DNA of 64,000 nucleotides from Acidobacteriota bacterium (lineage in GTDB: Bacteria > Acidobacteriota > Thermoanaerobaculia > Multivoradales > J023). The position numbers were made by a program, and so were the translations under genes. A model generated the notes under the pieces. That model searched no databases. It had not been told where the DNA came from and saw only the letters and a list, made by a program, of their open reading frames with translations. The stretch covers positions 8,798 through 72,797 of the forward strand of contig JAJCXO010000162.1 in assembly GCA_029263395.1 (NCBI GenBank). The letters run 5' to 3'. Positions 1 through 64,000 of this stretch are shown here, in pieces. Each line of letters starts with the position of its first letter. Position 1 is the stretch's first letter.

Positions 1-87
1 GAGGACAATCGCTTAGTAGGCATCCTCAGCGAACGCGACTTCATGCGACTGGCGGGGGAGCTATTACAAAAGTTCCTGACCGATTGA
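1..87 (+). CDS. C-terminal fragment of an upstream gene, possibly a CBS-domain protein (ends ...GILSERDFMRLAGELLQKFLTD*)
   Basis: Frame 1 is open from the window edge to a TGA at 85-87. The 'GILSERDFMR' motif resembles CBS domain C-termini. Only 28 codons are visible. Confidence 0.3.
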   Translation, partial: EDNRLVGILSERDFMRLAGELLQKFLTD

Positions 88-216
88 CCGGCAAGTTGCT
101 AGAACCCTACCTACTCGAACCGTAGCTGCTAGAGTCCCTGCTCGTACCGCGGCTGATCGTACCGTGCCCGTCCTTTCTGGCATAAGATACCGTTCAGCTT
201 ATAAGGAGACTCATTC

Positions 217-870
217 TTGAGATTAGTCATCGCGGACGACCACACGCTATTTCGCGACAGCCTGCGCAGCTTGTTGACCGCTCGGGACTTCGAGGTGGTC
301 GGCGAAGCCAGCACCGGGGTCGAAGCAGTTGACCAGGCCAAGCGTCTGCAACCTGACATCGTGTTGATGGACTTGGCGATGCCCGAAATGGACGGGCTGG
401 CCGCCACCCGACTGATCAGCGCCGAGTTGCCACAAGTCAAAGTGGTCATCTTGACCGCCTCGAGCGACGACGACGACCTTTTTGAAGCGATCAAGTCTGG
501 CGCTGAAGGTTACTTACTCAAAGATCTCGAAGCGGATCAATTTGTGGCCCTGCTGCAGGGTGCTGCCCGCGGCGAGCCAGCGTTGACGCCGCTGCTGGCA
601 CGCAAGCTGCTCACCGAGTTCGCCAAACCTCGCGCCACAGCCCCAACCGCCAAGGACCCGGATGCGCTGACCACACGCGAGATGGAAGTGCTCGAAACGA
701 TGGTGGAGGGCGTCACGTCCAACCGTGCGCTGGCCAAAAGGCTCGGCGTGAGCGAAAACACGGTCAAATTCCACGTCCGCAATATCCTGGACAAGCTGCA
801 TCTGCACAATCGGACCCAAGTCGTCAGCTATGCTCTGCGGCATGGCATCGTCGAGTCCAACCCAGAGTGA
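217..870 (+). CDS. NarL/FixJ-family two-component response regulator (REC domain + LuxR-type HTH)
   Basis: Translation shows a receiver domain (ADDH...DIVLMDLAMPEMDG...KVVILT) and a C-terminal LuxR HTH (LTTREMEVLETMVEGVTSNRALAKRLGVSENTVKFHVRNILDKL). It has a TTG start with an AAGGAG Shine-Dalgarno 7 nt upstream (203-208). No cognate histidine kinase is adjacent. Confidence 0.85.
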   Translation: MRLVIADDHTLFRDSLRSLLTARDFEVVGEASTGVEAVDQAKRLQPDIVLMDLAMPEMDGLAATRLISAELPQVKVVILTASSDDDDLFEAIKSGAEGYLLKDLEADQFVALLQGAARGEPALTPLLARKLLTEFAKPRATAPTAKDPDALTTREMEVLETMVEGVTSNRALAKRLGVSENTVKFHVRNILDKLHLHNRTQVVSYALRHGIVESNPE

Positions 871-918
871 GCACCCGAGGCGCGTTGACGCCTCGGAGCA
901 GGACCTATTATTCGCCCG

Positions 919-2865
919 ATGAGTTCCTTGCCTCATTGGCTGCGTCAGCCGTGGGCTCATTGGCGGCGCCAGCCGTGGATCGGCCCGGCGGTGGTGTTCG
1001 CGCTAAGTCTGGTGTTTTTTGGTGCTCTATTCCACCAATTCCCAGTCCTCTACGACACCGATTCTTATTACCACCTGGCAATCGCCCGCGCCTACCATCG
1101 CCACGGCATCATCGACAGCCTGCCCTGGGCCCAGCTCAGTCTGCTGCACGAGTTTGCCGACAAAGAGCTGCTGTTTCACCTGGCGCTGGCACCCACCGCG
1201 GACACCGCCGAACCGACCGCTGGCGGCCGCTGGATGCTCGCCGGCTTCAATGCACTGGTGGTGGCAGCCCTGGCTTTCCTCGGCCAGCAAGCCATCGGTC
1301 GCTGGGGTTTGTTGACCCCCCTGCTGCTCTACGCCGGTTCGCTCGACTTTGTGAGCCGCATGATCCGGCTCCGCCCGGAAATCCTGTCGCTTCTCCTGAT
1401 GCTGGTCGCAACCTGGTGTGCCGCCAACCGGCGTTATCGCTGGCTCGGGCTGGTTGCTGGCTTGTACACCCTGAGCTATACCGCATTTCAAGCATTGTTG
1501 GGGTTGTGCGGCGCGTGGTTCGCCCAACAGCTCTGGGGGCGCGGGCGACGGGAGTGGAGTCTGATCCTCTATCCGATTCTCGGCGTTGCCCTGGCACTCC
1601 TGCTACACCCCCATTTTCCGCATCATTTGGCGATCTGGAAAGTCCAGAATTTCGATTTCTTCACCGGCAAGAACCTGCTCAATGTCGGCGGCGAAATCAA
1701 CCCACAGAGCTCCCGCGACTTGTTGGTCGACAACCTGCCGTGGGCCCTGGGGTTGATCATCCTGTGGCGTGCCGCCACCCGACGGGCCGCACCACGGGAC
1801 GACCCGATGGCCGATTTCTTGGGGATCTCGGCGCTGATCTTCGGTCTGCTGTTCCTCGCCATGCAGCGGTTCTCGATCTACTTCATTCCTTTCACCACAC
1901 TGGCGGTGTTCTACGACCTGCGAAGGCGCGGAGCTACCCTCACTCCCTGGACACGATTGCCGTGGCGCGGACGCGCACCGTTGGCGCTTGGTCTAGCCTT
2001 GGTTTTGGCCCTCGGCATACCGCGCACCGCCGAGCTGCTGCAGAACCTCGCCAAGACCCGTGGCAACCTCAGTCGTGAAAACGAGTGGAATGCCTTCGGT
2101 CGTGCCTTGCCCCCAGGAGCACGGGTAGCGACGGAATGGGGCAGCACCCATCTCTACATGTTCTGGGCCCCGCAGGCCACCTTTCTCAATGTCCTCGATC
2201 CGATCTTCATGGCGATCCCCTATCCGCAAGCGTACGCCGCGTTGCGCGCCATCTTCGAAGGCCGAGAGCCCGACATTCCGATGACCCTGGCCAGCGAGTT
2301 GGGCAGCGAGTACATCGCGCTCTCGACCTATCACCAGAACGTCCGCCTGCGCGAACGGTTGGCCGCCGATCCTCGGCTGAGTAGCGTTCACCAAGCCCAC
2401 ACCTCGTTGTACCAGGTGACACCGGACGCCAACACGCACTTTGTCCTCGACTGGCGAATCATCCCAGCCGGTAGCCGTCTTCCCCTCGCTGATGAGGATG
2501 CAACCGTCGACCTGCTACCCTATCCACGATTCGCGGATCAGAAGTTGCGAGCCATCGAAGGTTATGTGGATGGCCGGCGGATATCGGAGCACAGCGGCAC
2601 AGCCAATGGCGGGTGCATCGGCCTGGTCCATCAGCTGCCGGCAACCGACGCCGAGACCTCTTTGGTTTACGAATTGGCACCCTACGGCCCGACTCGGATC
2701 TGGCTCGACCAGGACCCACTGGTCGCCATCGATCAGCCGAGCGCTGCCGTCCTCGGCCAGGGCGTAACCTTCCCAGTCCACCTCGATCCCGGCGCGCACC
2801 GCCTGACCGTGCTCACTTGTCCGGGGGCCGAGCAACGGACCGGGTTTTTCCTACGACGGCGTTGA
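919..2865 (+). CDS. Polytopic membrane protein, GT-C-fold glycosyltransferase-like (possibly STT3/AglB- or PMT-like)
   Basis: 648 aa with many predicted TM helices in the N-terminal two thirds. An early 'DTDSYYH' acidic motif sits in the first extracytoplasmic loop, followed by a large soluble C-terminal domain. The family assignment is by architecture only. Confidence 0.5.
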   Translation: MSSLPHWLRQPWAHWRRQPWIGPAVVFALSLVFFGALFHQFPVLYDTDSYYHLAIARAYHRHGIIDSLPWAQLSLLHEFADKELLFHLALAPTADTAEPTAGGRWMLAGFNALVVAALAFLGQQAIGRWGLLTPLLLYAGSLDFVSRMIRLRPEILSLLLMLVATWCAANRRYRWLGLVAGLYTLSYTAFQALLGLCGAWFAQQLWGRGRREWSLILYPILGVALALLLHPHFPHHLAIWKVQNFDFFTGKNLLNVGGEINPQSSRDLLVDNLPWALGLIILWRAATRRAAPRDDPMADFLGISALIFGLLFLAMQRFSIYFIPFTTLAVFYDLRRRGATLTPWTRLPWRGRAPLALGLALVLALGIPRTAELLQNLAKTRGNLSRENEWNAFGRALPPGARVATEWGSTHLYMFWAPQATFLNVLDPIFMAIPYPQAYAALRAIFEGREPDIPMTLASELGSEYIALSTYHQNVRLRERLAADPRLSSVHQAHTSLYQVTPDANTHFVLDWRIIPAGSRLPLADEDATVDLLPYPRFADQKLRAIEGYVDGRRISEHSGTANGGCIGLVHQLPATDAETSLVYELAPYGPTRIWLDQDPLVAIDQPSAAVLGQGVTFPVHLDPGAHRLTVLTCPGAEQRTGFFLRRR

Positions 2866-2868
2866 CCG

Positions 2869-3678
2869 CTACCAGGAAACACCAACGGGTTGACGACCCA
2901 AGCCGGCCAGCGAAGGTTGAGATCGTACCGTATCGAGAAACTCCTCTGCCAACAGCTGATAAGCCTTGGCACCGGTAGCCTGTGGCTTGTATTCGAACAC
3001 GGTCTGACCGTAAGCCGGCGCCTCGGCCAGGCTGACATTGGTCCGCACTTCGACCACAAACACTTTGGTACCGAAGCGACGGCGGATGTCGGCGATCACA
3101 TCCCGGGTCGCTCGCAGGCGATAATCCGCCATCGTCACCAAGATGCCGAGCAGCCCGGTCTGACGGCCGGCGCTGAGTGCCACCCGACTGGCGGTCTGGA
3201 CCAGGTGCTCGAGACCATCCACCGCCAGGAATTGTGGCGTCGCTGGCACCAGGAAGGCATCCGCCGCAGTGATGGCGTTGCGGGTCAGGAGGCCAATCGA
3301 AGACGGGCAGTCAAGGAAAATCTGATCATAACCACGCCGGATCGACTCCAGATGCGGCGCCAGTACGATGTCTTTGCGGGGCCGCTTGTCGAGTTCCGCC
3401 TCGGCACCACGCAAATCCACCGACGCGGTCATCAGATGCAAATTCTCGACCCCGGTTTCCCGCACCAGAGAAGTGGCCGACGTACCGCGCAAAAGCAAAT
3501 CGGCCGAACTCGGGCCAAGCTCGGCCTTGCCGACGCCCAAGGACATCGACGCGCCAGCGTTGGGATCGAGATCAATCAATAACACGCGCTGGCCACGGCG
3601 GGCCAACGCAGCTGACAGATTGACTGAGGTTGTGGTCTTGCCGACCCCACCCTTTTTGCTGATGACGGCGGTAATCAT
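2869..3678 (-). CDS. ParA/MinD/Soj-family P-loop ATPase
   Basis: Deviant Walker A 'KGGVGKTT' at the N-terminus. Other motifs typical of ParA/Soj are also visible (LLIDLDPNAG, DQIFLDCPSSIG). Confidence 0.85.
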   Translation of the reverse strand: MITAVISKKGGVGKTTTSVNLSAALARRGQRVLLIDLDPNAGASMSLGVGKAELGPSSADLLLRGTSATSLVRETGVENLHLMTASVDLRGAEAELDKRPRKDIVLAPHLESIRRGYDQIFLDCPSSIGLLTRNAITAADAFLVPATPQFLAVDGLEHLVQTASRVALSAGRQTGLLGILVTMADYRLRATRDVIADIRRRFGTKVFVVEVRTNVSLAEAPAYGQTVFEYKPQATGAKAYQLLAEEFLDTVRSQPSLAGLGRQPVGVSW

Positions 3679-3778
3679 GCTCCGCGGCTGGCCAGGTTAC
3701 AGGCAGTCAGAATCGGGCGGTCAAAATCGAAGCGGCATAGCCACGCCGAGGATAGCTTATCGCGAATCTGGAATTGCT

Positions 3779-5008
3779 TCAGCTCGGCGGGTAAGTCACG
3801 ACGACCACGGTGCGGTCGTCGTTCGCCTTATCTCCACCGCTCCACTCCTCGACTCGGTCGAAGATCGCCGCCACCACCTCTTTTGCGCTGCGCCCTTGAT
3901 TGGCTCGTGCCACTTCCAGCAACCGCTCGACGCCAAACTCCGACTGGTCGAGGAACGACGCCCCAGCCTCCGGAGTTTCGGTGATGCCGTCGGTGTAGAC
4001 CACCAACATATCACCGGGCCTGATCTGACAATAACCCCGGTCGTAGGTGGTGTCGGGTAGTGGGCCAAGTACCGCACCACCCTCCGTGAGGTAGCTCACC
4101 TTGCCATCCGCGGCCAGTTTGAACGGCGGCGGATGCCCGGCATTGATGTAGATCAGCACACCGTTGCGCTCGAGTTCACCGTAGAACATCGACACAAACC
4201 GACTGGTGAGGGTGCTACCGTGGATGATGCTGTTCAGTCGCTGCAACGTCCGTACGATCTTGTAATCCCGCGACAGGCCCATACGCAAACCCACGTAGAT
4301 GTCACGCACCTGCAGCGCGGCCGGCAACCCGTGGCCGGAAGCATCGGCAATCGCCAAGCCGAGGATTTTGTCGCTGATCGGGATGTAGTCGTAGAGATCG
4401 CCACCGACGCTCTCCAGGGAGTCGCTGCGCCCAGCGATATCAAAATTCTCTAGCTTGGGAGACTCCCGCGGCAGAATCGACAGCTGAATCTGCCGGGCTT
4501 GGCGAAACATCTCGTCGACATGTTCCCGGTGGATACGCTGGTTGATGCTGTGACGCACCGCGCCGAGGGAGAACAACACATCGTCACGGTCGCTACCGGG
4601 CTCGACGTCGAAACCCAAAATGTAACGTTCATTGCCAACTTCCACCGCGGCAAACTCTTTCACCCCCAACGCCGCCTCGAGCTCACGGTCGACCCTTGGG
4701 TCATCCGCGGTCATATAAACCGAGCCGCGCATCAAACATAGCTCGATCGGCGCATAAGTCCGTGGGATGCGGATTTCGCGCCTCACTTCCCGGGCGTCTG
4801 GAAACGTCGCCCGCAGTAAGTAATCATCACCCTCACGTTCGTACAGCCGCCCGCCCCAGATGCCCAGCTCGCTGCGCAACCGAGTGATGATCTGATCCGC
4901 CGCCAGATGGACGGTAACCGTCTCTTCGTCACCACGACCGATCTCATCCACGATCTCCTGCACTCGATGCATGAGTGCCCGGTGATCCACATCAGGTTTG
5001 CTTGTCAC
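3779..5008 (-). CDS. GAF-domain + PP2C (SpoIIE/RsbU-type) protein serine phosphatase
   Basis: The C-terminal half carries PP2C motifs (GGDLYDY...LAIADASGHGLPAAL...VVYTDGITE...DDRTVVVV). The N-terminal ~180 aa is GAF-like. Confidence 0.8.
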   Translation of the reverse strand: MTSKPDVDHRALMHRVQEIVDEIGRGDEETVTVHLAADQIITRLRSELGIWGGRLYEREGDDYLLRATFPDAREVRREIRIPRTYAPIELCLMRGSVYMTADDPRVDRELEAALGVKEFAAVEVGNERYILGFDVEPGSDRDDVLFSLGAVRHSINQRIHREHVDEMFRQARQIQLSILPRESPKLENFDIAGRSDSLESVGGDLYDYIPISDKILGLAIADASGHGLPAALQVRDIYVGLRMGLSRDYKIVRTLQRLNSIIHGSTLTSRFVSMFYGELERNGVLIYINAGHPPPFKLAADGKVSYLTEGGAVLGPLPDTTYDRGYCQIRPGDMLVVYTDGITETPEAGASFLDQSEFGVERLLEVARANQGRSAKEVVAAIFDRVEEWSGGDKANDDRTVVVVTYPPS

Positions 5009-5101
5009 AACGGTCTCCGTAAAAGGCTCACTCGAGAAATGAGTGAGCCTTGAGATCCTATCCGATCCAGCACACGGTGCGGGGTCAACGTCTGGACCTT
5101 C

Positions 5102-5156
5102 CCCTGACGAGACCTCCTACCCTGACGAGACCTCCCATCCCGACGAGACCGGTGCT
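5102..5156. repeat. Imperfect 18-bp tandem direct repeat x3 (CCCTGACGAGACCTCCYA)
   Basis: Seen directly in the divergent intergenic region between the phosphatase (start 5008) and the cytochrome c gene (5343). Confidence 0.6.
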
Positions 5157-5342
5157 CCATCGGAGCTCGCCACAACCTCGAGGAAACTACCTCGAAGGGT
5201 AGGACGCGGGCAGAAAACCACCCACCTCCCACAGTCCAACACCCACCCGTAGGCCCGGCGACATCCAACACCGGCTTGCATAGCCTGATGCCATAGATAG
5301 TAGCCTCAGATTGATTGCCTCCTCGCCCCTAGGAGATCCACT

Positions 5343-5792
5343 ATGCAGCACAAACCTTCACCGCGTCACGTTATCGTCCTGCCGCTGCTCTTGGCACTAG
5401 CCTGGCCGGTCACCACCTCTGCACAGTCCGAAACCCAACCCGAGGTGCCCTCTTCAGATGCTGCTTCGACAGTGATGGGCAAACAAAGCTTCCGCTCCTA
5501 TTGCGCCAGCTGCCACGGCACCGAAGCTCGCGGCGACGGCTCCATCGCCGAGCACCTCAAAGTGCCACCAGCCGACCTCACCCGCATCAGCCAACGCAAC
5601 GATGGTGAGTTCCCATTCGACAAAGTTTTTCAAACGATCGACGGTCGCTTGCCAGCACGAGGCCACGGCAACCGGGACATGCCGGTGTGGGGTGATGCCT
5701 TCAAAATGACCCGCGATAATCCAGACGAGGCCGCGGTGAAAGACACCATCACCGCTCTCGTGAACTTCCTACAATCGATCCAAGAGGACTGA
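5343..5792 (+). CDS. Secreted class-I c-type cytochrome
   Basis: Signal peptide (LPLLLALAWPVTTSAQS). A single CxxCH haem-binding motif (CASCHG). A downstream Met ligand candidate (DMPVWG). Confidence 0.8.
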   Translation: MQHKPSPRHVIVLPLLLALAWPVTTSAQSETQPEVPSSDAASTVMGKQSFRSYCASCHGTEARGDGSIAEHLKVPPADLTRISQRNDGEFPFDKVFQTIDGRLPARGHGNRDMPVWGDAFKMTRDNPDEAAVKDTITALVNFLQSIQED

Positions 5793-5926
5793 CACCGCTG
5801 CTTGATTGAGGCTCAGCACAAGCGCCCTGGACAAGGCTCGGATGCTGCGATGTGCCCAGTGTTGCCAAGTATAGGGGCAGACCCTATACTTTCGACAACA
5901 CTCGTCACGCACCATGCGAGGCACCC

Positions 5927-6298
5927 ATGCCCCCGAGCGCATCACCCCACCACATCGCCGACGCCCTGCCTCTCACCCACGTTGCTTACCATGTTCTGGT
6001 GGCGTTGGCGACGAAGAATCGGCATGGCTACAGCATCATCAAACATGTTGCAGAATGCACCGATGGCCGAGTCGAGCTAGAAGCCGGCACCTTGTACGCC
6101 GCGATCAAGCGGATGCGGGACGAGGGCTGGATCGAAGAGGCGACGCCGCTGCCTGGGACGGATTCTAGGCGCCGCACCTACAGCCTCACCGAATGGGGAC
6201 GCAAGGTTCTAAGGGCCGAGTCTCGGCGACTCGAATCCATGGTCGAGCTGGCTAGACAAGCGCGGGTGCTGCCGACTAGAAAACGAGTCAAAGCATGA
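5927..6298 (+). CDS. PadR-family transcriptional regulator
   Basis: Winged-HTH PadR signature (YHVLVALATKNRHGYSIIKHV...GTLYAAIKRMRDEGWIE...RRRTYSLTEWG). The ORF track starts at 5852, but the in-frame ATG at 5927 gives the typical ~120-aa size. The stop overlaps the start of the next gene (ATGA). Confidence 0.8.
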   Translation: MPPSASPHHIADALPLTHVAYHVLVALATKNRHGYSIIKHVAECTDGRVELEAGTLYAAIKRMRDEGWIEEATPLPGTDSRRRTYSLTEWGRKVLRAESRRLESMVELARQARVLPTRKRVKA

Positions 6299-9066
6299 GG
6301 CTGCTCCGTTGGCTGCTGTGGCTCTTGCCCGCCGACTTTCGTCGCGAGTATAGAGACGAGCTGTTGAGCACGGTGAACGCTCGGTGGCGAGCGATGATGC
6401 GAGAGCAGCGTCTGCAACAACGCCTCGGCCAGGTACGGCATCTCAGCCTGGCCAGGCGCCTCCGGTTTTGGGTGCGGCAGTGGCTCGCGGTGGTCCGTAT
6501 AGCTGTGAACTTGCGACGGGGTAGCGGCATCTTGGGCGGCGCCGATCGACACCAGCGGCGACGCGGGTCGCTTGTCGACGGCGCCTGGAAGGATGCACAA
6601 CACGTCGTACGGGCTCTCAGGACTCGCCCGGGATTCACCCTGGTGGCCGTCCTCACCCTAGGATTGGGCATCGGTGCCACTACCGCCATGTTCAGCGCCG
6701 TCCACTCAGTGCTGCTGCGGCCCCTTCCCTACCAGGATGCCGACCACATCGTTGTCGTTCGGCAAGTCGACAACCGCGACGGTACGCTCGAAGAGGGCGT
6801 CTCGGCGGCCAACCTGCACGACGTGGCGGCCACTGCCCACTCCTTGTCCCAGGCCTCGGTCGCCGCCGCCCACGGCCTCCGCCTGATGGAGGACGGCAGA
6901 GCGTTCAGCCTGCGCAGCTGGTTGGTGTCGGAAGGCTTCTTCGAAGCCCTCGGCACCCAGGCCCTGATCGGCCGGACCTTCCAGGCCGAAGAGCTCACCC
7001 CCGGGGGTGAACACGTTGTCCTGCTGAGCCACGCCACCTGGCAAAGTCGCTTCGGCGCCGACACTGGAATTGTCGGTCGTGAGCTGATCTTGGATGGGGC
7101 TGCCTACCAGGTGATCGGAGTGCTGCCAGCCGACTTCGAGTATCCCTCCGCCGCCGACATCTGGGCACCTCGACCCGTCCAACCCTCGGACGAACCAAGG
7201 CGGGGCGCCGCCAACCTGGACGGCGTCGCACGACTCGCTCCAGGCATCACCGCCGCGCAAGCCCAGACCGAGCTCAATCATCTCGCTACCGAACTGGCCG
7301 CGGCCTACCCGATCGCCAATGCCGACCTGGGGTTTCAAGTCACCCCGCTCAGGCAACACCTCTTGGGTGACGTCGAGTTACCACTGATCCTTCTGCTGGG
7401 TGCTGTCGGACTGGTGCTGTTGATCGCCGCCGCCAACGTCGCTGGCCTACAACTGGCACGGGGAGCTGGACGCTCCCGAGAATTTGCCTTGCGGGGAGCC
7501 CTCGGCGCCAGCTCCCGCAACATCTTACGCCTGGTCTGCGTCGAAAGCCTGCTCTTGGCCGCAGCCGGCGGCCTGTTGGGACTCGGCATCACCTACTTGG
7601 GAGTTGATCTCATCCGACTGCTGGGACCAGATCATGTTCCACGCCTCGACGAGCTCCGGATCGACAGCACGGTACTCACGTTTGCCCTGCTCGCCGCGAC
7701 CGGTAGCGCTCTCCTGGCCGGTATTGCCCCGGCCTTGCAAGCCTCGAGAGATCTGCAAGCAGCGCTGACGGAAGGTGCCCGCGGCTCCACCGGCGGACCG
7801 CGTACCCTCCGCCTCAGAGATCGCCTGGTAATGGCGGAAATCGCCGTCGCCCTGGTACTCGCCATCGGCGCCGGACTCCTGGTACGGAGCTTCGATCGAC
7901 TCTTGGACAACAATCTCGGCTTCGAGCCGCAGGGCCGGCTGGCAGTCCAGGTCTGGGCCTATGACGACAACCATCAGCCCCAACTGGACTTCTTCCAGCG
8001 CAGCCGGGAAGCCATTGGCACCTTGCCAGGGGTTGAGGCTGTAGGACTCACCACCAACCTTCCGCTGGCCGATGACCAGTCGATCCTGGCTCGAAGTCGC
8101 ACCGTGCGGTTTGGGCTCGCAGGTGTCACCGCAGCATCCGACGGTGACCAACCCATCGCTGGCTGGTCAGCAATCGACGATGGTTACTCGGAGGCCATGG
8201 GTATCCCACTGCAAGCCGGCCGCACATTCTCTCCCCGAGACGATCCCCAGTCGTCGCCCGTCGCAATGGTCAACGAAGCCTTCGTGCGGCGCTACTTCCC
8301 GAACCAGGACCCACTCGGCCAGCAGCTGCTCTTCGGCACCCAGGCCGACAGCTCGCGGGAGATCGTCGGTATCCTGGGTGACGTTCGCCGACGCGGATTC
8401 GACTCAGAATCGCGAGCAGAAATCTACCTGCCGCTATCTCAGGCTCCGTCCGCTGGCCTCACATTTGTCATTAAGACTGCATCCTTCGAGACGGCCTCCC
8501 TCGAGACGGGCCCCGTTGGTCCAGGCCTCGGAAAGACAGCCTCGATCACGACCACCGGTGACCCTACGGCCTTGATCCACGCCGTTCAGAAGACACTGCG
8601 CGCCGTCGACCCGAGTCAGGCGATCTGGGCAATTCGGCCGATGACCAACTTGATGTGGGATTGGACCCGCCAGCGACGTTTCAATACGGCTCTGTTAGCG
8701 GCATTCGCAGTCCTCGCACTGTCGCTGGCCAGTATCGGCGTTTACGGCCTGATGTCGTTCTCGGTCGAACAACGGGTGAATGAGCTGGGGATCCGCCGGG
8801 CATTGGGCGGCAACACCCGCGACATTCTGACTATGATCCTGCGGCGAGGGTTGAAGCTTGTCCTGACCGGCGTCAGCCTCGGACTGTTGGGATCCCTGGC
8901 TCTGACTCGTCTAATGCAGAGCCTGTTGTATGGCATCGAACCGTTCGATCCCCTCACCTTCGGGATGTTGGCGGCGTTGGTCATCGTTGTCGCCGTGCTG
9001 GCAGCCTACCTGCCGGCACGGCGTGCGACGCGAGTTGACCCGATGGTGGTCCTGCGGTCTGACTAA
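6295..9066 (+). CDS. ADOP-family (FtsX/MacB-like) ABC transporter permease
   Basis: 923 aa. The N-terminal 'LPADFRREYRDELL' motif is typical of acidobacterial duplicated orphan permeases. There are two FtsX-like 4-TM modules separated by large periplasmic domains. It is translationally coupled to PadR, which is the classic pairing. Confidence 0.8.
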   Translation: MRLLRWLLWLLPADFRREYRDELLSTVNARWRAMMREQRLQQRLGQVRHLSLARRLRFWVRQWLAVVRIAVNLRRGSGILGGADRHQRRRGSLVDGAWKDAQHVVRALRTRPGFTLVAVLTLGLGIGATTAMFSAVHSVLLRPLPYQDADHIVVVRQVDNRDGTLEEGVSAANLHDVAATAHSLSQASVAAAHGLRLMEDGRAFSLRSWLVSEGFFEALGTQALIGRTFQAEELTPGGEHVVLLSHATWQSRFGADTGIVGRELILDGAAYQVIGVLPADFEYPSAADIWAPRPVQPSDEPRRGAANLDGVARLAPGITAAQAQTELNHLATELAAAYPIANADLGFQVTPLRQHLLGDVELPLILLLGAVGLVLLIAAANVAGLQLARGAGRSREFALRGALGASSRNILRLVCVESLLLAAAGGLLGLGITYLGVDLIRLLGPDHVPRLDELRIDSTVLTFALLAATGSALLAGIAPALQASRDLQAALTEGARGSTGGPRTLRLRDRLVMAEIAVALVLAIGAGLLVRSFDRLLDNNLGFEPQGRLAVQVWAYDDNHQPQLDFFQRSREAIGTLPGVEAVGLTTNLPLADDQSILARSRTVRFGLAGVTAASDGDQPIAGWSAIDDGYSEAMGIPLQAGRTFSPRDDPQSSPVAMVNEAFVRRYFPNQDPLGQQLLFGTQADSSREIVGILGDVRRRGFDSESRAEIYLPLSQAPSAGLTFVIKTASFETASLETGPVGPGLGKTASITTTGDPTALIHAVQKTLRAVDPSQAIWAIRPMTNLMWDWTRQRRFNTALLAAFAVLALSLASIGVYGLMSFSVEQRVNELGIRRALGGNTRDILTMILRRGLKLVLTGVSLGLLGSLALTRLMQSLLYGIEPFDPLTFGMLAALVIVVAVLAAYLPARRATRVDPMVVLRSD

Positions 9067-9255
9067 ATCCAAGCCACAGGGAACGTTCTCAGGGTTCGAT
9101 GCGGTGGGAACACCGACATGCATTCGCGGTGCCCCCGACACGCTCGAGGGCACAGGACGGACCGGCCAGAGGCTCCTGCTCGAGTTGCGAACACGAACTC
9201 GAGACGGCTGCTCCTATCACCAGGATTGCACTCATCAGTGCGAGTCGAAGACGTC

Positions 9256-10938
9256 TCATTTTTTAGCCTCCGAGGCCAGCACTCGTCCACCACGGCCGAT
9301 CCGAGTTCGGCGCTCGATGGCAAAGTTCTCGAGCCGGATTGCCGGGCGCTCTTCTGGTGACAACGACAAGATGTACGCCACCAGCCCCCAACGATCTTTC
9401 TCCTCCGGCAGCGCGCCATCAAAGGCTGGCATCGGCGTGCCGTTGAGACCGGTCACAAAAGTCCGATAAATATCTTCCGGTTCATGGCCATTGCGGAAAA
9501 CCCATTTGTTGGTCAGATCCGTCGAGGCAATGAAGTCCCCCCAGCTATCCTCCAACTCCGCGGCAGCCGGCCCGTCACCTTCTCCACTGGCCCCATGGCA
9601 GCGGTAACACTGTGCTTCGTTGTACACCATCTTGCCGTGATCAGCGAGCTGCATGAACTCTGCTGGTGGTTCTGGAATACTGATCGTTTCCGGTTGGTAG
9701 CCACTGCGCTTGGCTTCGAGGAAGTCGTCTGACAAAGCGATCAAATAACTCGACACATCGCTGACTTGCTGCGTATTGAGAAACTGTCCCCAGGCCGGCA
9801 TAGTGGTCCCCGGGACCCCCTCGCGCACCACACGTTCAATGTCTTCAACCAGTGGGAATTCTCCACTGATCGTCGAACGGAATTTGTAGACCCCTTCGGT
9901 GAAGTCACGTGGTTTGACGTCGAAGCCCGCTGCCAAGAAACCGTCGCCATCTCCACGAATGCCATGGCACACTGCACATTGCTGGAGATAAATCTGCTGC
10001 CCTCGCTGCATGGCAATCGTTTCCGGCAAGTCGTCTGGAACCTGCACTGCCGGCGGATTGGGATCATATTTCTCGAGATTCGCCTGCACGGCTCCTGGCT
10101 CGACGTAGGAAATAGCTTGACCTGGCGTCGCAGGTGGATCCTGCTTCGCCCAGTTCCCTTCCGACGCGAAACCATGACCGAATAGGTCATACATCTTGAA
10201 GAAGTCCGCCACCCGACAATCGGTCAGCACTTCCCGCAACTCGTGGTAATAACGTCGGAAGGAATATGTGAACGAAACGCCCTGACCACCGAGCAGATGG
10301 ATCACTCCATCCACCGGATCGACCACCGCTTCCTGATGGAAAAGGTAACGATAATACGGGCTCGTCGAGCCGCCGATGTGTTGGAGGAACTCGACCCAAG
10401 GCACCGGTGACGCAGGATCTATTTCAACCAAACGATCTTTGACGTTGACGCCATAAACGCCGCCATACTTTTCGAAAAAATCGGGGAACATCGTATCCGT
10501 CCAACGATGTTCTCCAATCACATGACCAATCGTGAAGCCAAAGCTTGCCAGGGTGTTGCGCTCCCAATGGGAGCCCGGCGCCCAATAAAAAATCACGCCA
10601 CCTTCCGGCCCATCCCAATCTGTTCCGCCATATTGCTCCACTTGATGTTCGGCAATTTTGTTGTTGAGCGCCCAGAACACAAAATCGATCCAACGCGGAT
10701 CACCGGGCACCAGGGTGAGGTCGTGATCGGTGAGCGCCGAGTCCGGGTTATAGGAGGTCCGCACATCGGAACACGCCTCGCCCCACTCGCTCGACGTCCA
10801 GGCCTGAGGACTGAGGTGATCCTTGTTCGAAGTGCCGCCCTCCTCGGGCGCGTTCGCATAAGCGAAATACACGCACGACAGCCCGCAAACCACGAGCAGC
10901 GGACACAGAACGGACAGAGCGAGAATACGACGGCGCAT
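9256..10938 (-). CDS. Secreted di-haem c-type cytochrome with an ~290-aa N-terminal domain of unknown function
   Basis: Signal peptide. Two CxxCH motifs (CAVCHG, CYRCHG) in the C-terminal half, each followed by a Met-containing segment. The N-terminal domain is unassigned. Confidence 0.7.
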   Translation of the reverse strand: MRRRILALSVLCPLLVVCGLSCVYFAYANAPEEGGTSNKDHLSPQAWTSSEWGEACSDVRTSYNPDSALTDHDLTLVPGDPRWIDFVFWALNNKIAEHQVEQYGGTDWDGPEGGVIFYWAPGSHWERNTLASFGFTIGHVIGEHRWTDTMFPDFFEKYGGVYGVNVKDRLVEIDPASPVPWVEFLQHIGGSTSPYYRYLFHQEAVVDPVDGVIHLLGGQGVSFTYSFRRYYHELREVLTDCRVADFFKMYDLFGHGFASEGNWAKQDPPATPGQAISYVEPGAVQANLEKYDPNPPAVQVPDDLPETIAMQRGQQIYLQQCAVCHGIRGDGDGFLAAGFDVKPRDFTEGVYKFRSTISGEFPLVEDIERVVREGVPGTTMPAWGQFLNTQQVSDVSSYLIALSDDFLEAKRSGYQPETISIPEPPAEFMQLADHGKMVYNEAQCYRCHGASGEGDGPAAAELEDSWGDFIASTDLTNKWVFRNGHEPEDIYRTFVTGLNGTPMPAFDGALPEEKDRWGLVAYILSLSPEERPAIRLENFAIERRTRIGRGGRVLASEAKK

Positions 10939-11111
10939 AGCGAAGCCTCCTTCGGTGAAATCGGATAGATGACTCTTTTATCCAAAATAGAGGACGCAAT
11001 ACTGGATGTCAAGGTCTTCTTTTGCTAGTGTCTCGTTTGTTAGAGTCGAGCCATCGTGCTCGGAGCCAGCCTTCGAGTTCCCTAGTCATCCTCTGGTTCT
11101 GAGGCGTTGAC

Positions 11112-11564
11112 GTGTTCTCTCAAACCGCAGAATATGCCTTACGAGCCGTCGTCTGGCTAGCTGATCAAGACGATGCCAAGCCTCTCGGGGTACAGCCCAT
11201 CGCTGCCGGAACGCAAGTCCCAGCGAGTTACCTCTCCAAGGTTTTGCAAGGGCTTTCAAGGGCTGGCCTGGTCGCCTCCCGCCGTGGGGTCGGTGGCGGC
11301 TACTCGCTGACGCGAGAGCCGACCGACATCACCGTCTTAGATGTGATCAACGCCGTCGACCCGATCCAACGCATTCACGGCTGCCCGCTCGGCCTCGAGA
11401 GCCACCAGCATCAACTCTGCGCTATGCACGCACGGCTCGACGAAGCCGCCAGGCTAGTTGAAGAGTCGCTCCGCAACTCGACTATCGCGGAATTGCTGAA
11501 CACCAGCACCAGGCCTCAGCCGATGAAAGAGACGGCGTCGATCCGTTCCCTGCCGGTTGTCTGA
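11112..11564 (+). CDS. Rrf2-family transcriptional regulator (IscR/NsrR-like)
   Basis: N-terminal Rrf2 HTH (AEYALRAVVWLA...YLSKVLQGLSRAGLVASRRGVGGGYSL). C-terminal Cys/His residues (HGCPLG...HQLCAMH) could ligate a cluster. Transcribed divergently from the di-haem cytochrome gene. Confidence 0.8.
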   Translation: MFSQTAEYALRAVVWLADQDDAKPLGVQPIAAGTQVPASYLSKVLQGLSRAGLVASRRGVGGGYSLTREPTDITVLDVINAVDPIQRIHGCPLGLESHQHQLCAMHARLDEAARLVEESLRNSTIAELLNTSTRPQPMKETASIRSLPVV

Positions 11565-11637
11565 AGACCGTGCCTGACGGTTCGCTCCGGGCACAACGAA
11601 CCGGGTCAATTCCGGGGACCGAGTAAACTTAGGGACC

Positions 11638-12579
11638 ATGCGAATCCTCCTAACGATCGGTTGCTTGCTACTGGCGATGCCTGCCTTGGCGCAGGAGCCC
11701 CTCCAGATCACTCTGCTCGGCACCGGCAACCCAAGGCCTTCGATGGAGCGTTTCGGGCCTTCGATCCTGGTCGAAGCCGGCGACACCCACATCCTCATCG
11801 ACGTCGGCCGCGGGGCGTTGCAGCGGATTTTCCAGATCGGTGCGGCACCAGGCATCCGCGACATCGACTTGGTGTTGCTCACCCACCTGCACTCGGATCA
11901 CGTGGTTGGTCTTCCCGACTTCTGGCTCACCGGCTGGGTGTTCGGCCGCGACCGACCGTTGCCGGTCATCGGTCCGCCAGGTACCGAATCGATGTGCCAT
12001 CACCTCGACCAGGCCTTCGCCTTCGACAAGAAGGTTCGCGGTCGAGATAGTCGATACGAGGCCGAGGGTATCGCGCTCAAGGCCCGAAACATCCAACCCG
12101 GCGTAGTCTACGACGCCGACGGCGTCAAAATTACCGCCTTCGAAGTTGATCACGGTGACGGTATCGCGCCGGCCTACGGCTACCGCGTCGACAACGGGGA
12201 CTACTCCGCTGCTTTCTCCGGCGACATGAAGTACGACGAACGCATCGTCGAGCATGCCAAGGGTGTCGACGTGTTGGTGATGGAAGTGATCAGTGCCGAA
12301 GTCGAATTGGCAAAGGCGGCGGTCAAAAGCCAGGAAGCGATCGCCAAAGTGATCTCCCATCACATCAGTGAAGAGCAAGCCGGCAGCCTCTTTACGCGCA
12401 TCAAACCGCGCCTCGCGGTTTACTCCCACATTGTGCCGTCACCCGCCACCGCCAAAGATCTCATTCCCCCAACCCGCCGCACCTATGACGGCCCGCTCGC
12501 CGTCGGTTATGACTTGATGACCGTTGTCATCGGCAAAACCGTCGAGGTGTATCCGCGGCGGGTGATCAACGAGCCTTAG
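11638..12579 (+). CDS. Secreted MBL-fold metallo-hydrolase
   Basis: Signal peptide. HxHxDH motif (LLTHLHSDHVVG). It begins 'ITLLGTGNP' like RNase Z/ElaC-type beta-lactamase-fold enzymes. Confidence 0.8.
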   Translation: MRILLTIGCLLLAMPALAQEPLQITLLGTGNPRPSMERFGPSILVEAGDTHILIDVGRGALQRIFQIGAAPGIRDIDLVLLTHLHSDHVVGLPDFWLTGWVFGRDRPLPVIGPPGTESMCHHLDQAFAFDKKVRGRDSRYEAEGIALKARNIQPGVVYDADGVKITAFEVDHGDGIAPAYGYRVDNGDYSAAFSGDMKYDERIVEHAKGVDVLVMEVISAEVELAKAAVKSQEAIAKVISHHISEEQAGSLFTRIKPRLAVYSHIVPSPATAKDLIPPTRRTYDGPLAVGYDLMTVVIGKTVEVYPRRVINEP

Positions 12580-12654
12580 CCTGACATCCGCTCGGGGTCA
12601 GCCTGAGCGCGGGGAGCCGAGGCTCCCCTTGGGTCCGCAAGACGCTGGGTCAAC

Positions 12655-14652
12655 TCAGGCCAGAATGTCTTGGTCAGCGTCTTCGATGAAGTCGAGCGCG
12701 ATGTCGATGAAGAGATCACGAAAGAACGGAATGCCCGTGATAGCCGCAATCTCCAGACTCGTTTTGGCGGCCTTCAAGTCTTTCACCGCCGCGGGATGCA
12801 ACCCGCCACCGTCCAAGACCTCGATCGCATCTTCGACTTCCGCAAACGCCAACCCAAGCAGCGACTGGGCGGTAGCGAAGTCGTTGACATCCTTCACAAA
12901 GGTTGCGGTTTCGTTGGCGCTGCGGTTGTTCTCGAGTGCATTGATGACCCGCAAGAAGGCACCAACCGCCACCACCTGAGTGGCCTCGAGATCGATGCCA
13001 ACGCCTCCTGAGTCGACCGAAACCAAGAACTGACCAATCGGTGAGTTGTTGAACGCGTCGCTGTTGTAGAACGCGACCGCACCCTCGACGGTCTCGACCG
13101 AGTTGTTGTGAAAGAACGGTCCGGTGTCCGCAGCCTCAACGATCACTGGCGTATTGAACGAGCCGTCACCGAAGCCGCCGTTGGGGTTCGGCACGCGACC
13201 AAACCCACCGTCGGGTGGATTGTTGGCGGCATCGACGAGGTCCGCCGGTTGGTCCGGTAGATCCTCGACGCCGGTGTTGAAGTTACGGTTCTCGAAGCCA
13301 CCGGTGAGAGCAAAGTTGGCTCCACCGTTGAAATGGCAGGTATTACATTTGCCGGCTGCAACGGTGCCACCCACACTATCGGCTGCCACGAAGATTTCCT
13401 GCCCGCGGGCCGCAACCTCGCTCGATAACGCCAACGTCGACAGGTCCAACTCGTCTTGACGACCGAGGAAAAGCTGGAAAGCCTCCATAGCGTCGAGTTC
13501 GGCATCGGTGGGCAGACGGAAGTCGACATTCGGCGTTCGCCCCAGGGTCTGCGGGAAATGCTGCGTAACGGCACCGATAGCGAACTCGCGCAGAGTACCG
13601 CTGCCGGGTGAGCCATCACCCGACCAACCCGTCCGCTCGTCGGGAGGTGTGGTGGTGCCGTCAGCGCCCGGTGTGAGGGCATTACCCATCGCCAAAGTGT
13701 GGGGCACCCCGCGCATCGTGAAGCTGTTGGCCAGATCCCCGAAACCGTCGGTATTCTCCAAGATAAGGCCAACTTTTCGCATCAACTCGGGCTTTTCGAA
13801 ATTCGACATCAACGCCGGCACGAACTCGGCCACGAACAGCGGATCATCGTCCGGTAAGGTTGCGATGAATTCCGGATCGATCGTGAAGTTGTGTTCCGCC
13901 GGATGGCAAGTGCCGCAGGTACGGCCGTTCCCCGCGAAGGTCTCATTGAAAAAGAGATCGGCGCCTTGCTCGATCAGTGGATCGAAGGACGGGACCAGAT
14001 CACTGGCAAAAACCGGTTGGGTACCGAGGGCGCCGAGCGCTGCCAAGACCGTCCCCGGTTCTTGGCCCTCGAACGGTACGCGTCCGCTTCGCACCCGGGT
14101 GTACATGCGCTGCATGAGACTCGAAGAGCCGACTAGGACCCGCGACTCTACAGGAGCTTGACCTGCTCGGCTGACGACGATCAAGTCGACCTCGAACATT
14201 CCGAAGGCGTTGCCAACATCTGCGCTCAACACCGCACGATCACCCTCGGACACCAGCGTTCCGACGTGCAAGTAGTTGTCTTCCGTTTCCGGTAAGACCG
14301 AGCTGTCATTCAAATTGTCGACCAACCAGACTTCCGAGATCTCGGAATCGGCCAGCCCCTCAACTTCTACTTGGACCTTGCCGTCGATCAGATCGAGCCT
14401 GGCTTTGCCCTTGGCATACGTGTGTTCCACCGACAGCCCCTTGGACCAGCCGAGGCTCATGACGACATTTTTGTCGCCGCCATTCGCAACGTGACGCTCC
14501 GACCAACTGGCGAAGGCATACTCCAAACTGTCGGCTTTGGTCATCGAAATGTAGGGCGAGACAGCCTCGTCCGATGGCGTGAAGTAGTTGGACGCTGGGT
14601 AGACCAGAGTCAGGCTCAGTAGGGCCGCGATGAGAAGGTAACGCTTCTTCAT
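12655..14652 (-). CDS. Di-haem cytochrome c peroxidase (CCP/MauG family) with an N-terminal extension
   Basis: Signal peptide. Two CxxCH motifs in CCP-like contexts (LFFNETFAGNGRTCGTCHP and GKCNTCHFNGG). Also the conserved 'GPFFHNNSVETVEGAVAFY' segment. The ~230-aa N-terminal extra domain is unassigned. Confidence 0.75.
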   Translation of the reverse strand: MKKRYLLIAALLSLTLVYPASNYFTPSDEAVSPYISMTKADSLEYAFASWSERHVANGGDKNVVMSLGWSKGLSVEHTYAKGKARLDLIDGKVQVEVEGLADSEISEVWLVDNLNDSSVLPETEDNYLHVGTLVSEGDRAVLSADVGNAFGMFEVDLIVVSRAGQAPVESRVLVGSSSLMQRMYTRVRSGRVPFEGQEPGTVLAALGALGTQPVFASDLVPSFDPLIEQGADLFFNETFAGNGRTCGTCHPAEHNFTIDPEFIATLPDDDPLFVAEFVPALMSNFEKPELMRKVGLILENTDGFGDLANSFTMRGVPHTLAMGNALTPGADGTTTPPDERTGWSGDGSPGSGTLREFAIGAVTQHFPQTLGRTPNVDFRLPTDAELDAMEAFQLFLGRQDELDLSTLALSSEVAARGQEIFVAADSVGGTVAAGKCNTCHFNGGANFALTGGFENRNFNTGVEDLPDQPADLVDAANNPPDGGFGRVPNPNGGFGDGSFNTPVIVEAADTGPFFHNNSVETVEGAVAFYNSDAFNNSPIGQFLVSVDSGGVGIDLEATQVVAVGAFLRVINALENNRSANETATFVKDVNDFATAQSLLGLAFAEVEDAIEVLDGGGLHPAAVKDLKAAKTSLEIAAITGIPFFRDLFIDIALDFIEDADQDILA

Positions 14653-15115
14653 TGTCCGAGTCCTCCATGGGGTTGCAGGGTCGCACGATAGGCCCGAGCC
14701 CTACCCCGTCGAGAGGTAGACGTTCCCCTTTGGGGCGGCAAGCTCGGCGCCCGGTTTCAGGAGCATCAATGCCACGTTTGGGCAGACGCTCACTACACGA
14801 GAGCCGCATCGGACGACTCTCGCTAACTCAGGAAATCACTCAGCAGTTTACCAACAGTAAGAATTATCCTACAAGTTTATTGGCTAAAGATTTCGTGAAG
14901 ACTCTTCGCTCGTCGAAAGGGCTCGGCTGAACCCAGGGTGTAAACCCGCGGCGGCGGTCATGGACAGTCGACAACCCAAGGGACAAAATGCTCAATTTCA
15001 TTCCAGGTAATATTCTTTTCCTCCCATTAGGACGCATCGAGTGGTGGAACTCCAGTTTGGCCAGGCTTTCAGCTCAATTACCGGGCTTTCGACCCTAAAT
15101 CGTCCTTTTTTGCCG

Positions 15116-15245
15116 GATGGCTGAACGATTTTTGCGTGGTACAGCGATCGGCCATCCAATGGCGGATCGATTTTTGCGTGGCACAGCGATCGGCCAGCCG
15201 ATGGCTGATCGATTTTTCCGTGGCACAGCGATCAGCCATCGGATC
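15116..15245. repeat. Three tandem ~42-bp units, each a hairpin (12-bp stem GATGGCTGATCG / CGATCAGCCATC, ~17-nt loop)
   Basis: Read directly. The third unit is a perfect inverted repeat. Units 1 and 2 have 1-2 mismatches. The region is an AT-rich ~850-bp intergenic stretch. Confidence 0.7.
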
Positions 15246-15284
15246 TTTTGACGCATTTACAAGAAATAACGGTCAAACCAAGGG

Positions 15285-15460
15285 AAGTTCTGACGATTCA
15301 ACGCTCGTAAATCGTCAGAATTTCCAGATTTCTGACGGTTCAGCGCCTGCAAATGATCAACATTCTTAGAATTGTGATGATTCATGGGCAGTCAAACCGT
15401 CAGAATTTTCCAAATTATGACGATTCAAGAACGCTTGAACAGTCAGAATTTTGCCTCTCG
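15285..15460. repeat. Cluster of inverted and direct repeats built on TTCTGACG / CGTCAGAA(TTTCC)
   Basis: TTCTGACGATT-N14-AATCGTCAGAA. TTCTGACGGTT-N~55-AACCGTCAGAA. Three copies of GTCAGAATTT(T)CC. The region is AT-rich. Confidence 0.6.
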
Positions 15461-15506
15461 ACGGGCTGCCGCCGGACACTCCAGCATTGTTCTGCAGATC
15501 GCACCG

Positions 15507-16682
15507 TCAAACTGAACGCCGACTGAGCAGCGCCCGAACGACAAAAGGGATCACCAGACAGGTGACGAGAGAGATGAAGGCGATGCCTGAATAGACCTCA
15601 GCAGGCATCGCCCAGTCGCCCAGATCACGGGCCTGTTGACCGATGACCATCGCGATCTCGGCCCGTGGCACCATGCTGACACCGATCAGGAGCGCCCCGG
15701 GACCGCTGGTTGTCAACAAAGCTGGCAAGCCGGCACCAATGACCTTGCCGAGCACGGCGACCACCAGCAGCACCCCGCCGATCTTCATCGCCGATCCGAG
15801 GGACTGCGGCTCGATCCGAAACCCGATGGCAATAAAGAAAAACGGCACAAAAAAAGCACCCAACTCGACAAACGACGTTTCGAGCCGAACCGCTTCTGGA
15901 TCGCGGCTGAAGACCAGTCCAGCAAAAAAGGCGCCGATCGCCATCGAGAATCCGAACAATGATGCTACCGATGCCACGATCAACCCAGCACCGATGAGGA
16001 TCAGGGCCGAGCCGGGTTCGTCGGTGCCGCGCAGTGCCTTGACGAGAGGCCTCTCCGCAAATCGCGCCGCGAGCAGACACAGAACAGCAAACACCACAAC
16101 CTTGGCGCCAAACACTAGGCCGATCTGACCAGCCAAGGCTAGCTTGGAGGTTTGGCTTCCTTTGTAGAGCGCGGGAGCCAACGCCAGTGCGAACGTCATC
16201 AAGGCGACCCCGGACAGATCATCCAACTCGGCGACATCGATCAGCGTCTCACCATCGGCGCTGTCGAGAGCCCCTGCTTCACGCCACATCTCGGTCGACA
16301 CCGCGATGCTCGTCGCCGTCAACGCAACCGCAACGAACATGCTAGGGACTGGATCGAGGTCGAGCACCCATTTGCAGAGGACGTATGCCGGCGCCCCACT
16401 CAATACGACATTGCCAATCCAGATCGGAGCGGCGCGCGGTACCTTCCTGATGAGGGCGTGCAGATTGCTATCCAAACCGACTCGAAACAACAAGACAAAG
16501 ATCCCGATGCTCGCCAAGAACTCGAGGAGATGTTGACCATCGGTCGAAAGAAACGGCAACGAGTCGTTTACCAGTCGGACGACGAAACCGAGCAGAATAA
16601 ACCCGACCAGCGCTGGCGCCCCCAAACGCTCGAACCACAAACGCACATACAGCGCGGCAATAATGAGAATGCCGATCAGCAT
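15507..16682 (-). CDS. Cation:proton antiporter (Na+/H+ exchanger, CPA family)
   Basis: 391 aa with ~11-12 TM helices. Typical CPA segments are visible (GFILLGFVVR..., LLFRVGLDS, IGAFFAGLVFS). Confidence 0.8.
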   Translation of the reverse strand: MLIGILIIAALYVRLWFERLGAPALVGFILLGFVVRLVNDSLPFLSTDGQHLLEFLASIGIFVLLFRVGLDSNLHALIRKVPRAAPIWIGNVVLSGAPAYVLCKWVLDLDPVPSMFVAVALTATSIAVSTEMWREAGALDSADGETLIDVAELDDLSGVALMTFALALAPALYKGSQTSKLALAGQIGLVFGAKVVVFAVLCLLAARFAERPLVKALRGTDEPGSALILIGAGLIVASVASLFGFSMAIGAFFAGLVFSRDPEAVRLETSFVELGAFFVPFFFIAIGFRIEPQSLGSAMKIGGVLLVVAVLGKVIGAGLPALLTTSGPGALLIGVSMVPRAEIAMVIGQQARDLGDWAMPAEVYSGIAFISLVTCLVIPFVVRALLSRRSV

Positions 16683-16842
16683 TCGGAGACATACAGCCCA
16701 TTGGGGTCGACCATCACTAGATCCTACATGGCCAGCAGGTCACACACAGCCAGCAGGTCATACACGACCAGTAGATCCTTATACGGCAAGGGGAGCCGAA
16801 GCATCCCTCTGGTCCGCAACGGCTGGCCACGACGCTTGCAAC

Positions 16843-18348
16843 TCAACCGTGGTCGATCAAGGCTTTGACAATGCGGTCCTGAGCTGCCTTGGCCTGGCTG
16901 GGACCGCGGATGCTGTTGAGCAAGATCGAAAACGCGTATGTTTTGCCAGAGCGGGCGTTGGCATAACCAGAGAGTGTGGAGACACCACTCAAGTAACCGG
17001 TTTTGGCTTTCACCTTGCCGCGATAGCGTGGGCTGGCCAGCCGCTTCCTCCAGCTCAGATCGCGCTCGCCACTGTAGGGCAAAGTGGCGACGTATTCGTC
17101 ACCCCATAGGTGGAAAAACATGTGCCGCAGTAGATGGGTGAGCCGCTCAGGGGTGAAGGTGTTGTTACGACTCATGCCCGAGCCGTCCGCGAGGCTGTAA
17201 CTCCCGGGCTCGATACCCACTTCACTCAGAAACTCACTGACGGCACGCACCCCTGCGGACCAGGTGCCGCTACCGCAGAATTGGGACCCCAACAGCTTGA
17301 TCACACTTTCGGCATAGAAGTTTTGGCTGCGCTTATTGACGACACCCAACACCGTGAGGAGGTCGGTACGATGGGTGGTGACGCGCCGCCAGGGAGGCGT
17401 GTCCTGCGGCAGCTGCGGCGTCGCCAGTATTTTTCCGGTGACCGGGATACCCTCCTCGACCAAGGCGGCACGCAGGGCCACGCCAAAATAAGTCAGGGGA
17501 TCCGCTACGGTGACCCACTTGTCGTACGGCTCATTGCGGCGGTAGATCCGCCCGCCGACGGTGAGCACGTTTTCCTCACCGGCAGCGGTCCCGCGGTCGA
17601 TCTTCAACCATTGGCTGCTGGCACGGTCAGTGGTGGTCGCGCTGCTCGCGAACTCGAAGATTGAGGACGACGGCACGGTTTCGACCCGGGCGGCGCTGCC
17701 CGGCAAACCGCCTGGAGTGACCTTCACCAACACACAGTTGTCATTGAACGACAAACCCGCAACCGGTGCCTCGTACCAGCGGGTCAGCTGATCCTTGGGC
17801 CAATCGGGATGGACAAACTCGGAGTCGAAGACGCCATCCACTAACAAAAGATCGCCGTTGATCCGCCGGATACCGACCCCTTCGAGCGCCGCTGCCCATT
17901 CCCGGAACGGCCCATAAGGATCTCCCTGGTAATGCCGCCCCGACAGAGCCGGATCGCCACCGCCAAGAATCGCCAACGTACCGTGCAGGGTACCGTCGAC
18001 CAGCTCGCCGCGGACCAGAACTTCGGTCTCGAAGAAGTAGCCCGGGCCGAGGCGATCCAACGCTGCCGCCGAGGTGATGATTTTGGTATTGGACGCCAAG
18101 ATGCGCCGGGTGTCGGCGTTGTAGCTGTATTTCGTATCGCCGCTGGAGAGCTCTCGGATGTGTACTCCGAGAGCCGGCGCCACCTTGCGGGCGGCGGAGA
18201 CCTGGGCGTTGACGGCAGACTTGAATTGGGCGGTTTGGGCAAAAACCGACGGAGCGACCCCGAACGCAATAGCGACGAGTAGGCCAACAACCCACGGCTC
18301 AGCGCGCTCGGCGAAGGAACTCTGCCGCGTAGAACGATCGAAGTTCAT
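16843..18348 (-). CDS. dacB: D-alanyl-D-alanine carboxypeptidase/endopeptidase (PBP4, peptidase S13)
   Basis: Signal peptide. SxxK motif (ASNTK), SxN-like motif (DGSGMSRNN) and KTG motif. Overall PBP4 length. Confidence 0.85.
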   Translation of the reverse strand: MNFDRSTRQSSFAERAEPWVVGLLVAIAFGVAPSVFAQTAQFKSAVNAQVSAARKVAPALGVHIRELSSGDTKYSYNADTRRILASNTKIITSAAALDRLGPGYFFETEVLVRGELVDGTLHGTLAILGGGDPALSGRHYQGDPYGPFREWAAALEGVGIRRINGDLLLVDGVFDSEFVHPDWPKDQLTRWYEAPVAGLSFNDNCVLVKVTPGGLPGSAARVETVPSSSIFEFASSATTTDRASSQWLKIDRGTAAGEENVLTVGGRIYRRNEPYDKWVTVADPLTYFGVALRAALVEEGIPVTGKILATPQLPQDTPPWRRVTTHRTDLLTVLGVVNKRSQNFYAESVIKLLGSQFCGSGTWSAGVRAVSEFLSEVGIEPGSYSLADGSGMSRNNTFTPERLTHLLRHMFFHLWGDEYVATLPYSGERDLSWRKRLASPRYRGKVKAKTGYLSGVSTLSGYANARSGKTYAFSILLNSIRGPSQAKAAQDRIVKALIDHG

Positions 18349-18567
18349 GGTAGATAATCGGTTAGGCTACAGAAGAAAACAACAGTATTGACGAACAAAT
18401 CTTACCTTACGCGCACGCGGCTGGACACACAATCAGCCAGACTAGATCGGTCTACGAGACGTCATGCTGGCGGCGGTCGTCGCACGGTGCTCTCGTCGCC
18501 AATGACCAGACCTGGTAGCCTTTACCCGTGTCGCTTCCAGGACGATTCCACCAACACTGGCGGCAGT

Positions 18568-19845
18568 ATGACAGCTACCTTGCCATTGATCTCTCCCGCC
18601 ATCGAGGGATCGCCGGGCCCAAGTTCGATCGCAGTGCTGGGAGCTGGCATTCAGGGGACCTGCAGTGCTCTCGAGTTGGCTCGCAGGGGCTGGCAGGTAG
18701 ACCTCATCGATCGCGACCCGCAACCTTTGATGGGCGCCAGTGGTTTCAATGAAGGCAAGATTCACCTCGGCTTCGTTTACGGCAACGAGCCCTTCCGCCA
18801 CACCTCTCGCCTGATGGTCACGGCGGGCTTCAGCTTTCTTGGTCACCTGCGCCGGTGGCTCGGTTCGAGCTGGCAAGCCCCCAACGTATCGACGCCCTTC
18901 ATCTATTCGCTGCACCGCCGATCGTTGTTGGGCCGGGAGTCGATCGAGAGACATTTCAATGCTATAAGGTCGATGATTGCCGAGCAGTGTCTGATCGACG
19001 ATGACTACCTCGGCTCGCGCATCCAGCCGGAAGCCGTTTACCAACCAATCGATCCGAGCTCGGTTGGGCTCGATCCCACGGAGATTCCGGCAGCTTGGCA
19101 GACCGTCGAACGGGCGATCGACAGCGCCGCGGTCGCCGAGGATCTGCGCGCTGCCGTTGCCCGCTGCAGTGCGATCCGCTTTGTCGCCGACACCGAGGTT
19201 TTGGCGGCTGCGCCGACGCAAGATGACGTCAGCATCGAAACCAGCAGGGGCGGTACCGTAACGACATGCCGCTACCAACAGGTTGTCAACGCGCTTTGGG
19301 ATGGCCGGCTGGCGGTTGACCTGACGGCCGGAGTTGCACCACACCGCCGCTGGTTGCACCGCTTCAAGTATGGCATGGTGATCCACGGCGCCAAATGGCA
19401 CCATCCGGTGTCGACCACGGTGGTACTGGGACCTTTTGGGGACATCGTCAGTTATCCCTCCGGCAACATCTACCTGTCGTGGTACCCGGACTGTTTGGCC
19501 GCAACGTCGCAAGCATTGGTGCCAGAGCCGCAGCCCCGCGAGTTACCCGAACCAGCGCGTAGTGAACTGATCCACAAATCACTGGCGGCGCTCAGTGCGA
19601 TCTATCCTCCCCTCGCTGAGCTTAGTCTGGGGGGTGACGTGTCGATCCAACTTGCAGGTCGACCCATTTTTTCCTGGGGAGATCAGGTCGACATCGACCA
19701 GCATGACAGCAAACTCCACTCCCGCGCTGATGTTGGCGTCGCTTCCCATGGCCGCTACCACACGGTCAATACCGGCAAATACACCTTGGGCCCGATGCTC
19801 GCTGTCGAGCTTGCCCAACAGGTGGACGCGGTCGGCCCAAGGTGA
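18568..19845 (+). CDS. FAD/NAD(P)-binding oxidoreductase
   Basis: Rossmann dinucleotide-binding motif at the predicted N-terminus (IAVLGAGIQGTCSALELARRGWQVDLIDR). The longest ORF begins at 18388. The ATG at 18568 is more consistent with the fold. Confidence 0.65.
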   Translation: MTATLPLISPAIEGSPGPSSIAVLGAGIQGTCSALELARRGWQVDLIDRDPQPLMGASGFNEGKIHLGFVYGNEPFRHTSRLMVTAGFSFLGHLRRWLGSSWQAPNVSTPFIYSLHRRSLLGRESIERHFNAIRSMIAEQCLIDDDYLGSRIQPEAVYQPIDPSSVGLDPTEIPAAWQTVERAIDSAAVAEDLRAAVARCSAIRFVADTEVLAAAPTQDDVSIETSRGGTVTTCRYQQVVNALWDGRLAVDLTAGVAPHRRWLHRFKYGMVIHGAKWHHPVSTTVVLGPFGDIVSYPSGNIYLSWYPDCLAATSQALVPEPQPRELPEPARSELIHKSLAALSAIYPPLAELSLGGDVSIQLAGRPIFSWGDQVDIDQHDSKLHSRADVGVASHGRYHTVNTGKYTLGPMLAVELAQQVDAVGPR

Positions 19846-19867
19846 CGGGGCCGATGAGCACACTCAA

Positions 19868-20878
19868 ATGACCGCACCAGATTGTCCACCGATTACTGTC
19901 GGTATTCCGGTCTACAACGGCAGTGCGTTTGTCGGCGACACCCTGAGGTCTTTGCAAAACCAGAGCTTCGGCAACTACTCCGCCATCATTTCGGTCGATT
20001 GTTCGGACGATGATTCCGTCGCGATCTGTCGTGAGTTTGCGGCCGACCCCCGATTCGAAGTCACTGCGCAACCGCACCGCCTAGGTTGGATCGACAACTG
20101 TCGTTGGCTGTTGGGCAGCATCCGCAGCCGTTGGCTGATGCTGTTGTCCCACGACGATCTCCTCGAGCTGACCACCCTCGACCGCCTCTACACCGGTGCT
20201 CAGGAGCATCCCAAAGCCGCGTCCGTTTATGGTGATGCAGTGACCCTTGGCAATTCGCCAGGCTCCCGCTTCAGTGCCCCGTCGCTGTTCGGCGGACCGC
20301 TTGGTCGCCTTGTGACGTATCTCATCGAACACCATGACGGACTGGCCTTTCGGGGCCTGATCCGGACCGAAGCAGCCCACGCCAGCGGCGGCCCGGAGCA
20401 CAATACCGCCGACGATTTTGCAGCCGAAGCCGTGTGGGTGCTCAAGTTGGCTTGGCAGGGTGAGTTGGTGCGGATCAAAGGGGCGGACTGGCGTAAGCGG
20501 ATGCGCAGCGGTACGGTGTCTGATGGGTGGCTACACTGGCCTGCAAGGCGTCGTGCCCAGGCCTGGGTCAGTCACTGCAGCGAGCTGATGGGCTTCGTCG
20601 CGTCCCTTGACTTGCCCCCGAGCTGGATGTCACTGCTGGCCCACGCCGGGTTGCTCCGACTGCTGCGGGCGACACCCACGCTCGGACCCTACGACGAAAT
20701 TTCGGCGCTGGACCACAACGGACGCCTGGCCATGGTCGAAGCCTACCGCCGGACACTCGACTCGAGTCTGCCGACAGGAGACGCCCGGCGCCAGATCTTG
20801 GCTACTACAGATGCCATCGCCACCGAGGTAGCGATGGCTCCTTCCGGGCATCACGTTGTGTCAGCGAACACCGTCTAG
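19868..20878 (+). CDS. Family-2 glycosyltransferase (GT-A fold)
   Basis: N-terminal 'ITVGIPVYNGSAFVGDTLRSLQNQSF...IISVDCSDDDS' is typical of GT2. The internal ATG at 19868 is used rather than the 19595 GTG, which overlaps the upstream gene. Confidence 0.75.
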   Translation: MTAPDCPPITVGIPVYNGSAFVGDTLRSLQNQSFGNYSAIISVDCSDDDSVAICREFAADPRFEVTAQPHRLGWIDNCRWLLGSIRSRWLMLLSHDDLLELTTLDRLYTGAQEHPKAASVYGDAVTLGNSPGSRFSAPSLFGGPLGRLVTYLIEHHDGLAFRGLIRTEAAHASGGPEHNTADDFAAEAVWVLKLAWQGELVRIKGADWRKRMRSGTVSDGWLHWPARRRAQAWVSHCSELMGFVASLDLPPSWMSLLAHAGLLRLLRATPTLGPYDEISALDHNGRLAMVEAYRRTLDSSLPTGDARRQILATTDAIATEVAMAPSGHHVVSANTV

Positions 20879-20884
20879 ATCGGC

Positions 20885-22507
20885 CTACAGCAGGACGCCC
20901 GCCACCGTCGCCGTCATGAACGACGCCAGAGCGCCGCCACACATCGCTCGCAGCCCGATCTTCGACAGGACGGGACGCAGTTCCGGTACCAACGCACTGA
21001 GGCCACCGATCTGAATGCCGATCGACGAAAAGTTGGCAAAGCCGCACAACGCATAAGTGGCGATGATGATCGACCGTGGTTGCAGATCGCCAGCCGCAAT
21101 GTGCTGAGAGAGCACACCGTAGGAGACAAACTCGTTGACTGTCAGCTTGATGCCAAGCATGTTGGCAACGGCGCCAGCGTCAACCCAGGGTACACCCATC
21201 ACGAAGGCCAACGGTGCCAGAATGGTGCCGAACAGAGTCTTCATGCTACCCGGGAAGTAGCCGGCGTATTCGGTGATGGTTTTGCCGGCACGTTCGTATT
21301 CGAAGGCCGCTCCGCCCAACATTCGACCATCGATGATGCCGTCGAAGAAACCGAGGATCGAGTCGAGCACTGCGATCAAGGCGATGAAGGCGATCAGCAT
21401 GGCGCCGACGTTGAGCGCCAGCTTGAGGCCATCACTGGTGCCGTTGGCGGCGGCTTCGACCACGTTGTCGGCGGTCTGAACCTTGGGAATCTCGACATCA
21501 CCAGCCGTCACGGATTGTTCGGTCTCAGGATATAGCAACTTGGCGATCACCAATGCCGCCGGGGCCGACATCACACTAGCAGCCACCAGATGACCGGGAT
21601 TGACCCCCATCTGGATGTAGCCAGCGAGCACCCCGCCAGCGATAGTGGCAAACCCGCCGACCATCACGGCATGGAGTTCGGAAACTGTCATCTCTTTGAG
21701 GAACGGCTTGACCAGAAACGGCGCCTCGGTTTGACCAACAAAAACGTTGGCCGAACACGACATGGTCTCCGAGCCCGAGGTTTTCATGCTCCAATGCATG
21801 AATTTGGCGAAGGACGCGACCACCACCTGCACAATGCCGAGGTAGTACATCACCGACATGAAGGCGGAAAAGAAGATGATTGTCGGCAGCACCGAGAACG
21901 CAAACTGAAAACCGAAGCCCGGCCAGTGGTCACTGCCCGGGAAGAAGTACTGTGGTTTGACCAGATTGTCGAAGAGAAATACAGCCCCTTCGTTGGACAG
22001 ACCGAGAAATGCCGCCACCTTATCCGACAACACCTTGAAAAAGGTCTCGCCATCGATGTCGCGGGCCCACATGGCGCCAAGACCGAGCAATAGGGTGGCG
22101 CCCAGGCCCCGCCGGGCGAACAGCGGTTTGCTGGTGTAAGTCCCGATGACAACCGTCAACACCGCCAGCACCAAGACGACGTCGGTGACGTAATAAGGCG
22201 TCAGGAAGTAGGCCGCGGCGACAATCGCCGCGCTACCGACCAGGGCGACGGCGCGCACTACCCAGGTCCCAAAATCCAAGTCCTGAAACTCTTTCTCGAA
22301 CAGAAAGAGCGTGATCATGAAGATCAGCACGAACATGCCGACGAAGGAAACCAAACCCTGGCTGAGAATAATCACTGCCAGGGTCAGCTGCAGACCAACT
22401 CCCCAAACAACGGTGCGATAGTTGATCGCTTTGCGATCCTTGGAAAAGAGATAGGCGAGGCCCATCAGCACCAGAAGTCCGAGTAAGCTCACCGCTCTTT
22501 CCGCCAT
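20885..22507 (-). CDS. Concentrative nucleoside transporter (NupC/CNT family)
   Basis: Polytopic. The C-terminal 'TYALCGFANFSSIGIQIGGL' matches the CNT-family signature. Confidence 0.75.
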   Translation of the reverse strand: MAERAVSLLGLLVLMGLAYLFSKDRKAINYRTVVWGVGLQLTLAVIILSQGLVSFVGMFVLIFMITLFLFEKEFQDLDFGTWVVRAVALVGSAAIVAAAYFLTPYYVTDVVLVLAVLTVVIGTYTSKPLFARRGLGATLLLGLGAMWARDIDGETFFKVLSDKVAAFLGLSNEGAVFLFDNLVKPQYFFPGSDHWPGFGFQFAFSVLPTIIFFSAFMSVMYYLGIVQVVVASFAKFMHWSMKTSGSETMSCSANVFVGQTEAPFLVKPFLKEMTVSELHAVMVGGFATIAGGVLAGYIQMGVNPGHLVAASVMSAPAALVIAKLLYPETEQSVTAGDVEIPKVQTADNVVEAAANGTSDGLKLALNVGAMLIAFIALIAVLDSILGFFDGIIDGRMLGGAAFEYERAGKTITEYAGYFPGSMKTLFGTILAPLAFVMGVPWVDAGAVANMLGIKLTVNEFVSYGVLSQHIAAGDLQPRSIIIATYALCGFANFSSIGIQIGGLSALVPELRPVLSKIGLRAMCGGALASFMTATVAGVLL

Positions 22508-22579
22508 GTTCGCTCCTTTGATCGATCGGTTGCTGCGCGTTCCCCTCTACTATCGCCGGGACCTACCCCTTGCCGAGAC

Positions 22580-23521
22580 CTATCTACCGTCTCCGGAAAC
22601 CAGGAACTTGTAGTAGTCGCCCTTGGTGGAAAGCACCACCCAAGTGTCCTCGTCGAAAGTCGCGCCGTAACTCTCCATGGTTTTCATGAACTCATAAAAA
22701 GCCCGCGAGTCGCTCGACTGGTTGTAGGCCTGGGCATAAATTTCGGAAGCCTCGGCGTCTGCCTTACCGACGATTTCCTGCGCCTGGCGGTAGGCCTCCG
22801 ACTGGATGCTCTTGAGTTCGCGCTCCTTGTCACCTCGGATGCGGGAAGCTTCACCCTCACCTTCGGAGCGGAAGCGGTCAGCGATCCGTCGACGCTCGGC
22901 GATCATCCGCTCATAAACACTGGTCCGCACCTCTTTGACGTAGTTGATGCGCTTGAATTGGACATCGAGGATCTCGATGCCGAAGTCTTGGACCCGTGCT
23001 TGAGCGTTGCGCAGAATTTCCTGGCGGATCGCTTCGCGGCCGATCACGATCGGTTCGAGACCACTGCCCGCCTCCTCGCCCAACGACTCGTCACGTACCT
23101 CTTCACGATCTGTGGTGCGGATCAGTTCGGCCAGATCGTGACGCGCCACCGCGTCGCGGGTCTCACCGTTCAGGATCCCCGACAACCGTGCTTGTGCACG
23201 ACTCTCGACCTGGAAACGCTTGAGGAAAACCAACGGATCGGTAATCCGCCAACGAGCATAGGTATCCACCAAGATGTTGCGTTTCTCTTTGGTCGGGATT
23301 TCGGTCACTTTGCCGTCCCATTCCAGGAAACGCTTCTCGAAACGCCGTACCTTGTCGATAAACGGCACCCGGAACTCAAGTCCGGGCTCGGTCACCGGCT
23401 CACCGATCGGCTCACCGAAGCGGGTGATCACCACTTGTTCCCCTTCGGAAACCACGTAGGCGGCCGAAATCAAGAGGATGGCAACAATCAGCCCGACAAA
23501 ACCAGCAGCGGTTCTAGCCAT
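22580..23521 (-). CDS. hflC: FtsH protease modulator HflC (SPFH/band-7)
   Basis: N-terminal TM helix, then an SPFH domain (VVITRFGEPIGEPVTEPGLEFRVPFIDKV). Located immediately downstream of hflK. Confidence 0.85.
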   Translation of the reverse strand: MARTAAGFVGLIVAILLISAAYVVSEGEQVVITRFGEPIGEPVTEPGLEFRVPFIDKVRRFEKRFLEWDGKVTEIPTKEKRNILVDTYARWRITDPLVFLKRFQVESRAQARLSGILNGETRDAVARHDLAELIRTTDREEVRDESLGEEAGSGLEPIVIGREAIRQEILRNAQARVQDFGIEILDVQFKRINYVKEVRTSVYERMIAERRRIADRFRSEGEGEASRIRGDKERELKSIQSEAYRQAQEIVGKADAEASEIYAQAYNQSSDSRAFYEFMKTMESYGATFDEDTWVVLSTKGDYYKFLVSGDGR

Positions 23522-24546
23522 TAGCTGCCCCCTTCCTGAGTTGGACGAGACACCACTGGCAACCGCGATCCAGCGTCAAAATTCAGCAGCGGTAACACGC
23601 CGCGCACGTCCTCGTCGACAATGATCTTCTTGCCGACCTTGGGCATGATGTCGCGCACCGTCTCGAGGTAAATCCGTCGCCGAGTCACCTCTGGCGCTTT
23701 GCGATATTCGGTAAACACCGCATTAAAACGGGCCGCTTCACCGCGTGCTCGATTGACCCGGTCGAGGGCATAACCCTCGGCTGCCAGAATCGTCTGTTGG
23801 GCCTCACCCTTGGCTCTTGGCACCACTTTGTTGTACTCCGATTGGGCCTGGCTGACCAGCTTCGACTTTTCTTGTTCGGCCTGGTTGACCTGATTGAAGG
23901 CGGGTTGTACCGGGTCTGGCGGCGTCACATCTTGCAGTACCACCTGTTCGACCTGGATGCCCGTCTCGTAGAGATCGGCAAGCACCTGCAATTGTTCGAG
24001 CACCACCAGCGCCACTTCCTGACGACCGACCGTCAGCACCTCGTTAACGGTGCGGTCTCCCACCACCTCGCGCATCACCGCCTCCGACATGTCGCGGAAG
24101 GTTTCGCGAGTGTTGCGGACCTTGAACAGGTAGGGCACGGGATCGATGATCCGATACTGCACCACCCATTCCACCACTGCGGCGTTGAGGTCGCCAGTCA
24201 ACATCCGTGACTGATCGTTGAGCTCGTCCATGCGGAATTCGAGCTGGCTCCCGGCCTGAGGCGACTCGAAACCGAATTCTTCGGTCAGCTGTCGCTGCAC
24301 CGGGATCAAGGTTACGGTGTCGATGCCCAGCGGCAGCTTGAAGTGCAGCCCCGGGGGTGTACTATCGACGTGCACCCCGAAGCGCAGCACGACGCCAACT
24401 TCGTCGGACTCGACTTGGTAAAAACTGGTGCTGATCACCAGCCCGACGGCGGCAGCGATCACCGCCAATCGAATGACTTTGGGAGACACCGAAGGTGGCT
24501 CGAATTTTGGCCTATTGATCTGATTCCCGAATTGGTCCTGCGCCAT
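23521..24546 (-). CDS. hflK: FtsH protease modulator HflK (SPFH/band-7)
   Basis: SPFH domain with HflK-type segments (VVLRFGV..., LTGDLNAAVVEWVVQYRIIDPVPYLF). It overlaps the hflC start by 1 nt. Confidence 0.85.
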   Translation of the reverse strand: MAQDQFGNQINRPKFEPPSVSPKVIRLAVIAAAVGLVISTSFYQVESDEVGVVLRFGVHVDSTPPGLHFKLPLGIDTVTLIPVQRQLTEEFGFESPQAGSQLEFRMDELNDQSRMLTGDLNAAVVEWVVQYRIIDPVPYLFKVRNTRETFRDMSEAVMREVVGDRTVNEVLTVGRQEVALVVLEQLQVLADLYETGIQVEQVVLQDVTPPDPVQPAFNQVNQAEQEKSKLVSQAQSEYNKVVPRAKGEAQQTILAAEGYALDRVNRARGEAARFNAVFTEYRKAPEVTRRRIYLETVRDIMPKVGKKIIVDEDVRGVLPLLNFDAGSRLPVVSRPTQEGGS

Positions 24547-24750
24547 CTATTTTTCCTCGCAAGTATTAGGATGGCCTTCGCCGACATTTGCGCCCGAAGG
24601 ACACCCGATCTGTCAGCGATCGATCCGCAAGCGCCTGGCCGAGGCGTTGGACTGCCAGCACTCCTTGCAGGCGCCCAACTTGCCGACAGCGCCCAACCTC
24701 TTGACGCTCGCCACGCGATGGTTTGGGCAAAGCTATGATTAGCCTTCGCT

Positions 24751-26466
24751 TTGCCACGGATCAACCCAGGGGAGGTTAACGGAGGCACATCCGGTTGGCA
24801 AGCGATAGAGTCGGAGCTGCTGGCTCCCTGCCCCTCTTCGGAACTCTCTACGACGCCGTCATCATCGATGCCTGAAGCGCCCCATCACCCTACCTTGTCC
24901 ACCGCTGGTCGTGGACTATTGGTCGGCATCTTGTTGCTCGGCGCAGCGCTGCGTATCCATCACTACGTCGAACCGCCCATGTGGGTGGACGAATATGCTA
25001 CCTCGTGGGTAGCTGCGGCCGACACTTGGTCGGAAGCGATCAGCCGTGCCCTGTCGCGCGATACTCACTCGGTTTTCCATGGCCTGCTGGCTCGACTGGC
25101 CAGCGAAGCCTTCGGTAATCAACGGCTGGCGCTGCGGTTGCCTGCCCTGCTGTGTGGCCTCGGTGCGCTATGTTTGGCTTATCCCCTCACCTTCGCCGTC
25201 TTCAGAGATCGGCAGGCGGCGTTGTTCGGGGGCTTTGTGTTTGCGATCCACCGCGATCTCATCCAGATCTCGCAGGATGCCCGGCCCTACTCGTTGGCGC
25301 TGTTTTGCACGATGGCCTCGTTCCTCGCCTTCCTGCACCTGGTCGCGGGACCACCTGACAGGCGGCGGATCATGAGCAGGATCGTCTATGTGGTCGCCAC
25401 CGCGGGTGCCTATTATGCCCACACGTTATTTGGCTTCATCGTCCTGATTCAGCTCGGGTATCTGACGATGGTCGCCGGCTGGAGCTGGATCCGTGATCAA
25501 CGGTGGTGGCTCACCCTGGCGGGACTAGCGCTTCTGGTTGCACCGAGCCTCGTGCAATTGCTCAATCTTTTCGACCGCCGCGCTGAGCTCGACTGGATCG
25601 GCACCACACCATGGCAGTTTCCGTTCAAGATTTTTGTCGACTTTCTGACGCCCAACGTCTTCGCGCCGGTGACCGTTTACCTCTTATTGGCCGGCTTGCT
25701 GCCGGCACCTCGACAACAGGCGGATTGGCGACATCATCCTTCCCCCTTGGGTGCCACCTTCGGATCGACGCTACCAGCTCATCGTCCCCTCACCTTGATG
25801 GCGGTTTGGCTGGTGTTGCCGTTGTTCTGCTTCGCTGTCATCCCACCGCTGTTGGGCACTCACCTCGCCTTTCCACGCTATGTGCTGTTTGCGCTTCCGG
25901 CAGCGCTCCTGCTCACCGTCCGGCTGTTGATGCTGGCACCTCGCGGCGGTCACCGCTGGGCCGTTGCGGCTCTGTACGGTGCGACTACCCTCGCCTTCCA
26001 TCTTCTGCCGACCTATGCCGCCTACGGCACCTTCGCTTCCAAGACCCAGGGCGGCTGGGACGCGGCGGCACAGATCGTCGAGGCGGAAGCCGGGCCCGAG
26101 GATCCGGTGCTGTTCGCCTGCGGCTACATCGAAGCCGACCTGGTGGCGACCACACACCCCGGCCCGATGTTTCGCTCCTACATCGATTGGCCACTGCTCT
26201 TCCACTTACCCCGCGAGCGCTGGCCCCAGGTCCGCAGCCTGCCGTTCCGCGTCACCGACGCCACCTTCCCCTACCTGCGCGATCTTTTGATCGAGGCCGG
26301 CGAGCAGCCCAGAGTCTGGCTGGTCGGCGACCCGGCGGTGTTACGCCGTATGAGTCAGCCCTTTTTCCTCCCGACGTCAAAGCACCGCCTCCATCAGGAG
26401 CAGAACTTCGGCGCCGCGATGGTGATGGAGTTCCGTCTGATCGACGGCGGCGCTAGCGGTGGCTGA
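24751..26466 (+). CDS. GT-C-fold membrane glycosyltransferase (ArnT/PMT-like, GT39/GT83-type)
   Basis: Polytopic. A 'WVDEYAT' (DE) motif in the first periplasmic loop is typical of ArnT/PMT enzymes. The start may be the internal ATG at 24868. Confidence 0.7.
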   Translation: MPRINPGEVNGGTSGWQAIESELLAPCPSSELSTTPSSSMPEAPHHPTLSTAGRGLLVGILLLGAALRIHHYVEPPMWVDEYATSWVAAADTWSEAISRALSRDTHSVFHGLLARLASEAFGNQRLALRLPALLCGLGALCLAYPLTFAVFRDRQAALFGGFVFAIHRDLIQISQDARPYSLALFCTMASFLAFLHLVAGPPDRRRIMSRIVYVVATAGAYYAHTLFGFIVLIQLGYLTMVAGWSWIRDQRWWLTLAGLALLVAPSLVQLLNLFDRRAELDWIGTTPWQFPFKIFVDFLTPNVFAPVTVYLLLAGLLPAPRQQADWRHHPSPLGATFGSTLPAHRPLTLMAVWLVLPLFCFAVIPPLLGTHLAFPRYVLFALPAALLLTVRLLMLAPRGGHRWAVAALYGATTLAFHLLPTYAAYGTFASKTQGGWDAAAQIVEAEAGPEDPVLFACGYIEADLVATTHPGPMFRSYIDWPLLFHLPRERWPQVRSLPFRVTDATFPYLRDLLIEAGEQPRVWLVGDPAVLRRMSQPFFLPTSKHRLHQEQNFGAAMVMEFRLIDGGASGG

Positions 26467-26680
26467 AGCTCTATAACCTCATCGCCACGAGGGTTTTGAA
26501 ACGGCGCATCCGTTGGGCACTCGATGCGTTCCTTCCATACGCCGGGCCTTAGCCGGCAGCCCTCCATTACGATTTGCTCAGGGTTTACTCAGGCCAACCA
26601 AGTGCCACCCTGGGTATCATGAACTGGGTTTGGGTGCGGGCAGCACCGCGAGTAGGAAGTTCTGATGGAGGGAGTCTCCA

Positions 26681-27274
26681 TTGACAGCAAACGGCACCGA
26701 CATCACAGATCTGTTGCTTGCTTGGCGAGGTGGCGACGCCGACGCGCTGGCCGAGCTGATGCCGGTTACCTATCGCAGCTTGAAGGCGGTGGCGGCGCGA
26801 CTGCTGCGCAACGAACGTGGCGGCCAAGCACTGGAAACCACCGGGCTAGTGCACGAAGTCTACCTTCGTCTGGCGGATCTGGAGCGCGTCAGCTGGCAGG
26901 ATCGAGCCCACTTCTATGCCTTGAGCGCTAGGTTGATGCGCCAGATTCTGGTGGACCTCGCCCGCGCTCGGTCGCGCCTCAAGCGCGGCGCCAACCAGGT
27001 CGTGATCTCGGTCGACGAGTTGGAGCCCAAGTCCGAAACCACCCGTCCTCCCGATCTGTTGGCACTCGACGACGCGCTGCGCGATCTGACCAAGATCAAT
27101 GCCGAGTACGCTCGGGTCGTAGAGCTTCGTTTCTTTGGCGGCCTGGGCCGCAACGAAATCGCCGAAGTGCTGGGCATCTCGAGCGCTACGGTCTCGCGAC
27201 GGTGGCGCGCAGCCCGCGCTTGGTTGTCTACTTATCTCGCAGAAGGGCCCGGCCATGCCATCTCTCGGTTTTAG
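26681..27274 (+). CDS. ECF sigma factor of the Ser/Thr-kinase-associated type (ECF43 / TIGR02999 'Sig-70_X6'-like)
   Basis: Region 2 (LLLAWRGGDADALAELMPVTY...LVHEVYLRL) and region 4 (VVELRFFGGLGRNEIAEVLGISSATVSRRWRAARAWL). TTG start with GGAGGG 8 nt upstream. A membrane Ser/Thr kinase follows within ~500 bp. Confidence 0.85.
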   Translation: MTANGTDITDLLLAWRGGDADALAELMPVTYRSLKAVAARLLRNERGGQALETTGLVHEVYLRLADLERVSWQDRAHFYALSARLMRQILVDLARARSRLKRGANQVVISVDELEPKSETTRPPDLLALDDALRDLTKINAEYARVVELRFFGGLGRNEIAEVLGISSATVSRRWRAARAWLSTYLAEGPGHAISRF

Positions 27275-27460
27275 CCGTAAGAAGCTGATACAACCCGGCA
27301 GCCAATGTCGCCTATACAGGCCGAGATCAGCGCATTTCCGCACGTGGGCGCTGCCGGGAGACGCCGGAAGACGTATGAACAACAGTCGATTCACTCCCGA
27401 CCCAATCTCCAAGGACCGAAGCAATGATGCTTGCGGCTCAACAAGAAGGGATTCGAAAGA

Positions 27461-27742
27461 ATGTCGATCAACAAGAACAAGATCGGATGGCTCCTCGGCT
27501 CGCTGGCGTTTGTCATGGTCATGTTTGCAACCTCAACAACCGTGTTGGGTGCGTACAACGATCCCGGTCACACGGAGTGGGTCAAGACTCAGCTGGCAAA
27601 CGCTTATGACTACACTTGCGTCGGCGAGAGTTGCCACGAGCTTTGCGTCGTCTTCCGGTCAGGTCGGGTGGTTCCCAAAGGCACACTCTGCTGTCTCGAT
27701 AGCAGCGGCGTCTGCGACACCAGCACACTCAATACCCCATAG
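27461..27742 (+). CDS. Small secreted cysteine-rich protein (signal peptide + ~62-aa mature region with 7 Cys)
   Basis: MSINKNKIGWLLGSLAFVMVMFATSTTVLGA, then YNDPGH...CVGESCHELCVV...CCLDSSGVCD. No family recognised. It sits between the ECF sigma and its kinase. Confidence 0.5.
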   Translation: MSINKNKIGWLLGSLAFVMVMFATSTTVLGAYNDPGHTEWVKTQLANAYDYTCVGESCHELCVVFRSGRVVPKGTLCCLDSSGVCDTSTLNTP

Positions 27743-27766
27743 CCACCGACCGTCTGGCAGGACACA

Positions 27767-30439
27767 GTGAAGATCGAGGCCTGGGAGGCCGTCCTGGAGC
27801 TCTTCGAGCAGGCCATGGCGAAGCCAGAACCCGATCGCGACGCGTTCGTCCAACGAACCTGCGACGGCGATCCACAGCTGTTGCGAGCGGTCCGAGGCAT
27901 GATCGCCGCGGACCGCCAAGCCGACAACATCCTCGATCAGCCGTTGGTGGAACGCTGCGGCGTGAGGGCAACACCGCGGCTGGCAACTGCGGCGGTCAGC
28001 CCACCGACCCTCCCCAGCGATGGCTCCGGCGGTTTGCCTGTCGTCGGCTGGCCACCTCGTTATCCGCTGGTCGAGCCGGACTGGATCGGACCGTACCGTA
28101 TCATTCGCCAGATCGGCCAGGGCGGCATGAGCACCGTCTACCTGGCGAGCCGTGACGACGACACCTACCACAAACAAGTGGCGATCAAGGTAGTGCGCCA
28201 CGATCTCGAGCACGAACCGATCCTGCGGCGCCTGCGAGCGGAGCGACAGATCCTGGCCAGTCTCGAACACCCCAACATCGCCCGCTTGTACGATGGCGGG
28301 ACGACCGACGAAGGCCTGCCCTTCTTTGTCATGGAGTATGTCGAGGGTGAGCCGATCGATCTGTACTGTGACCACTACGGCCTGACCGTCGACCAACGTC
28401 TGACTCTGTTTCACAAAGTCTGCCAGGCGGTGCACCATGCGCATCAGAATTTAGTCATCCACCGCGACCTCAAACCCACGAACATCCTCGTCGATCGCAG
28501 CGGCGATCCCAAGCTGCTCGACTTCGGCATCGCCAAAGTGCTCAACCCGACGGCATGGGCCCTCGATATCGAGCCGACCCGCACTGTGCACCGCATGCTG
28601 ACGCCTTCCTACGCCAGTCCCGAGCAGTATCGCGGCAAGCTGGTGTCGACCGCTGGTGACGTCTACTCGCTAGGAGTGTTGCTGTACGAGCTGCTGACCG
28701 GCCGCTTGCCCTTCGACTTCGCCGGCCTTTCTCCAGCCGAGGTCGAGCGCCAGCTCATCGAAACCGAACCGAAAGCACCAAGCATGGCTGTCTCCTCAGA
28801 TACCGCGGCATCTGGCAGCCCGGCGCTACCACGGTCCGGAGCCCAGGCACTCTTCGCCGGTGGCCGCTGGTTGAGCAAGACTCTGGCCGGAGATCTCGAC
28901 GCCATCGTGCTCAAGGCTCTGCGCAGCCTGCCGCAGGCGAGATACGGTTCCGCCGAACAGCTCGCCGCCGAGATCGAGCGCTATCGCACTGGCCTACCCA
29001 TCCAAGCTCGTCAAGGTAGCTGGCGATACCGGTCTTACAAATTCGCCCAGCGTCACCGTGCACTCCTCGCCGCCACCGCCGCCACTGGGTTGTTGCTGCT
29101 AGTGGTCGCAATCACCATCATGCAACAAGCCGCCAGAGTTGCACAGGAGCGCGATCAGGCGCAGCGTGAGCGCAATCAGAAGAGTGCAATCATCACACTC
29201 TTCGAAGACCTGATCGCCGAAGCCGACCCTCTGCGCGGCAACGATCGCGATCTGACGGTTCGCGAGTTGCTGGGGGGCAGTAGCCAGCTCTTGGTGGGGC
29301 GGCTCACCGATCAACCCGCAACGCGCGCCGCATTGCTCCACACCACAGGCGGCATGTTAGCCGAGCTCGCTTCGCTAGCCGACGCCCGCGCTCATCTCGA
29401 AGAAGCCATCGCACTGCGAACCGCAAACCTTGGTCCCGACCATCCAGAAACCGCCGCCTCGATGGGTAAGCTGGCGCGCGTCTTGTTGGAGCTTGGGGAG
29501 CTGACAGAGGCCGAGAGGCTGGGACGCCGCTCCGTGGACCTGCTGCGGCAAAGGCATGACCCGGATCCGATCGCTTTGTCTGCTGCGTTGCGCTCGTTCG
29601 CGCTCGTGCTGTGGGCTCGTAATGATCTCGACAACGCTGCCGCCCGCGCACGAGAGGCGCTCGATCTGGTCGCCGACGGTCAACCCTCACTGCACGATAC
29701 CGCACGCTCATTGAGTTTGAATCTGCTCGGGCAGCTGGAAGCCCAGCGGGGACAATACGACCGAGCTGCCGCGGCTACCCGTCGAAGCCTGGCGATCGTC
29801 GAACAGCGCTACGGTGAAGAATCACCCCGGCTGATTCCGATTCTCAACAATCTCGCTCTTGCCTTGCGGTGGTCGAACGAGTTGGAAGAAGCTGAGCAGA
29901 TGTACCTTCGAGCCCGCGCCTTGATCCTCGCAAGCTACGGTGAGAACCATCAGGTTTTTGCGGTATCGAGCAACAACCTCGGCGGCGTTCGATTCGCTCG
30001 CGGCGACTATGACGGCGCGGCGAGCGCCTACAGCGAAGCCCGCCACACCATGAGCGAAACCCTAGGTGCAGATCATTGGAGGGTGTTCTTCGTCGAGACC
30101 AACCTCGCCTCCGCCCGCATTCGATTGGGAGATATCGCGACTGCAGAGCACGACTTGCGGGCCGGGATCGCACACTGGCGAGCTCGACTGAAGGCCGATC
30201 ACTGGCTTTTCGCCCAGGCCAACAGCTTGCTCGGAGAAGCAGCGGCCGCCCAAGGCCGAGTCGCCGAAGCTGAGGACCTGCTCACCACCAGTCTTCGACG
30301 TTTGATCGCGGTGGCGGCCAAGGACCGCTATCAGCGCAAGGCCCTCGAACGCCTCAGCGCCTTCCTGACCCAGCAGGGGCGCAGCGACGAAATCGCAGCC
30401 TTCGAATTGCTCCTGGCGGCCGGTGCCGACGCGACCTGA
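27767..30439 (+). CDS. Membrane Ser/Thr protein kinase with extracytoplasmic C-terminal TPR domain
   Basis: Hanks kinase motifs (VAIKVV, HRDLKPTNIL, DFGIAK, ASPEQ). A single TM helix (ALLAATAATGLLLLVVAITIM) follows. Then ~450 aa of TPR repeats. A conserved ~60-aa N-terminal segment is shared with the other two kinases. Confidence 0.9.
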   Translation: MKIEAWEAVLELFEQAMAKPEPDRDAFVQRTCDGDPQLLRAVRGMIAADRQADNILDQPLVERCGVRATPRLATAAVSPPTLPSDGSGGLPVVGWPPRYPLVEPDWIGPYRIIRQIGQGGMSTVYLASRDDDTYHKQVAIKVVRHDLEHEPILRRLRAERQILASLEHPNIARLYDGGTTDEGLPFFVMEYVEGEPIDLYCDHYGLTVDQRLTLFHKVCQAVHHAHQNLVIHRDLKPTNILVDRSGDPKLLDFGIAKVLNPTAWALDIEPTRTVHRMLTPSYASPEQYRGKLVSTAGDVYSLGVLLYELLTGRLPFDFAGLSPAEVERQLIETEPKAPSMAVSSDTAASGSPALPRSGAQALFAGGRWLSKTLAGDLDAIVLKALRSLPQARYGSAEQLAAEIERYRTGLPIQARQGSWRYRSYKFAQRHRALLAATAATGLLLLVVAITIMQQAARVAQERDQAQRERNQKSAIITLFEDLIAEADPLRGNDRDLTVRELLGGSSQLLVGRLTDQPATRAALLHTTGGMLAELASLADARAHLEEAIALRTANLGPDHPETAASMGKLARVLLELGELTEAERLGRRSVDLLRQRHDPDPIALSAALRSFALVLWARNDLDNAAARAREALDLVADGQPSLHDTARSLSLNLLGQLEAQRGQYDRAAAATRRSLAIVEQRYGEESPRLIPILNNLALALRWSNELEEAEQMYLRARALILASYGENHQVFAVSSNNLGGVRFARGDYDGAASAYSEARHTMSETLGADHWRVFFVETNLASARIRLGDIATAEHDLRAGIAHWRARLKADHWLFAQANSLLGEAAAAQGRVAEAEDLLTTSLRRLIAVAAKDRYQRKALERLSAFLTQQGRSDEIAAFELLLAAGADAT

Positions 30440-30505
30440 AGAGTTTGCTGGCCTAGTCGGCCAAGGCCGAAGTGACGATCGAAAAGGTACCGTAGCCTCC
30501 GAGGC

Positions 30506-30955
30506 TCAACTCTGCTTGTCTACCTGTCGCAGATGGTGCTGCAGATGGACGAGGTAGTCTTCGATCAAGAACTCCAACGTCACCGGCTCATAAGGCTCGA
30601 TCTCGCAGAGTGTGCCGAGTTGATCAGCGGGGATCCGCACAATCACATGCGCCAGATGACGATTGGCCAGCCGCCAGAGTTCGAGCAGCTCTTGCCACGG
30701 GCTTTCGTTGTAACCCTGCAAGCGAATCCACTCGTCCTGCTCGTATTTGGGGAACGTGAGACGCTCGACGAGTTGAGCCCGCACGAAGCGTTGATGGTTG
30801 TTGACCGCCGAATCCACCAAGTGCCCCAAGATCTCTTGGATCGACCACTTGTCGGGGGCCGGCTTGGTGCGAGCTACCGACTCGTCCAGTCTTCCCAATC
30901 GTTCCGCAGTTACTTCCACCACGTCCACCAGTTGGCGGGCTACGTCCTTCACCAT
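30506..30955 (-). CDS. DinB/YfiT-like (DinB_2) four-helix-bundle protein
   Basis: 'WSIQEILGHLVDSAVNNHQRF' is characteristic of the DinB_2 superfamily. The start is chosen at the internal Met. The ORF track begins at 31000. Confidence 0.55.
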   Translation of the reverse strand: MVKDVARQLVDVVEVTAERLGRLDESVARTKPAPDKWSIQEILGHLVDSAVNNHQRFVRAQLVERLTFPKYEQDEWIRLQGYNESPWQELLELWRLANRHLAHVIVRIPADQLGTLCEIEPYEPVTLEFLIEDYLVHLQHHLRQVDKQS

Positions 30956-31107
30956 CGGGTCTCTCCTCTGACGCGTTCGGGGCGTTTGTCCAACACCCAC
31001 AGCGTACCAGGAACCGTCACGATTCGAAGGCTGGAGAAGCCTTCATCACGCGGACGGTCGACGGAGCCCTACGCGATCAGAATCGGCGACAGAAAACTCC
31101 GCCGCCC

Positions 31108-33747
31108 TCATTCTTCGGCCGGCTGGCGCCGGACCTCTGCTGCCCGGTCGGGCTGACCCTTCGCCTCGTACAACACCGCCAAACGTTCGCGAGCCGCATC
31201 AACTCGAGATCCGCGCTGGCTGGCGGCCAGCGCTTCGTAACTCTCAACCAGGAGCTGCTCCGCCTCCTCTAGACGACCGAGCTGAATCAGAAGATCACCG
31301 AGAACCCCGTGGGTCTCGGCAATCGCCGGATGGCCGGCCGGCAAGCCCCCCACTCGCACCCCGAGCGCTTTGCGCAACAGAGCTTCCGCCTCCTCCATCT
31401 CGCCGGCTTGGATCTTCACCGTGCCGAGATTCTGGAGAGAATAGGCGGCTCCCGGGTGCCCCGGTGGTAACACCAAGCTCACGATTTCGAAGGCGCGGCG
31501 ATAGTGACTCTCCGCGGCGACAAGATCACCCTTCAACTGATTCACCTTACCAAGGCTGTTGTTGAGCACGGCCATGTCCCGGTGATCCTTACCCAACACG
31601 CGGACCGAAGCCTCGAAAACCTCTCGATAGAGCGGTTCCGCCGCTTCGTAGTCGCCTTGCTCTAGCAGGACCGCTGCCAGATTGTTCTTGCTCTGCCCGA
31701 CTTGGGTATGCATTTCATCGAAGACTGTCCGCCGAATGGCGAGGACCTCTCGGAACATCGCTTCGGCGCGCTCGAGGTCACCCCGTTGCCGTACCAGGCT
31801 CGCCAGATGGCTGAGGGTCTCGGCGACCTGCGGATGCTCGGCGCCAAGCTGCTGGCGTCTGGTCTCGAGGGCGCGCTGGAAAAGCTCCTCCGCGGCTTCG
31901 AACCGACCGATCTCGGTGTAGAGGATCGCTAGCTCATCCTGGCTGTTGGCCACATCGACGTGATGCTCCCCCAAAACCTCGATGCGCAGCGCCAGAGCTT
32001 CGCGATGGACAAGCTCGGTCTCGTCGTACTCCCCCTTCAAGAACAGTACCCGCCCGAGCTGATCGAGACTTTCCGCGACCAACGGGTCCCAACCCAATGA
32101 CCGACGGCGAATGGCAACCGCTTGACGCGACGAGTTTTCAGCCTGATCGTAGGATGCTTTCGCCAGGTGATATGCCCCCAGGTTGTCGAGGCTGGTCGCA
32201 ATGTCAGGATGTTCGCTCGGCAGGATCCGCCGACGCTCCGTGAGTCCCTCCTCGAGCAGCGGCAGCGCCTTCTCATAAAGTGCAAGACCGAGGTAGATCG
32301 AACCCATGGTGTCGAGCAACATACCGCGCAGCTCGGGCTCTTCGTCGAGGCGCTGGCGGATCGCTTCCGATCCCCGGTCGAGAACCACGCGTACGGTGAC
32401 TTCGCGCCCTGGGGTCTGCCAGGGATCAGAGTCCTGGAGTAGATCGACCAGGAACGTCGACAGCTCCTGTGCCTTGGCGCTCTCGATGCGCGTACGATCA
32501 CTCTCTCGGGCCAACATCGCATTCTGGCGCTCCTTGTCGACCGCAAATCCGGCCAACATCGTGACCACCGCGGCGGCGACCGCAACCCCGATCCGGTGGC
32601 GGCGCAGGAATTTTGCGGCGCGATAGGTCAGGGTATGGGGACGGGCGAAGATCGGCAGACCCGTAGCATACCGTCTGAGATCTTCCGCCAGCTGCTCTAC
32701 CGAGGCATAACGCTGGTCAGGCTCCTCGTCGAGGGCCTTGAGAACGATCCTATCGAGGTCACGGTTGAGCTCGGGTCGAGTCGGTTCCAGCGCCAGAATG
32801 CGCTCGACCGCAGACGGCGTCAGCGACTCGAACACCCGCGGTGGACGGCCGGTCAACAGCCGGTACAACAGCACGCCGAGGGAATAGATGTCAGTCGCGG
32901 TGGTGATCTGCTGGCCCCGCAGTTGTTCAGGGCTGGCGTAGTTGGGCGTCAGCGGACGCAACCCCAGCTGAGTGACCTCGGCCCCGACCGTGGCATCGGG
33001 CTCGAGCAATTTGGCAATGCCGAAGTCGAGCAGCTTAGGGGAGCCGTCTTCGGTGATCAGAATGTTCTGAGGCTTGAGGTCGCGATGCACAACCAGGTTG
33101 CGGTGAGCGTACTGGACGGCGCCGCAAACGCTGCTGAAGAGCTCGAGCCGTTCGGTCACACTGAGTTCGTGGCGCTCACAATAGTCGGTGATGGCGGTGC
33201 CCTCGACATACTCCATGACCAGGTAGGGCCGGCTGTCGTCGGTAGTGCCGCCGTCGAGCAAGCGGGCAATGTTGGGGTGTTCCAGATTCGCCAGGATTTG
33301 ACGCTCGCTGCGGAAGCCGCGCTGAAGGTCACGGGCAATCGTCGGGTTGGCGAGCTTGATGGCCACCTGCTGGTGATAAGCATCGTCGGCTCGGTTGGCG
33401 AGATAGACGCTACCCATTCCGCCCTGGCCAATGAGGCGTCCGATCCGGTACGGGCCGATTCGCGCCCCGTCTTCGATCGCCGGGTGCGACCGCCACAGCT
33501 CGGTCCAGGCGTTGAGGGCCGGCACCTCGAGGAAATCAGGGGTTTCGGCGTCGGCTGCCAGCAACGATTCGATCTCGTCGCGAAGCGTTGGATCGTCACC
33601 CAACTGAGACTCGAGGAAGCGATGGCGTTGCTCCGCCGGCCGCTCCAAGACAGCGTCGAAGAGCTTGCCTACTCTCCCCCAGCGACCGCTGGGCTCTGTT
33701 CCATCAGGCAGATTCTCTCCGCCAAACTGTTGTTCAACGTTACTCAT
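31108..33747 (-). CDS. Membrane Ser/Thr protein kinase with extracytoplasmic C-terminal TPR domain
   Basis: VAIKLA, HRDLKPQNIL, DFGIAK, ASPEQ. TM helix (IGVAVAAAVVTMLAGFAV). Many TPR repeats. Confidence 0.9.
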   Translation of the reverse strand: MSNVEQQFGGENLPDGTEPSGRWGRVGKLFDAVLERPAEQRHRFLESQLGDDPTLRDEIESLLAADAETPDFLEVPALNAWTELWRSHPAIEDGARIGPYRIGRLIGQGGMGSVYLANRADDAYHQQVAIKLANPTIARDLQRGFRSERQILANLEHPNIARLLDGGTTDDSRPYLVMEYVEGTAITDYCERHELSVTERLELFSSVCGAVQYAHRNLVVHRDLKPQNILITEDGSPKLLDFGIAKLLEPDATVGAEVTQLGLRPLTPNYASPEQLRGQQITTATDIYSLGVLLYRLLTGRPPRVFESLTPSAVERILALEPTRPELNRDLDRIVLKALDEEPDQRYASVEQLAEDLRRYATGLPIFARPHTLTYRAAKFLRRHRIGVAVAAAVVTMLAGFAVDKERQNAMLARESDRTRIESAKAQELSTFLVDLLQDSDPWQTPGREVTVRVVLDRGSEAIRQRLDEEPELRGMLLDTMGSIYLGLALYEKALPLLEEGLTERRRILPSEHPDIATSLDNLGAYHLAKASYDQAENSSRQAVAIRRRSLGWDPLVAESLDQLGRVLFLKGEYDETELVHREALALRIEVLGEHHVDVANSQDELAILYTEIGRFEAAEELFQRALETRRQQLGAEHPQVAETLSHLASLVRQRGDLERAEAMFREVLAIRRTVFDEMHTQVGQSKNNLAAVLLEQGDYEAAEPLYREVFEASVRVLGKDHRDMAVLNNSLGKVNQLKGDLVAAESHYRRAFEIVSLVLPPGHPGAAYSLQNLGTVKIQAGEMEEAEALLRKALGVRVGGLPAGHPAIAETHGVLGDLLIQLGRLEEAEQLLVESYEALAASQRGSRVDAARERLAVLYEAKGQPDRAAEVRRQPAEE

Positions 33748-33782
33748 CTACCGAGTAAGGCGTAATCGGGCGCTGATTCAGG

Positions 33783-34349
33783 TCACTCGGAGGTCATTTC
33801 CCGGTAGAGCCAGGCCTTGGCCAACCGCCAGCGGCGTTTGACGGTGGCCGGCGAGCAGCCGAGCACCTCCGCCGTTTCCTCGCCGGTGAGCCCACCAAAG
33901 AAGCGCACCTCGACGATCCTCGCCTGAGTTGAGTCCAGTTCTTTGAGGCGACTCAGGGCCCGATCGAGCGCCAACAACTGATCGGAGCGCTCAAAGGCCA
34001 AATCGACAACCGCCGACAGCGGGATCTTCTCACCGCTGTTCCGCTTAGCAGACCCATGGCGGCGAGCATGATCCACCAAAATCCGCCGGATCATCTTGGC
34101 GGCAATACCAAAAAAGTGCGAACGGTTCTGCCATTGGACATGCTTCTGGTCGACCAAACGCACATACGCTTCGTGGACCAAGGCGGTCGGCTGCAGGGTG
34201 TGATTCTGACGCTCGATCGACAGATAACCCGCGGCTATTTTACGCAGCTCGGCGTAGACCAGGGGCATCAGCTCCTCGCCCGCCTGTGCATCGCCTCCTC
34301 GCCAGGCCTCGAGGAGACAGGTTACGTCCTGCCCACCTGGGGAACTCAT
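33783..34349 (-). CDS. ECF sigma factor (ECF43 / TIGR02999-like), paralogue of the 26681 gene
   Basis: 'DVTCLLEAWRGGDAQAGEELMPLVYAELRK...LVHEAYVRL...VEVRFFGGLTGEETAEVLGCSPATVKRRWRLAKAWL'. The start is chosen at the internal ATG (34349) by homology. The longest ORF starts at 34634 but would overlap the upstream gene. Confidence 0.8.
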   Translation of the reverse strand: MSSPGGQDVTCLLEAWRGGDAQAGEELMPLVYAELRKIAAGYLSIERQNHTLQPTALVHEAYVRLVDQKHVQWQNRSHFFGIAAKMIRRILVDHARRHGSAKRNSGEKIPLSAVVDLAFERSDQLLALDRALSRLKELDSTQARIVEVRFFGGLTGEETAEVLGCSPATVKRRWRLAKAWLYREMTSE

Positions 34350-34420
34350 CAAAAAACAGCTTATCAGGAGCTGAGACGCGAGCAGCGAGCTCAGCCTCAG
34401 TCCACCTCCATCTCCCTGGT

Positions 34421-34455
34421 CCCTACAGCACGAGGCCTTCCCTACAGCACGAAGC
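34421..34455. repeat. 13-bp direct repeat x2 (CCCTACAGCACGARG) between the Cys-rich ORF and the sigma gene
   Basis: Read directly. The repeats lie 19 bp apart. Confidence 0.5.
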
Positions 34456-34536
34456 TTTTCTAAAACACCAAGGTGGGGACCAGGTCTTGGCCCGACCCGA
34501 TCCCCCTGACTCTCTCTGGTCTGTTCAAGCTGTGGG

Positions 34537-34938
34537 CTAGGCGCAGATGCAGACCTTGGGGCCCCAGCCGTAGCAGCTGTTGAAATGCCGCGAACACACG
34601 AAATTAACCGCCGGTTCACCAGGACAGATACCAATACAGTCTGTATGGGTGTTGCACAGGTCGCAGGTGATCGTCACGCTGGTTCTCGGGGTATCGAGCA
34701 CGGTCCTGAAAATTGGCAGGTCGAGCTCCGATAGAGCGGCCATCACAGGTGTCACCGATGCGAAGGACCCAGCAGTCTCGGTCGCGCTGGCTTCAGAAAC
34801 CGCACTGGCCTCTGCCGGCGCCGCCTCCGCTTGTGCGGCCACTGATTCGGCCACGTCATTGCTGCCAGGGTCAGCCAGAACTGGGGTCAGAGTCGCAACT
34901 AGGCCGAGGGTGAGGAGCAAGATCAGCTTCTTCGTCAT
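34537..34938 (-). CDS. Small secreted cysteine-rich protein (signal peptide, Ala/Glu/Ser-rich linker, C-terminal 45-aa module with 10 Cys)
   Basis: MTKKLILLLTLGLVATLTPVLA ... ITCDLCNTHTDCIGICPGEPAVNFVCSRHFNSCYGWGPKVCICA. GGAGAA Shine-Dalgarno 7 nt upstream. It lies immediately upstream of the ECF-sigma/kinase pair. Confidence 0.5.
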   Translation of the reverse strand: MTKKLILLLTLGLVATLTPVLADPGSNDVAESVAAQAEAAPAEASAVSEASATETAGSFASVTPVMAALSELDLPIFRTVLDTPRTSVTITCDLCNTHTDCIGICPGEPAVNFVCSRHFNSCYGWGPKVCICA

Positions 34939-35215
34939 GTCGATTCTCCAAACGGTGTTAAGGGTTACGATCGTTGCCTTCGGGTTCTCGCCCGCAGACC
35001 AGGGCCGCACCTTTTGCGGACCCGTTAGACACGCGCATTCAGGCGCCTGTTTGGGTCAACAAAAAAATCGAGGCCAAAGACGGGCCGACACTCAGAGCTG
35101 CGAACCGGTGCCGGTGATGGCATAACTACCTTGCATCGAGGCGCGCAAACCCACCCTGGATCGACCCACCCTGGATCGACCCGAAGGCCTCGGGCCGATC
35201 CTCACCTTGGTGTCA

Positions 35216-37639
35216 TCAGAACCCGTAGGTAAATCCGATACGGGCGTTACGGCCGATCTCGAGAATCCGCATCCGACTGAACGGATTCGGCGAGTTGAGA
35301 TGCTCGGCATACGCATGATCACTCAAATTCTCGACCGCGGCCTTGAGTGTCCACCCCCCAGCAAGCTCGTAGCCGACGGCGAGGTCGTAGACCGCATACC
35401 CCGGCGTCTCCTGTTCGAACCGGCTACTCGCCACCCGATCCTGACGATCTGCAAAACGGGTGGATAGATCGATCCACAACCGCTGTTGCAAGGTTTGGAA
35501 CCGCACCCCAACTTCTCCGTGTAATGGCGCAATACCGAGGACCGGCTCGTCGAGGGCTTCGTCCTCGGCGTGCACATAACTCAGCGAACCACGCCAGGAG
35601 ACGTTTGCGTTGACGCGATGCCGCAGCATCAACTCACCGCCGAAATAATTGGCTTCGCTGCCGTTGACGTAACGGTAGACCGTCGGCGGACTCAAGGGTA
35701 GGCGCCGACTCAGGCTCGCGTCTGGGACAACGGTGATGTAGTTGTCGATCGTGCGATAGAAGACTTCGATGTCTACCACCAAGTCTCCCGCCGCTCCACC
35801 ACCGCCAAACACACCGCGACCCCCCACGTTGAGCTCCAAGCTTTCTTCTGGATCCAACAATGGGTTGCCCATGAACTCGGCGGCCAGCTGGAACTTGGTT
35901 GACGGGAATCGATCCGAGTAACGCTCGCTCACCGTTGCGGTACGCACCGCACGCCCAACACCCACGTTCATCGACCATTGATCATTAACGTCGATGGCGG
36001 CGCTGACCGCCGCGCTGACGTTGGTCTCACCGTGTTTCGATGAACCATCGTGATTGGGTGAGCCAATGGTGTTGGCGCTGAAAAATGGCGACAGGTTGTC
36101 AGCGATGGCGTCAACCTCGTCGACCCGCAGCGTCGCCCCCAAACGGGCTTTGCCGACGCTCCACACCACCTGCCCCCAGCCACCGACGTCTTCGATCTCG
36201 GCATCCGGCCATACGATGTCTTCGAACAGCACAAAGCCGTTGGAACGGCGCGAGACGGTTCGGCTCGCAGTCTGTTCAACCCGGTAATAGTCGGTGCCGA
36301 AACTCCACTCGGTTTGATCACGATCGAAACGCAGCCGGAATCGACCACCCTGAGTATTCGACTCGGTAGGCAGGTCGACCGCGATGGCGAACGGCGGAAC
36401 CCGCCCCGGCGCTGGTTGGGCGGTGGGCTTCTCATCGTTGTTCATGCGGTGATCTTTGCGGTTCGAATAAATCTGACCAACAACCTCGGATACCGCCCCA
36501 TCACCATTCCACGTCAGATCGAGGGCGGCGGAACGAGCATAGAAGTAGGTCGCATCGAGTAGGCGACCGGGATAGTCGAGATCAAACTGCTCCTGGTAGC
36601 CACCGCTGGCATCGATCACCAGGTTTTCGTTTGGCCGGAAGCCGAAACGAAAGCGGGTTTCGGTCGACTCGTAATCCGCCGGTACCAAGGACCCATCGCC
36701 GGCCTCGTAGTCGTCGCCGTCACGGCGTCCACCGCCGAGATAAAAACGCAAGCGGTCATTGCTGCCCCACACTCCAGCGTGGGCGTCCAGGTTGCTGGCG
36801 CTTTCGCCATATTGCACACCGAGACTGCCGTTCCACTGCCAGTCGCTCGCCGTGAAGTTCGGCCGGATGGTCTCGATATCGAGCGCTGCCAAAGTGCCCG
36901 CTCCCCAAGCCAGAGCATACGGTCCTTTGACCACGCGCAGACTCTGGGTAGCGTGGCTGCCGACATGACTGATGTTCGAGTCCATCCGTCCTGGGCCGGC
37001 AGCAAAGGTGCGGGTGCCATCGACAAACATCCCAACCTGATCTTCTTGCAGACCACGGATTGACGGTTCAAGATTCACCGCACCACGGCGCACCGCCGAC
37101 AGGCCTTCGACGTGACGAAAGAACTCGGCCAGGTCTTCGTGGCCAGCGTTCTGGATGTCGCTGCCCGGCACCCGGCGTTCGGTGGCCAGCTCCGGCATCG
37201 ACGACACCACAACTATCTCGTTCTTGACCGTCTCCAGGTGGAGTCTGGTGGTGAATTGGTTCTTGCCGGCTGAGAGCTCGGCGGATTGTTTCGATGTCTC
37301 GAAGCCCTCCGCGGAGACCGTATATCGGCACCTACCGGTGGCCGCCTGGCTGAACCGAACGTGGCCGGCGGAATCGGTGGTGGCGGTCGATTTACTGGTC
37401 GTCGATTCACCGGCCAGGCTGAAGCAGACTAGAGAAACCGACGCTCCAGAGACCGGACGACCCGCTGGGTCCAGGACTTTCAAATCGAGCTGTGTTTTGG
37501 CTGAAGCCGGTGCTGCGGCAGACGGTGCTGCGGAAGACTGTGCTCCAGCAGACTGGGCAGAGGTAAATCCAAAGGAAAAAACTACGAGGGCAAGGGCGAG
37601 TACCGCCCGTCCAAGGGGCTTATCTTGTTGGCTTGACAT
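35216..37639 (-). CDS. TonB-dependent outer-membrane receptor with N-terminal carboxypeptidase-regulatory-like domain
   Basis: Signal peptide. CarbopepD_reg-like 'LKVLDPAGRPVSGASVSLV'. Plug and barrel. A C-terminal aromatic residue (…GFTYGF). Confidence 0.85.
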   Translation of the reverse strand: MSSQQDKPLGRAVLALALVVFSFGFTSAQSAGAQSSAAPSAAAPASAKTQLDLKVLDPAGRPVSGASVSLVCFSLAGESTTSKSTATTDSAGHVRFSQAATGRCRYTVSAEGFETSKQSAELSAGKNQFTTRLHLETVKNEIVVVSSMPELATERRVPGSDIQNAGHEDLAEFFRHVEGLSAVRRGAVNLEPSIRGLQEDQVGMFVDGTRTFAAGPGRMDSNISHVGSHATQSLRVVKGPYALAWGAGTLAALDIETIRPNFTASDWQWNGSLGVQYGESASNLDAHAGVWGSNDRLRFYLGGGRRDGDDYEAGDGSLVPADYESTETRFRFGFRPNENLVIDASGGYQEQFDLDYPGRLLDATYFYARSAALDLTWNGDGAVSEVVGQIYSNRKDHRMNNDEKPTAQPAPGRVPPFAIAVDLPTESNTQGGRFRLRFDRDQTEWSFGTDYYRVEQTASRTVSRRSNGFVLFEDIVWPDAEIEDVGGWGQVVWSVGKARLGATLRVDEVDAIADNLSPFFSANTIGSPNHDGSSKHGETNVSAAVSAAIDVNDQWSMNVGVGRAVRTATVSERYSDRFPSTKFQLAAEFMGNPLLDPEESLELNVGGRGVFGGGGAAGDLVVDIEVFYRTIDNYITVVPDASLSRRLPLSPPTVYRYVNGSEANYFGGELMLRHRVNANVSWRGSLSYVHAEDEALDEPVLGIAPLHGEVGVRFQTLQQRLWIDLSTRFADRQDRVASSRFEQETPGYAVYDLAVGYELAGGWTLKAAVENLSDHAYAEHLNSPNPFSRMRILEIGRNARIGFTYGF

Positions 37640-37762
37640 CGCGTCAAACTCCTTCTTATTCCGAATTTCTTACTTCCAGAAATGACCGTCGTGCACGCGT
37701 CGGCGCTGCGACACGGCACACTCCTGCCCAGGCTCGCCGGGTCAGGTTCGAACGGATCCAAA

Positions 37763-38212
37763 TCAGGCGAAGCAGATTCGAGGAGGAGGACGCGGCAGGG
37801 CCGAAAAGTCGACCGGCTGGCGGTTTACTTCCGTCTGATCGGTAGCAACCACCCAACTGCTGGCGACTTGCTCTGAAGCCACGCCAACGCGGGTCTGCAA
37901 CAGCTGCTTGCCGCTACTGCGCTGCTCATGGACCGATGTTGCCAGGGTTGGGCAGGCGCTGCCCGGAGCTTTGACCTCGGGCCGGGATATCGACGGGTGG
38001 GACTCGTGCTTGGAGTGTTCCGCCGTCTCCCGGGCTGTGCAACAACACGACCGGTCGCCGGTCAGGCTGCAGGCCATGATGCACTCTTCACCGAAGCTGA
38101 AGGCATCGGGCGGCAGCTGCATCCACTGCAGGCTAAATGCCGCCCACAACACTACGAGCCCATGGCTGAAGCGATGTAGACGCAGACGGAGTCGAGATCT
38201 AGGCCGACACAT
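37763..38212 (-). CDS. Hypothetical small secreted Cys/His-rich protein (weak call)
   Basis: Possible signal peptide (RLRLRLHRFSHGLVVLWAAFSLQ), then 'CIMACSLTGDRSCCCTARETAEHSKHESHP'. It may be non-coding. Confidence 0.2.
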   Translation of the reverse strand: MCRPRSRLRLRLHRFSHGLVVLWAAFSLQWMQLPPDAFSFGEECIMACSLTGDRSCCCTARETAEHSKHESHPSISRPEVKAPGSACPTLATSVHEQRSSGKQLLQTRVGVASEQVASSWVVATDQTEVNRQPVDFSALPRPPPRICFA

Positions 38213-38259
38213 CAGACTGAGCCTATACCGTTTCCGTCCCCCAAAACACTGCCTGGCCC

Positions 38260-40776
38260 TTGAACACGTCACTATCGTCGCCAACCTCATGGATACGACG
38301 CGAGCAAACTCTCCGAACCCTCTATACTTCGCCCGTGGCACCTCGCTTCGATTTCCAAGAACGCAGCATCGATCTTGCTGTTGCTGACCTGCTCGACGCC
38401 AAGCTGCTGCGCTCGATCGGCTTTGCCGGCCGTGGCGGCTTCGAGCGGATGTGGCTCGGCCAAGCGATTCATAATCGTTATCAAGAGCAGGCGCTGGCGG
38501 AAGACCCAACCTATCGCCGCGAGGTCACGATCAAACACACCTTCGACCACCACGGTTGGCGGGTGACGATCCACGGCCGTATCGACGGCCTGCGTCGCGA
38601 CAAAGAAGGCGCCGTGGTGGTCGAAGAGATCAAGTCGGTACGCCGCGGCTCCCAGCTGCCACCGGCAACCCGCGAGTTGTACGAGAAGCAAGCGGCGCTC
38701 TACGCCCTGCTGCTGCACGAAACCGGCGAGCACCTACCTGCCAACGGTAGCTCCACCGTCAAGGTGGAACTGATCCTGATCGAAATCGGCAGCGATACAG
38801 TGGCGCGCCAACCCGTAACCTTCAACCTCAAACAGCTGGCGGAAGGGATCCACCGTCGTCTCAACAGCCTGATCCGCAGCTTTCGAAACGAGAAAAAGGC
38901 TCGCAAGGCGCGGTACGCGGCGGCCGAGAACCTGGAGTTCCCCTATCCCGAGAAACGGCTGGGCCAAGACACCATCATCGAAGCGGCAGCCCTAGCCCTA
39001 GAGCAGCGGGAACATCTGCTGATCGAGGCACCAACCGGCATCGGCAAAACCGTCGCCAGCTTGTACCCGGCGATGCAATTTGCCCTCGCCAACGACAAGA
39101 AAGTTTTTGTCCTCACCGCCAAGACGCTGCAACAGGATATGGCGACCGGCGTCTTGATGCTGCTCAATCAAGTTGGCGCCTTCCGCTCATTGCGCCTGCG
39201 GGCCAAGTCCAAGATGTGCGCCAACGACCAGGTGTTGTGCCACGAGGAGTATTGCAACTACGCCAAAGAGTATTACCTGAAGATGCAGCAGAGCCGTCTC
39301 ACCAAGCGGCTGCTGTTTGATCTCGAGACCCTCCAACCCGACGACATCTTCGCCGCCGCCCGTCGCGAAACCGTCTGCCCGTTCGAGGTCAGCCTAGAAC
39401 TTACCGGCCTGGTGCAGGCCGCGGTCTGCGACTACAACTACGCCTTCAATCCCTACGTTGCGCTGTCGGAGCTGTCGCCGGAGGCTGATCTTTCCAACAC
39501 TATCTTGATCATCGACGAGGCTCACAACCTGGTTGATCGTGGCCGCGGCTACTACAGCCCCACCTTGAGCTCAGTGGCGGCGCGGCGGGCCGGTGAAGCG
39601 GCCGGTAGCGGTGGTGCACCGATCCACGGCGAGCTCGCCAGCCTGTGTTTTGATCTCGAGCGCCTGATCTACGAAAACGTTTCGGACGCCCAACCCCCTG
39701 GCGATCCCCAGTCCTGGGCACTCGAGCAATCATTACCCGAGGATGAACTATGGCGGCTGCGTCACAAACTCGACCACGCCTTCGTCGACTACCTCGAACA
39801 CCGACGCGAAACTCGGACGTTGACCGCTGACGACCTCTTCGTCGAGCTCTACTTCGACTTTCTCAAGTTTCTCAACGCGTTGGTGTTGTCGGACAACGCC
39901 TTCAGCCACACCTTCGAACGGAACCAGCAGGACTACAGCTTTCGTATCTTGTGCAAAGATCCCAGCCGCTTCCTGGGCGGTGTGATCAACCGCTGCCATT
40001 CGGTCTTGGCGCTCTCCGCCACCCTTTCACCGCACGAGTTCTACCGTGACCTATTGGGTTTTGATCCTGCCCGCACCGTGCCGCTTTCAGTGCCCAATCC
40101 GTTTCCAATCGAAAACCGCAAAGTAGTGGTCGACACCAGCGTCGCCACCACCTGGCGCGAACGCCCCGAGAACTACCCCAAGATTGCCCACCGTCTCGCC
40201 GGATTCGCCGACGCGGTCCCCGGCAACTGCTTAGCACTCTTCCCTAGTTACGCGTTCTTGAGTGAAGTGGCCGGCCAGCTATCGACCGCACGGAAGCGCG
40301 TCCTGTTGCAGAGCCGAGGCGACAGCGACAACCAACGCCAAGACATTCTCGACACCTTACGCGAAGCGATTTTCGGCGACGTTCTCCTGCTGGCCGTAGC
40401 GGGCGGTGTGTTCGCCGAAGGTGTCGACTACCCCGGTGATGTGCTCAAGGCGGTTGCCGTCGTCGGCCCGTGCCTGCCGGCGGTCACCCTCGAACAGCAG
40501 CTTCTTCAGGCCTACTACGACGAACGGTTCGAGCGCGGCTTCGAATACGCCTTCGTCGTCCCTGGCATGACCCGCGTCGTCCAGGCCGCCGGCCGCCTCA
40601 TCCGCTCGCCCAAAGACACCGGCGTCATCGCCCTCTTCGATAAACGTTTCTTATGGTCCACCTACCGCAAACACCTGCCCCTCGACTGGACCCCCGAGGG
40701 TGGCCACCGGAGCTTGGCAGGCGATCCAGATGAGGTCGCGAAGACTTTCTTCGAGATGGTCGACGAGCGGGATTGA
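38260..40776 (+). CDS. DinG/XPD(Rad3)-family ATP-dependent DNA helicase with N-terminal PD-(D/E)xK nuclease domain
   Basis: N-terminus: IDGL-(x9)-VVVEEIK is a PD-(D/E)xK motif. Helicase region: Walker A (APTGIGKT), DEAH-like (IIDEAHN) and a 4-Cys Fe-S insertion (MCANDQVLCHEEYCNY...VCPFE). Confidence 0.8.
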   Translation: MNTSLSSPTSWIRREQTLRTLYTSPVAPRFDFQERSIDLAVADLLDAKLLRSIGFAGRGGFERMWLGQAIHNRYQEQALAEDPTYRREVTIKHTFDHHGWRVTIHGRIDGLRRDKEGAVVVEEIKSVRRGSQLPPATRELYEKQAALYALLLHETGEHLPANGSSTVKVELILIEIGSDTVARQPVTFNLKQLAEGIHRRLNSLIRSFRNEKKARKARYAAAENLEFPYPEKRLGQDTIIEAAALALEQREHLLIEAPTGIGKTVASLYPAMQFALANDKKVFVLTAKTLQQDMATGVLMLLNQVGAFRSLRLRAKSKMCANDQVLCHEEYCNYAKEYYLKMQQSRLTKRLLFDLETLQPDDIFAAARRETVCPFEVSLELTGLVQAAVCDYNYAFNPYVALSELSPEADLSNTILIIDEAHNLVDRGRGYYSPTLSSVAARRAGEAAGSGGAPIHGELASLCFDLERLIYENVSDAQPPGDPQSWALEQSLPEDELWRLRHKLDHAFVDYLEHRRETRTLTADDLFVELYFDFLKFLNALVLSDNAFSHTFERNQQDYSFRILCKDPSRFLGGVINRCHSVLALSATLSPHEFYRDLLGFDPARTVPLSVPNPFPIENRKVVVDTSVATTWRERPENYPKIAHRLAGFADAVPGNCLALFPSYAFLSEVAGQLSTARKRVLLQSRGDSDNQRQDILDTLREAIFGDVLLLAVAGGVFAEGVDYPGDVLKAVAVVGPCLPAVTLEQQLLQAYYDERFERGFEYAFVVPGMTRVVQAAGRLIRSPKDTGVIALFDKRFLWSTYRKHLPLDWTPEGGHRSLAGDPDEVAKTFFEMVDERD

Positions 40777-40823
40777 GCTGAACACTGCAAGCCGTACGCC
40801 TAGAGGGTCGATGACAACAGCCG

Positions 40824-41060
40824 TCACCGGCGGTCGGCATCCCGAGGCAGAAGAGTCTCAGCCGACGAGATTCGTGTAGGGGTACCCTCCTTACGAGCGC
40901 GGACTCTCTGCAGCCACTGCGACGGTGAGGGGCGTCGTGCCAGGCGTTCCAGCTCACCCAGAAGATACTCCTGCATCGACTTTCGCTCACTCGCTGCATG
41001 CCTAGCGAGTTCGTCGTGAACCTCGTCAGGCACTCCACTAATCGTGATTTCTACAGGCAT
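40824..41060 (-). CDS. Ribbon-helix-helix (Arc/MetJ-type) protein, FitA/VapB-like antitoxin or regulator with no adjacent toxin
   Basis: 'MPVEITISGVPDEVHDELARHAASERKSMQEYL' is an RHH N-terminus. No toxin gene lies downstream on this strand. Confidence 0.5.
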   Translation of the reverse strand: MPVEITISGVPDEVHDELARHAASERKSMQEYLLGELERLARRPSPSQWLQRVRARKEGTPTRISSAETLLPRDADRR

Positions 41061-41327
41061 CAGATCAAAGTACCAGCAGTTCCAGCAATCTCCAAAGAAA
41101 CTGTGAGCCTACAACCTCATCGAAAGCTCGGGGGCCAAAGTAGGGCTCCGTTGCCTGGCAGGGGACTCAGGCTTGGTCACCAAGGCGCTCCGAGAACGGG
41201 CCTGAATCCGTGGTGGAGCTTCGAAGGACCGGCCCGCCCCCCGCGTGGTAGGCTCGTTAAGGGAATCGAGACGACCACCTTGGCGGTAGACCGCGAACCA
41301 CGCTCGATCACAAGACTGGAGATCACT

Positions 41328-41585
41328 ATGCACCAGGCCACCAGCCGGAAAGTTACTCTTTCACTGCCGGAAGATCTCGTCGCTTTTGCGGACGCAAAAG
41401 CTGGCGAGCGCGGCACCACCCGAAGCCACCTTATCGGCGTTCTCTTGGCGGAGCTGCGAACACGCGAGGAGGACCTCCTGGCGAAGGAAGGCTATCGATT
41501 CTACGCGCAGGAGGCAGCGGAGTTCGCCGAGATGTCCTCCATCGCAGCGGCGGAGGCTCTAGACGATGACCGTCCAACGCGGTGA
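41328..41585 (+). CDS. RHH-type antitoxin (MazE/CopG-like) of the MazF pair
   Basis: 'SRKVTLSLPEDLVAFADAKAGERGTTRSHLIGVLL'. It overlaps the toxin gene by 20 nt. GGAG Shine-Dalgarno upstream. Confidence 0.6.
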   Translation: MHQATSRKVTLSLPEDLVAFADAKAGERGTTRSHLIGVLLAELRTREEDLLAKEGYRFYAQEAAEFAEMSSIAAAEALDDDRPTR

Positions 41586-41946
41586 GATCTACTGGGTTGA
41601 GTTCGACCCGGTAAAGGGAAGTGAACAGAGCGGTCTCCGCCCTGCTTTGGTCGTACAACAAGATGTTGGCAACCAGCACAGCCCCACAACAATCGTCGCC
41701 GCGATCACCCGCACCGTGCCGCCTCGGCCCTACCCTTTCACGGTCCTGATAGAACCGGAGGAGAGCGGTCTCGGTCAACGAGGTGTCGTCAATTGCGCCC
41801 AGCTCGCCACGATTCAGCAGTCTGGCTCGCAATCACGTTTGCGGCCACCACGTAACGAAAAGCTCTTGCGCCCGCTCGGTCGCCTGTCACGCGCAAGAAT
41901 GCTAGCCGTAGATCGAGCTTTGAAATACAACTTGGGACTCGCCTAG
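41566..41946 (+). CDS. MazF/PemK-family endoribonuclease toxin
   Basis: 'RGEIYWVEFDPVKGSEQSGLRPALVVQ' is the canonical PemK/MazF N-terminus. Confidence 0.85.
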   Translation: MTVQRGEIYWVEFDPVKGSEQSGLRPALVVQQDVGNQHSPTTIVAAITRTVPPRPYPFTVLIEPEESGLGQRGVVNCAQLATIQQSGSQSRLRPPRNEKLLRPLGRLSRARMLAVDRALKYNLGLA

Positions 41947-42107
41947 AGCAGGCTGTGGTGAAAGTGCCCCGCGCTGAGAGCGAGGGATTTTTCGCCAAAT
42001 CAAGGCTTGAAATCGCATGGATATTGGTGATCTCTAGAGATTTCTTAACGCAGAGTTGGCGGAAAAGGACCGTTCTCAGCGTGGTCTGACTTTTGCCACA
42101 GCCTGCT
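41947..42107. repeat. ~160-bp imperfect long palindrome: nested inverted repeats (outer AGCAGGCTGTGG/CCACAGCCTGCT, inner CGCTGAGAGCG/CGTTCTCAGCG) around a central ATCTCTAGAGAT
   Basis: Read directly. It starts at the mazF stop. The region has lower GC than its surroundings. Confidence 0.6.
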
Positions 42108-42248
42108 AGCTATCGAAAATTCGCCCAAGGAGTCGACGGTCAAGATTGTGCTGAGGACGGCAAGCCTTACACCAACATCATCGGCCAAAGTGTGCCGGAA
42201 CGGTGGCGTGAACTCGTCCTCACCCCTGAGGAACGCCCCTAGCAACTT

Positions 42249-42490
42249 TCAACTCGCATTCCTCACCATTGAGAAACGCCACCTGAGAGGCTGAACTCGC
42301 GTTCCTCACCATTGAGGAACACTGCGCGAGCGGCCCGACTCACCTTCCTCAGCGTTGGGCAGGTGACCTCGGCAACTCAGGTCGCTCGCCTCACCGTCAA
42401 GAGCGGCTTCGGAGGGACTCAGGTCACTCGCCTCACCGTCAAGTGCGGCTTCGGAGGGACTCAGGTCACTCGCCTCACCGTTCCAGCAAG
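42249..42490. repeat. Array of ~5-6 degenerate ~42-bp tandem repeats sharing a CCTCACC-N-T-N-AG core
   Basis: AACTCGCRTTCCTCACCATTGAGRAAC x2 at 42-bp spacing. Then CAGGTCACTCGCCTCACCGTCAAGTGCGGCTTCGGAGGGACT x2.6 (a 42-bp unit). A perfect 14-bp palindrome GCGACTCGAGTCGC lies just downstream (~42578). Confidence 0.65.
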
Positions 42491-42648
42491 GATTTCGCCG
42501 GACGATGAAGGCTTCCTCAATGGTGGGGCGACGTTCTGAGCCCGCAACAGGTGACCCTCAGCGGTGAGGCAAGCCAGCCGAGCGACTCGAGTCGCTCTGC
42601 TGACCGTGAAGACCCAAGCGACAGTACGGGTGGTCGCAGACGCATTGG

Positions 42649-43119
42649 TTGTCTGGCCTCTCGTCCAATGCCGCCGCCCAGCCCTCGAGCATAGACGTTT
42701 GTCACAGTGCACAGGTAATCGAGGGCAATTCATCGTGGCGAGACCTGGGTTTTGATGCTTTCGCAACCCGTTACTTCAGAGTGAACCTGACCGAACCCGG
42801 CCAGTTGATGATTGACGTCACACCTCTCGACACAACCCTTGTGGAACCCAAACTCGAGTTTTATGGCCGATCCTGCGGCGACTTCGACTCTAGCTTTGAA
42901 ACACAAAAAAGTCTTGAAATACGAAAGGCCGTCACGCTGCGTTATGCGTTGACGGGTTTGATCCTTTCAGTTGATCAGCCAGGAGACTTCTTCTTTCGGG
43001 TAGCAGCACAAAATCGTGCGGAACCTTTGATGGGATTTGTTCTCCATAGCCGTTTTGTTGCTGAGCCTGCCTTCTCGTTCAAAGACATCGTGGAATCTGA
43101 ACAAGACCCAGACCTATAA
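42649..43119 (+). CDS. Hypothetical protein, possibly PPC (pre-peptidase C-terminal)-like beta-sandwich
   Basis: 'YFRVNLTEPGQLMIDVTPLDTTLVEPKLEFYGRSCGD' loosely resembles PPC-domain motifs. No signal peptide. Weak. Confidence 0.3.
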   Translation: MSGLSSNAAAQPSSIDVCHSAQVIEGNSSWRDLGFDAFATRYFRVNLTEPGQLMIDVTPLDTTLVEPKLEFYGRSCGDFDSSFETQKSLEIRKAVTLRYALTGLILSVDQPGDFFFRVAAQNRAEPLMGFVLHSRFVAEPAFSFKDIVESEQDPDL

Positions 43120-43224
43120 AGCCGGCTTTAGCCGGCGAAGCCTTAGAGCTCGGGGATTTATCCCCGAGCGGAGGTGACACCTGTTGCTTGGAGAGGAACC
43201 GCCAACGGGCCTCACCACTGGCGA

Positions 43225-45741
43225 CTAGCGAAGCTCACTTCTATCACGTAGGACCGGCGGCTTTCCCCAAGCCTCGTAGAGTTCAACCAGACGTTGCCGA
43301 GCATCGCGGGTGTAGACCGAGCTTGGCCCTTTTTGCTCTAGCAACGCCCGGTGACTGGTGATCAACAACGGTTCGGCTTCTACAAATTGACTTTGGGCAG
43401 TCAGTACCGCCCCCAACACACTGCGGGTATCGGCGAGTCGCCAATAGTCTTCCGGTCGGGTGGCCTGTAGGCTGGTCAACGCTTGCTGAGCCAGCTTGCT
43501 GGCGGCGTCTGGCTGTCCGAGGTCGAGCAACAGGTTAGCCAGGTTACGACGCGAGACCGCTACATCGTGATGCGCTGCTCCCAACTCTCGCAGTCGAATC
43601 TCCAACACTTTTCGAAACAGTGTTTCCGACTCGGAGGTGTCACCCAAACGATGTAAGCAGACGGCCAGATTATTGAGGCTCTTGGCCACCTCGAGATGGT
43701 CTTCACCGAAAATCTGACGCCGTTGATCCGCCACCTCTCTGAAGAGGTCCGCAGCTTTTTGATACGCACCGCGGTGATAACTCAGACGTGCCACATGCTG
43801 CAGGCTCTGCACCAGATCCGCGGCATTCGGTTCGAGCTTGGTACGGCGGATCTCGAGGGCCTGGTGAAACAGGGTTGCCGCTTCTTCGGTCCGGCCTTGG
43901 CTTTCGAGCAGTGTCCCAAGGTTGCTGAGCCCACGCGCCACCTGTAGATCGTCTTGGCCCACGAGCCGATACTTCATCTCCAAGGACTCGCGGTAAAGCG
44001 TCTCGGCTTCGGCTAGCTCGCCGAGATCTTGCAACAGCCCGGCGTAGTTGTTCAACGCCAGGGCCAGCCGGCGATCGTCTCGACCGTCGAAGTGACGGCG
44101 TAGGTTGTCGAGGGCGGTGCGCATCAAGAGTTGGGCTTCCGGGATCTCGTCTTGCCAACGATGCATATAGCCGAGGTTGAACATGGTCTCAGCCACCCGT
44201 GGATCGTCACCGCCGTAGAGCCGGCGCTGGATCTCCAACGACTCGTCAATCAGCGATTCGGCAATCTCCAACGATCCGAGGGCGCCATAGGTCCGACCCA
44301 GGGTCTCCAATACCCGGGCCTGCAACTCCGGCTCATCACCGAGCGACTTGGCGAGCCGTTCCTTAGCCTGATCGATCACACGCCGCGGATTGGGCTTCTG
44401 GCGCGGATCCGGCGACTGCAAGGTTTCTTCCAGGAAAGCCACCACGGTTTCGACCCGCTGGCGCTCGCTCGAGGTTTGGAGCGTCGAACGCGCCAAACCG
44501 ACTCCAAGGGCGAGCAGAGCGGCGGCCACCAGGATTTCTACCTTGCGGCGCCAAACAAATTTAGTGAAGGGATACCACAGCGTGCCGTGTCGTGCAGCCA
44601 CCGGAAGACCGTCGAGATGGCGTTGGATCTCTGCGGCCAACTCGGCGGCGGAGCCGTAACGCTCGGCCGGGTCACGGCAGAGCGTCTTGAGCACGATGGC
44701 ATCGAGATCACCTTGTAGCTGCCGTTTCAATCCTCGGGGATCACACCCCCGGGCTCGGCTCGAGACCTCCGGCGCCAGCTCCGGTCGCCCGGCAATTGCG
44801 GTCCCCACGACCACCGAGCTGGCACGGCGGGGCGGCTCACCTGAGGCCGGCCTCAGGCTAGGTGCGGTGGCGAGGTCGAGATCCCAGGGCAGGCGTCCGG
44901 TCAACAGACTGTAGAGCAACACTCCGAGGGAATAGAGATCACTCGCGGTGGTGATGGCTTCCCCCATCAGCTGCTCGGGGCTGGCGTAGCTGAGAGTCAT
45001 CGGCGCTAGCCCGGTGGTGGTCTCGGGCGCCGACTCGGTAGCGAGTAGCTTGGCAACCCCAAAGTCGAGCAGCTTGGGTATCGCATCCTCGGTCACCAGG
45101 ATGTTCGAGGGTTTGATGTCGCGATGCACGACTAGGTTTAGGTGCGCAAACGCCACCGCCTCGCAGACCTTACTAAACAGCTCGAGCCGTTGGCGGATCG
45201 AATATGCTCGGGTGTCGCAATAGTGATCGATGCGCTCACCTTCAACGTGCTCCATCACGAAGTATGGGCGTCCATCGTCGGTGGTGCCGCCATCGAGCAG
45301 CCGGGCGATGAAAGGGTGTTCGAGCTGGGCCAGGATCCGACGCTCGTGCACAAAACGGCGTGCAATCTCGTCGCTGCCGTGGCCATGGATCAGCTTGATG
45401 GCCACCTGCGCTTGGTAGTCGTCCTCGCGGACAGCAAGGTAGACCTGTCCCATGCCACCGCTGCCGATTTGGCGTTCGAGACGATAGGGGCCAAGTCGAC
45501 GACCAGCGTCCTGGCCCGCCGTCGGTTCGGGCACGCGGAGCTTCAGACATGGCTCTTCGATAAATTCACCAATCTCTGATTCGAGAGCGAGAAACGCCTC
45601 GACTTCCTCACGCAAGGACGGATCGTTGCCACAACGCGCGGCGAGCAGCCTTTCACGCTCGGCGGATGGCAAGATCAGGGCTTCGGCGAGGATCGCCTGA
45701 ATCTGGCTCCAACGGTCGCTCGACCAACCCGTCGCGGCCAC
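43225..45741 (-). CDS. Membrane Ser/Thr protein kinase with extracytoplasmic C-terminal TPR domain
   Basis: VAIKLI, HRDIKPSNIL, DFGVAK, ASPEQ. TM helix (VEILVAAALLALGVGLA). TPR repeats. Confidence 0.9.
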   Translation of the reverse strand: MAATGWSSDRWSQIQAILAEALILPSAERERLLAARCGNDPSLREEVEAFLALESEIGEFIEEPCLKLRVPEPTAGQDAGRRLGPYRLERQIGSGGMGQVYLAVREDDYQAQVAIKLIHGHGSDEIARRFVHERRILAQLEHPFIARLLDGGTTDDGRPYFVMEHVEGERIDHYCDTRAYSIRQRLELFSKVCEAVAFAHLNLVVHRDIKPSNILVTEDAIPKLLDFGVAKLLATESAPETTTGLAPMTLSYASPEQLMGEAITTASDLYSLGVLLYSLLTGRLPWDLDLATAPSLRPASGEPPRRASSVVVGTAIAGRPELAPEVSSRARGCDPRGLKRQLQGDLDAIVLKTLCRDPAERYGSAAELAAEIQRHLDGLPVAARHGTLWYPFTKFVWRRKVEILVAAALLALGVGLARSTLQTSSERQRVETVVAFLEETLQSPDPRQKPNPRRVIDQAKERLAKSLGDEPELQARVLETLGRTYGALGSLEIAESLIDESLEIQRRLYGGDDPRVAETMFNLGYMHRWQDEIPEAQLLMRTALDNLRRHFDGRDDRRLALALNNYAGLLQDLGELAEAETLYRESLEMKYRLVGQDDLQVARGLSNLGTLLESQGRTEEAATLFHQALEIRRTKLEPNAADLVQSLQHVARLSYHRGAYQKAADLFREVADQRRQIFGEDHLEVAKSLNNLAVCLHRLGDTSESETLFRKVLEIRLRELGAAHHDVAVSRRNLANLLLDLGQPDAASKLAQQALTSLQATRPEDYWRLADTRSVLGAVLTAQSQFVEAEPLLITSHRALLEQKGPSSVYTRDARQRLVELYEAWGKPPVLRDRSELR

Positions 45742-45754
45742 CTACATCTCCCGA

Positions 45755-46729
45755 TCAGTGCACGTCGCGACGCGACTCGGAAACATCGTCGCGAGGCGAC
45801 TCGGAAGCACCCTCGCGGCGCATCTCATAGAAGAGGAACCGCCGTGCCATCGCAAAGTCTCGTTTGACCGTCATCGTGGAGACGTCGAGTAAGTCGGCAA
45901 TCTCCTCATGGGTCAAGCCACCAAAAAAGCGCATCTCGACCACCTCCGACTGACGTGGCGCGATCTGCCGGAGACACTCCAGGGCATCTTGCAACGCGAT
46001 CAGATCAAGCGACGTTTCATTGGCAATCTCGAGGTCGGGTCCCAGGGAGACCCGGACGACACCGCCACCGCGGCCATCTTCCGGCATCTTGGAAATCACC
46101 GTCAGTGGCTCGCTGCTGGTGACGTTGCCAAAGGTAATGGTGGCCCCGGAGGTCCGGCTCGGCCAGGGTTCGCGGACCGCATACCGCAGATAATCGGCGT
46201 CCCACTCGTGGCCCCGGGTGGCATGATCAGCACCGTTCTGACCCCTACCGTGGCGTCCAATACCGTGCTCTCCCGAAAGAGACGTTGCGATACACGCAGC
46301 GCCGGTGACGATGCTACGCATCCAGCCGGTAGAGCCAAGCCCGGTCGAAACGATGATCCCGCTGGACGATTGGTTCTCGGCATGTTCGCCGATACGGATT
46401 TCATACCGTGCCGAAGTGTGGCTGCGAGGACCGATAAACAGATCATTGACGCCGTAGAGCACTTCACCGGTATTCAAGGTCACCTGCGCCATCGTCACAT
46501 GGCGTATCGGGCGTCGACGCTCGAAGGTTTCGAGCACTACCGACTCGAGGTGTCCCACCTCGAACGGCAGCAGTACCCCCTCCCACCGTTCGACGTCGGG
46601 ATTGACGCCGATCAGCCATTGTCCGTCCAAGTACTTCAATACGTTCGCCACCAAACCATCCTGCCCGAGGGCAACCACCGTATCGCTGGCCCCGAACATG
46701 AAGTTCGGCAAGAAGGCACGATTCACCAC
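45755..46729 (-). CDS. Fusion protein: N-terminally truncated NAD-kinase-like domain + C-terminal sigma-70 region-4 HTH
   Basis: N-terminal ~230 aa aligns by eye to NadK motifs. GGDG becomes 'LGQDGLV'. NE/D becomes 'VNDLFI'. 'DGLIISTPTGSTAYS' becomes 'SGIIVSTGLGSTGWMRS'. The C-terminal ~70 aa is ECF region 4 (VEMRFFGGLTHEEIADLLDVSTMTVKRDFAMARRFL). GTG start. An in-frame stop 22 codons upstream limits any N-terminal extension. It occupies the position that the ECF sigma holds in the other two kinase loci. Confidence 0.55.
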   Translation of the reverse strand: MVNRAFLPNFMFGASDTVVALGQDGLVANVLKYLDGQWLIGVNPDVERWEGVLLPFEVGHLESVVLETFERRRPIRHVTMAQVTLNTGEVLYGVNDLFIGPRSHTSARYEIRIGEHAENQSSSGIIVSTGLGSTGWMRSIVTGAACIATSLSGEHGIGRHGRGQNGADHATRGHEWDADYLRYAVREPWPSRTSGATITFGNVTSSEPLTVISKMPEDGRGGGVVRVSLGPDLEIANETSLDLIALQDALECLRQIAPRQSEVVEMRFFGGLTHEEIADLLDVSTMTVKRDFAMARRFLFYEMRREGASESPRDDVSESRRDVH

Positions 46730-46949
46730 TTGCAGGCCGGGAGATGTAGAGCTGTGAGTTATCGTCCCCGAGCTGCGGCGCTGTAGCGTAATTCATGAGA
46801 TGTTTTCCTTGTGCAAAGAGACCTGCCGGCTGGCCGTTCGCCGGCTGGCCGATCGCGGCCAACAAGCAACGCAGGGAAACCCCGTGCCCCCCTGTTCACC
46901 CCATCACGCGGAATCGGAACCGCAAAGGGAACATCCCCAGGCAATTTTT

Positions 46950-48945
46950 TTATCGCGGTGGGTTGCCCAACGAGCTCAACTCGGCGATGAGCTGATCGAG
47001 CCACGGCTCGACCACGCCGCGGGCACGACGACGGTCACGGATCAACCGCAGGTTGTCAGCCGTCGAAACGCCCTGCCAGGGCTCCGCCATCGTCACCAGC
47101 GCTTCGGCACAAGCGCTCGATGCCGCCGGACCGTCACCGCCGAGCACCGCCAGCTCGAGCGCCGTGGCATGCGCCCAATAGCCGGGTCGCTCAGCCCTCA
47201 GCTGCTGTTTGACCGCAAACTGCACCAAAGGCAAAAGCTCACGCTGGCGTTCCAGGGATTCCGCGGCACCCTTGATGTCGAGCAGGGTGAGCGCGTTGAT
47301 GCCGGCATAACCGTTGCGCCAATCGATCTCAAAACCTTGGATGTAGTTGGCGATTGCCTTGTCGAGGTAGCCGGTGGCCAGGATCGTCCGATCCTGCTGC
47401 TCGGCTTGGCGCCACAGATCTTTGTACGCTCGCCCCATCATGCCGCAGGTTTCGTGACTCGGCCCCACCTCTTGCAACAGCTGGTCGAGCATCCAGATCG
47501 CTTGCTGATGTTCACCTTGCCGATTGAGGGCAAAGGCGAGTTGCTGGCGAGCTGCCGGCAACTGACGCTGCCCCCGCGGTAAACGATCGTAGATCCGCAC
47601 CATGTCGTCCCAACTCTCGACCGCACGATAGGCCAGGAATAGCTCCATCGCGAGGTCGCCATCAACATCCTCGAGCGGGCCCATCTGGGTTTCGATGCCT
47701 TGTAGCTCAATGGCACTGCCGCGACCGCGGGCGCTCGTCAGCTCGCGGATCCACTCGGCCGGCGACCGACCACCCAGCGTCTCAGAGCCCTGCCACAGCA
47801 CGCCGTCCTCGAGCCGCATGAAGAGCATCGGCAAGCTCCAATCCGGCAGATCCGATGCCGTTAGATGGAGCTTTTGGCGGGCCTCGTTGACCGCGGCATC
47901 CACCCGTCCCCACAAGGCGAGATGGCGATAGAGATGCTCCGTAAAACACCCGGCAGCGTCGACAGGAAGGGCGCCAGAAGCCGCAATCGCCGCCGGTACC
48001 CCGCGCCGAACCAGTTGTGGCGCCAGACCGGAGAAGGGGCTGTCCCCGGCGGACGCCCCGCCGTGACAAGCCATCAGGGTGATCAGCCGCAGTGAAAGAT
48101 CTCCCTCGACGATCTCCGCCACCATCCGTTCGGGGACAAGCTCGACCTCACCCGTCGTCGTTTCCAACACCAAATGAGCACAACCCTCGGCGTCGATACC
48201 GCCATGACCCACCAGGTGCAGCACATGAAACCCGCCTTCCAACAGGCGATCACGAATCCGCACGACCGTCGCCGGGACCTCTAACATCTCGAACGACAGA
48301 TGAGGTGTCAGCGGCTCTAGGCTCGTGGTCAACGTTTTGTCGTATCGCCCCAGCATCCATTGCGGCGAGGCCGTAGGCTTCGAGATTCCGCGGCGCCGCA
48401 ACCACGACCAAAACCCGTGGTCGCTCGACCACCGCCGTCCCAGGTGCCAGCGGTACGCTCAGATATCGACTGAGGGTCACAGCGTGAGATCGCCCCAGAG
48501 ACCGGCCCTCGCGGGGATCGCGCAGCAGCTCCCACCGCAGTTGATGCAGCGGTTGCGGTGCCACCGGTGACAGATGCAAACGAACCCGCAGTACCCGCCC
48601 GCCGTTGCGCGCCAAGGTCAGCGCCTCTCGGTAGCCAGCGAGCAACTCGTCACCCTCGCGGAACAGCCCTTGGAAAAGCTGCGTACCGTAGGCGTCGAGA
48701 TCGAGGGCAACCCGCCTCAGCTCGCGGCGCAGACTCTCGCCGAGGTCCGGACGACCGAGGAATTCGCGTCCCGCCACCGACAACATGGCGTGATCGTCAG
48801 CGGTGAGGAGAATCTCACAGTCCAACGCCCGCCGGGAAGCCCGCCCCATGTCTCGAGAGCCGGGGTCACGCTGTGGCACAGTACGGTCTGGCACAGCACG
48901 GTCTGACACAGCACGGTCTGACACGGGATCGTGCGATCGGGTCAT
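46950..48945 (-). CDS. CHAT-domain (caspase-fold) protease with C-terminal helical repeat domain; reading frame apparently interrupted near 48250-48400
   Basis: The upstream part (ORF 48250..48945) carries CHAT N-terminal features (LHQLRWELLRD, RPRVLVVVAAP). The downstream part (ORF 46950..48401, a different frame) carries the His/Cys dyad contexts (VLHLVGHGG; LITLMACHGG). A ~270-aa alpha-helical C-terminal domain follows. The two ORFs overlap by ~150 nt. That is consistent with a frameshift or sequencing error in a single gene. Confidence 0.6.
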
Positions 48946-50969
48946 GGTTGTTTTGCCACCGAGAGCTTCCCCCCGTCGACGGGCAAACGCGCCGCTGGAT
49001 CCCCCAACACGATTGTGCTGCTGGCCTGATGATGCCTCAGCCAGGCATCGACCAGGGCATGGTCCGAAATCGGCGCACCAAAGCTCGCCTTGCGACGCAG
49101 GTCTTCAAGCTCGAGAGCCGCCGACGCCTGCTGGCCGATAAGCTCCCGCAGTGCATGCCCCACTGGCTGACCGTCGAGCAACGCGGTCAGGATCACTCGC
49201 CACCACCGGCGCTGATCCGACGCCAAGCTGGCATTAAACGTGGCAGCTCGGTCCACCATGCCAACAACCGCGAGCGCGCTGCCGCCGGGATGCGAAAGTA
49301 AGCGCTGAGGTAAACCCGCAACGAAGGCTTCGCCGTGATCTTGCGCCGGAGTCCCCGCTCCGAATGAGGATACGAAGAGCATCATCGAGTTCGCGAGGTT
49401 TGTGTCGGCGGGGACATCCCGAGCGGACAGAACGTGGTGCGGCTCAACCGGCCCGTTGCCAGGCCAGTCCTGGCAGATCAACGCCCCTTGACTCACCACC
49501 TGATCGTCATGCTCGGTCCGCCAACCGAGACCGTGGGCCGCCGCCAGCATCACCGTGGGTGCCGCGTTCGCTTCGGATAGGACCTCGATCAACCGGGAGC
49601 GGGTTGCCGCCGAACCCAGCAGGCGGACCACGTCGACCGTGCCCTGCTCCACCAACTCCGCAGCGAGGGGCTCGACGAACCCATCAACGTCCCGAGAGTC
49701 CTGCTCTCCACGACCGCGGGGCGCACGATCGCGCGGCGCAAAGAAAACTGCCCGCGGTTCAACCCATGACTCGTTCCGGACCTCTGACGCGATCACACTT
49801 TCGGCATACCGTCGATAGTCCTGGGGCTGCTCGAGGCTGATCCGTCCGACCGCGTACTGAACTTGCAGCGCACGTTGCAGCTCGAACGAAACTCGACGAG
49901 GCGACCCGACCAGCAGCAAAAAATACGGCACCTTCTCGGGTATCAGGCGATCACCGGCCGCCACCCCGTGGCGCGCCAGCCACTCCCGCCAATCTTCGCC
50001 CTCGCGGACTTCGAGGACTGCCACCGGCCCGCCGGCTTGGCGCCGATGTTCGATCAGTGGTGCAAGCGCTGCCCGCACCTCCGCGGGCTCCTCCGCATGG
50101 ACAACCAACGCCCAACCGGCTCGTTCGATCTCGACGCCTGAGATCCCGTCCGGCAGACTCAATGTTGGTTGAGTGCGCGCCCGATGCATCCGACGCAAAA
50201 GCTCGACGAGAAACCGATCCTGGACCTCGGCTTGGATCGTCCTAGCCGCCTCGGCCAGCAAAAAAGCGTTTATCAAGCGATCGCCGGTGACCGCGTCGAG
50301 TCCAGACCAGTGGATCGCGGTCTCGGTATCCAACACCGTGCTCTCCGACACCTCGCCAGCCTTACCCGTCTTGATGCTCTCGGTGCCAGCCGTCTCGGCA
50401 GTGGTCTCGGCGGTGCCAGCCGTCTCGGTGCCAGCCGTCTCGGCCTCTCCCCCGGCAATCGCCACCAAGGCATCTCGCGCTTCGGTAAGCTCTCGTACCA
50501 AATCCTCGTAAACACATTCACTCTCGATCTCATTTTCACTAGTGCTCAGATGGAGAGCATCCGCAGAGATCGCTTGCCGCTTGCGGTGAACACGATCCAG
50601 GTCCTCCGTTGCCAGTTGGCCGGTGCGTCGACGAGGATCGAAAACTGCTGCTGGCAGCCGAGCGCCGATCCGGCAGCGCACCGTGAGGACACCGCCATCC
50701 TGGCCTGAGATCGCGACATCGGCACTACCAACTTCGCGGTTGAGATCACCGGCAACCACTCGTAAAGATCCCTCCCCTTCGGGATCCGACTCAATGACGA
50801 CCCACTGAAGCCCGCAGTCGGCGGTCTGCTCAAAAACATACAGATCGCCAGGAACGGGTGCCGCTGCCTGCCGCTGTCCCTCTTCGAGAGCAACCCGAGT
50901 CTCTGTCAGGCGTTGGGCGGCATCTGCCGCACGCCGCCGAGCCTGCTCACGGAAGTCTGAGTTGTTCAC
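48942..50969 (-). CDS. Large protein with C-terminal gingipain/clostripain (C25/C11)-like caspase-fold domain; catalytic Cys position appears to be Ser
   Basis: 'KVPYFLLLVGSPRRV' leading strand. 'TVMLAAAHGLGW' is a His-Gly context. 'MMLFVSSFGAGT' sits where caspase-fold enzymes carry the nucleophilic Cys. The N-terminal ~165-aa domain is unassigned. A Thr/Ala/Glu low-complexity linker (ETAGTETAGTAETTAETAGTE) separates the two. The stop overlaps the CHAT gene start by 4 nt. Confidence 0.4.
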   Translation of the reverse strand: MNNSDFREQARRRAADAAQRLTETRVALEEGQRQAAAPVPGDLYVFEQTADCGLQWVVIESDPEGEGSLRVVAGDLNREVGSADVAISGQDGGVLTVRCRIGARLPAAVFDPRRRTGQLATEDLDRVHRKRQAISADALHLSTSENEIESECVYEDLVRELTEARDALVAIAGGEAETAGTETAGTAETTAETAGTESIKTGKAGEVSESTVLDTETAIHWSGLDAVTGDRLINAFLLAEAARTIQAEVQDRFLVELLRRMHRARTQPTLSLPDGISGVEIERAGWALVVHAEEPAEVRAALAPLIEHRRQAGGPVAVLEVREGEDWREWLARHGVAAGDRLIPEKVPYFLLLVGSPRRVSFELQRALQVQYAVGRISLEQPQDYRRYAESVIASEVRNESWVEPRAVFFAPRDRAPRGRGEQDSRDVDGFVEPLAAELVEQGTVDVVRLLGSAATRSRLIEVLSEANAAPTVMLAAAHGLGWRTEHDDQVVSQGALICQDWPGNGPVEPHHVLSARDVPADTNLANSMMLFVSSFGAGTPAQDHGEAFVAGLPQRLLSHPGGSALAVVGMVDRAATFNASLASDQRRWWRVILTALLDGQPVGHALRELIGQQASAALELEDLRRKASFGAPISDHALVDAWLRHHQASSTIVLGDPAARLPVDGGKLSVAKQP

Positions 50970-51475
50970 GATGATGGCTCCTCACCTGCTGCACTCGCCT
51001 CCCCTGATCCTCTAACCGCTGTGTCCTCGTCTTGGCGGTTTAGGCTGTGGGAACTCTCCCTTTCAGCCGTTCCGCCGAGGGTTGCCCGGCAACGCTCGAC
51101 CCAGCGTCGTAGGATGCTATCGAGCTCCCGGAAACGGTCGCGAGGAATCCCCAACAGCTTGGACAGCTGGCGTTGCCCAAGGCGTTGCCCTTCGTCCGTC
51201 GCCACTGTCGTTTTAAGATACTCCCACAACAGCTGAAGGTACCGTCGAGTGCGCTCCTTGGCACGGTGCTGATCGACACAACGCAACAGCTCGCCATAAG
51301 CCTGGCGCGTTTCGTAGTCGACCGCCGGAGCCACCATCGGGACGATCACCAGGTCTCCATCATCCGAGGCATCGTCAACAGCTGTCCCGCCACCATCCAC
51401 TACTCTTCGAGCACCTCCTCCGACGTGCTCCAGCTCGCCCCGACAAAACCGAGTCGCGACGCTGGCAGATGCCAC
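50966..51475 (-). CDS. Hypothetical protein with a possible HTH (…LGQRQLSKLLGIPRDRFRELDSILRRW…)
   Basis: The stop overlaps the start of the 675-aa gene by 4 nt. The true start may be the internal Met at 51337. Confidence 0.3.
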   Translation of the reverse strand: MASASVATRFCRGELEHVGGGARRVVDGGGTAVDDASDDGDLVIVPMVAPAVDYETRQAYGELLRCVDQHRAKERTRRYLQLLWEYLKTTVATDEGQRLGQRQLSKLLGIPRDRFRELDSILRRWVERCRATLGGTAERESSHSLNRQDEDTAVRGSGEASAAGEEPSS

Positions 51476-51606
51476 AACGAGCGCCGCTTCATTTCGGCCA
51501 CCAGAGCACCTCGAAACGACTTCCAGAAGCGCTCGTGAAGCTCGGTCGAAGGCTCGCGCCCCGACGCCAGGCAGCGCACATATTCAGTGAAGACCAGCTC
51601 AGCCAT
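51400..51606 (-). CDS. Small ORF (68 aa) of unknown function; uncertain
   Basis: It begins 22 nt after the mmsA stop. It overlaps the longest form of the next ORF. It may be real or an artefact. Confidence 0.2.
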   Translation of the reverse strand: MAELVFTEYVRCLASGREPSTELHERFWKSFRGALVAEMKRRSLWHLPASRLGFVGASWSTSEEVLEE

Positions 51607-51627
51607 GGCTCCACTCAGCGGTTGATC

Positions 51628-53079
51628 TCAGCCCCACCGCTCGACGACCACTTTCTCCTCGGTGTAAAACTGCACGGCATCTCGCCCCTGACCGTGGAGA
51701 TCGCCGAAGAAGCTCTGCTTCCAACCGCTGAACGGGAAAAACGCCATCGGCGCCGCAACACCGATGTTGATGCCAATGTTGCCGGCCTCGACTTCATAAC
51801 GAAACTGACGGGCGGCCGCGCCGCTGCCGGTGAAAAGACACGCCATATTGCCGAACGCACGGCGGTTGACGATCGCAATCGCTTCGTCGATGGTGGCGGC
51901 GTGGCTGACGCTCAACACCGGCCCAAAAACCTCGGTTGTCGCCACCGTGCTGTCGGCCGCAAGGTTGTCGAGCACCGTCGGTCGCAGGAAGTTGCCCTGT
52001 TCATAGCTGGCGATCCGTGCGTCGCGACCGTCAACCAATAGGCGGCCGCCGTCGCGCAGACCTTGATCGATCAACCCTTCGATCCGCGCCTTCGACTCGC
52101 CGGTAATCACCGGTCCCATTTCGGTACCGTCGTCCAAGCCATGGCCAACCCGTCGACTGCTGGCGGCGTCGACGATCGCCTCGGTGAAGGCTTCACGGTT
52201 GTCGCCGACAGTGATCGCTAGGGACGCAGCCAGACAGCGTTGACCGGCACAACCAAAAGCCGATTCGGCAATCATCGGGATCGCTTGCTCCAAGTCGGCA
52301 TCAGGCAGCACCACAATCGGGTTCTTGGCCCCACCCTGACACTGCACCCGTTTGCCGTTGGCGGCGGCGCGACGGTAAACCGCAGCAGCAACCGTCGACG
52401 AACCAACAAAACTCACCGCCCGGATGCCCGGATGGTCGAGGATCGCCTCAACCGTTGCCTTGGCGCCGTGAACCAATTGCGCTACCCCCGGCGGCAAGCC
52501 GGTTTTGGCAATCAACTCGAACAACCGCTGCATGGTCAACGGCACCTTCTCACTCGGTTTGAGGATGAAGGTGTTGCCACAGGCGATCGCGTAGGGCAGA
52601 AACCACAGCGGGATCATGCCGGGAAAGTTGAAGGGAGTAATCGCCGCCACCACCCCGACCGGCTGACGAATCATCATCTCGTCGATACCCCGGGCGATAT
52701 CTTCGTTGTTGTAACCCTGGATCAACGACGGCATGCCGCAGGCCACCTCGACATTTTCGATCCCGCGCTGAATCTCGCCTCGCGACTCCGCCAAGGTCTT
52801 GCCGCACTCCGTGGTCAGAATACGGGCCAGCTCTTCGTGCTCCTCTGCCAGCAGCTGCTTGAGTCGATACAAAGGCTGCACCCGCTCGGTCACCGGTGTA
52901 CGTCGCCAATCGACCAACGCCTCCGTCGCCCGCTGCACCGCGGTGTCCACTTCGGTGGTCGAAGACAACGGGACTTCCGCCAACGTCTCCGCCGTTGCGG
53001 GATCGTCGACCGCCAGGGTGTCCGCAGCTGTCGAGTGCTGCCATTGGCCGGCAATGAAGTTCGGAAGTTGCTCGGGCAT
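51628..53079 (-). CDS. mmsA: Methylmalonate-semialdehyde dehydrogenase (CoA-acylating), ALDH superfamily
   Basis: ALDH catalytic contexts ([10 protein letters not shown]; GQRCLA). MMSDH-type C-terminus '[35 protein letters not shown]'. Confidence 0.85.
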
Positions 53080-53198
53080 TCTGGGGCCTCGCTTCAGTTG
53101 TACAGCAGACGGTGACGCAGGACTACTTCTGGCAGGACGCGGATAGACGTCACCGAGTTTACAATCCCCGCTCTACCACGGACAGCTAAGGTCCAGCG

Positions 53199-54464
53199 CT
53201 AACTCTCGAACGGAACCGACTCCATGCCGACAATCGCCCCGGCGGAGAACTCCCAGATGCTGATCAAGCCGGTTTTCAGATCCCCGTTAGCATCCCAATC
53301 CATCGTGCTGCTGGCCCCGTCATAGTTGATGCTCTGTCCCGCACGGACAGCTTTCAGTGCAGCAGCGATAGTCTCTTGGCCAGGCTCGATGATCACCCCA
53401 TCGCCACCACAGACGGTGGTCAGCGCATCACGGATCAAGACACCGTCGATCGAGCCGGCGCGCTCAGCGGCCAGGCAAATACAGATCGCGATATCGAACG
53501 CGGCAGCCTCCAGACCCGTAACTGGCGGCTGATCATAGGCGGCTGAATAAAGGGCCGTGAATAGATCCTGAGTACCGGACGAGGTTAACGTCGGCACCGT
53601 GCCTTCAGCAGCGGTCCCCTTCATACCCTGCAAAACCTCGGCACCTACCGCGTCGACCAGATCGATGGAGGCAGTGCCATCGGTGAACAAAAACTGATCG
53701 AAGAGACCGTGCTCGACGGCTTGCTTCACATACCGTGCGGCTGCCGGTACAAACGTCATCGCGACCACTGCCTGGGCCCCAGCGTCGGCAGCCTGACGTA
53801 GCTCTTCGACGTAGGAATCACGTTCCGGGTCGATCGCGATACCTACCACCTCGCCAGGGAAGGCCGTCTGAAACGGCTGAAACAAATCTCGACCATAAGC
53901 GTCGTCGCGGTACAACACGGCAACCCGCTGAAAGCCGAGCCGAGTCGCCAAATCCGCCAGCACAGGCGCCTGCGCGGCATCCGAGGCGGTTGACCGAAAG
54001 AAGAATCCATCATCCGCGATATGACTCAATCGTGGCGAGGTTGCGGTCGGCGAGATGGTGGGAATACGTCGCTCAGCCGTCACCTGCTCGACAACAGCAA
54101 TTGCTGCGGCACTACCCAAAGGACCCACGATGGCGTGGACTCCGTCAGCCTCGATCAACTGCGTCGCCGCAGTGACCGTAACCTCCGTGTCGGTTGCGCC
54201 ATCGGCAAGCACCACCTCGACCGGTTGCCCCAACACCCCACCAGCCTGGTTGACCAGGTGCACCGCCAAACGCAATCCCGATTCGCCCGAGCGACCGAAT
54301 TCACCCAAAGCGCCGGTTTGATCGAAGAGCGCACCGAGCCTGAGAGCCGCTGACGAGCTCTGCGGCTCCACCTCCACAACCTCCTCGGCACAACCAGCAA
54401 CCACCAAGGCCAACAATACCAGCAAGATCCGGCGACCCGGCGACTGCAAACTACTTGTGAACAT
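53199..54464 (-). CDS. ABC transporter substrate-binding lipoprotein, branched-chain amino acid (LivK/LivJ) family
   Basis: Lipobox-like 'LVVAGC'. Type-I periplasmic binding fold segments (AIVGPLGSAAAIAVVEQ..., IPTISPTATSP). The start is chosen at the Met before the signal peptide. The ORF track begins at 54608. Confidence 0.8.
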   Translation of the reverse strand: MFTSSLQSPGRRILLVLLALVVAGCAEEVVEVEPQSSSAALRLGALFDQTGALGEFGRSGESGLRLAVHLVNQAGGVLGQPVEVVLADGATDTEVTVTAATQLIEADGVHAIVGPLGSAAAIAVVEQVTAERRIPTISPTATSPRLSHIADDGFFFRSTASDAAQAPVLADLATRLGFQRVAVLYRDDAYGRDLFQPFQTAFPGEVVGIAIDPERDSYVEELRQAADAGAQAVVAMTFVPAAARYVKQAVEHGLFDQFLFTDGTASIDLVDAVGAEVLQGMKGTAAEGTVPTLTSSGTQDLFTALYSAAYDQPPVTGLEAAAFDIAICICLAAERAGSIDGVLIRDALTTVCGGDGVIIEPGQETIAAALKAVRAGQSINYDGASSTMDWDANGDLKTGLISIWEFSAGAIVGMESVPFES

Positions 54465-54688
54465 CCCGGCATGGTATGCCAGCGCGCCCGTGGTTGGCGC
54501 TTCGGGAGACTTAGGGTCTACACAGGCGCCAAAAAGTGCTGACACAACGCTCAACCGAGAGTAGAGAAGGTGGCGCTTTCCAAGCGAGGCACCCGCTTCG
54601 AGAGTCATCGCTGCTGGACTGTAGGCTCTTCACAAGAACCCGGGCAGCCAAAAGGCCACCCGGGAAAAGACGGATCAACGACGACAAG

Positions 54689-55507
54689 TCAGCGAGTGCC
54701 TGATCCGGCACTTGACTCCTCAGGAGCGGTCTTGTCGGCCGCATCATCTTGATCCGTTGGCTCGTCGTCAGCCGCTGCACCGGATCCCGAACGGCGCTCC
54801 GACGGACGGACCCGCTCGGCGGCATCGTGCAGGCCGGCGATGTGTAACAAGCCTGCAACGGTCCGAGTGATGTAGAGGTAAGTCTGATCGTACGTCTCGA
54901 TCGCTTCGTTCTTCTCCAAACGGGTTGCTTCGGCCTGTTTGCGCGCCCCGGCGTGATCGGTGAGCACCCGGTCGAGCGTCTTGGCATCAGACGCCAGGCG
55001 CTCGGAAACCCGGGAGTGATCCACATCGAACCCTTCGACTGCCGGCAGCGCCACCTTCGGTTTGCCGAGGAAGTCCACCGTTTCCCGCACCTGCTTGAGT
55101 AGACCTGCCGGGTCACGCAGGGTGGGTCCCGCCACTCCGACCACCGTAAACCCACGAACACCTCCGTAGAGATTCTCCAAAGCGTGGCGGACTTGAACGA
55201 AGTTCCCGGCGAGATCGCTTGCAAGCTCGTCCCGCTGTCCAGCGAGTTCAACAACCCTGGCCAGCTGTCCCTGGTGGCCGGTGTTGACCCCCAACATGTG
55301 CTGGAACGCGCCCGCGAGCTCAACGTTGAGATCGGTGAAGACCCGTTGGTAATCGGCGGCGGGCGGCCCCTCTGGCACCGACGGATACTTGGCGCCGAGG
55401 ATACCGGCGGCTTCGTCACCGGTAGCCCTGATAGCTGCGGTGACCACATCGAACGACCTTCTCTTGGCGGCGAGTGTTCGATCCTGCGTTTTGACTGGTT
55501 TTTTCAT
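54689..55507 (-). CDS. Hypothetical protein (272 aa), no recognisable domain
   Basis: The start is chosen at 'MKKPVKTQ' (ATG 55507). It lies downstream, on the same strand, of the MTase/nuclease pair after a ~430-bp gap. Confidence 0.4.
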   Translation of the reverse strand: MKKPVKTQDRTLAAKRRSFDVVTAAIRATGDEAAGILGAKYPSVPEGPPAADYQRVFTDLNVELAGAFQHMLGVNTGHQGQLARVVELAGQRDELASDLAGNFVQVRHALENLYGGVRGFTVVGVAGPTLRDPAGLLKQVRETVDFLGKPKVALPAVEGFDVDHSRVSERLASDAKTLDRVLTDHAGARKQAEATRLEKNEAIETYDQTYLYITRTVAGLLHIAGLHDAAERVRPSERRSGSGAAADDEPTDQDDAADKTAPEESSAGSGTR

Positions 55508-55936
55508 GAGTCTGACTCCATGTGCTTTTTCGAGGGTACCGGACACCACCCACACGGCGGCGCTTTCGTCTCCCTCTACCCCTTCATGCACCTGCTGGAG
55601 GGATTTCGGTCATGGACGCCAGAATTTATTCTTACAGACCTGCAAGCAGTGCCCTCAACACCTCCGAGGACACCGATCCGATCTCCCATCGGTGCCGACG
55701 TGCGATCGACTCTCACTCACTAACTAGATCCCGTCCCGTTTTGCCATTTTCGGCTCGGTGAGGGAGATCTTGTGGAGCGAGCAAGCAGCGAGCATGTTTG
55801 AGCTTCGCACCTGTTCCCATCTCGTATCCGATAGCACCAAAAGGGCTTAGGCTTCTCGTAACAGATCCGGCGAGTTCTGGAGCGGCGGCGCAGCCCACAA
55901 GGCCGACCGAGCTCTCGGCATGTTGTTGGATGGGAT

Positions 55937-56686
55937 CTAACTACAGTCGTGCCAGAGATGATAGATACGAATATCAGTGGCGGCCCCTTTGTCAGCCACC
56001 CACGGAAAACCACGTTGATGTCGGCTGACATAGAGAGCTTCGGCTTTGCCACGCGCTTCCGCACCCCGGACCTCTAGTTGACGCGGAGGCTCGGTGGTTT
56101 TCAACTGTTCCAGTCGTTCAGCCTTGTTCATCTCAGGAATCAGATGCTGGGTTATGGTGCGGTCCCGTGTATAACCCAACATCAAGCTCTCTTGCATCGC
56201 CCATGCGTAGTCGCCGTCTACAAAACGAAGTAGCCCAAGTCCGCAATAGTGTTTGCCAACGGCGTGAGTCTTATCGATAGGCTTACATTCGACGAAGAGC
56301 GCATCGTGCACCGACAAAACTCGCGGGGTTTCTTCCTCGTCGCTGCAAAGCTTGAAGCAAAGATCTGGCGATTTCTTCAGCTTCTTGAGGGTGTAGTTTG
56401 CAACCTCGCCACCTCGGATCACTGTCTCGTACGTCCGGCAATTGAAACCACGAACGCTTCCCTTCTGACGCAGATCGTTCTCGACGATACCTCTCAATGC
56501 CGTCGTGATCTCGTCCTCCTTTTTGGTCGCCAACGAGCCTTGCTCGAGCAATAGTTCGAACGCACGCAGCAGCACACGGCGAATCAGGAGGATCACGGGC
56601 AGCTCAATGTGAGGATGCGGTAGATCATAGTCCTCGGGCGAAACGCCAAGGGCGAACAGCCCATCTACAGCCTGCTGACGGCTCAT
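55937..56686 (-). CDS. PD-(D/E)xK nuclease-superfamily protein (restriction-endonuclease-like)
   Basis: Motif 'SPDL…(x19)…HDALFVECKP' (D…ExK). The ATG at 56686 overlaps the MTase stop (ATGA), which indicates translational coupling. Confidence 0.55.
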   Translation of the reverse strand: MSRQQAVDGLFALGVSPEDYDLPHPHIELPVILLIRRVLLRAFELLLEQGSLATKKEDEITTALRGIVENDLRQKGSVRGFNCRTYETVIRGGEVANYTLKKLKKSPDLCFKLCSDEEETPRVLSVHDALFVECKPIDKTHAVGKHYCGLGLLRFVDGDYAWAMQESLMLGYTRDRTITQHLIPEMNKAERLEQLKTTEPPRQLEVRGAEARGKAEALYVSRHQRGFPWVADKGAATDIRIYHLWHDCS

Positions 56687-59600
56687 GTTTGCTGAGTCAG
56701 CCCCAACGCGCCAAAGTGGTGCTTGATAATGTGCTGCCCGCACGAGCGCGCACGGGTAATAGTCCACCAACGCCGCTGGTTGAGCAGACCCAAAAGCAAA
56801 CCACGCCTGCCGTGCGCCTTGACGATAATCCGACTGGCAGAGCGCTTGTTTGCTTCTTGCATGGCCCTGCGCAGGAGGGACGCATTGACCGGCACTGGCT
56901 CTGCCGCTCGCGAAATGGCGAGAAAGAACCACGGCTGCCTCCAAGTGTCCGGCTGGTCTGACGGCTCCTCGATCAAGACGGTTTCACCACAGACGTCGAA
57001 GTAAGGCTCGAGGGCCTCTTGCAACTCAGTCCGGAATGGATCCCGATGCTCCCGCATCGTGCGCTCGAGCGCTGCACGGCCTGCCCGCCGATACGAAGCA
57101 GAAGCGAACAGAGTATCTCGGGCAACCTGCACTGCGTCCTCGTCGAGGCCGTAGAGATTGAACAGGAACGTGTCGATCTCATTCCATGGCTTCTCTACAT
57201 TGTGTTGGAGCTGGTGTGCGAGATTCTGCAAGGTGTCTTTCGTCGAAACAGAAAGCTCTGTTACGTCTGGAAACGCCAAGGCATCGAATTCGCTTTTGTT
57301 GAACGTCTGTCGATCGAAGCCGGCACGACGACTCGTCATCAAGCAAAAGTAAGAAAAGAGTGTCGAATGGGGAAGTAGATAAATCAGCGCCGCTAGAGTT
57401 CCTTGGTCTCTGAGCTCAGCACAAGAATAGCCATAGAAGCTCTGAGAAAAAGCGAGCGCCTGGTTAGAAATAAAGGCTCGCGGCTTCTCTGGATCTTCGC
57501 CGGGAGATTGAGGAATAATGACCAGAGGCGGTTGATAGAGATACTTTGTCTTCGGCCAGTATGCGGTGGCGCATCCGGCTTCGTTCATATTGTGCGTACT
57601 GTGGGTTTCTAAGAAGGTCTTGAGACTCTCATAGTGAATCGAGAAGCCTAATTGGGGCGACTCGAAGTTAGGGAGGCTACCAAGGAATTCAGCTGGTTTT
57701 TGCCTCAGCGCTGGCGAGAGATTGTAGCCCTGACCAGTCTTGTCCAACTTTGGATTCCACGCCTTCCATAAGACTCCCAGCTTCTCAGGAAAAGCTTTCT
57801 GAATCTGCTCTACGATCTGCACATCGCGCCAGGTGCCAAGGGAAAGTGCTTTCAACACCCACGGCTGCTCTTCCAAGCGTTCGATGGAGATTGGCCGGGT
57901 CGCTTCATAGTCGACGCGAAAACGCGCATGGTGATGCTGATCCGGTTCATAAAGTGGTGACGCATAGTAAAATCGATGGCCTGGTGGTGTAATGCAATTG
58001 CGTGCGAACAACAAGCAAAAAGGCATATCAACAGCTTCCCACACCGGTGTCTTGCGCAGATCAGCGCCGTTGATCAGGCCGGTAATCGAGAGAGCGCGGA
58101 GTATCGCACGCCAAGCTTCGAAACCTTTCCCTTCAGTTCGGCCGAAGATACGAGCGGGCAGAGCGAAGGCTATAAGCCCATTCTCTTTTTTAGCCCAGAC
58201 GGTCGCCCGCCAGATGAAAGGGAGGTCGGGATTCTTGTCGGGATTTTCGTACACTTCCGCCAGCTCTGGTAAACCACGCTCACGGAGCGCACGGCGTCCG
58301 ATCTCGGTGAACTCCTCATTCAGCGTATCCGAATTGGTTTTGACCCTCTCAGTAGGCTTCTCTTCGGTGCTTTGTGGCTTTCTTTCCCGCAGCCGTGTCC
58401 ACGGCGGGTTGCCGATTACGATGTCAAAGCATCCGTTGAATTCTTGCGGAACGCTCGACCCTAAGCTACCGAGGGTGAAGCGAGATGTGCGACGCGACAC
58501 TTCTTGAGCATCAGCATCGCCAAGCTCCTCTCTGAAGCAGTAGAGCACTTCGTTGCGGAGATCTCGGGGAAACTTGAGTGTCTTGGGTGGTCTCGGCGTG
58601 CCATTGACCTCGATCGCCGTGATGTAGAGCGCTAGCGCGGCGAGACGAAGGGCTGATTCGCTGATCTCGAATCCACGGATCTGGTTGTAGAGGATCCTCT
58701 GGATGACTCGGGTATTAGGTCGCTTGCCATCCGCCTGCCAACGCTCGCTGACGAGTCGACGAAAAGCCAACACGAGAAAGATGCCGGCGCCACATGTCGG
58801 GTCGAGGACCTTGGCCTCGACTGGGTTCTTGACAGCAGAAAAGGTCTGATCCACCATCAACCGTGCGATGGTGCGAGGGGTGTAGTGAATACTGGTGGCT
58901 TGCGCGGAGTGGGGATCAGCACGGTGGCTGAAGCTCTCGTACACCTGGCTGAGCACGCCAACCGGGATGTGTGCAAAGTCGAGGTCCCCCCAGTCCAACG
59001 TCAGCTGCATGGCCTCGCCGGTAGCTTTCCATCCATTCAAGATGGCGTGGAGATGGAGAAAAAACTTGCGCCCGGCACGCTGCTCTGTCGCCTGGTAATA
59101 CCGCTGGTAGGCCTCCTGGCGTGCGACACGATCCCTGGCGGGGATGGATTCGTCGATCAGCTGGAGAAAATCGCCGTTGAAGGTCTCGTCGAGCCAGGCA
59201 GAGGTCTGCGCGGCCTTTTCGGCGTTGGCAAAGGTGTCCTTGAGACCGTCCGCGGCGGGGCAGATGTCCTGCAGCTCCTTATTGAGCACAATCTTGCGAT
59301 CGACAAGAAAACGGAAGAATAGGGCACGGCCAGCCATCGACAAGACGTCGAGCGGTGGCACAAGTGGCTCTTCGCCTGTGCCGACATACTGGTCGATCGT
59401 CTGCTTCAGCAATCCAAAAATTTTCTTGAAGACATAATCCGAGCCCTCGAGTCGTTTGTTCTCCTCGAGAGTGCCGTGAACCAGGCCTTGAAAGAAGAGG
59501 GGCGCTGTTGTCTCATCTTCCTTGATGGTCAACGCCGGATGAAGCGCCGCGTCTTGACCAAAGCCGATAGGGTGGAGTTCTAGCTGACCGGGCCGCGCCA

Positions 59601-59901
59601 CGCCGAGCCAAGCTGGATCACTGCGATTGGCGAGCATCTGCTGAAGCTGGCTGATCCTTGCAGTCGTGGCACTTGCATCACCACAGGCATCTACGAGGTA
59701 AAGCAGCGCCGTACCCTGATGCTCCGCAACGGCATTAACCGGTGCCGAAGCAGAACCCCTTGTCGGCAATAGATCCAGATATTCAATCTGGGCGGGGCTG
59801 GCCAATGGCTCGTCGAGCCGAATAAGGTCGGGGCAACCGTAGGCCCGCATGCGCTCGGTGAGAGGCCGCCCGCTCGCCGCATCTGGTTGCTTGGTTGTCA
59901 T
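56683..59901 (-). CDS. Large (1072-aa) gamma-class N6-adenine DNA methyltransferase, Type IIG/PglX-like
   Basis: Motif X 'SIHYTPRTIARLMVD'. Motif I 'DPTCGAGIFLV'. Motif IV 'NPPW', in gamma order. There is a ~390-aa N-terminal region and a ~500-aa C-terminal (TRD-like) region. No nuclease motif was found within this polypeptide. Confidence 0.85.
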   Translation of the reverse strand: MTTKQPDAASGRPLTERMRAYGCPDLIRLDEPLASPAQIEYLDLLPTRGSASAPVNAVAEHQGTALLYLVDACGDASATTARISQLQQMLANRSDPAWLGVARPGQLELHPIGFGQDAALHPALTIKEDETTAPLFFQGLVHGTLEENKRLEGSDYVFKKIFGLLKQTIDQYVGTGEEPLVPPLDVLSMAGRALFFRFLVDRKIVLNKELQDICPAADGLKDTFANAEKAAQTSAWLDETFNGDFLQLIDESIPARDRVARQEAYQRYYQATEQRAGRKFFLHLHAILNGWKATGEAMQLTLDWGDLDFAHIPVGVLSQVYESFSHRADPHSAQATSIHYTPRTIARLMVDQTFSAVKNPVEAKVLDPTCGAGIFLVLAFRRLVSERWQADGKRPNTRVIQRILYNQIRGFEISESALRLAALALYITAIEVNGTPRPPKTLKFPRDLRNEVLYCFREELGDADAQEVSRRTSRFTLGSLGSSVPQEFNGCFDIVIGNPPWTRLRERKPQSTEEKPTERVKTNSDTLNEEFTEIGRRALRERGLPELAEVYENPDKNPDLPFIWRATVWAKKENGLIAFALPARIFGRTEGKGFEAWRAILRALSITGLINGADLRKTPVWEAVDMPFCLLFARNCITPPGHRFYYASPLYEPDQHHHARFRVDYEATRPISIERLEEQPWVLKALSLGTWRDVQIVEQIQKAFPEKLGVLWKAWNPKLDKTGQGYNLSPALRQKPAEFLGSLPNFESPQLGFSIHYESLKTFLETHSTHNMNEAGCATAYWPKTKYLYQPPLVIIPQSPGEDPEKPRAFISNQALAFSQSFYGYSCAELRDQGTLAALIYLLPHSTLFSYFCLMTSRRAGFDRQTFNKSEFDALAFPDVTELSVSTKDTLQNLAHQLQHNVEKPWNEIDTFLFNLYGLDEDAVQVARDTLFASASYRRAGRAALERTMREHRDPFRTELQEALEPYFDVCGETVLIEEPSDQPDTWRQPWFFLAISRAAEPVPVNASLLRRAMQEANKRSASRIIVKAHGRRGLLLGLLNQRRWWTITRARSCGQHIIKHHFGALGLTQQT

Positions 59902-59985
59902 CGTCGATCCTGGGTTATCCGGTCGTCCGATTGTAGCCGAGCTAGGCCGAATCTGAATCTCAGCGCCCCATTACGGTCCGGCAGT

Positions 59986-60180
59986 CAGCGGCAGCGACAG
60001 TGGCCAGCGGCAGCGACAGTGGCCAGCGGCAGCGACAGTGGCCAGCGGCAGCGACAGTGGCCAGCGGTAGCGACAGTGGCCAGCGGTAGCGACAGTGGCC
60101 AGCGGCAGCGACAGTGGCCAGCGGCAGCGACAGTGGCCAGCGGCAGCGACAGTGGCCAGCGGCAGCGACAGTGGCCAGCG
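59986..60180. repeat. Perfect 19-bp tandem repeat x10 (CAGCGGCAGCGACAGTGGC; two copies carry a C-to-T variant)
   Basis: Read directly. It lies in the divergent intergenic region between the MTase start (59901) and the ECF-like sigma start (60370). It is flanked by CATTACGG / CATTACCG. Confidence 0.9.
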
Positions 60181-60369
60181 CCTGACGCCTCATTACCGCT
60201 TCAGATTAAGTCAGGATCGCAGTAAAGTCAAGCCAGTGATGGCTTTGTGAGATGTTCTGCCGGTTACCAAACTAGACCGGGCGACACAACCGCATGCGAC
60301 GTCAACTTCGGGCAGAGAGGCTTCCTGGGGTGCAGCCCCACGATAGAGGTGTACTAGGCTAGGTGCGTC

Positions 60370-61056
60370 ATGAGCCGCACACCCCAGCGTCAAGCACCCC
60401 AACGTCGGGCAAACCCTGCCAGAGCCCACAGTGACGAAGACATCGAGGATGCGATCCGTGCGCTGACGCCGGGGCATTTCAAGAAGCTGCGGGCCGCCGC
60501 CTACGCGCTGGTGCGCGGCCTCGACCTCGAAACCGCCGGGCGGGGACACGAAGACCTGTACTCCGAGGCTTTGGCACGCACCCTCAGTGGCAGTCGTAGC
60601 TGGCGTCAGGGAGTGGATTTTATGTACCACCTCATCCAAGCGATGCGCAGTATCGCTTGGACCTGGCGCGAGTTCGAGGATCGGCGTGAACGGGCTGGCT
60701 TGGTCGGCGCGCTGGGTGCCGGCACCCCTGAGGGCGGCGAGGACGAGGTAATGGATCCGGTTTCACCCGAGCCCAACATCGAGACCGCGTACCTCACCTC
60801 TCGCGAATTGGCCAGGTTTCATCGCCGGTTCAGTGACGATCGGCCGGCGAGCATTGTGATGCACGGATGGGCGCAGGGGGAGTCGATGCAAGAGATGGCG
60901 CAGCGCTTCGGCATCGCCCTCCAGGACCTACAGTGGGCGGCGCGCCGGATTCGGCGATTTTCGCAACGCGCCGCGCCCGAAGACAGCTGGCAAACAATTC
61001 GACAAGCAGTTCGACAGGCAGGTTCGCGGGATCGAGGAGACACCCATGGCCAGTGA
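60370..61056 (+). CDS. Divergent ECF-like sigma-70 family protein
   Basis: Region-2-like 'GHEDLYSEALARTL…FMYHLIQAMRSIAWTWRE'. Region-4-like 'IVMHGWAQGESMQEMAQRFGIALQDLQWAARRIRRF'. Conservation is weak. Confidence 0.45.
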   Translation: MSRTPQRQAPQRRANPARAHSDEDIEDAIRALTPGHFKKLRAAAYALVRGLDLETAGRGHEDLYSEALARTLSGSRSWRQGVDFMYHLIQAMRSIAWTWREFEDRRERAGLVGALGAGTPEGGEDEVMDPVSPEPNIETAYLTSRELARFHRRFSDDRPASIVMHGWAQGESMQEMAQRFGIALQDLQWAARRIRRFSQRAAPEDSWQTIRQAVRQAGSRDRGDTHGQ

Positions 61057-61474
61057 CCGCAACAACCAGCGACACCAGCTCGAGAGCTTGCTCGACGGCA
61101 TCGTCGAGTCCATCTTGGACGCCCCCGAGGAAGAGATCGACGACGACTTGAAGGCTCTGGGCGAAGACCCGGAGAAGGCCGCGATGGAGTCCCGCCGGCT
61201 CGCCCTCGAAGCCGTTGCGCAGCACCGTACTCAGCGCCGCGAACAAGCTCGTCAGCAATACGAAGACGAACAACAGACCTTCGAAGGCCAGGCATACGAT
61301 CTACCGGAGACACCCCGAGCACGCCTTGCCCTGCTCGTCGCCGCTGTCCATGGCAGGCCACACCTGAGCGGTATGCTCACCGTTGAACATCGCGATCTGC
61401 GCGGACTGCCAGACGAAGACGTGGTCGGCTACCTGCGCCAACTCGCCGAACTCGGGGTGCTCGACGAGCTGTGA
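61046..61474 (+). CDS. Small acidic helical protein (candidate anti-sigma or substrate of the downstream protease)
   Basis: 142 aa, highly acidic, no TM segment. It overlaps the upstream sigma-like gene by 11 nt. Confidence 0.4.
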   Translation: MASDRNNQRHQLESLLDGIVESILDAPEEEIDDDLKALGEDPEKAAMESRRLALEAVAQHRTQRREQARQQYEDEQQTFEGQAYDLPETPRARLALLVAAVHGRPHLSGMLTVEHRDLRGLPDEDVVGYLRQLAELGVLDEL

Positions 61475-61487
61475 GGCCCAACGAGCT

Positions 61488-62609
61488 GTGACCCAACGCT
61501 GGCCTTTCGCGCACTCGGCAGAACGACGCTGGCACGACCCCGCCGCACTGCTGCGCCACCTCGGGATCACCTGCCCTGAGGACATCGATGTCGAGGCGAT
61601 CGCACGTTACTGCAACGCCCGCGTTTCGTATCAATCGCTGAACGGCTGTGCCGGGCGCATCGTCGGTCACCGCGGCCGTGCGGTGATCGTCGTCGACCGC
61701 AACACCCACCCATTTCGCCGACGTTTCACCATTGCCCACGAGCTAGGCCACTGGATGTTCGACCGCGCCGACGTCGCCCACGTCTACACGGAGGACGCTT
61801 GGGGCCAACCTTCCGAACAGCCACCAGCCGCCGACAACGGTCCACATGAGGTTTGGTACGAGGACCGGCCAGAGCAGCGAGCAAACCGCTGGGCCGCCGA
61901 GCTGTTGATGCCCGAAGGATGGTTCGCTCCGGATGCGGCTGGCCGCGAAATCAGCTTCGATACCGTCCGCGACCTGGCCCAGCACTACCGAACCAGTCTC
62001 ACCGCCACCGCTCTGCGTCTCCTCGAACTGGGTTCGACGCCTGCGATGCTGATTCGCAGCTGCCGAGACCAGCCCAATCGGTGGTTCAGGCGCGGCGCTG
62101 GCGTCCCACGGAGTCTCTGGCCACATCCTGAACCCTGGCCCGGCACCGTCGCCTTTGACCTGCTGCACGGCCACTCTCTCCATACCGGTCTCACCGCCGT
62201 AGCCGCCGATGGCTGGATCGACCGCCGAGACGCCTGGTGGTTTCGGGTCAACGAAGACTCGCTGCCCGTGGGAGGCGGCGATGTCCTCACCTTGATCAGC
62301 TGGCCTGACGACGCCCAACTGCGCGCCACCTTCACCCTCGCCGGCACCTGGCTACCGTGGAAGCCGGGAAAAAACGCCCGCGCTCGCTTGCTGAAGTGCC
62401 TGTGTGACAAATGGTCCTACCGTCGCCGACGGGGTCAGCCAGGGGAGACCGTCCTCGAAACCGATCAGCCTACACCCCAGCACCTCACAGTATCGTCAGC
62501 CGAGGCGCTCGACGTCGAAGGCTTCAGACGGCTGGTGGACGAGGTCGCCACACACAAGGGTGTACCGCCGGGAATTGTCCTACGTTCGATGTTGCGGCGG
62601 CCGAAATAA
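61488..62609 (+). CDS. ImmA/IrrE-family (COG2856) HExxH zinc metallopeptidase with ~230-aa C-terminal extension
   Basis: 'RRRFTIAHELGHWMFD' HEXXH context. 'ANRWAAELLMPEGWF' is a downstream Glu. IrrE-like overall architecture. The start is set at the GTG at 61488. The ORF track ATG at 61383 would overlap the upstream gene by 90 nt. Confidence 0.7.
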   Translation: MTQRWPFAHSAERRWHDPAALLRHLGITCPEDIDVEAIARYCNARVSYQSLNGCAGRIVGHRGRAVIVVDRNTHPFRRRFTIAHELGHWMFDRADVAHVYTEDAWGQPSEQPPAADNGPHEVWYEDRPEQRANRWAAELLMPEGWFAPDAAGREISFDTVRDLAQHYRTSLTATALRLLELGSTPAMLIRSCRDQPNRWFRRGAGVPRSLWPHPEPWPGTVAFDLLHGHSLHTGLTAVAADGWIDRRDAWWFRVNEDSLPVGGGDVLTLISWPDDAQLRATFTLAGTWLPWKPGKNARARLLKCLCDKWSYRRRRGQPGETVLETDQPTPQHLTVSSAEALDVEGFRRLVDEVATHKGVPPGIVLRSMLRRPK

Positions 62610-62619
62610 TCCATCACTC

Positions 62620-63060
62620 CGGGCCCAAAAGCCCAATCGACCCTCGATCCGGGTCCCAAGCACCGCCCGGGAGGTCAATCGGCCCTCGATTGGGGTCCCA
62701 TGAGCCACAACAGGCCCAAACGACCATCGATTCGTCCATTCGGCGATCACGCAACCGCCAAACGAGGGTCGATCGGAGGACACAGACCAGAGCCATCGCA
62801 AAAACGAGGGTCGATTAGCCTCTGCGACGACCGTCGAGACTCCAATCGAGCGACGATTGGGGTTCCAACTGTTGCTCGGGACCTCAATCGAGGCTCGACC
62901 CGCCTGCTGGCAGCTCCAGATGGTTCAAACGACCATCGTTTGAGCACTTTCCCAGATAGCGACAGTGACAACGAGGGTCGATCGGGCTGCCGTGCGACGG
63001 CGCAAACTCCAATCGACCCTCGTTCGACTCTAGGGCAGTCTCTCGAGCAGCGATCGACCC
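62620..63060. repeat. Array of ~11 degenerate ~41.5-bp tandem repeats, each centred on a 13-14-bp palindromic core (AATCGACCCTCGAT and variants, both orientations)
   Basis: Cores fall at roughly 62628, 62669, 62710, 62753, 62795, 62836, 62877, 62918, 62960, 63001 and 63043. ORFs exist in several frames on both strands, so the region is probably non-coding. Confidence 0.7.
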
Positions 63061-63324
63061 TCGAATTCAGACACTAAGGGCCAGGCGGTGGCTCGACGAG
63101 CGGCTGGCCGTCATCAAGACCGGCTCTAACTTGGGTTTCGACTTGCATGATGGTCTCCTTTGTTTGAATGTCTGCAGATCGACGGACACGATACCCTGGC
63201 ACCGAGACCTTGCCACGATTGACCAAGGCGGAGCGCCTCGCAGGACAAAGTCCCGCTTGATGGGGACACTCCTAAAGGCGTCAATCCGTAAGGGATTCGA
63301 TCACAGCCTTTGAGTTGTTGCTAC

Positions 63325-63726
63325 TTACAGATCTAGTGAGACGATTTGGCCCGTCAGCAGAAAGTCGCTGATCTCGCCCTCGCCATCAAAATCGCCCTTA
63401 CTGAAGATCACTTCGAAATCGATGTCTTCGACACCCGTCTCGGAATTGACTCGGGCTTCGAAGAAAACCGTTCTAGTGGTGGTCTGGAAGCCAGCATTAC
63501 CCTGGACGATACTCTGCTGAGCTGACAGAGCCTGCACATCAGTACTTTTCGTTGCTTGGATCGAATAGACGAAACCGCTGTTGGCATTACCTGCAGTCTT
63601 GGCGAGGAAGGTGGCCGTGACTTGCAGCGAGTTGCCCTTGGTGATGTTCGCCATCTCGAGGATGGGCGTATCACTGCGACCACCGGTTGCAACGTTCCAG
63701 GTACCACTCTTCTGTACAAATCTCAT
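63325..63726 (-). CDS. Hypothetical beta-rich protein (133 aa)
   Basis: Strong AGGAGGA Shine-Dalgarno upstream of the ATG at 63726. Ser/Thr/Gly/Asn-rich. No family recognised. Confidence 0.45.
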   Translation of the reverse strand: MRFVQKSGTWNVATGGRSDTPILEMANITKGNSLQVTATFLAKTAGNANSGFVYSIQATKSTDVQALSAQQSIVQGNAGFQTTTRTVFFEARVNSETGVEDIDFEVIFSKGDFDGEGEISDFLLTGQIVSLDL

Positions 63727-63806
63727 GAAGATCCTCCTGCTATGCCACGACGTTGCTACCGTCGCGAAGTTGTTGCCACCCAAACACAGTTTAATACATG
63801 GGCGGG

Positions 63807-64000
63807 TCAAAACACCCTTCGACTGCAGCAGCCAATTCCGCGGTGGTCGACGTCCCTCCGAGGTCCGGCGTCGCGACGGCGCCCTCTTCGAGTACCTCCT
63901 CGATCGCGGCCATAACCCTGGCGGCCGCTTCGGCCTCGCCCAGGTGTTCGAGCATCATGGCGCCGGCCCAGATGGCTCCGATCGGATTGGCGATGCCGCG
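63807..64000 (-). CDS. C-terminal fragment of an isocitrate/isopropylmalate/tartrate dehydrogenase-family protein
   Basis: Reverse translation of the window end gives '…GIANPIGAIWAGAMMLEHLGEAEAAARVMAAIEEVLEEGAVATPDLGGTSTTAELAAAVEG…'. That matches the conserved C-terminus of the beta-decarboxylating dehydrogenase family. Confidence 0.6.
   Translation of the reverse strand, partial: RHRQSDRSHLGRRHDARTPGRGRSGRQGYGRDRGGTRRGRRRDAGPRRDVDHRGIGCCSRRVF

Follow-up and report, generated by a model that had tools for sequence, protein, structure and literature searches.

Does a Ser/Thr kinase encoded beside its own ECF sigma factor work with a third, secreted partner, and if so, what might that partner do? 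The question is raised by the 64,000-nt stretch of an Acidobacteriota contig that was analysed here at its full length (the window), which holds two complete sigma/kinase modules and one decayed module. The original prediction stated that each complete module also includes a small secreted Cys-rich ORF. This proved accurate, in that both ORFs begin with a hydrophobic N-terminus and are rich in Cys towards the C-terminus, as did the gene orders it gave (plus strand, sigma-A-kinase; minus strand, B-sigma-kinase), and all genes are located at the coordinates below. Its Cys counts of 7 and 10 had to be corrected to 6 for ORF A and 8 for ORF B. The features are the following.

26681..27274, plus strand: sigma1, ECF43-like sigma factor (TIGR02999/PF07638)
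27461..27742, plus strand: ORF A, a small secreted-type Cys-rich protein of 93 aa counted from the ATG
27767..30439, plus strand: kinase1, 890 aa: three-helix segment at the N-terminus, Hanks kinase domain, single TM helix, TPRs at the C-terminus
31108..33747, minus strand: kinase2, 879 aa, with the architecture of kinase1
33783..34349, minus strand: sigma2, TIGR02999-type ECF sigma factor
34537..34938, minus strand: ORF B, 133 aa, with a signal peptide, a spacer and an eight-Cys domain
34939..35065, minus strand: conserved non-coding block upstream of ORF B, probably promoter and 5' leader
43225..45741, minus strand: kinase3, 838 aa, with the same architecture and without an adjoining small Cys-rich ORF
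45755..46729, minus strand: remnant of a third sigma gene, the sigma-4 half only, fused to an NAD-kinase-like N-terminal part

Signal peptides and topology were judged by hydropathy, charge distribution and cleavage-site rules. Just five six-frame ORFs across the whole window combine a hydrophobic N-terminus with at least five Cys, and coding-like GC3 was found only for A (0.72) and B (0.70), each of which abuts a complete sigma gene. As the only coding-like ORFs of their type in the 64 kb, A and B are placed beyond what chance would give.

The sigma genes are readily classified. On TIGR02999 (cutoff 126.15), sigma1 reaches 199.9 bits and sigma2 217.7 bits, and their PF07638 matches are at 8.3e-50 and 5e-57, respectively; we infer the ECF43 group number from these two families, the formal definition of ECF43 being that of the ECF-Hub group HMMs. 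Kinase2 starts 35 nt past sigma2, and kinase1 starts 492 nt past sigma1 with ORF A in between. In the third sigma gene, the TIGR02999 match is limited to profile positions 98–182 and the match to a custom sigma HMM to positions 99–189; the latter HMM found the sigma-2 half of this gene in no frame. Scans for sigma-70 promoters and terminators returned nothing beyond chance level, and a search for an ECF-type promoter shared upstream of the modules gave best k-mers and two-block motifs no commoner than in shuffled sequences.

The kinases also match their predicted layout. Pfam places Pkinase before the TPRs in 3/3, with one TM helix between them (kinase1, Pkinase 4.5e-45 with TPR_12/TPR_10 matches; kinase2, Pkinase 9.7e-48 and TPR_10 8.7e-63), and kinase3 has NCBIfam kinase and TPR matches. 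The kinase translations show the catalytic motifs HRDLKPxN, DFG and VAIK. A single hydrophobic segment, at residues ~430–455 in kinase1, ~384–405 in kinase2 and ~399–421 in kinase3, is flanked by basic residues on its N-terminal side; the catalytic domain would accordingly face the cytoplasm and the TPRs lie outside it, as had been proposed. Kinase1 has more than 7,900 homologues at E ≤ 1e-50. The N-terminal segment reported as common to the three kinases (its motif is present in the kinase3 translation) is indeed conserved in a 40-sequence alignment, with W, F, C and P nearly invariant, and is kept in 117 homologues. The further suggestion that it may be anti-sigma-like was not supported: the kinase1 segment models as a three-helix bundle (pLDDT 82), and comparison of this model with known structures gave no significant PDB match and no match to an anti-sigma domain. 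Instead, kinase2 residues 22–116 align to residues 8–102 of PDB 9EED (PknS 1–364; E 8.6e-14), an alignment that identifies the segment as a homologue of the extension at the N-terminus of Xanthomonas citri PknS.

That Ser/Thr phosphorylation can activate a sigma factor was established recently (EcfP/PknT, EcfK/PknS). In both PknT/EcfP of Vibrio parahaemolyticus and PknS/EcfK of X. citri, a Hanks-type kinase activates an ECF43 sigma factor by Thr phosphorylation, and in sigma2.2 of ECF43 factors the acidic DAED motif is replaced by QTTA or STTA with the phospho-acceptor Thr (PMC13147305, PMC8999054). The modules described here resemble these systems in that a TIGR02999/PF07638-type ECF sigma gene adjoins a gene for a Hanks kinase that spans the membrane, with the catalytic domain on the cytoplasmic and the TPRs, here by prediction, on the periplasmic side, in the sigma2.2 Thr that stands in place of DAED (PMC13147305, PMC8999054) and, for PknS, in the homologous kinase N-terminal extension. 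In our alignment the motif directly before LVHE reads ETTG in sigma1 and QPTA in sigma2; its Thr (Thr54 in sigma1) is invariant in 6/6 aligned sigmas, and one acidic residue is retained in sigma1. The systems differ in the length of the sensor, with three TPRs reported for PknS and a much longer TPR region of ~430 aa here, and in that no small periplasmic protein rich in Cys is mentioned for PknS/EcfK or PknT/EcfP in the descriptions consulted, whereas here such a protein occurs clade-wide. The sigma/kinase core is already known, and what appears to be new is the small Cys-rich third gene.

The longest ORF at A opens at 27431, with the ATG at 27461, and its GC3 of 0.72 is like that of the neighbouring genes, compared with 0.55 for the overlapping frame. 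The hydrophobic N-terminus would act as a signal peptide or a signal anchor; the corresponding regions of the A family, at 16–20 residues, are also compatible with an uncleaved membrane anchor. After this N-terminus comes a domain of ~55 aa whose six Cys are arranged as C-x4-C-x-E-x-C-x14-CC-x6-C. No relative of ORF A was present in Pfam, NCBIfam or PDB, and the sole match in a word-index homology search was A itself. Homologues were instead found by inspecting the neighbours of kinase1 relatives: those at loci L005–L009 have the six invariant Cys, and divergent versions with 4 Cys are present at L090 and L093. Among A proteins that are just 26–39% identical, the six Cys, one Glu and one Gly are invariant. 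A phmmer search of 1.84 billion representatives gave three true relatives and otherwise spurious repeat proteins, and an HMM of the A family found no further match in ~600 kb of retrieved loci. By these measures ORF A is a real gene and belongs to a rare, unannotated and undescribed family. The family is confined to uncultured Acidobacteriota-type genomes.

We then considered how closely this family is linked to its modules. Among the ten related modules examined (kinases 44–62% identical to kinase1), eight contain an A-like gene (the window, L005–L009, L090 and L093). The gene lies between sigma and kinase in the window, where it ends 24 nt before kinase1, and at L005 and L093, and upstream of sigma at L007–L009 and L090; the genes flanking the A-bearing modules mostly differ between loci and are mostly unrelated. 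As L091 and L092 have no A-like gene, the kinase can exist without A, and the absence of a small Cys-rich gene from kinase3 and from 61 control modules likewise counts against a requirement for A. The controls were 80 soil metagenomic TIGR02999 loci, with an adjacent kinase in 61 of the 85 loci analysed. In none of the 80 was a gene like A or B found, or any other convincing gene for a small secreted Cys-rich protein (two ORFs passed a crude filter, yet appear non-coding), which rules out such a gene as a general trait of TIGR02999-kinase pairs. Presence of an A-like gene in 8/10 related and 0/61 control modules gives a Fisher p of 4e-9. As a kinase1-like TPR region was seen in just 1/30 full-length control kinases, A presence tracks this sensor type. 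The genomic evidence for a functional tie between A and this kinase clade is strong, and since an undescribed family adjoins 8/10 related modules, A is probably an unrecognised third component of the sigma/kinase pathway.

ORF B is a different case. Its signal peptide is classical (MTKKLILLLTLGLVATLTPVLA↓DP, with the arrow marking the signal-peptidase site VLA↓D), after which come a spacer rich in Ala, Glu and Ser and, at the C-terminus, a 45-aa domain that has eight Cys; GGAG stands 7 nt ahead of the ATG. The word-index search returned 3 matches for B, including two homologues at 65% and 57% identity; a further genome scan gave only the contig already known, and a metagenome scan gave nothing. 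At dS 0.6–0.9, dN/dS is 0.17–0.27 for the Cys domain and 0.07–0.18 for the signal peptide, and values of about 0.2 indicate that B is real and under purifying selection. B adjoins a sigma gene in 2/3 genomes, the B homologue of L001 being followed by the sigma2 ortholog and that of the third genome by no sigma gene. The block at 34939..35065 hardly differs between the window, L001 and L002, and the sequence farther upstream is unalignable; this strongly conserved block of its own suggests that B is an independent transcription unit. A structured RNA in the block is unsupported, with no Rfam match and no covariation or compensatory changes among the three sequences. The AF2 model of the Cys domain has a helix and strands at the CIGIC and CIC motifs at a pLDDT of just 57, and no match to the domain was found in Pfam or PDB or, with this model, by Foldseek. 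B is only weakly tied to its module. The expected conservation and co-occurrence in other genomes was therefore borne out to different degrees: for A it held (8/10 related modules, in two gene orders), for ECF43-like sigma/kinase pairs at large it did not (none of the 80 metagenomic loci), and for B it held in part, with purifying selection in its favour and, against it, an occurrence in three genomes of which one lacks the following sigma gene.

Several other identities were rejected. A and B are not one family (hhalign probability 2%), and nothing in Pfam, NCBIfam or PDB assigns either to a defensin, a toxin or another known family. The modules are not class III/IV lanthipeptide (RiPP) loci: LanL scored 80 bits (cutoff 650) and LanKC 45 (cutoff 575), both through the kinase domain only, and the Sec-type N-termini of A and B also contradict that reading. 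A recalls class I ECF anti-sigma factors, which are encoded beside their sigma factor and combine one TM helix with an extracytoplasmic portion. However, only ~10 residues of A would be cytoplasmic, and without a cytoplasmic domain it can contain no anti-sigma domain, which rules out this role; the kinase N-terminal segment likewise differs from these factors in having no structural anti-sigma match, and a Pfam search found no anti-sigma domain in any ORF of the modules.

Three explanations compete with a role for the small proteins at the kinase sensor. ECF sigma factors commonly regulate adjacent genes, and A and B could simply be outputs, that is, secreted effectors (antimicrobial, defensin-like or metal-binding) transcribed under the adjoining sigma factor. 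This habit of ECF sigma factors is one point for it, and B offers others: the pre-pro-peptide layout of a signal peptide, a variable acidic spacer and a conserved 8-Cys domain, CxxxC and CxC motifs that recall cysteine-stabilised alpha-beta peptides, and an upstream block of its own. Related kinases are also followed downstream by small secreted Cys-rich genes unrelated to these (DUF6289 at L090 and a 125-aa gene with 8 Cys at L093). We nevertheless consider it unlikely, as A occupies the typical position of a pathway component, between sigma and kinase in three loci and immediately ahead of kinase1, A-like genes follow one kinase sensor type, and the Cys domain of B has no Pfam or PDB match to defensin or toxin families.

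Improbable, in our judgement, is the stronger form of the original prediction, in which the proteins are diffusible peptide ligands, released and then sensed by the TPR domain in an autocrine or quorum-type manner. TPR domains bind peptides, a small Cys-rich secretory protein is tightly linked to a receptor Ser/Thr kinase, and B has a clean signal-peptidase site, all of which would fit; yet Acidobacteriota are diderm, so that a Sec signal alone leads only to the periplasm, and the modules encode no dedicated exporter. The hydrophobic regions of the A family also fit an uncleaved anchor, and a ligand co-expressed with its receptor in one compartment would signal constitutively unless its release were controlled. 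That the adjacency is meaningless, the small ORFs being genes specific to a lineage, or artefacts of gene calling, that adjoin sigma genes by coincidence, is least credible and we give it hardly any weight. Both families are tiny (word-index matches: 1 for A, 3 for B), one B homologue has no sigma gene after it and A is missing from two related modules; on the other side stand a Cys pattern in A that is invariant at 26–39% identity, a linkage that survives a change of gene order, the purifying selection on B, the scarcity of coding-like ORFs of this kind in the window and the Fisher test against control modules; for A, this reading is already very unlikely.

We prefer the reading in which the window encodes two working and one decayed kinase/sigma device and A serves the sensor as an accessory subunit that faces the periplasm, and we give it about an even chance. 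A Sec substrate of a diderm cell reaches the periplasm or remains anchored in the membrane, and this speaks more for an accessory subunit than for a diffusible ligand. The device itself would be the known one: a membrane-spanning Hanks-type Ser/Thr kinase with a periplasmic TPR sensor domain would activate its own ECF43-like sigma factor by phosphorylating the conserved region 2.2 Thr. The third gene would be the new element. The N-terminus of A would cross or anchor in the inner membrane and expose its six-Cys, disulfide-rich domain in the periplasm, the compartment shared with the kinase TPR domain, and A would bind that domain as a sensor accessory subunit. It might deliver a stimulus, for example by disulfide/redox reporting or by ligand binding, or act as a damper in the form of a co-expressed feedback inhibitor. 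The role of B is less certain than that of A; as a secreted pre-pro-protein of a separate family, it may do the same for kinase2, or may be a product controlled by sigma2.

[quoted passage not shown] MgrB is tied into the expression of the PhoQ pathway itself and couples the pathway to periplasmic disulfide status (PMC11825808). Like the proposed A, it has a membrane segment at its N-terminus and Cys in its periplasmic part, and its target is the periplasmic domain of a sensor kinase. It differs in that MgrB has 47 aa, two periplasmic Cys and a histidine kinase as its partner, whereas A has 93 aa and six Cys and belongs with a Ser/Thr kinase and a sigma factor; the two are unrelated in sequence, and the parallel is one of functional analogy only. 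A looser parallel is the plant SCR/SP11-SRK pair, where the gene of a small secreted protein with 6–8 Cys is linked to that of a receptor Ser/Thr kinase. That pair is eukaryotic and extracellular and has other ectodomains, no homology was found, and the periplasmic location expected for A and B argues against a plant-style diffusible signal.

On what these receptor kinases sense, the reviews consulted say only that PknT "somehow senses" polymyxin stress. A, as a putative periplasm-facing protein genetically locked to one kinase clade, is a concrete candidate for this input side and, if the accessory-subunit reading is true, would represent a new family among the few small-protein modulators of bacterial sensor kinases. 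More tentatively, and with doubt prevailing, A (and perhaps B) may be encoded ligands or co-receptors that feed receptor Ser/Thr kinases controlling sigma, in a three-part pathway of Cys-rich protein, TPR receptor kinase and phospho-activated sigma factor. If true, this would define an input of the ECF43-type sigma-phosphorylation route for the first time and give bacteria a counterpart to plant Cys-rich-peptide/receptor-kinase signalling.

The genes named in the original prediction were all found in the flagged region (26681-34938); a third kinase, kinase3, and its neighbor lie outside it. The relevant features are:

26681-27274, plus strand: sigma1, matching TIGR02999 with 199.9 bits (curated cutoff 126.15) and PF07638 (8e-50)
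27461-27742, plus strand: ORF A, 93 aa from its ATG, with kinase1 starting 24 nt on
27767-30439, plus strand: kinase1, a Hanks kinase domain and then numerous Pfam TPR matches
31108-33747, minus strand: kinase2, a Hanks kinase domain and then numerous Pfam TPR matches
33783-34349, minus strand: sigma2, matching TIGR02999 with 217.7 bits (curated cutoff 126.15) and PF07638 (5e-57)
34938-34537, minus strand: ORF B, 133 aa, 187 nt upstream of sigma2
43225-45741, minus strand: kinase3, a Hanks kinase domain and then numerous Pfam TPR matches
45755-46729, minus strand: sigma remnant upstream of kinase3

Alignment showed that both sigma factors keep the ECF43 phospho-acceptor threonine (ETTG in sigma1, QPTA in sigma2), and the kinase translations retain their catalytic motifs. 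In all three kinases exactly one strongly hydrophobic segment, preceded by a basic cluster, separates the catalytic domain from the TPRs; as the catalytic domain is necessarily cytoplasmic, we infer that the TPR region is periplasmic. The third module is decayed, as had been implied: the gene upstream of kinase3 consists of the sigma-4 half of TIGR02999 fused to an NAD-kinase-like N-terminal part, with no sigma-2 half in any frame, and looks like a sigma gene that has recombined or decayed, leaving kinase3 an orphan. A CHAT-domain protein (46950-48401, minus strand), which also matches TPR-S and MAP3K_TRAF_bd, adjoins kinase3, and another (6735-9311) lies beside the kinase of L009, a locus of a kinase1 relative, so this may be a recurring neighborhood of these kinases. 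The N-terminal kinase motif that had been proposed is real and widespread (117 of the fetched homologs). Residues 22-116 of kinase2 match residues 8-102 of PDB 9EED (E 8.6e-14), which is the cytoplasmic portion of PknS from X. citri (PMC13147305). The first 81-83 residues of PknS, whose function is unknown, are conserved across Xanthomonadaceae, are not visible in the crystal and form three to four helices according to AlphaFold (PMC13147305).

Both small ORFs encode a short basic stretch, a hydrophobic run and a Cys-rich part. The observation of sigma-kinase modules with small secreted Cys-rich proteins is confirmed, with the cysteine counts corrected to six for ORF A (not 7) and eight for ORF B (not 10). 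A six-frame scan of the window yielded five ORFs with a hydrophobic N-terminus and at least 5 Cys, among which only ORF A (GC3 0.72) and ORF B (0.70) have the GC3 of real genes. A complete sigma gene adjoins each of them, and the two have no detectable relationship to each other.

As ORF A had no match other than itself when 5.8 billion proteins were searched by word index, the family was approached via relatives of kinase1 and their gene neighbors. Phmmer against 1.84 billion cluster representatives found three genuine relatives only, and Pfam, NCBIfam and PDB held none. Kinase1 has more than 7,900 homologs at E<=1e-50, and we inspected the genomic context of nine (44-62% identical to kinase1). 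Five of these loci carry a 94-100 aa gene with no Pfam match, which sits between sigma and kinase in L005, directly before the kinase in L006 (where the contig ends) and directly upstream of sigma in L007, L008 and L009. Divergent 4-Cys versions that keep the C-x-E-x-C core were found upstream of sigma in L090 and between sigma and kinase in L093, while the modules of L091 and L092 have no A-like gene. Including the window, 8 of 10 modules have an A-like gene, in two gene orders. The L005-L009 proteins align with ORF A at 26-39% identity. In all of them a hydrophobic N-terminus leads to an E-W/Y-V..T motif and then to the pattern C-x(4-9)-C-x-E-x-C-x(12-17)-L-C-C-x5-G-x-C, with no exception at any of the six Cys or at the Glu and Gly. 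In every family member the hydrophobic run spans 16-20 residues and could either be cleaved as a signal or stay uncleaved as an anchor. Outside the three-gene module, neighbors are mostly unrelated from locus to locus. Because the family is rare and almost confined to the module, and because the linkage survives gene rearrangement, the genomic pattern is strong evidence that the A family is functionally coupled to the module.

Several other features of these loci were noted. The sole residual synteny noticed beyond the module is a Na+-dependent nucleoside transporter gene that the window (20885-22507, minus strand) and L007 (701-2011) both carry at a distance of a few kb. A DinB_2 superfamily gene follows kinase1 convergently (30506-31000, minus strand), and one on the same strand follows the 57%-identical kinase1 relative of L006 (3644-4141). 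Small secreted proteins of unrelated families are encoded just downstream of the kinase, on the same strand, in L090 (DUF6289, 6 Cys, 6754-7086) and L093 (125 aa, 8 Cys, 6453-6830); these could be sigma regulon members. Several paralogous kinases of the clade occur on single very large contigs: the 9.3-Mb contig of L005 and the 12.2-Mb contig of L092 carry the sets P0006/P0060/P0089 and P0016/P0099/P0117, one set per contig. L091, which lacks the small gene, and L093, which has it, come from different contigs of the same ENA sample (ERZ26222911).

For comparison, a metagenome scan with the sigma alignment gave a control set of 80 loci with sigmas 44-56% identical to sigma1. The kinase is directly downstream of sigma in 61 of the 85 loci analyzed, and an overlap of 4 or 11 nt between the two genes is usual in these pairs. 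Neither HMM nor motif searches found A-like or B-like genes in the control loci, and among their small Cys-rich ORFs on the same strand none that starts with a hydrophobic stretch was convincing; the two that passed a crude filter were rejected because their composition looks non-coding. The A-like gene is therefore present in 8/10 related modules versus 0/61 controls (Fisher p = 4e-9), and a small Cys-rich gene as a general property of ECF43-like modules is rejected. Control kinases mostly carry other sensor regions: similarity to the TPR region of kinase1 was seen in just 1 of the 30 that are full-length. The small protein therefore follows the type of sensor domain and not the sigma family itself. 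This is consistent with the small protein partnering the periplasmic domain, but common ancestry of the clade would produce it too.

The signal-peptidase site of ORF B (TPVLA|DP) is textbook, and two homologs, 65% and 57% identical, were found in other Acidobacteriota MAGs. The signal peptide and C-terminal 45 residues are nearly invariant, and the Ala/Glu/Ser-rich spacer between them varies. Nei-Gojobori dN/dS is 0.07-0.18 for the signal peptide and 0.17-0.27 for the Cys domain (dS 0.6-0.9), so ORF B is a real, constrained gene. On one homolog's contig (L001), a sigma2 ortholog follows after 151 nt, and then the contig ends; on the other, a 1-kb contig (L002), a convergent ORF follows and there is no sigma gene. 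The cysteine pattern (CxxxC plus a terminal CxC) recalls cysteine-stabilized alpha-beta peptides, but the AF2 model is of low quality, with a pLDDT of 57, and searches with Foldseek and of Pfam and PDB gave no match in favor of this assignment. A non-coding block of ~125 nt upstream of ORF B (window 34939-35065, minus strand; L001 about 4935-5060; L002 about 60-185) is nearly identical in the three genomes, beyond which their upstream sequences do not align. As ORF B's synonymous sites are far more diverged than this block, its conservation suggests that ORF B has its own promoter and a leader, which may be regulatory. The block has no Rfam match or covariation support.

In ECF43-type sigmas the acidic sigma2.2 motif is absent, and activation comes from phosphorylation of a conserved Thr by the neighboring kinase (PMC8999054, PMC13147305). 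The core of the window's modules would work likewise, each kinase phosphorylating its own sigma at Thr, and the new element relative to this known core is the small protein. With about 10 cytoplasmic residues, ORF A cannot be an anti-sigma factor, and its predicted topology places the Cys-rich domain in the periplasm, the same compartment as the TPR domain. Given both, we favor ORF A as a putative accessory subunit that would serve as a co-sensor or else, as a co-expressed protein, inhibit the sensor domain. The logic, though not the sequence, is comparable to that of MgrB, which acts on PhoQ and links it to periplasmic disulfide status (PMC11825808). A diffusible ligand is less likely, since a Sec signal alone does not take a protein out of a diderm cell and the module encodes no exporter. 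That the small proteins are instead output genes is a serious rival, especially for ORF B.

Overall, the proposed ligand or co-receptor interpretation is partly supported: genomic linkage is strong for the A family within one kinase clade and weaker for ORF B, and it does not extend to ECF43-like modules in general. We found no description of a small third component of sigma-kinase modules in the literature that could be searched, and the small protein would be a new addition to a known signaling system.

Follow-up and report, generated by a model that had tools for sequence, protein, structure and literature searches.

A chimeric NAD kinase-like and sigma region 4 reading frame in an Acidobacteriota genome, probably the remnant of two deletions in a former ECF-sigma operon

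Closest described systems

The best-described counterparts of the locus analysed here are the ECF43 sigma factors, which have as their hallmark an adjacent gene for a Hanks-type Ser/Thr kinase. A threonine in sigma-2.2 is phosphorylated by the partner kinase, which enables binding to core RNA polymerase, and these sigma factors have phosphosites in the linker as well (PMC13147305). EcfP-PknT of Vibrio parahaemolyticus and EcfK-PknS of Xanthomonas citri are pairs of this kind (PMC13147305), and the open reading frame (ORF) that we describe likewise lies directly upstream of a Hanks-type kinase gene. The phospho-switch threonine (QTTA-type) corresponds to the threonine of a sigma-2.2 QPTA motif in the intact orthologues of the related loci L001 and L085, which are introduced below, and in a paralogue at 33783-34334 of the DNA under study. 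The copy considered here differs from the ECF43 sigmas in that residues 1-97, including the phospho-switch region, and the core-binding surface are gone, and we predict that it cannot work as they do.

The other half of the ORF is to be compared with the NAD kinase superfamily, in which mitochondrial NADK2 (PDB 7r4j/7r4l) and bacterial NadK are the nearest relatives. It derives from a family of approximately 312-aa proteins that is predicted to share the NAD kinase fold and that has motifs of the NadK type – GQDG, NDxFIG and SSSGxIVSTGxGSTGW – all of which are retained in the fragment, as GQDG, NDLFIG and SSSGIIVSTGLGSTGW. Compared with NADK2 and NadK, only the middle portion of the protein remains, and strand 1, three N-terminal helices and the last four strands are missing. 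The parent family itself differs from housekeeping NadK in being uncharacterised, in being missed by Pfam, and in its constant pairing with a Band_7/SPFH gene.

Finally, intragenic deletions are known to create chimeric ORFs and pseudogenes in bacterial genomes. Our ORF shares with such products its truncated pieces, precise junctions, lost start signal, occurrence as a singleton and frameshifted neighbour. Unlike typical deletion pseudogenes, it has neither internal stops nor frameshifts and no acceleration of rate; if it is a pseudogene, it would be a very young one.

The ORF is located within a stretch of 64,000 nucleotides from an Acidobacteriota contig (JAJCXO010000162.1), hereafter the window. 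A preliminary description of the window had drawn attention to a 324-aa ORF composed of a NadK-like part and a sigma part, and both parts are present in the sequence as described (Table 1). Two explanations had been offered: that a degenerate NadK-fold sensor was recruited to a DNA-binding module, which would be a new architecture, or that the ORF is a rearranged pseudogene. The first is not supported by our results and the second is. We consider it probable, from comparison with related loci, that the ORF is a non-functional chimeric remnant produced by two deletions in a former ECF-sigma operon.

Table 1. Features of the locus, in positions of the window
Feature	Position	Strand	Description
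Frameshifted CHAT/TPR-S gene	46950..48945	minus	frameshift near 48300-48330; intact in all three relatives
Promoter-like motif TGTTCC-N15-TCCGCGT	46906..46933	minus	upstream of the operon's first gene
Remnant of ~160-aa gene	46734..46796	minus	first 21 codons, MNYATAPQLGDDNSQLYISRP, with AAGGA ribosome-binding site; tblastn and codon-level comparison
Out-of-frame ORF	46464..46796	minus	110 codons, starts at the retained ATG and ribosome-binding site of the ~160-aa gene and runs out of frame through the NadK-like fragment
Presumed deletion junction 1	46734..46741	minus	codon 21 of the ~160-aa gene joined to NadK-like residue ~69
NadK-like internal fragment	46073..46735	minus	family residues 69-279 of 312; tblastn
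Chimeric ORF	45755..46729	minus	GTG start; 324 codons, 324 aa
Presumed deletion junction 2	46072..46073	minus	NadK-like residue 279 joined in frame to sigma residue 98
Linker and sigma-4 (region 4 HTH) of ECF43-like sigma	45755..46072	minus	includes stop codon; sigma-2 deleted
TPR Ser/Thr (Hanks-type) kinase	43225..45741	minus	intact; Pfam Pkinase and TPR; own GGGAG ribosome-binding site

Two gene fragments in one open reading frame

The chimeric ORF is limited on its 5' side by an in-frame stop 22 codons before the GTG, as had been reported. Residues 1-219 are NAD-kinase-like; of an ECF sigma factor, residues 220-304 supply just the linker and region 4. The last 105 aa of the ORF show similarity to the ECF sigma family (PF07638/TIGR02999), and within them residues 220-304 align with positions 99-184 of the 185 in PF07638 (E 2.9e-18). 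The sigma70_r4 search that had been recommended returned Sigma70_r4_2 (E 7.3e-13) and Sigma70_r4 (E 7.7e-11) from Pfam, and NCBIfam gave the same sigma result. There was no match to region 2, and residues 1-97 of the orthologue are absent, in agreement with the earlier statement that region 4 stands here without region 2. The piece is 78% identical to residues 98-187 of the L001 sigma. Binding to core RNA polymerase, recognition of the -10 element and, in ECF43 sigmas, the phospho-switch threonine all reside in the missing sigma-2, and we would therefore not expect the piece to be able to act as a sigma factor.

The surroundings had been identified correctly as well. The downstream gene encodes a TPR Ser/Thr kinase (Pkinase and TPR by Pfam), the neighbours are ECF43-like, and complete ECF sigmas are encoded at both of the other kinase loci of the window, at 26681-27274 on the plus strand and at 33783-34334 on the minus strand. 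At the locus under study the kinase gene begins 14 bp past the stop codon of the ORF (Pkinase E 3e-43), so that the adjacent-kinase hallmark of ECF43 is present; this kinase is intact, and we infer that its cognate sigma has been lost. We saw no evidence for gene conversion or recombination between paralogues as an origin for the ORF: in comparisons with the two paralogous sigma loci, DNA similarity was weak and restricted to sigma-4.

For the N-terminal half, the Pfam models PF01513 and PF20143, whose use had been advised at the outset, gave no match at E<=1 for either the ORF or the full-length members of its family. Because Pfam was blank, we traced the kinship with NadK through NCBIfam, PDB sequences, profile searches and a structure model. 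The NCBIfam NadK models matched ORF residues 15-143 weakly, at E 2.5e-4 and 4.7e-4, and fell well short of their curated cut-offs. When 5.8 billion proteins were searched, thousands of approximately 312-aa proteins about 65% identical to ORF residues 1-219 were retrieved; some sources name such proteins "NAD kinase" or "sugar kinase", and a Pfam domain is found in none. The NadK-like orthologue from L001 matched human mitochondrial NADK2 in the PDB at E 3.4e-7, and a profile of 39 family members recovered NADK2 at E 3.7e-20 and bacterial and archaeal NadK at 1e-6 to 1e-3. For P0002, a full-length member of the family, the structure modelled with AlphaFold (pLDDT 87, pTM 0.83) matched NAD kinase structures in a Foldseek comparison (7r4l, E 2.8e-18, TM 0.69). 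By profile and by predicted structure, the parent 312-aa family is evidently a true relative of the NAD kinases, and the NadK-like identity proposed for the N-terminal half holds.

Some finer points of the preliminary description required correction. The GQDG motif had been taken for a substituted GGDG; because all of the close family members that we aligned (39 sequences) have GQDG, it is not a degenerate form. In a more diverse alignment of the family, the G, D and G of the motif are conserved, and Q is found in the majority of sequences but not in all. The segment that had been called an insertion falls in a loop that differs among family members. The N-terminal loss, put at about 40 residues, amounts to 68 when the fragment is measured against its own family, and the absence of the last 33 family residues had been overlooked. 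All tblastn matches obtained with five family members and the L001 orthologue end at 46735 and 46073, and a tblastn search across the window for displaced N- or C-terminal NadK-like pieces found none.

In the P0002 model, the elements before residue 69 are a strand at residues 8-13 and helices at 17-25, 28-37 and 42-64, and those after residue 279 are strands at 279-283, 290-292, 298-303 and 308-311. The fragment starts inside strand 2 of the N-terminal domain, and the family-invariant residues D284 and G285 (FSDG) are lost together with the last four strands. The two-domain NadK fold is therefore incomplete at both ends, and on this model the piece should be unable to work as an NAD-kinase-type enzyme.

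Gene order in relatives and the two junctions

We used the kinase to find related loci, of which L001 came from a scan with one genome per species, and L084 and L085 came from a protein search. L001, a contig of an Acidobacteriota metagenome-assembled genome (MAG), encodes the best kinase match of the GTDB species-representative scan, 62% identical to the window kinase over residues 1-827. Upstream of the kinase it carries, all intact, genes for p162 (162 aa), a Band_7/SPFH protein, a 312-aa NadK-like protein and a 191-aa ECF sigma. L084, a contig of 9.3 Mb, has the order CHAT (intact), p156, Band_7, NadK-like, sigma and kinase, and L085 has CHAT, p157, sigma and kinase, with no Band_7/NadK pair. 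With CHAT counted, five intact genes precede the kinase in both L001 and L084. The sigma factors of the relatives are about 190 aa in length, and the gene of approximately 160 aa is referred to collectively as p16x. As a side observation, wherever we saw the NADK2-like gene in its context (L001, L081, L082 and L084), it lay directly downstream of a Band_7/SPFH gene that overlaps it.

When the L001 proteins were placed on the window by tblastn, residues 1-29 of p162 mapped to 46796..46710 in frame -3 (E 2.5e-5), residues 70-279 of the NadK-like protein to 46735..46073 in frame -1, and residues 98-187 of the sigma to 46072..45803, also in frame -1. This synteny shows the two halves of the ORF to be internal fragments of two separate, adjacent and normally intact genes, each truncated relative to its syntenic orthologue at a junction that can be defined. 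The proposal of a sensor domain recruited to a DNA-binding module does not fit with this origin, nor with the failure to find the fusion anywhere else (see below).

At junction 1 the flanking pieces are in different frames, -3 and -1, and approximately 1.6 kb present in L001 is missing: the ~160-aa gene beyond codon 21, the entire Band_7 gene and the 5' end of the NadK-like gene. A tblastn search with the L001 Band_7 protein likewise found no Band_7 gene in the window, so that the Band_7 linkage of the family is not seen here. At junction 2 about 438 bp is missing in comparison with L001, and the window reads MPEDG/RGGGVVRVSL where L001 has MPENG/VIFSDG in the NadK-like protein and AARR/GGGVVRLSL in the sigma. 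At this divergence, the bases at both junctions leave room for microhomology of a few nucleotides at most.

These comparisons suggest an ancestral operon with the order found among the relatives: promoter, ~160-aa gene, Band_7/SPFH gene, 312-aa NADK2-like gene, ECF43-like sigma gene and TPR Ser/Thr kinase gene. Measured against this order, a first deletion, of about 1.6 kb, has eliminated the ~160-aa gene from codon 22 onwards, together with all that followed as far as codon ~68 of the NADK2-like gene, and has left the remaining ends joined out of frame. A second, of about 0.44 kb, has taken the last 33 NADK2-like codons, the intergenic spacer and the first 97 sigma codons and produced an in-frame join. 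The observed succession of ~160-aa remnant, NadK-like fragment, sigma fragment and kinase is exactly what two such deletions predict.

A different history would have the NadK-like fragment inserted into the sigma gene from elsewhere, by horizontal or intragenomic transfer. The pair of Band_7 and NadK-like genes does behave as a variable cassette, being absent from the same position in L085, and the fragment is 64-67% identical to the L001 and L084 copies, no closer than it is to unrelated members of the family (mean 67%). We nevertheless think insertion highly improbable, since in both L001 and L084 the NadK-like gene lies immediately upstream of the sigma gene in the same orientation, and the window retains the start of the ~160-aa gene, which precedes Band_7 in those same two loci. 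Moreover, the fragment has diverged in proportion to the kinase and CHAT, and its GC3 (0.71) is native, matching that of the neighbouring genes.

We also searched for the same fusion in other genomes, as had been proposed, and the contig's own protein (P0001) was the only one returned among the matches listed. In a HMMER search of 1.84 billion representatives, P0001 alone of the best 150 spanned both halves, and it was also the sole match to the whole ORF among the best 120 listed from the 5.8-billion-protein search. The other listed HMMER matches were confined to query residues 1-219, with two alignments continuing within the NadK-like C-terminus, and in full-length members the match begins near residue 70. 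A local search for a sigma-like segment in all 268 retrieved homologues found none. The architecture is conserved in no other genome of the databases searched, where the fusion appears as a singleton. Lack of a homologous fusion anywhere, together with a local deletion scar, had been named beforehand as the sign of a pseudogene, and both were found; with the synteny described above, they support the second of the two earlier explanations.

A singleton in metagenome-assembled sequence, with P0001 encoded on one NCBI contig of 74.6 kb, might instead be an artefact that arose in sequencing or assembly, for example through a chimeric contig or a collapsed region, the genes being intact in the real genome. 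The CHAT frameshift falls in a GGGG/AAAA-rich stretch and could be an indel error, and both of the Logan contigs that cover the locus break at 46550-46577, inside the NadK-like fragment, perhaps because the assembly graph branches there. These two contigs, from run SRR15505512, were nonetheless assembled independently of the NCBI contig from the same sample, and they agree with it completely: L086 is 100% identical to window positions 50851..46550, including junction 1 and the CHAT frameshift, and L083 is 100% identical to positions 46577..42452, including junction 2, for a total of 8.4 kb with no mismatch or gap. An artefact would further require two precise misjoins 663 bp apart within a homologous gene order. 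Nor was there an intact NadK-like allele closer than 67% identity among the best 120 listed matches from the 5.8-billion-protein collection, which includes proteins from the Logan assembly of SRR15505512. The junctions are evidently not an assembly error, and we give an artefact hardly any weight.

Translation, age and possible function

Upstream of the possible starts of the chimeric ORF (GTG 46729, GTG 46726 and ATG 46699), we found no sequence resembling a Shine-Dalgarno site. The native start signals have been lost, and the AAGGA and ATG (46796) retained from the ~160-aa gene open a different frame that stops at 46464; ribosomes loading there would read the 110-codon peptide of the wrong frame. 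Translation in bacteria is possible without a Shine-Dalgarno sequence, for instance by coupling or by leaderless initiation. Because the retained start reads the wrong frame and no ribosome-binding site belongs to the ORF itself, the 324-codon frame is most likely untranslated or its product non-functional.

Three features run contrary to a pseudogene: the pieces are undegraded, junction 2 is in frame, and all 324 codons are open. Within the NadK-like fragment, only one of 59 family-invariant columns is changed, and 3 of the 82 columns that are at least 98% conserved, as compared with a mean of 0.43 and a maximum of 3 among family members. To place the divergence of each gene on a common scale, we divided the Poisson distance from the window to L001 and L084 by the distance between L001 and L084. 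The resulting ratio is 1.64 for the NadK-like fragment and about 1.3 for sigma-4; the intact kinase gives 1.69 and CHAT 1.55. In invariant columns, distance ratios, stops and frameshifts alike, no relaxation of constraint was detected. The sequence comparison is compatible with two situations: deletions that are young in relation to the long branch between these genomes, or an ORF that remains constrained. The undegraded state of the pieces would, under the deletion model, mean that the deletions are evolutionarily recent. An open frame and an in-frame join – the latter a one-in-three chance – are equally expected from recent deletions and from a functional fusion maintained by selection.

In the DNA upstream, the CHAT gene that precedes the remnant is frameshifted, as noted, which makes a second lesion at the locus. 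Between the two lies TGTTCC-N15-TCCGCGT, a 28-nt motif with a single exact match in the window (0.01 expected) and seven further sites in L001, L084 and L085, for eight in all. In the relatives these sites are upstream of CHAT, of the ~160-aa gene and of a divergent gene, and the one upstream of the ~160-aa gene is kept in all four genomes. Because the motif is laid out in two blocks, as in an ECF-type promoter, we regard it as a candidate regulon promoter of the ECF sigma, and hence as a putative target promoter of the sigma that was lost. No Rfam family was found in the conserved upstream block, for which a promoter-like motif with a hairpin is a better fit. PADLOC likewise assigned none of the ~160-aa, Band_7, NadK-like and chimeric proteins to a known defence system, and that reading was abandoned.

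It is against this background that a young functional chimera has to be weighed, in which the sigma-4 HTH and linker would be carried on a partial NadK-like scaffold and would act without sigma-2. Such a protein could occupy -35 elements at the orphaned ECF promoter, compete for the beta-flap, or serve as a decoy or substrate of the kinase. The intact ORF and the in-frame junction 2 are as this proposal would have them, as are the 78% identity of sigma-4 to L001, the conservation of 58 of 59 invariant NadK-like residues, the lack of rate acceleration and the perfect retention of the upstream promoter motif. Part of the linker, the region in which ECF43 sigmas have phosphosites (PMC13147305), is also kept. 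Nevertheless, a very recent deletion would account equally well for all of this apparent conservation, and no database that we searched contains a second instance. Core secondary-structure elements are missing from both ends of the NadK-like piece, the frame has no ribosome-binding site whereas the sole good ribosome-binding site and ATG read another frame, and the frameshift in the adjoining CHAT gene suggests local decay. We therefore consider a functional chimera unlikely. A more specific form of it, a newborn sigma-4-type repressor or decoy that acts on the -35 elements of TGTTCC-N15-TCCGCGT sites or soaks up the orphaned Ser/Thr kinase, is in our estimation less likely again; if true, this would be a case in which the origin of a regulator by deletion-fusion has been observed. 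We favour a young pseudogene because the fusion is a singleton, fold elements are missing, the start signals are lost and the neighbouring gene is frameshifted.

A gene remnant made by deletion is an ordinary kind of event, and the value of this case lies mainly in the caution that it provides: what appeared to be a new domain architecture in a single MAG was resolved to a deletion scar by synteny with three relatives. It would be wrong to carry the ORF forward as a "NadK-sigma" family or to infer from it a nucleotide-sensing, sigma-like regulator. Three by-products of the analysis are more useful than the fusion itself. The first is a widespread bacterial NADK2-like family that is invisible to Pfam and always paired with a Band_7/SPFH gene. 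The second is the conserved promoter-like motif, which may define the regulon of the kinase-coupled ECF sigma. The third is the sigma-less kinase, which would offer a naturally occurring example of a Ser/Thr kinase soon after the loss of its cognate sigma factor.

A Band_7-linked NADK2-like family

The source of the NadK-like fragment belongs to a widespread bacterial family of about 312 amino acids with the NAD kinase fold, whose nearest relative is human mitochondrial NADK2; the family was not detected by Pfam. At four loci, two in relatives with an orthologous TPR Ser/Thr kinase locus and intact sigma gene (L001 and L084) and two elsewhere (L081 and L082), the NADK2-like gene always lies immediately 3' of a Band_7/SPFH gene of about 340 amino acids and overlaps it. 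Often found 5' of this pair is a protein of about 150-160 amino acids without Pfam matches, and PADLOC matched nothing for the NADK2-like, Band_7 and ~160-aa proteins.

In L001 (2480-5534) and L084 (4933-8004) the pair sits between the gene of about 160 amino acids that begins the operon and the ECF43-like sigma gene. It is cleanly missing from a third relative, L085 (6601-7733), where a 90-bp spacer is found instead; within the sigma operon the pair thus acts like a cassette that is gained and lost.

Coordinates of the gene pair, the 28-nt motif and the CHAT/TPR-S gene
Feature	Locus	Position	Strand	Remark
Band_7/NADK2-like pair	L001	2953-4913
Band_7/NADK2-like pair	L081	3982-5942
Band_7/NADK2-like pair	L082	3979-5939
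Band_7/NADK2-like pair	L084	5406-7366
28-nt motif	window	46906-46933	-
28-nt motif	L001	319-346 and 2360-2387
28-nt motif	L084	2742-2769(-) and 4820-4847
28-nt motif	L085	4414-4441(-), 4460-4487 and 6508-6535
CHAT/TPR-S (MAP3K_TRAF_bd) gene	window	46950-48945	-	frameshift near 48300-48330

Local irregularities in the window

Of the two independent Logan contigs (SRR15505512), one ends and the other begins within the NadK-like fragment, with 28 bp in common (window 46550-46577); strain variation that makes the assembly graph branch might account for this break, or simply low coverage. The CHAT/TPR-S gene of the window is read as two overlapping ORFs (48250-48945 and 46950-48401) through a frameshift that falls in sequence with GGGG and AAAA runs, and an independent Logan contig, L086, shows the same frameshift. 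It is one gene of 641-650 amino acids in L084 and L085, and one unbroken reading frame in L001.

At another locus of the window, a complete ECF sigma gene (26681-27274) is followed by a gap of about 490 bp (27275-27766, +) before the ORF of its kinase starts at 27767. At the other loci sigma and kinase genes adjoin or overlap. The sole ORF in this gap (27135-27770) had no Pfam match.

A shared promoter-like motif and an adjacent hairpin

A 28-nt motif, (A/G)TGTTCC-N15-TCCGCGT(T/G)GT, precedes the gene of about 160 amino acids in all four genomes (the window, L001, L084 and L085), and in the relatives it is also present 5' of two further genes: CHAT and a gene of about 400 amino acids with divergent transcription. 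About 12 nt 3' of the motif, the window carries a G+C-rich hairpin (CAGGGGGGCACGGGGTTTCCCTG; 46872-46894, -) that is terminator-like by score, is kept in part in L001 and L084, and had no match in Rfam; it could be an operon leader structure or the CHAT terminator. The motif has the two-block layout of ECF-type promoters, and the window retains it although the sigma gene is destroyed. It may mark the regulon of the kinase-coupled sigma.

Follow-up and report, generated by a model that had tools for sequence, protein, structure and literature searches.

Among described restriction systems, the Type IIG and IIL enzymes (BpuSI, MmeI and the Eco57I family) carry a gamma-class N6-adenine methyltransferase fused to its own target-recognition region, with the endonuclease in the same polypeptide as an N-terminal PD-ExK domain. 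A large gamma-class methyltransferase with flanking domains (∼1100–1200 aa) is also found in BREX as PglX/BrxX, where it is accompanied by BrxC/PglY and PglZ, together with BrxA/B/L or their equivalents, and no dedicated small nuclease is known. Type III systems are divided between two subunits, a beta-class Mod that combines methylation with target recognition, and a Res that joins an SF2 helicase motor to a PD-ExK nuclease and depends on Mod. Type I systems comprise HsdM, HsdS and HsdR, and classical Type II systems possess adjacent, separate genes for a DNA methyltransferase and an endonuclease, two enzymes that share one recognition site but work independently of each other. The locus compared with these systems here lies in a stretch of 64,000 nucleotides of Acidobacteriota DNA (the window; contig JAJCXO010000162.1), and encodes a 1072-aa methyltransferase followed by a 249-aa PD-ExK nuclease-like protein.

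The methyltransferase gene (56683..59901, (-) strand) was characterized from the ORF list, Pfam matches, an AF2 model and Foldseek. Pfam families Eco57I, N6_Mtase and MmeI_Mtase match aa 316-543, and the motifs follow the order X (YTPRTIA, 340-346), I (DPTCGAGIF, 367-375) and IV (NPPW, 498-501), which assigns the enzyme to the gamma class, as stated in the preliminary description. All three motifs are invariant or near-invariant in an alignment of 32 homologues, and motif I and NPPW are also invariant in a wider alignment of 69 sequences, the most distant at 33% identity. The AF2 model (pLDDT 70) predicts an N-terminal alpha/beta domain (∼1-130), a helical domain (133-300), the gamma-class N6-adenine methyltransferase domain (∼305-650), a beta-rich target-recognition region (∼650-860) and a final segment (870-1066) that is helical and then forms a C-terminal alpha/beta domain. 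Foldseek matched this model to BpuSI, CamA, BrxX/PglX, M.BseCI and MmeI with E values of 1e-10 to 1e-6, the Type IIG enzyme BpuSI being the best fold match; the BpuSI, BrxX/PglX and MmeI matches run along the whole length, and those to BpuSI, MmeI and CamA take in the region C-terminal of the methyltransferase domain. Conservation also extends from end to end, dipping just slightly across the target-recognition region, and the protein is less variable than a diversifying restriction-modification family would lead one to expect. Residues 1-300 have no Pfam or PADLOC match. Across the 69 sequences no conserved acidic/Lys catalytic set was found in residues 1-130, where only G22, Y41, L44, L90, A91 and R93 are invariant, and an hhalign comparison of the N-terminal domain with the small-nuclease family gave a probability of <2%. 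The earlier observation that there is no nuclease motif inside the methyltransferase therefore holds.

The start ATG of the nuclease-like gene (55937..56686, (-) strand) overlaps the TGA of the methyltransferase gene (ATGA; caaacATGAgcc), and its assignment draws on sequence, alignment, model and this adjacency. The protein carries P107-D108 and E133-C-K135, giving the PD-(D/E)xK signature of D ... (D/E)-x-K plus a Glu on the predicted first core helix. E57, D108, E133 and K135 are invariant across 108 diverse relatives with a mean column identity of 26%, and such strict invariance is the pattern of an active site. Both the coupling and the nuclease motif, as first read from the DNA, were thus confirmed. 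In the structural model the predicted elements (H57-75, E86-88, E109-115, E130-137, H144-156, E166-173) follow the alpha-beta-beta-beta-alpha-beta order of PD-(D/E)xK nucleases, and the four invariant residues would map to the first helix and to core strands 2 and 3. Structure prediction, which had been proposed as a check of the motif, therefore agrees with it in element order, but Foldseek found nothing significant among solved nucleases, and MutH was absent among the matches listed. There was no sequence match in Pfam, NCBIfam, PADLOC or the PDB, nor any ATPase or helicase family match in the first three of these. The homologues form 584 clusters at 50% identity, none of which is matched by Pfam, NCBIfam or PADLOC; the nuclease family is missing from the library versions searched (Pfam 2025, NCBIfam 2026 and PADLOC 2023).

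Set against the described systems, the 1072-aa protein resembles the Type IIG/IIL enzymes in its gamma-class N6-adenine methyltransferase of the Eco57I/MmeI Pfam families, in the order of its domains (N-terminal alpha/beta domain, helical linker, methyltransferase, target-recognition region) and in the fusion of the methyltransferase to its own target-recognition region. The PD-ExK protein, however, is encoded by a separate, coupled downstream gene, so that endonuclease and methyltransferase do not share one polypeptide. The resemblance to PglX/BrxX lies in the large methyltransferase with flanking domains, in Foldseek matches to 9ewz, 8c45 and 8q56 over ∼1000 columns, and in weak matches to the PADLOC and NCBIfam PglX models, the NCBIfam scores being 27-41 bits (best 41.3) against cut-offs of 400-900. 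Neither BrxC/PglY, PglZ, BrxL nor other BREX genes were found among the window neighbours with Pfam, PADLOC and NCBIfam, and BREX partners were also absent from the contexts of related loci L001, L002 and L168-L171. As in Type III systems there are two subunits, with methyltransferase and target recognition in one and PD-ExK in the other, but here the methyltransferase is of the gamma rather than the beta class, and the nuclease has 249 aa and no ATPase in place of a Res with its helicase motor. HsdS and HsdR were not found near the module in the window by the same three libraries, which leaves the Type I set incomplete. The arrangement of adjacent, separate methyltransferase and endonuclease genes is that of classical Type II systems. 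In a PADLOC search of the three proteins originally grouped here, one of the checks suggested at the outset, the two smaller proteins had no match; the best matches of the methyltransferase were to REase_MTase_IIG models and covered just ∼120 of ∼1020 profile positions, and Type I methyltransferase models matched over the catalytic core only. The claims that BREX and Type I partners are missing nearby, and that the layout does not fit Type I, fused IIG, III or BREX, agree with these results.

The two genes are in every case neighbours. The nuclease was present in 63/63 metagenome loci seeded with the methyltransferase, and the methyltransferase in every nuclease-seeded locus with enough upstream DNA; because the pairing recurs in each related locus with enough DNA, it is far beyond chance. 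Of 59 loci, 47 join the two genes through an ATGA overlap. The two proteins co-diverge (r = 0.95, reached by 0/999 permutations), and the architecture is retained even in remote pairs at 24% and 18% identity. The pair occurs in at least eight phyla and also on plasmids. Its carriers include Acidobacteriota, Verrucomicrobiota, Planctomycetota, Alpha- and Gammaproteobacteria, Desulfobacterota, Bacteroidales and Nitrospinota, and its patchy distribution does not follow taxonomy. It is often hosted by defence islands, with Type I RM, AbiU2, CBASS, SIR2 and DarT as neighbours, and no MutS or MutL partner was seen among the inspected contexts of related loci. The pair is a member of a large, widespread family that is unnamed in the libraries searched and is carried by numerous soil bacteria. 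Computation establishes its gene structure, intact methyltransferase motifs and invariant nuclease motif, and likewise the obligate adjacency, co-divergence, horizontal spread, defence-island contexts and identity of the regulators.

Comparison with a related genome, L174, places the boundaries of the unit in the window. By blastn synteny, window 54656-55624 corresponds to L174 5059-6022 and window 60423-63056 to L174 6191-8825, leaving a segment (55625..60422) that is missing from L174. This segment holds the pair together with a tandem array, and on the grounds of that content and its absence from L174 it constitutes the inserted cargo. Its GC content is 0.54-0.58 vs ∼0.61 elsewhere; terminal repeats were sought at the segment and none were found. 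The 272-aa ORF (54689..55507, (-) strand), which is separated from the nuclease gene by a gap of 429 bp, lies outside the segment. In L174 its orthologue (270 aa, 73% identical) directly adjoins the sigma-like gene that heads a trio of regulators, with no methyltransferase-nuclease pair between them, and the 272-aa gene is therefore a flanking gene. As a third module component it was ruled out, both by this synteny and by the lack of any homologue in 83 related module loci. From the suggestion of a possible novel restriction-modification-like module, then, the methyltransferase-nuclease pair is retained and the 272-aa protein is not. That this protein belongs to no recognizable family was correct, with no match in Pfam, PADLOC or NCBIfam, and it had no plasmid match.

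Between the methyltransferase operon and the window's own copy of the regulator trio is a control region (59902..60369) holding one sigma-70-like site (59957..59930, (-) strand), a consensus match of a kind whose number is not above chance. Upstream of this promoter-like site is the tandem array (59986..60180), 10.3 copies of the 19-bp unit CAGCGGCAGCGACAGTGGC, for which 0 matches are expected by chance and which was not found upstream of the methyltransferase in 61 other loci. The trio lies on the (+) strand. Its first gene (60370..61056) encodes a 228-aa sigma-70-like protein, a weak assignment based on an NCBIfam sigma-E match (E 0.068), a homologue (P0392) named by JGI as a sigma24-family protein, and the 73%-identical orthologue heading the same trio in L174. 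The second (61046..61474) encodes a 142-aa protein, 82% identical to its L174 orthologue, in the CapH position directly upstream of the peptidase. The third (61383..62609, with the true start likely at GTG 61488) encodes a CapP-like M78 (ImmA/IrrE) metallopeptidase, matched by PADLOC capP (E 5.6e-50, profile positions 11-241 of 242) and Pfam Peptidase_M78 (E 7.8e-15), whose L174 orthologue is 77% identical.

CapH/CapP regulators are described on abortive-infection systems in a preprint (10.1101/2022.04.27.489752), which reports that the CapP gene lies upstream of the operon it regulates and runs in the opposite direction, and also reports 24 sigma-factor variants; an ssDNA-sensing mechanism is given in another (10.64898/2026.05.16.725639). 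The CapP-family peptidase gene in the window is likewise upstream of and opposite to the methyltransferase operon. The trio is similar to CapH/CapP-regulated operons (CBASS, DISARM and others) in its divergent peptidase, here with a sigma-like gene, but differs in that no HTH was detected with Pfam or NCBIfam in the 142-aa protein, which stands where those operons encode CapH, the HTH repressor that CapP takes as its substrate. An association of these regulators with such a methyltransferase-nuclease pair is not described in the parts of 10.1101/2022.04.27.489752 and 10.64898/2026.05.16.725639 that were available. From its position, the trio presumably regulates the pair in the window. In L174 the same trio flanks a different methyltransferase and a remote homologue of the small nuclease, which favours the split-module reading given below.

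Many of the relatives carry a different regulator. A module-borne LexA gene is found upstream of the methyltransferase in 37/66 loci of one set and in 27 loci of a second, as the first gene of the operon, and around half of the related loci are without one. With LexA_DNA_bind and Peptidase_S24 domains and conserved Ala-Gly, Ser and Lys, these proteins are, by their sequence features, of the true LexA type. The operator found in 31 of 54 loci, ATACTG-N10-CAGTAT, resembles the E. coli SOS box. Unlike LexA/SOS-controlled operons in general, these have a LexA paralogue that belongs to the module and accompanies the pair across phyla. Near the window module there is neither a LexA homologue nor an ATACTG-N10-CAGTAT box; many relatives have both, with the gene abutting the methyltransferase start. 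The breadth of the family, the LexA with its SOS-box-like operator in about half of the relatives and the CapP-like trio in the window all go beyond the preliminary description.

The locus is best explained, with a probability of roughly 0.55, as a two-subunit (split) Type IIG-like restriction-modification module with expression under the control of a sensor of DNA damage or ssDNA. The 1072-aa subunit, whose domains are laid out as in single-chain Type IIG/IIL enzymes and BREX PglX but include no nuclease motif, would recognize the DNA target and mark the host genome by adenine methylation. The 249-aa PD-ExK protein, which may be produced from the same mRNA through translational coupling, would supply cleavage, and is probably recruited to unmethylated DNA by the large subunit. 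The pair is transferred horizontally as one unit, and its expression would be linked to sensing of DNA damage or ssDNA by a dedicated self-cleaving LexA and the ATACTG-N10-CAGTAT operator in around half of the relatives, and in the window presumably by the divergent sigma-like/142-aa/CapP-like trio beside the insertion point. From this arrangement we infer motif-specific methylation, cleavage of unmethylated DNA, a physical complex and damage-induced expression. Independent action of the ∼250-aa nuclease, as in ordinary Type II systems, would count against this explanation, and so does the low variability of the methyltransferase for a diversifying family. Whether the family also represents an unrecognized restriction-modification class, in which a Type IIG/PglX-like methylase-specificity subunit outsources cleavage to a PD-ExK subunit of an undescribed family and expression is coupled to a damage sensor (a CapP-type peptidase cassette, or the module's own LexA paralogue and its CTG-N10-CAG box), is more tentative, and we place this at slightly under even odds. 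If true, a damage-induced "second-line" restriction would be common among soil Acidobacteriota, Verrucomicrobiota, Planctomycetota and Proteobacteria, and a share of the "Type IIG" models and annotations might in fact describe large subunits of split systems.

It is unlikely that the pair is an ordinary Type II system, in which the 249-aa protein would be a self-sufficient, sequence-specific endonuclease independent of an unusually large methyltransferase, and the family a set of isoschizomers. Its length is typical of Type IIP enzymes, the R and M genes adjoin, and the similar conservation of both proteins would be expected if one target were common to all members, but the methyltransferase has additional domains, ∼500 aa in all (1-300 and 870-1072), that are strongly conserved, where a methyltransferase and recognition core alone suffices in CamA and M.BseCI. 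The ATGA coupling is, moreover, near-universal, and the shared architecture of even the remote pairs argues for a structural partnership. Less probable again is a damage-triggered toxin or abortive-infection system, with the nuclease as toxin, the methyltransferase as antidote or targeting factor, and de-repression through LexA or CapP leading to cleavage of self-DNA or growth arrest in place of a selective attack on foreign DNA. The absence of a LexA regulator from around half of the loci does not favour this, and since the repressor heads the operon, all three genes should be expressed at a basal, autoregulated level; the invariant catalytic motifs suggest that methylation matters. The dedicated LexA with its SOS-type operator, the CapP-like regulator in the window, the defence-island locations and the CapH/CapP precedent on abortive-infection systems (10.1101/2022.04.27.489752) are, on the other hand, consistent with it.

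A role in SOS-linked repair or strand discrimination similar to Dam and MutH, where the methyltransferase would mark parental DNA and the nuclease nick the unmethylated strand while damage is repaired, is very improbable given the patchy distribution, the occurrence on plasmids and in defence islands, the lower-GC insertion in the window, and the absence of MutS/MutL from the inspected contexts and of MutH from the Foldseek matches listed, despite the canonical-looking CTG-N10-CAG box of the LexA-bearing relatives, the lack of a hypervariable recognition region and the size of the PD-ExK protein, which is close to that of MutH. The least probable reading is an epigenetic system without cleavage, BREX-like or an orphan methyltransferase, in which the small protein would be an inert adaptor with a nuclease fold. 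The likeness of the methyltransferase fold to PglX/BrxX and the non-significant Foldseek result for the nuclease model would suit such a system, but an inert adaptor is difficult to reconcile with four catalytic-type residues strictly invariant over 108 diverse sequences, and BREX with the missing partners in the window and inspected contexts, and a PglX score of 41 bits vs 400.

The large methyltransferase (MTase) and the small PD-(D/E)xK protein of the window are encoded on the minus strand, by a 1072-aa ORF at 56683–59901 and a 249-aa ORF at 55937–56686 whose own ATG shares ATGA with the TGA of the ORF upstream. A 272-aa ORF (54689–55507, minus strand) follows after a gap of 429 bp. All three ORFs are present as the preliminary description gave them, including the overlap. 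The left-side neighbors are an aldehyde dehydrogenase, a periplasmic binding protein and further unrelated genes, and the BREX and Type I partners said to be absent nearby were indeed not found among the neighbors scanned with Pfam, PADLOC and NCBIfam. Neither the 249-aa nor the 272-aa protein has a match in these three libraries, which for the latter agrees with its description as a protein of no recognizable family.

The MTase matched the Pfam families Eco57I, N6_Mtase and MmeI_Mtase at residues 316–543, and its motifs X (YTPRTIA, 340–346), I (DPTCGAGIF, 367–375) and IV (NPPW, 498–501) follow the gamma order proposed previously and are invariant or nearly so across homologues. The predicted structure (pLDDT 70) consists, in order, of an N-terminal alpha/beta domain, a helical domain, the MTase domain, a beta-rich region, a helical segment and a C-terminal alpha/beta domain. 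Its best Foldseek match was the Type IIG enzyme BpuSI (E 1e-10 over 1032 columns), followed by CamA, BrxX/PglX, M.BseCI and MmeI, and these matches, together with the domain order, indicate that the protein has the plan of Type IIG/IIL enzymes and PglX. Where those enzymes carry their nuclease, however, this protein has an N-terminal domain without a catalytic set. Across 69 sequences, down to 33% identity, the invariants in residues 1–130 are limited to G22, Y41, L44, L90, A91 and R93, in keeping with the preliminary description, in which no nuclease motif could be found inside the MTase. A nuclease hidden in this N-terminus is not supported, as there is no conserved catalytic set, no Pfam or PADLOC match and an hhalign probability below 2% against the small nuclease family. 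Mean identity of homologues to the window MTase is 57%, with conservation along the whole length and the lowest values at 441–520, a low-confidence insertion, and 681–800, within the putative recognition region.

The small protein belongs to a large family, comprising 548 clusters at 90% identity and 584 representatives at 50% identity (E up to 1e-3), which is nameless in every library searched. Among the best 150 of the 584, near-full-length matches are free-standing proteins of ∼230–290 aa and shorter matches are fragments. In an alignment of 108 diverse members with a mean column identity of 26%, the invariant residues are E57, D108, E133, K135, Y147, G151, Y160, R225, H243 and W245, and as judged from the alignment E57, D108 and E133-x-K135 are a classical PD-(D/E)xK signature. 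The AlphaFold2 model (pLDDT 75.7, pTM 0.79) runs from a helix (57–75) through strands 86–88, 109–115 and 130–137 and helices 144–151 and 153–156 to a strand at 166–173; D108 thus comes directly ahead of strand 2, and strand 3 carries E133 and K135, an order that agrees with the PD-(D/E)xK motif first noted. None of the 108 members matched Pfam, NCBIfam or PADLOC (the family is absent from Pfam 2025, NCBIfam 2026 and PADLOC 2023), and phmmer and hmmsearch with the family profile gave no sequence link to solved structures in the PDB. A zinc site formed by Cys and His residues kept in close homologues was considered and rejected, since Cys is not conserved in the wider family, where among Cys and His only H243 is invariant and H223 nearly so.

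The two genes are found together well beyond the window. Among 80 species-representative genome loci seeded with the nuclease, an MTase homologue lies directly upstream wherever upstream DNA sufficed, and among 80 metagenome loci seeded with the MTase the nuclease is present in all 63 that have at least 300 nt downstream. Of 59 loci whose MTase ORF is intact, 47 have an ATGA junction, seven overlap by 1 nt and five have a small gap. The pairwise identities of the two proteins co-vary at r = 0.95, with none of 999 permutations as high. Remote members keep the design, one of them (P0385, loci L085/L086) with a 1069-aa MTase and a 4-nt overlap. Hosts include Acidobacteriota, Verrucomicrobiota, Planctomycetota, Alpha- and Gammaproteobacteria, Desulfobacterota, Bacteroidales and Nitrospinota, and identities among members are out of step with host taxonomy. 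Further remote pairs occur on plasmids of Pseudomonas frederiksbergensis (NZ_CP017887.1) and Allorhizobium pseudoryzae (NZ_CP049243.1), labeled in RefSeq as ‘N-6 DNA methylase’ and ‘hypothetical protein’. A phage origin was considered and set aside, with no match in 50,697 phage records and one remote contig only in IMG/VR.

In many relatives, a gene of ∼205–245 aa that encodes the domains LexA_DNA_bind and Peptidase_S24 runs up to the MTase start, as counted at 27 nuclease-seeded loci and at 37 of the 66 MTase-seeded loci; in others an XRE, MerR-like or unclassified small gene takes its place. In 52 sequences of this LexA, with residues numbered on the E. coli reference sequence, the Ala-Gly of the cleavage site and both catalytic residues, Ser and Lys, are 100% conserved. 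The palindrome ATACTG-N10-CAGTAT, which resembles the E. coli SOS box, lies 20–60 nt upstream of the LexA start at 31 of 54 unique loci. This LexA paralogue and operator accompany the pair in several phyla, and also in Alphaproteobacteria such as Bradyrhizobium (L071); the SOS box that Alphaproteobacteria themselves use is GTTC-N7-GTTC. Examples of the LexA gene are found at L050 (6220–6837), L078 (6262–6945) and L170 (609–1151). Near the window module there is no LexA gene and no SOS box of the ATACTG-N10-CAGTAT form.

Divergent from the MTase operon in the window is a trio of genes (60370–62609) encoding a 228-aa sigma-70-like protein, a 142-aa protein and a CapP-like M78 peptidase (PADLOC capP, E 5.6e-50). 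The sigma-like family is tiny, with 12 proteins in 5.8 billion. CapH/CapP regulators are reported in a preprint to be encoded upstream of the immune operons under their control and in the opposite orientation, and 24 such systems include a sigma-70-family factor (10.1101/2022.04.27.489752); a further preprint has them responding to ssDNA from DNA damage (10.64898/2026.05.16.725639). The trio resembles these systems in its peptidase opposite to the operon and its sigma-like gene, but the 142-aa protein in the CapH position has no detectable HTH. The divergent control region that separates the MTase start from the sigma-like gene holds a nearly perfect 19-bp tandem array (59986–60180; CAGCGGCAGCGACAGTGGC × 10.3), with the palindrome TGGCCA in every unit. 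The MTase upstream regions of 61 related loci contained no comparable array, and binding sites for a regulator or a copy-number switch are possibilities for its role.

The same trio, at 73–82% identity, is present in a related genome contig (L174; GCA_029263355.1, JAJCXQ010000394.1), where an orthologue of the 272-aa gene (73%) directly adjoins it. Window positions 55625–60422, which hold the MTase, the nuclease and the array, are missing from L174 by blastn. It follows from this layout that the window module is inserted cargo, with which the GC content of the segment (0.54–0.58, against ∼0.61 elsewhere) is consistent, and that the 272-aa gene is a flank gene; as it also has no homologue in 83 loci, its proposed role as a third component is rejected. 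No convincing transposon-like terminal repeats were found flanking the segment. Downstream of its trio, at 8936–12699, L174 carries a different 1031-aa MTase (24% identity) coupled to a 223-aa protein that hhalign assigns to the nuclease family as a remote member (probability 96.8%, E 2e-10); the trio is thus repeatedly found beside pairs of this MTase-nuclease design. The 1031-aa MTase hits two PADLOC ‘REase_MTase_IIG’ models, PDLC03603 and PDLC03623, at ∼1e-51 to 1e-55, which raises the possibility that what certain ‘Type IIG’ models describe is in truth the large subunit of a split system.

The best-supported reading, with a probability of roughly 0.55, is that the pair is a split Type IIG-like restriction-modification (RM) system with expression tied to DNA-damage sensing. 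We infer that the large subunit would recognize and methylate DNA, and that unmethylated DNA would be cleaved by the small PD-ExK subunit, which probably docks on the extra domains conserved in the large one. As noted in the preliminary description, standard layouts do not accommodate it: the pair does not have what defines a fused Type IIG, a BREX, a Type III or a Type I system, and fits Type II only by the loose definition of adjacent R and M genes. That the genes are an ordinary, independent Type II pair has this adjacency on its side and seems unlikely.

A toxin or abortive module triggered by damage would share the LexA and CapP-like associations, and an SOS-linked repair or strand-discrimination pair would share the LexA association; the former we consider rather doubtful, and the latter improbable. 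A non-cleaving epigenetic system would accord with the resemblance of the MTase fold to PglX/BrxX and leave aside the invariant PD-(D/E)xK residues, and is the least probable of these. Under the split Type IIG-like reading, RM would gain a subunit architecture between fused Type IIG, Type III Mod/Res and BREX, as well as a new nuclease family of hundreds of sequence clusters now annotated ‘hypothetical protein’. It would also be a clear case of restriction-like genes with their own SOS-type repressor, bearing on why some defense operons are damage-induced, and would improve defense-system annotation in poorly studied soil phyla. If specificity is set by the large subunit alone, the pair could yield engineerable enzymes. 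Cultured carriers are Allorhizobium pseudoryzae DSM 19479, Pseudomonas frederiksbergensis ERDD5:01, Mesorhizobium montanum MSK 1335 and Bradyrhizobium pachyrhizi PAC 48. A literature search found no description of a LexA-MTase-nuclease or split Type IIG system, and a listing in REBASE or DefenseFinder as a putative system is possible. The architecture is widespread and unannotated, and its link to LexA and CapP-type damage sensing is unusual; it is not a new principle.

Several smaller observations concern the surroundings of the pair. A 312-aa ORF (54511–55449, minus strand) with a high content of Arg, Ser and Pro lies across the 272-aa ORF in a different frame and looks like a high-GC artefact, the 272-aa frame being the one conserved with L174. 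Immediately past the 272-aa stop, at 54639–54664 (minus strand), a GC-rich hairpin with a T-rich tail behind it resembles a terminator, which suggests that this gene is transcribed apart from the downstream binding-protein gene; such sites are no more numerous in the region than expected by chance. The search for wider context of the window's contig gave just one 3.3-kb Logan contig. Defense genes are frequent among the pair's neighbors, including a Type I RM system with AIPR plus HEPN AbiU2 in one relative, another RM system adjoining the pair in one, Type III CBASS beside TnsD in one, and CBASS, SIR2 and DarT near a plasmid-borne pair. In two Thermoanaerobaculia/Acidobacteriota MAGs (L169 and L171, 10700–13800), the module occupies one shared chromosomal site, from an SGL-like gene to a TACO1/YebC gene, with differing downstream cargo (pYEATS and an AAA_21 ATPase versus DUF429, DUF4276 and AAA_21), and this site looks like a defense hotspot.

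Follow-up and report, generated by a model that had tools for sequence, protein, structure and literature searches.

On balance, we favour the reading that a three-gene cassette in an Acidobacteriota genome is a sigma-factor version of the CapH/CapP switch, in which a CapP-type peptidase activated by single-stranded DNA (ssDNA) would cleave an anti-sigma protein and free a sigma factor. The cassette (60370–62609, plus strand) encodes a sigma-like protein, a small acidic protein that we call P2 and a CapP homologue. All coordinates are positions in the window, the whole 64,000-nt stretch of DNA that was analysed, and labels between L002 and L021 denote related loci. An earlier note had drawn attention to positions 59902–62609, and the features it described there are all present in the sequence. 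In the CapH/CapP system, an ssDNA-activated peptidase cleaves an XRE-HTH repressor, and the adjacent immune operon is derepressed (Lau et al. 2022; Calloji et al. 2026 preprint). The earlier note knew of no described example of a sigma-linked variant; the arrangement is in fact mentioned in one sentence of Lau et al. (2022), according to which capH and capP occur in 24 CBASS systems ‘alongside a predicted sigma70-family sigma factor’. We found no study in the literature of the mechanism of sigma-linked capH/capP systems.

The first gene (60370–61056, plus strand) encodes a 228-aa protein that, judged by profile matches, is a remote, divergent ECF-like sigma of the two-domain type (sigma2 and sigma4). 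When family profiles were compared with the PDB, sigma factors alone scored. The profiles matched region 2 of SigH/SigE at E = 0.0035 and 1.2e-3, and the matches cover region 2 and region 4 in the correct order, including a sigma4 domain, the HTH that reads the −35 element. Foldseek aligned 176–213 columns to full-length SigH and RpoE, and the most conserved blocks are a region 2.1/2.2-like ‘EDLxSEA’ and a region 4.2-like ‘AARRIRR’. Several plasmid homologues carry the NCBI annotation ‘sigma-70 family’. A Pfam search with the window protein gave no match, and sub-threshold Sigma70_r2 matches turned up in 6 of 12 close and 11 of 82 wider relatives (best E = 3e-6). The scores fall below every curated sigma cut-off, which leaves binding of this protein to RNA polymerase presumptive and counts against our preferred reading. 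Processing of a pro-sigma by CapP was considered and set aside, the N-terminus aligning with an ordinary region 1.2/2.1 and bearing no extra pro-sequence. Ten nucleotides upstream of the ATG lies a box, GGTGTACTAGGCT (60348–60360, plus strand), that is kept at an equal distance from the ATG in L002, L006 and L007; it is probably the −10 region of a near-leaderless promoter for the sigma operon.

The second gene (61046–61474, plus strand) encodes P2, a 142-aa, acidic, all-helical protein (pI 4.6, net charge −15) with a basic central helix, which is our candidate for both the anti-sigma and the CapP substrate, that is, the equivalent of CapH. A sigma gene followed by an overlapping anti-sigma gene is the classic layout of ECF operons. 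P2 lies directly downstream of the sigma-like gene and is co-translated with it, the two genes overlapping by 11 nt in the window and by 4–14 nt in each locus that has annotations for both. P2 matches no solved anti-sigma and has neither the ASD helical-bundle fold nor the HxxxCxxC zinc motif. No HTH was detected in it, including the XRE-type HTH at the N-terminus. The PADLOC capH model did not pick up the window P2 at E ≤ 1; weak matches were found in 8 of 18 members of the P2 family (best E = 1.4e-4), and the C. sphaeroides homologue scored 4.9e-5 over profile positions 17–99 of 103. On these matches P2 resembles a CapH-equivalent substrate, and the earlier suggestion that the HTH partner had been replaced is probably too simple. 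Arg116 of P2 is near-invariant and lies about 27 residues from the C-terminus; the residue before it is H, F, L or A, and the helix that comes after it, LRQLAELGVLD, is conserved more strongly than any other. In CapH, a protein of 107 residues, the cut falls at F82|R83, within a C-terminal two-helix region and about 25 residues from the end, and the last helix is the one that docks on CapP (Lau et al. 2022; Calloji et al. 2026 preprint), which suggests, by position only, that R116 parallels the CapH cleavage site.

The third gene (61488–62609, plus strand) encodes a 373-aa IrrE/ImmA-family M78 metallopeptidase with an HTH/GAF part and a clade-specific tail of about 100 aa. Its GTG start at 61488 suits the homologues better than the mechanical TTG at 61383, which would give a 408-aa ORF. 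Matches to PADLOC capP (E = 5.6e-50, profile positions 11–241 of 242, reaching residue 307 of the 408-aa ORF), to Pfam Peptidase_M78 (PF06114; 7.8e-15, above cut-off) and to the PDB profile of CapP 7t5t (3.1e-5) identify this HExxH protein as a bona fide CapP/IrrE homologue. The motifs HELGH and AAELLMPE form an HExxH zinc site with its downstream Glu ligand, and the full-length CapP profile match takes in the C-terminal HTH and GAF-like sensor part. What had been described as a sensor-like C-terminal extension of about 230 aa is therefore mostly the ordinary HTH and GAF of CapP/IrrE, but its last 100 aa or so are indeed extra. No Cys lies between HExxH and the Glu ligand in the window clade, whereas the CapP homologues of L008 and L010 carry ‘FACT’ in that loop; a cysteine-switch loop is found in many CapPs and is not universal in the family. 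Since the window clade lacks the cysteine switch and has the additional tail, its activation may differ. Activation by ssDNA is published for CapP and for IrrE (shown for PprI).

The P2 and CapP genes are 13 nt apart in the window, so that of three genes first described as translationally coupled, the sigma-like gene and P2 overlap but P2 and the peptidase gene do not. A 17-bp imperfect duplication at 61464–61498 (TRF: period 17, 2.2 copies) spans the end of P2 and the start of CapP, and the spacing arises because this duplication copied the GTGA stop/start junction through which the two genes overlap by 1–14 nt in relatives.

The trio occurs in about 10 independent Acidobacteriota loci and in 8 loci on alphaproteobacterial plasmids. 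P2 follows the sigma-like gene in every trio locus examined (10 Acidobacteriota, 8 plasmid), and CapP comes next in 8 of the 10 and in all 8, respectively. The linkage of the sigma-like/acidic pair to peptidase homologues, which the earlier note had left to be checked, is thus kept across two phyla and beside defence operons, and from this synteny the trio is, in our assessment, a conserved, portable cassette. On the plasmids it diverges from defence operons, among them CBASS and ubiquitin-like (Bub-type) ones, whose cargo includes a CBASS cyclase with a SAVED-HNH effector, multiubiquitin/E2/ThiF genes and a Beta_protein/sce7726 pair. The CBASS locus on plasmid pDE of Cereibacter sphaeroides 2.4.1 carries such a sigma-linked capH/capP-type cassette. 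Counting against our preferred reading, the Acidobacteriota loci L005 and L012 have the sigma-like gene, P2 and a further gene, X (see below), without CapP, and L003 has the trio without X. Scans of contigs returned two loci for the sigma alignment against genome contigs and one for the P2 alignment against metagenome contigs; this reflects either overly narrow patterns or a family of low abundance in those collections.

The earlier note set the trio beside an RM-like operon with a large methyltransferase, a layout that it likened to that of CapH/CapP and BrxR modules next to defence systems. In our analysis, the probable regulated target in the window is not that operon, which lacks the conserved promoter motif described below, but X (54689–55507, minus strand), a 272-aa protein of unknown fold whose gene is divergent from the trio in relatives. 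In L002 the gene that diverges directly from the sigma-like gene encodes a protein 73% identical to X, and homologues hold that divergent position in L005, L006, L007, L008, L010 and L012. No match to X was found among Pfam, PADLOC, NCBIfam, PHROG or PDB profiles. In both phyla the sigma-like gene is found together with a bipartite motif, TGWCCR-N17-19-GCATRR. The motif matches 15 times in 285 kb, where 2.45 matches would be expected, and 13 of the 15 matches adjoin a sigma-like gene. In the window it reads TGACCGAAAT-N13-GGTGCATGA (55584–55612, minus strand) and lies upstream of X, and it is found at the corresponding place in seven Acidobacteriota loci. The −35 part varies among clades; the GCAT of the −10 part is kept in all loci but L021 (GCCTAA). 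We infer that the motif is the cognate promoter of the sigma-like protein, with promoter activity. An autoregulated ECF sigma is expected to have its motif facing its own operon too. In the plasmid loci the motif points both ways, including toward the sigma operon; in the Acidobacteriota no copy was detected upstream of that operon, which counts against the preferred reading, as does the occurrence of X alone, without the motif. The two TGTCCG (−35) boxes of the plasmid loci are arranged as an inverted repeat and might just as well constitute an operator.

The methyltransferase (56683–59901, minus strand; 1072 aa) is an N6-adenine DNA methyltransferase of type IIG/PglX-like character (Pfam Eco57I 7.5e-11, N6_Mtase 1.8e-10 and MmeI_Mtase 2e-9; PADLOC REase_MTase_IIG 6.4e-19). 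Membership of BREX or MADS was rejected because its scores are far below the cut-offs (41 bits against 400 for BREX_2 PglX, 26 against 720 for MAD2) and because no other BREX or MADS genes lie in the neighbourhood. It is coupled by an ATGA overlap to a 249-aa gene (55937–56686, minus strand) whose start is most likely the ATG at 56686, overlapping the methyltransferase stop codon; this gene has no family match and is a putative nuclease by its PD-(D/E)xK-like D..ECK motif alone. The methyltransferase stands between X and the sigma-like gene solely in this genome, at a site where inserted segments range from 22 bp to 4.7 kb, and comparison with the related loci indicates that the pair is a 4.7-kb insertion into an ancestral X/sigma divergent promoter. 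The trio does share a promoter region with the methyltransferase operon in the window, as the earlier note had stated, but this arrangement is not conserved among relatives. The sigma-type motif was not found upstream of the methyltransferase in the window or in L002. The inserted pair may have its own housekeeping-type promoter, for which a sigma70-like candidate (TTCAGA-16-TACAAT; 59930–59957, minus strand) lies 29 nt upstream of the methyltransferase ATG, as a consensus match only, the count of such matches in the region being not above chance. The 19-bp repeat reported earlier as ten copies was recovered as 10.3 copies of CAGCGGCAGCGACAGTGGC at 59986–60180, inside the inserted segment, where 0.09 matches are expected by chance; no such array was seen when the X/sigma intergenic sequences of seven related Acidobacteriota loci were read by eye.

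In the mechanism that we favour, P2, made in step with the sigma via the overlapping genes, would keep it inactive as an anti-sigma in unstressed cells. ssDNA arising from DNA damage or phage attack would activate CapP, which would cut P2 in its conserved C-terminal region, at a predicted site just before Arg116. The freed sigma would then direct RNA polymerase to the TGWCCR-N17-19-GCATRR promoter, a dedicated element driving the adjacent operon, here X; on the alphaproteobacterial plasmids the promoter would drive a CBASS, Bub-type or other defence operon together with the cassette itself. The wider proposition, that soluble ECF-like sigmas activated by a same-operon, ssDNA-sensing IrrE/CapP protease are widespread, and that the anti-sigma cut by the protease is of a new type, either descended from the CapH substrate module or convergent with it, is more tentative, and taken as a whole we hold its chances to be slightly under even.

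Under a two-layer control, which we think unlikely, P2 would be a CapH-like DNA-binding repressor seated on the divergent promoter and removed by CapP, as in canonical CapH/CapP, and the sigma would serve only as the dedicated initiation factor for that promoter, not sequestered by P2. The weak matches of P2 relatives to the capH model over most of its length would fit this arrangement, as would the basic central helix of P2 and the naming of the gene beside capP as ‘capH’ in the 24 sigma-linked systems of Lau et al.; the plasmid inverted repeat could be its operator. The sigma-like protein might also be no working sigma at all, acting as a region-4 HTH repressor or activator, or as a PhyR-like sigma mimic; the cassette would then be a switch made of repressor, partner and protease, with no redirection of RNA polymerase. 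This seems improbable to us given matches to both sigma regions in the right order, Foldseek alignments to full-length SigH and RpoE, the nature of the two most conserved blocks, and a linked DNA motif whose two parts are spaced as in a promoter.

ImmA/IrrE peptidases control ICEBs1 and prophages, and TnSmu1 has also been listed in this connection. By analogy, the cassette could be a mobile-element immunity or induction switch in the style of ImmR/ImmA, or a COG2856 toxin–antitoxin-like module, instead of a regulator of defence genes, its neighbours being hitch-hikers in a variable island. Its plasmid copies do sit among RadC, TA, transposase and conjugation-related genes, PDB 7t5t bears the name ‘CapP toxin’, weak matches to an NCBIfam spr1629 antitoxin and to PADLOC RmrA were found, and the gap between X and the sigma-like gene takes insertions. 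We nevertheless give this explanation little credence: no P2 homologue was found among 50,697 phage records, the Acidobacteriota loci are free of flanking integrase or conjugation genes, and recognised defence operons that carry the motif recur as the divergent partner on the plasmids.

Compared with CapH/CapP, the cassette likewise ends in a full-length CapP homologue as the last gene of a small operon and adjoins, usually divergently, defence operons (CBASS, Bub-type), and some relatives of P2 weakly resemble the capH model, the P2 family having a conserved Arg near the C-terminus, as CapH does. It differs in having three genes rather than two, in a P2 that is 30–40 residues longer and without a detectable HTH, in a window-clade peptidase that, unlike many CapPs, has no cysteine switch and a tail of about 100 aa, and in the addition of an ECF-like sigma with its own promoter motif, which implies positive control by sigma release and not simple derepression. 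IrrE(PprI)/DdrO of Deinococcus and ImmA/ImmR of ICEBs1 also use an M78 metallopeptidase with an HTH/GAF-like C-terminal part and cut their substrates in a C-terminal oligomerisation region, comparable to the C-terminal cut that we propose in P2; what they cleave, however, is a DNA-binding repressor of the XRE type, neither system includes a sigma factor, and IrrE/DdrO governs a genome-wide DNA-repair regulon rather than one adjacent operon.

As in sigmaE–RseA (DegS/RseP) and sigmaW–RsiW, the cassette has a sigma gene that overlaps the gene of its putative inhibitor and is co-transcribed with it, the plasmid versions of the operon would be autoregulated, and the inhibitor would be destroyed by a protease. 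Those systems use membrane anti-sigmas, site-1 and site-2 proteases and envelope signals, whereas the cassette has three soluble proteins, among them a cytoplasmic IrrE-family protease from the same operon and a P2 lacking the ASD fold and zinc motif, and its expected signal is ssDNA. CapW/BrxR and CapK with CapS are likewise small regulatory cassettes beside variable defence cargo, and RM systems are often adjacent, as noted for CapK/CapS; their proteins are unrelated (a WYL repressor; a STAS-wHTH repressor with a GHKL kinase), and CapK/CapS resemble anti-sigma and anti-anti-sigma proteins yet have no sigma factor. CapH/CapP, CapW and CapK/CapS all act by lifting repression.

If our reading is correct, anti-phage operons would be subject to positive control and feedback as well as to repression, and IrrE/ImmA proteases would for the first time be linked to the biology of sigma factors. 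Under the wider, more tentative proposition, the cassette would represent a new route of sigma activation, cytoplasmic, triggered by DNA damage and independent of membrane proteases, and no earlier ‘Cap’ regulator of immune operons would have worked by positive control or had a promoter code of its own. The motif would predict the target gene of each cassette, here X rather than the assumed RM-like genes, and X, if the target, could be a new effector or DNA-damage protein. Because the pDE CBASS locus of C. sphaeroides 2.4.1 carries the same cassette, the hypothesis is testable in a tractable model organism.

An Rfam search of 54–64 kb gave no match. A GC-rich stem-loop lies in the 5′ leader of X (55544–55563, minus strand), and the two Acidobacteriota clades and the stand-alone copies of X retain this structure although their sequences differ.

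The earlier note had described three consecutive plus-strand ORFs at 60370-62609 with a repeat and a methyltransferase gene upstream, and this layout proved correct. A 228-aa ORF (60370-61056, +), hereafter the sigma-like gene, overlaps by 11 nt a 142-aa ORF (61046-61474, +), hereafter P2, which is followed by a gene for an HExxH protein of 373 aa from its GTG start (61488-62609, +), hereafter the CapP homologue. Alignment with homologues backed the GTG at 61488, which the note had chosen, over the mechanically called TTG at 61383. The note had also taken all three genes to be translationally coupled; the first two overlap, but P2 and the peptidase gene, which overlap in relatives, lie 13 nt apart in the window because a 17-bp imperfect duplication (ACGAGCTGTGAG(G)CCCA, 61464-61498) copied the GTGA junction that holds the P2 stop and the CapP start.

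By itself, the 228-aa protein passes no curated model. A profile of 12 close relatives had SigH/SigE region 2 (0.0035) and sigma-H (0.055) as its two best PDB matches, and a profile of 82 wider relatives matched sigma-H 3mzy (2.3e-5, spanning both domains), CnrH (5.5e-4) and SigH (1.2e-3). The best Foldseek matches were full-length SigH, RpoE-NepR and sigmaE. On these profile and fold matches the protein is probably a remote ECF-type sigma factor. The wider family yielded 1,960 representatives in an exhaustive search, only 25 of which score below 1e-30, and some members carry receiver-like, TIR-TPR-like or zinc-ribbon-like fusions (examples are P0044, P0053, P0070, P0081, P0069 and P0087). Some of the fusions begin with a stretch that resembles TIR by eye and continue with TPR repeats and a tandem pair of sigma-like modules; in others the N-terminus is receiver-like, or the C-terminus bears a zinc-ribbon-like extension (CxxC...CxxxC).

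The peptidase matched the PADLOC capP model at 5.6e-50 with the whole profile covered, Pfam Peptidase_M78 at 7.8e-15 and the solved CapP structure 7t5t at 3.1e-5, matches that identify it as a homologue of CapP, the IrrE/ImmA-type peptidase of the CapH/CapP controllers of immune operons. Most of its 'sensor-like extension' is the HTH/GAF part usual in the family; extra sequence is confined to the last ~100 residues, which are common to the closest relatives only. Some CapPs have a cysteine switch; the CapPs of the window clade lack it, as their stretch from HExxH to the Glu ligand contains no cysteine. Directly after the CapP stop, a 16-nt motif, CAATCGACCCTCGATC, recurs ~11 times at window positions 62630-63066; its copies stand in either orientation, at a regular spacing of 41-42 nt or double that. 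None of the 17 related loci searched contained the motif, and the region had no Rfam match.

The order sigma-like gene, P2, CapP recurs in Acidobacteriota MAGs. P2 directly follows the sigma-like gene in 10/10 independent Acidobacteriota loci, with CapP next in eight of the ten; L005 and L012 are without CapP, and in another of these loci (L007) a 327-aa DUF4351 gene (weak match; 7370-8353) is inserted between P2 and CapP. A tblastn search of plasmids returned records in which sigma-like and CapP matches are separated by a few hundred bases, and all eight plasmid CapP loci that were opened (Fuscovulum, two in Bradyrhizobium, Cereibacter sphaeroides 2.4.1 pDE, Azospirillum, Paracoccus, Celeribacter and Sinorhizobium) had the same three genes with overlapping junctions. 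The middle plasmid protein aligned with P2 at hhalign probabilities of 97.5% and 96.8%, and P2 HMM E-values were 2e-23 to 8e-9 in plasmid loci outside the model-building set, matches by which it is recognized as a P2 homologue. The divergent neighbours on plasmids vary: a CBASS operon (cyclase, 2.6e-201, with a SAVED-HNH effector), multiubiquitin/E2/ThiF operons, a Beta_protein/sce7726 pair, and small proteins. With a conserved trio beside varied divergent cargo, the trio behaves, as judged from gene neighbourhoods, as a portable regulator of adjacent and mostly defence cargo. In two plasmid loci (L018, 6538-6816, -; L020, 3555-3833, -), the gene that comes first after the sigma-type promoter encodes a 92-aa protein with no family match; the copies are 78% identical. 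In Fuscovulum this gene is accompanied only by another small gene, and in C. sphaeroides pDE it precedes the CBASS cyclase gene.

A protein of ~275 aa, which we call X, is encoded by the immediate divergent neighbour of the sigma-like gene in seven Acidobacteriota loci. The window orthologue (54689-55507, -), 73% identical to the copy in the related locus L002, lies 4.8 kb away. Intergenic comparison showed that an X-side block and a sigma-side block are both retained across loci, separated by 22 bp in L006, 25 bp in L007, 125 bp in L002 and 4.7 kb in the window. The window spacer contains a 1072-aa N6-adenine methyltransferase gene (56683-59901, -), a nuclease-like gene with a D..ECK motif (-; likely start ATG 56686, overlapping the methyltransferase stop) and a 19-bp repeat, and its G+C content is 0.54-0.58 versus 0.60-0.64. 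Because the two conserved blocks flank this RM-like pair and the segment is lower in G+C, the pair is, on sequence comparison, an insertion into an ancestral divergent promoter. The 19-bp repeat (59986-60180) comprises 10.3 copies within the inserted segment, with only two variant units (C to T); no such array was visible by eye in the X/sigma intergenic sequences of the seven related Acidobacteriota loci compared, and it looks like a recent expansion. L002, the closest relative, has a different methyltransferase (1031 aa, 24% identical to that of the window) with a 223-aa gene downstream of CapP (8936-12699). Different methyltransferases at different sites argue that RM-like genes were acquired twice, independently, beside the cassette, and the association points to co-location of the island type more than to a regulatory link that is conserved.

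A bipartite element, TG(T/A)CC(G/A)-N17-19-GCAT(A/G/T), lies upstream of X in every Acidobacteriota locus; the window copy is TGACCGAAAT-N13-GGTGCATGA (55612-55584, -). The plasmid loci carry the same element, TGTCCG-N18-GCATAG, in two orientations, one facing the cargo and the other the sigma operon. Across 285 kb of loci, the strict pattern matched 15 times where 2.45 matches were expected (100 shuffles, maximum 7 matches), and 13 of the 15 were in the promoter region next to the sigma-like gene. The element has the geometry of an alternative-sigma promoter. Its -35 part differs from clade to clade, and the GCAT of its -10 part is kept except in locus L021 (GCCTAA). No copy precedes either methyltransferase, that of the window or that of L002, and the window methyltransferase has a candidate sigma70-like element, TTCAGA-16-TACAAT, 29 nt before its ATG. 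With the motif upstream of X and before neither methyltransferase, the likeliest target of the cassette in this genome is X.

The trio is probably a variant CapH/CapP-type controller, and the role of its middle protein can be read in two ways. P2 is acidic (pI 4.6, net charge -15) and predicted to be all-helical (pLDDT 78), and the window protein matches nothing known. P2 has a thin link to CapH: the C. sphaeroides homologue matched the PADLOC capH model at 4.9e-5, and 8/18 family members had weak matches. The window's own P2 did not match this model. Conservation in P2 is highest at the C-terminus, where a near-invariant R116, 27 residues from the end, is preceded by H, F, L or A and followed by a helix (LRQLAELGVLD). 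CapP cleaves CapH, which has 107 residues, at F82|R83 and is the docking site for the last CapH helix; DdrO is cut by IrrE within a loop of its C-terminal domain. The trio also resembles ECF sigma/anti-sigma operons in its overlapping genes, its soluble acidic partner and, in the plasmid versions, its probable autoregulation, a classic layout that supports the note's anti-sigma idea for the small acidic protein. Given this layout and the CapH-like C-terminal features, we favour P2 as a candidate for both anti-sigma factor and CapP substrate; a DNA-binding role like that of CapH is less likely. The trio of the earlier note is real, and its regulatory reading is partly supported. If true, the trio would activate its sigma factor by a new route.

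The note knew of no described example. Lau et al. recorded 24 CBASS systems with a predicted sigma70-family sigma factor beside capH/capP, a type to which the pDE locus belongs. In its 2026 papers the same laboratory names three regulator families only, CapW/BrxR, CapH+CapP and CapK+CapS, with no discussion of a sigma factor. Full-text literature searches turned up no work on a switch of the sigma/anti-sigma/IrrE type, so the arrangement is recorded but uncharacterised. What is new, as far as can be told, is its conservation across phyla, a middle protein that is not of the HTH kind, the promoter motif and gene X.

Two X paralogues without the cassette occur in GCA_024226315.1 (L015, 10001-10819; L016, 7956-8774), both ~55% identical to window X. 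These stand-alone copies adjoin PIN/antitoxin pairs, and a LexA gene lies ~1.8 kb away in L015. The X leader of the window contains a GC-rich stem-loop (55544-55563, -), which is found in the same place in L002, L005-L008, L012, L015 and L016, thus also in the stand-alone copies without a sigma-type promoter. Its structure is kept and its sequence differs between clades; an RNA element is one possible reading, a palindrome bound by a protein another.
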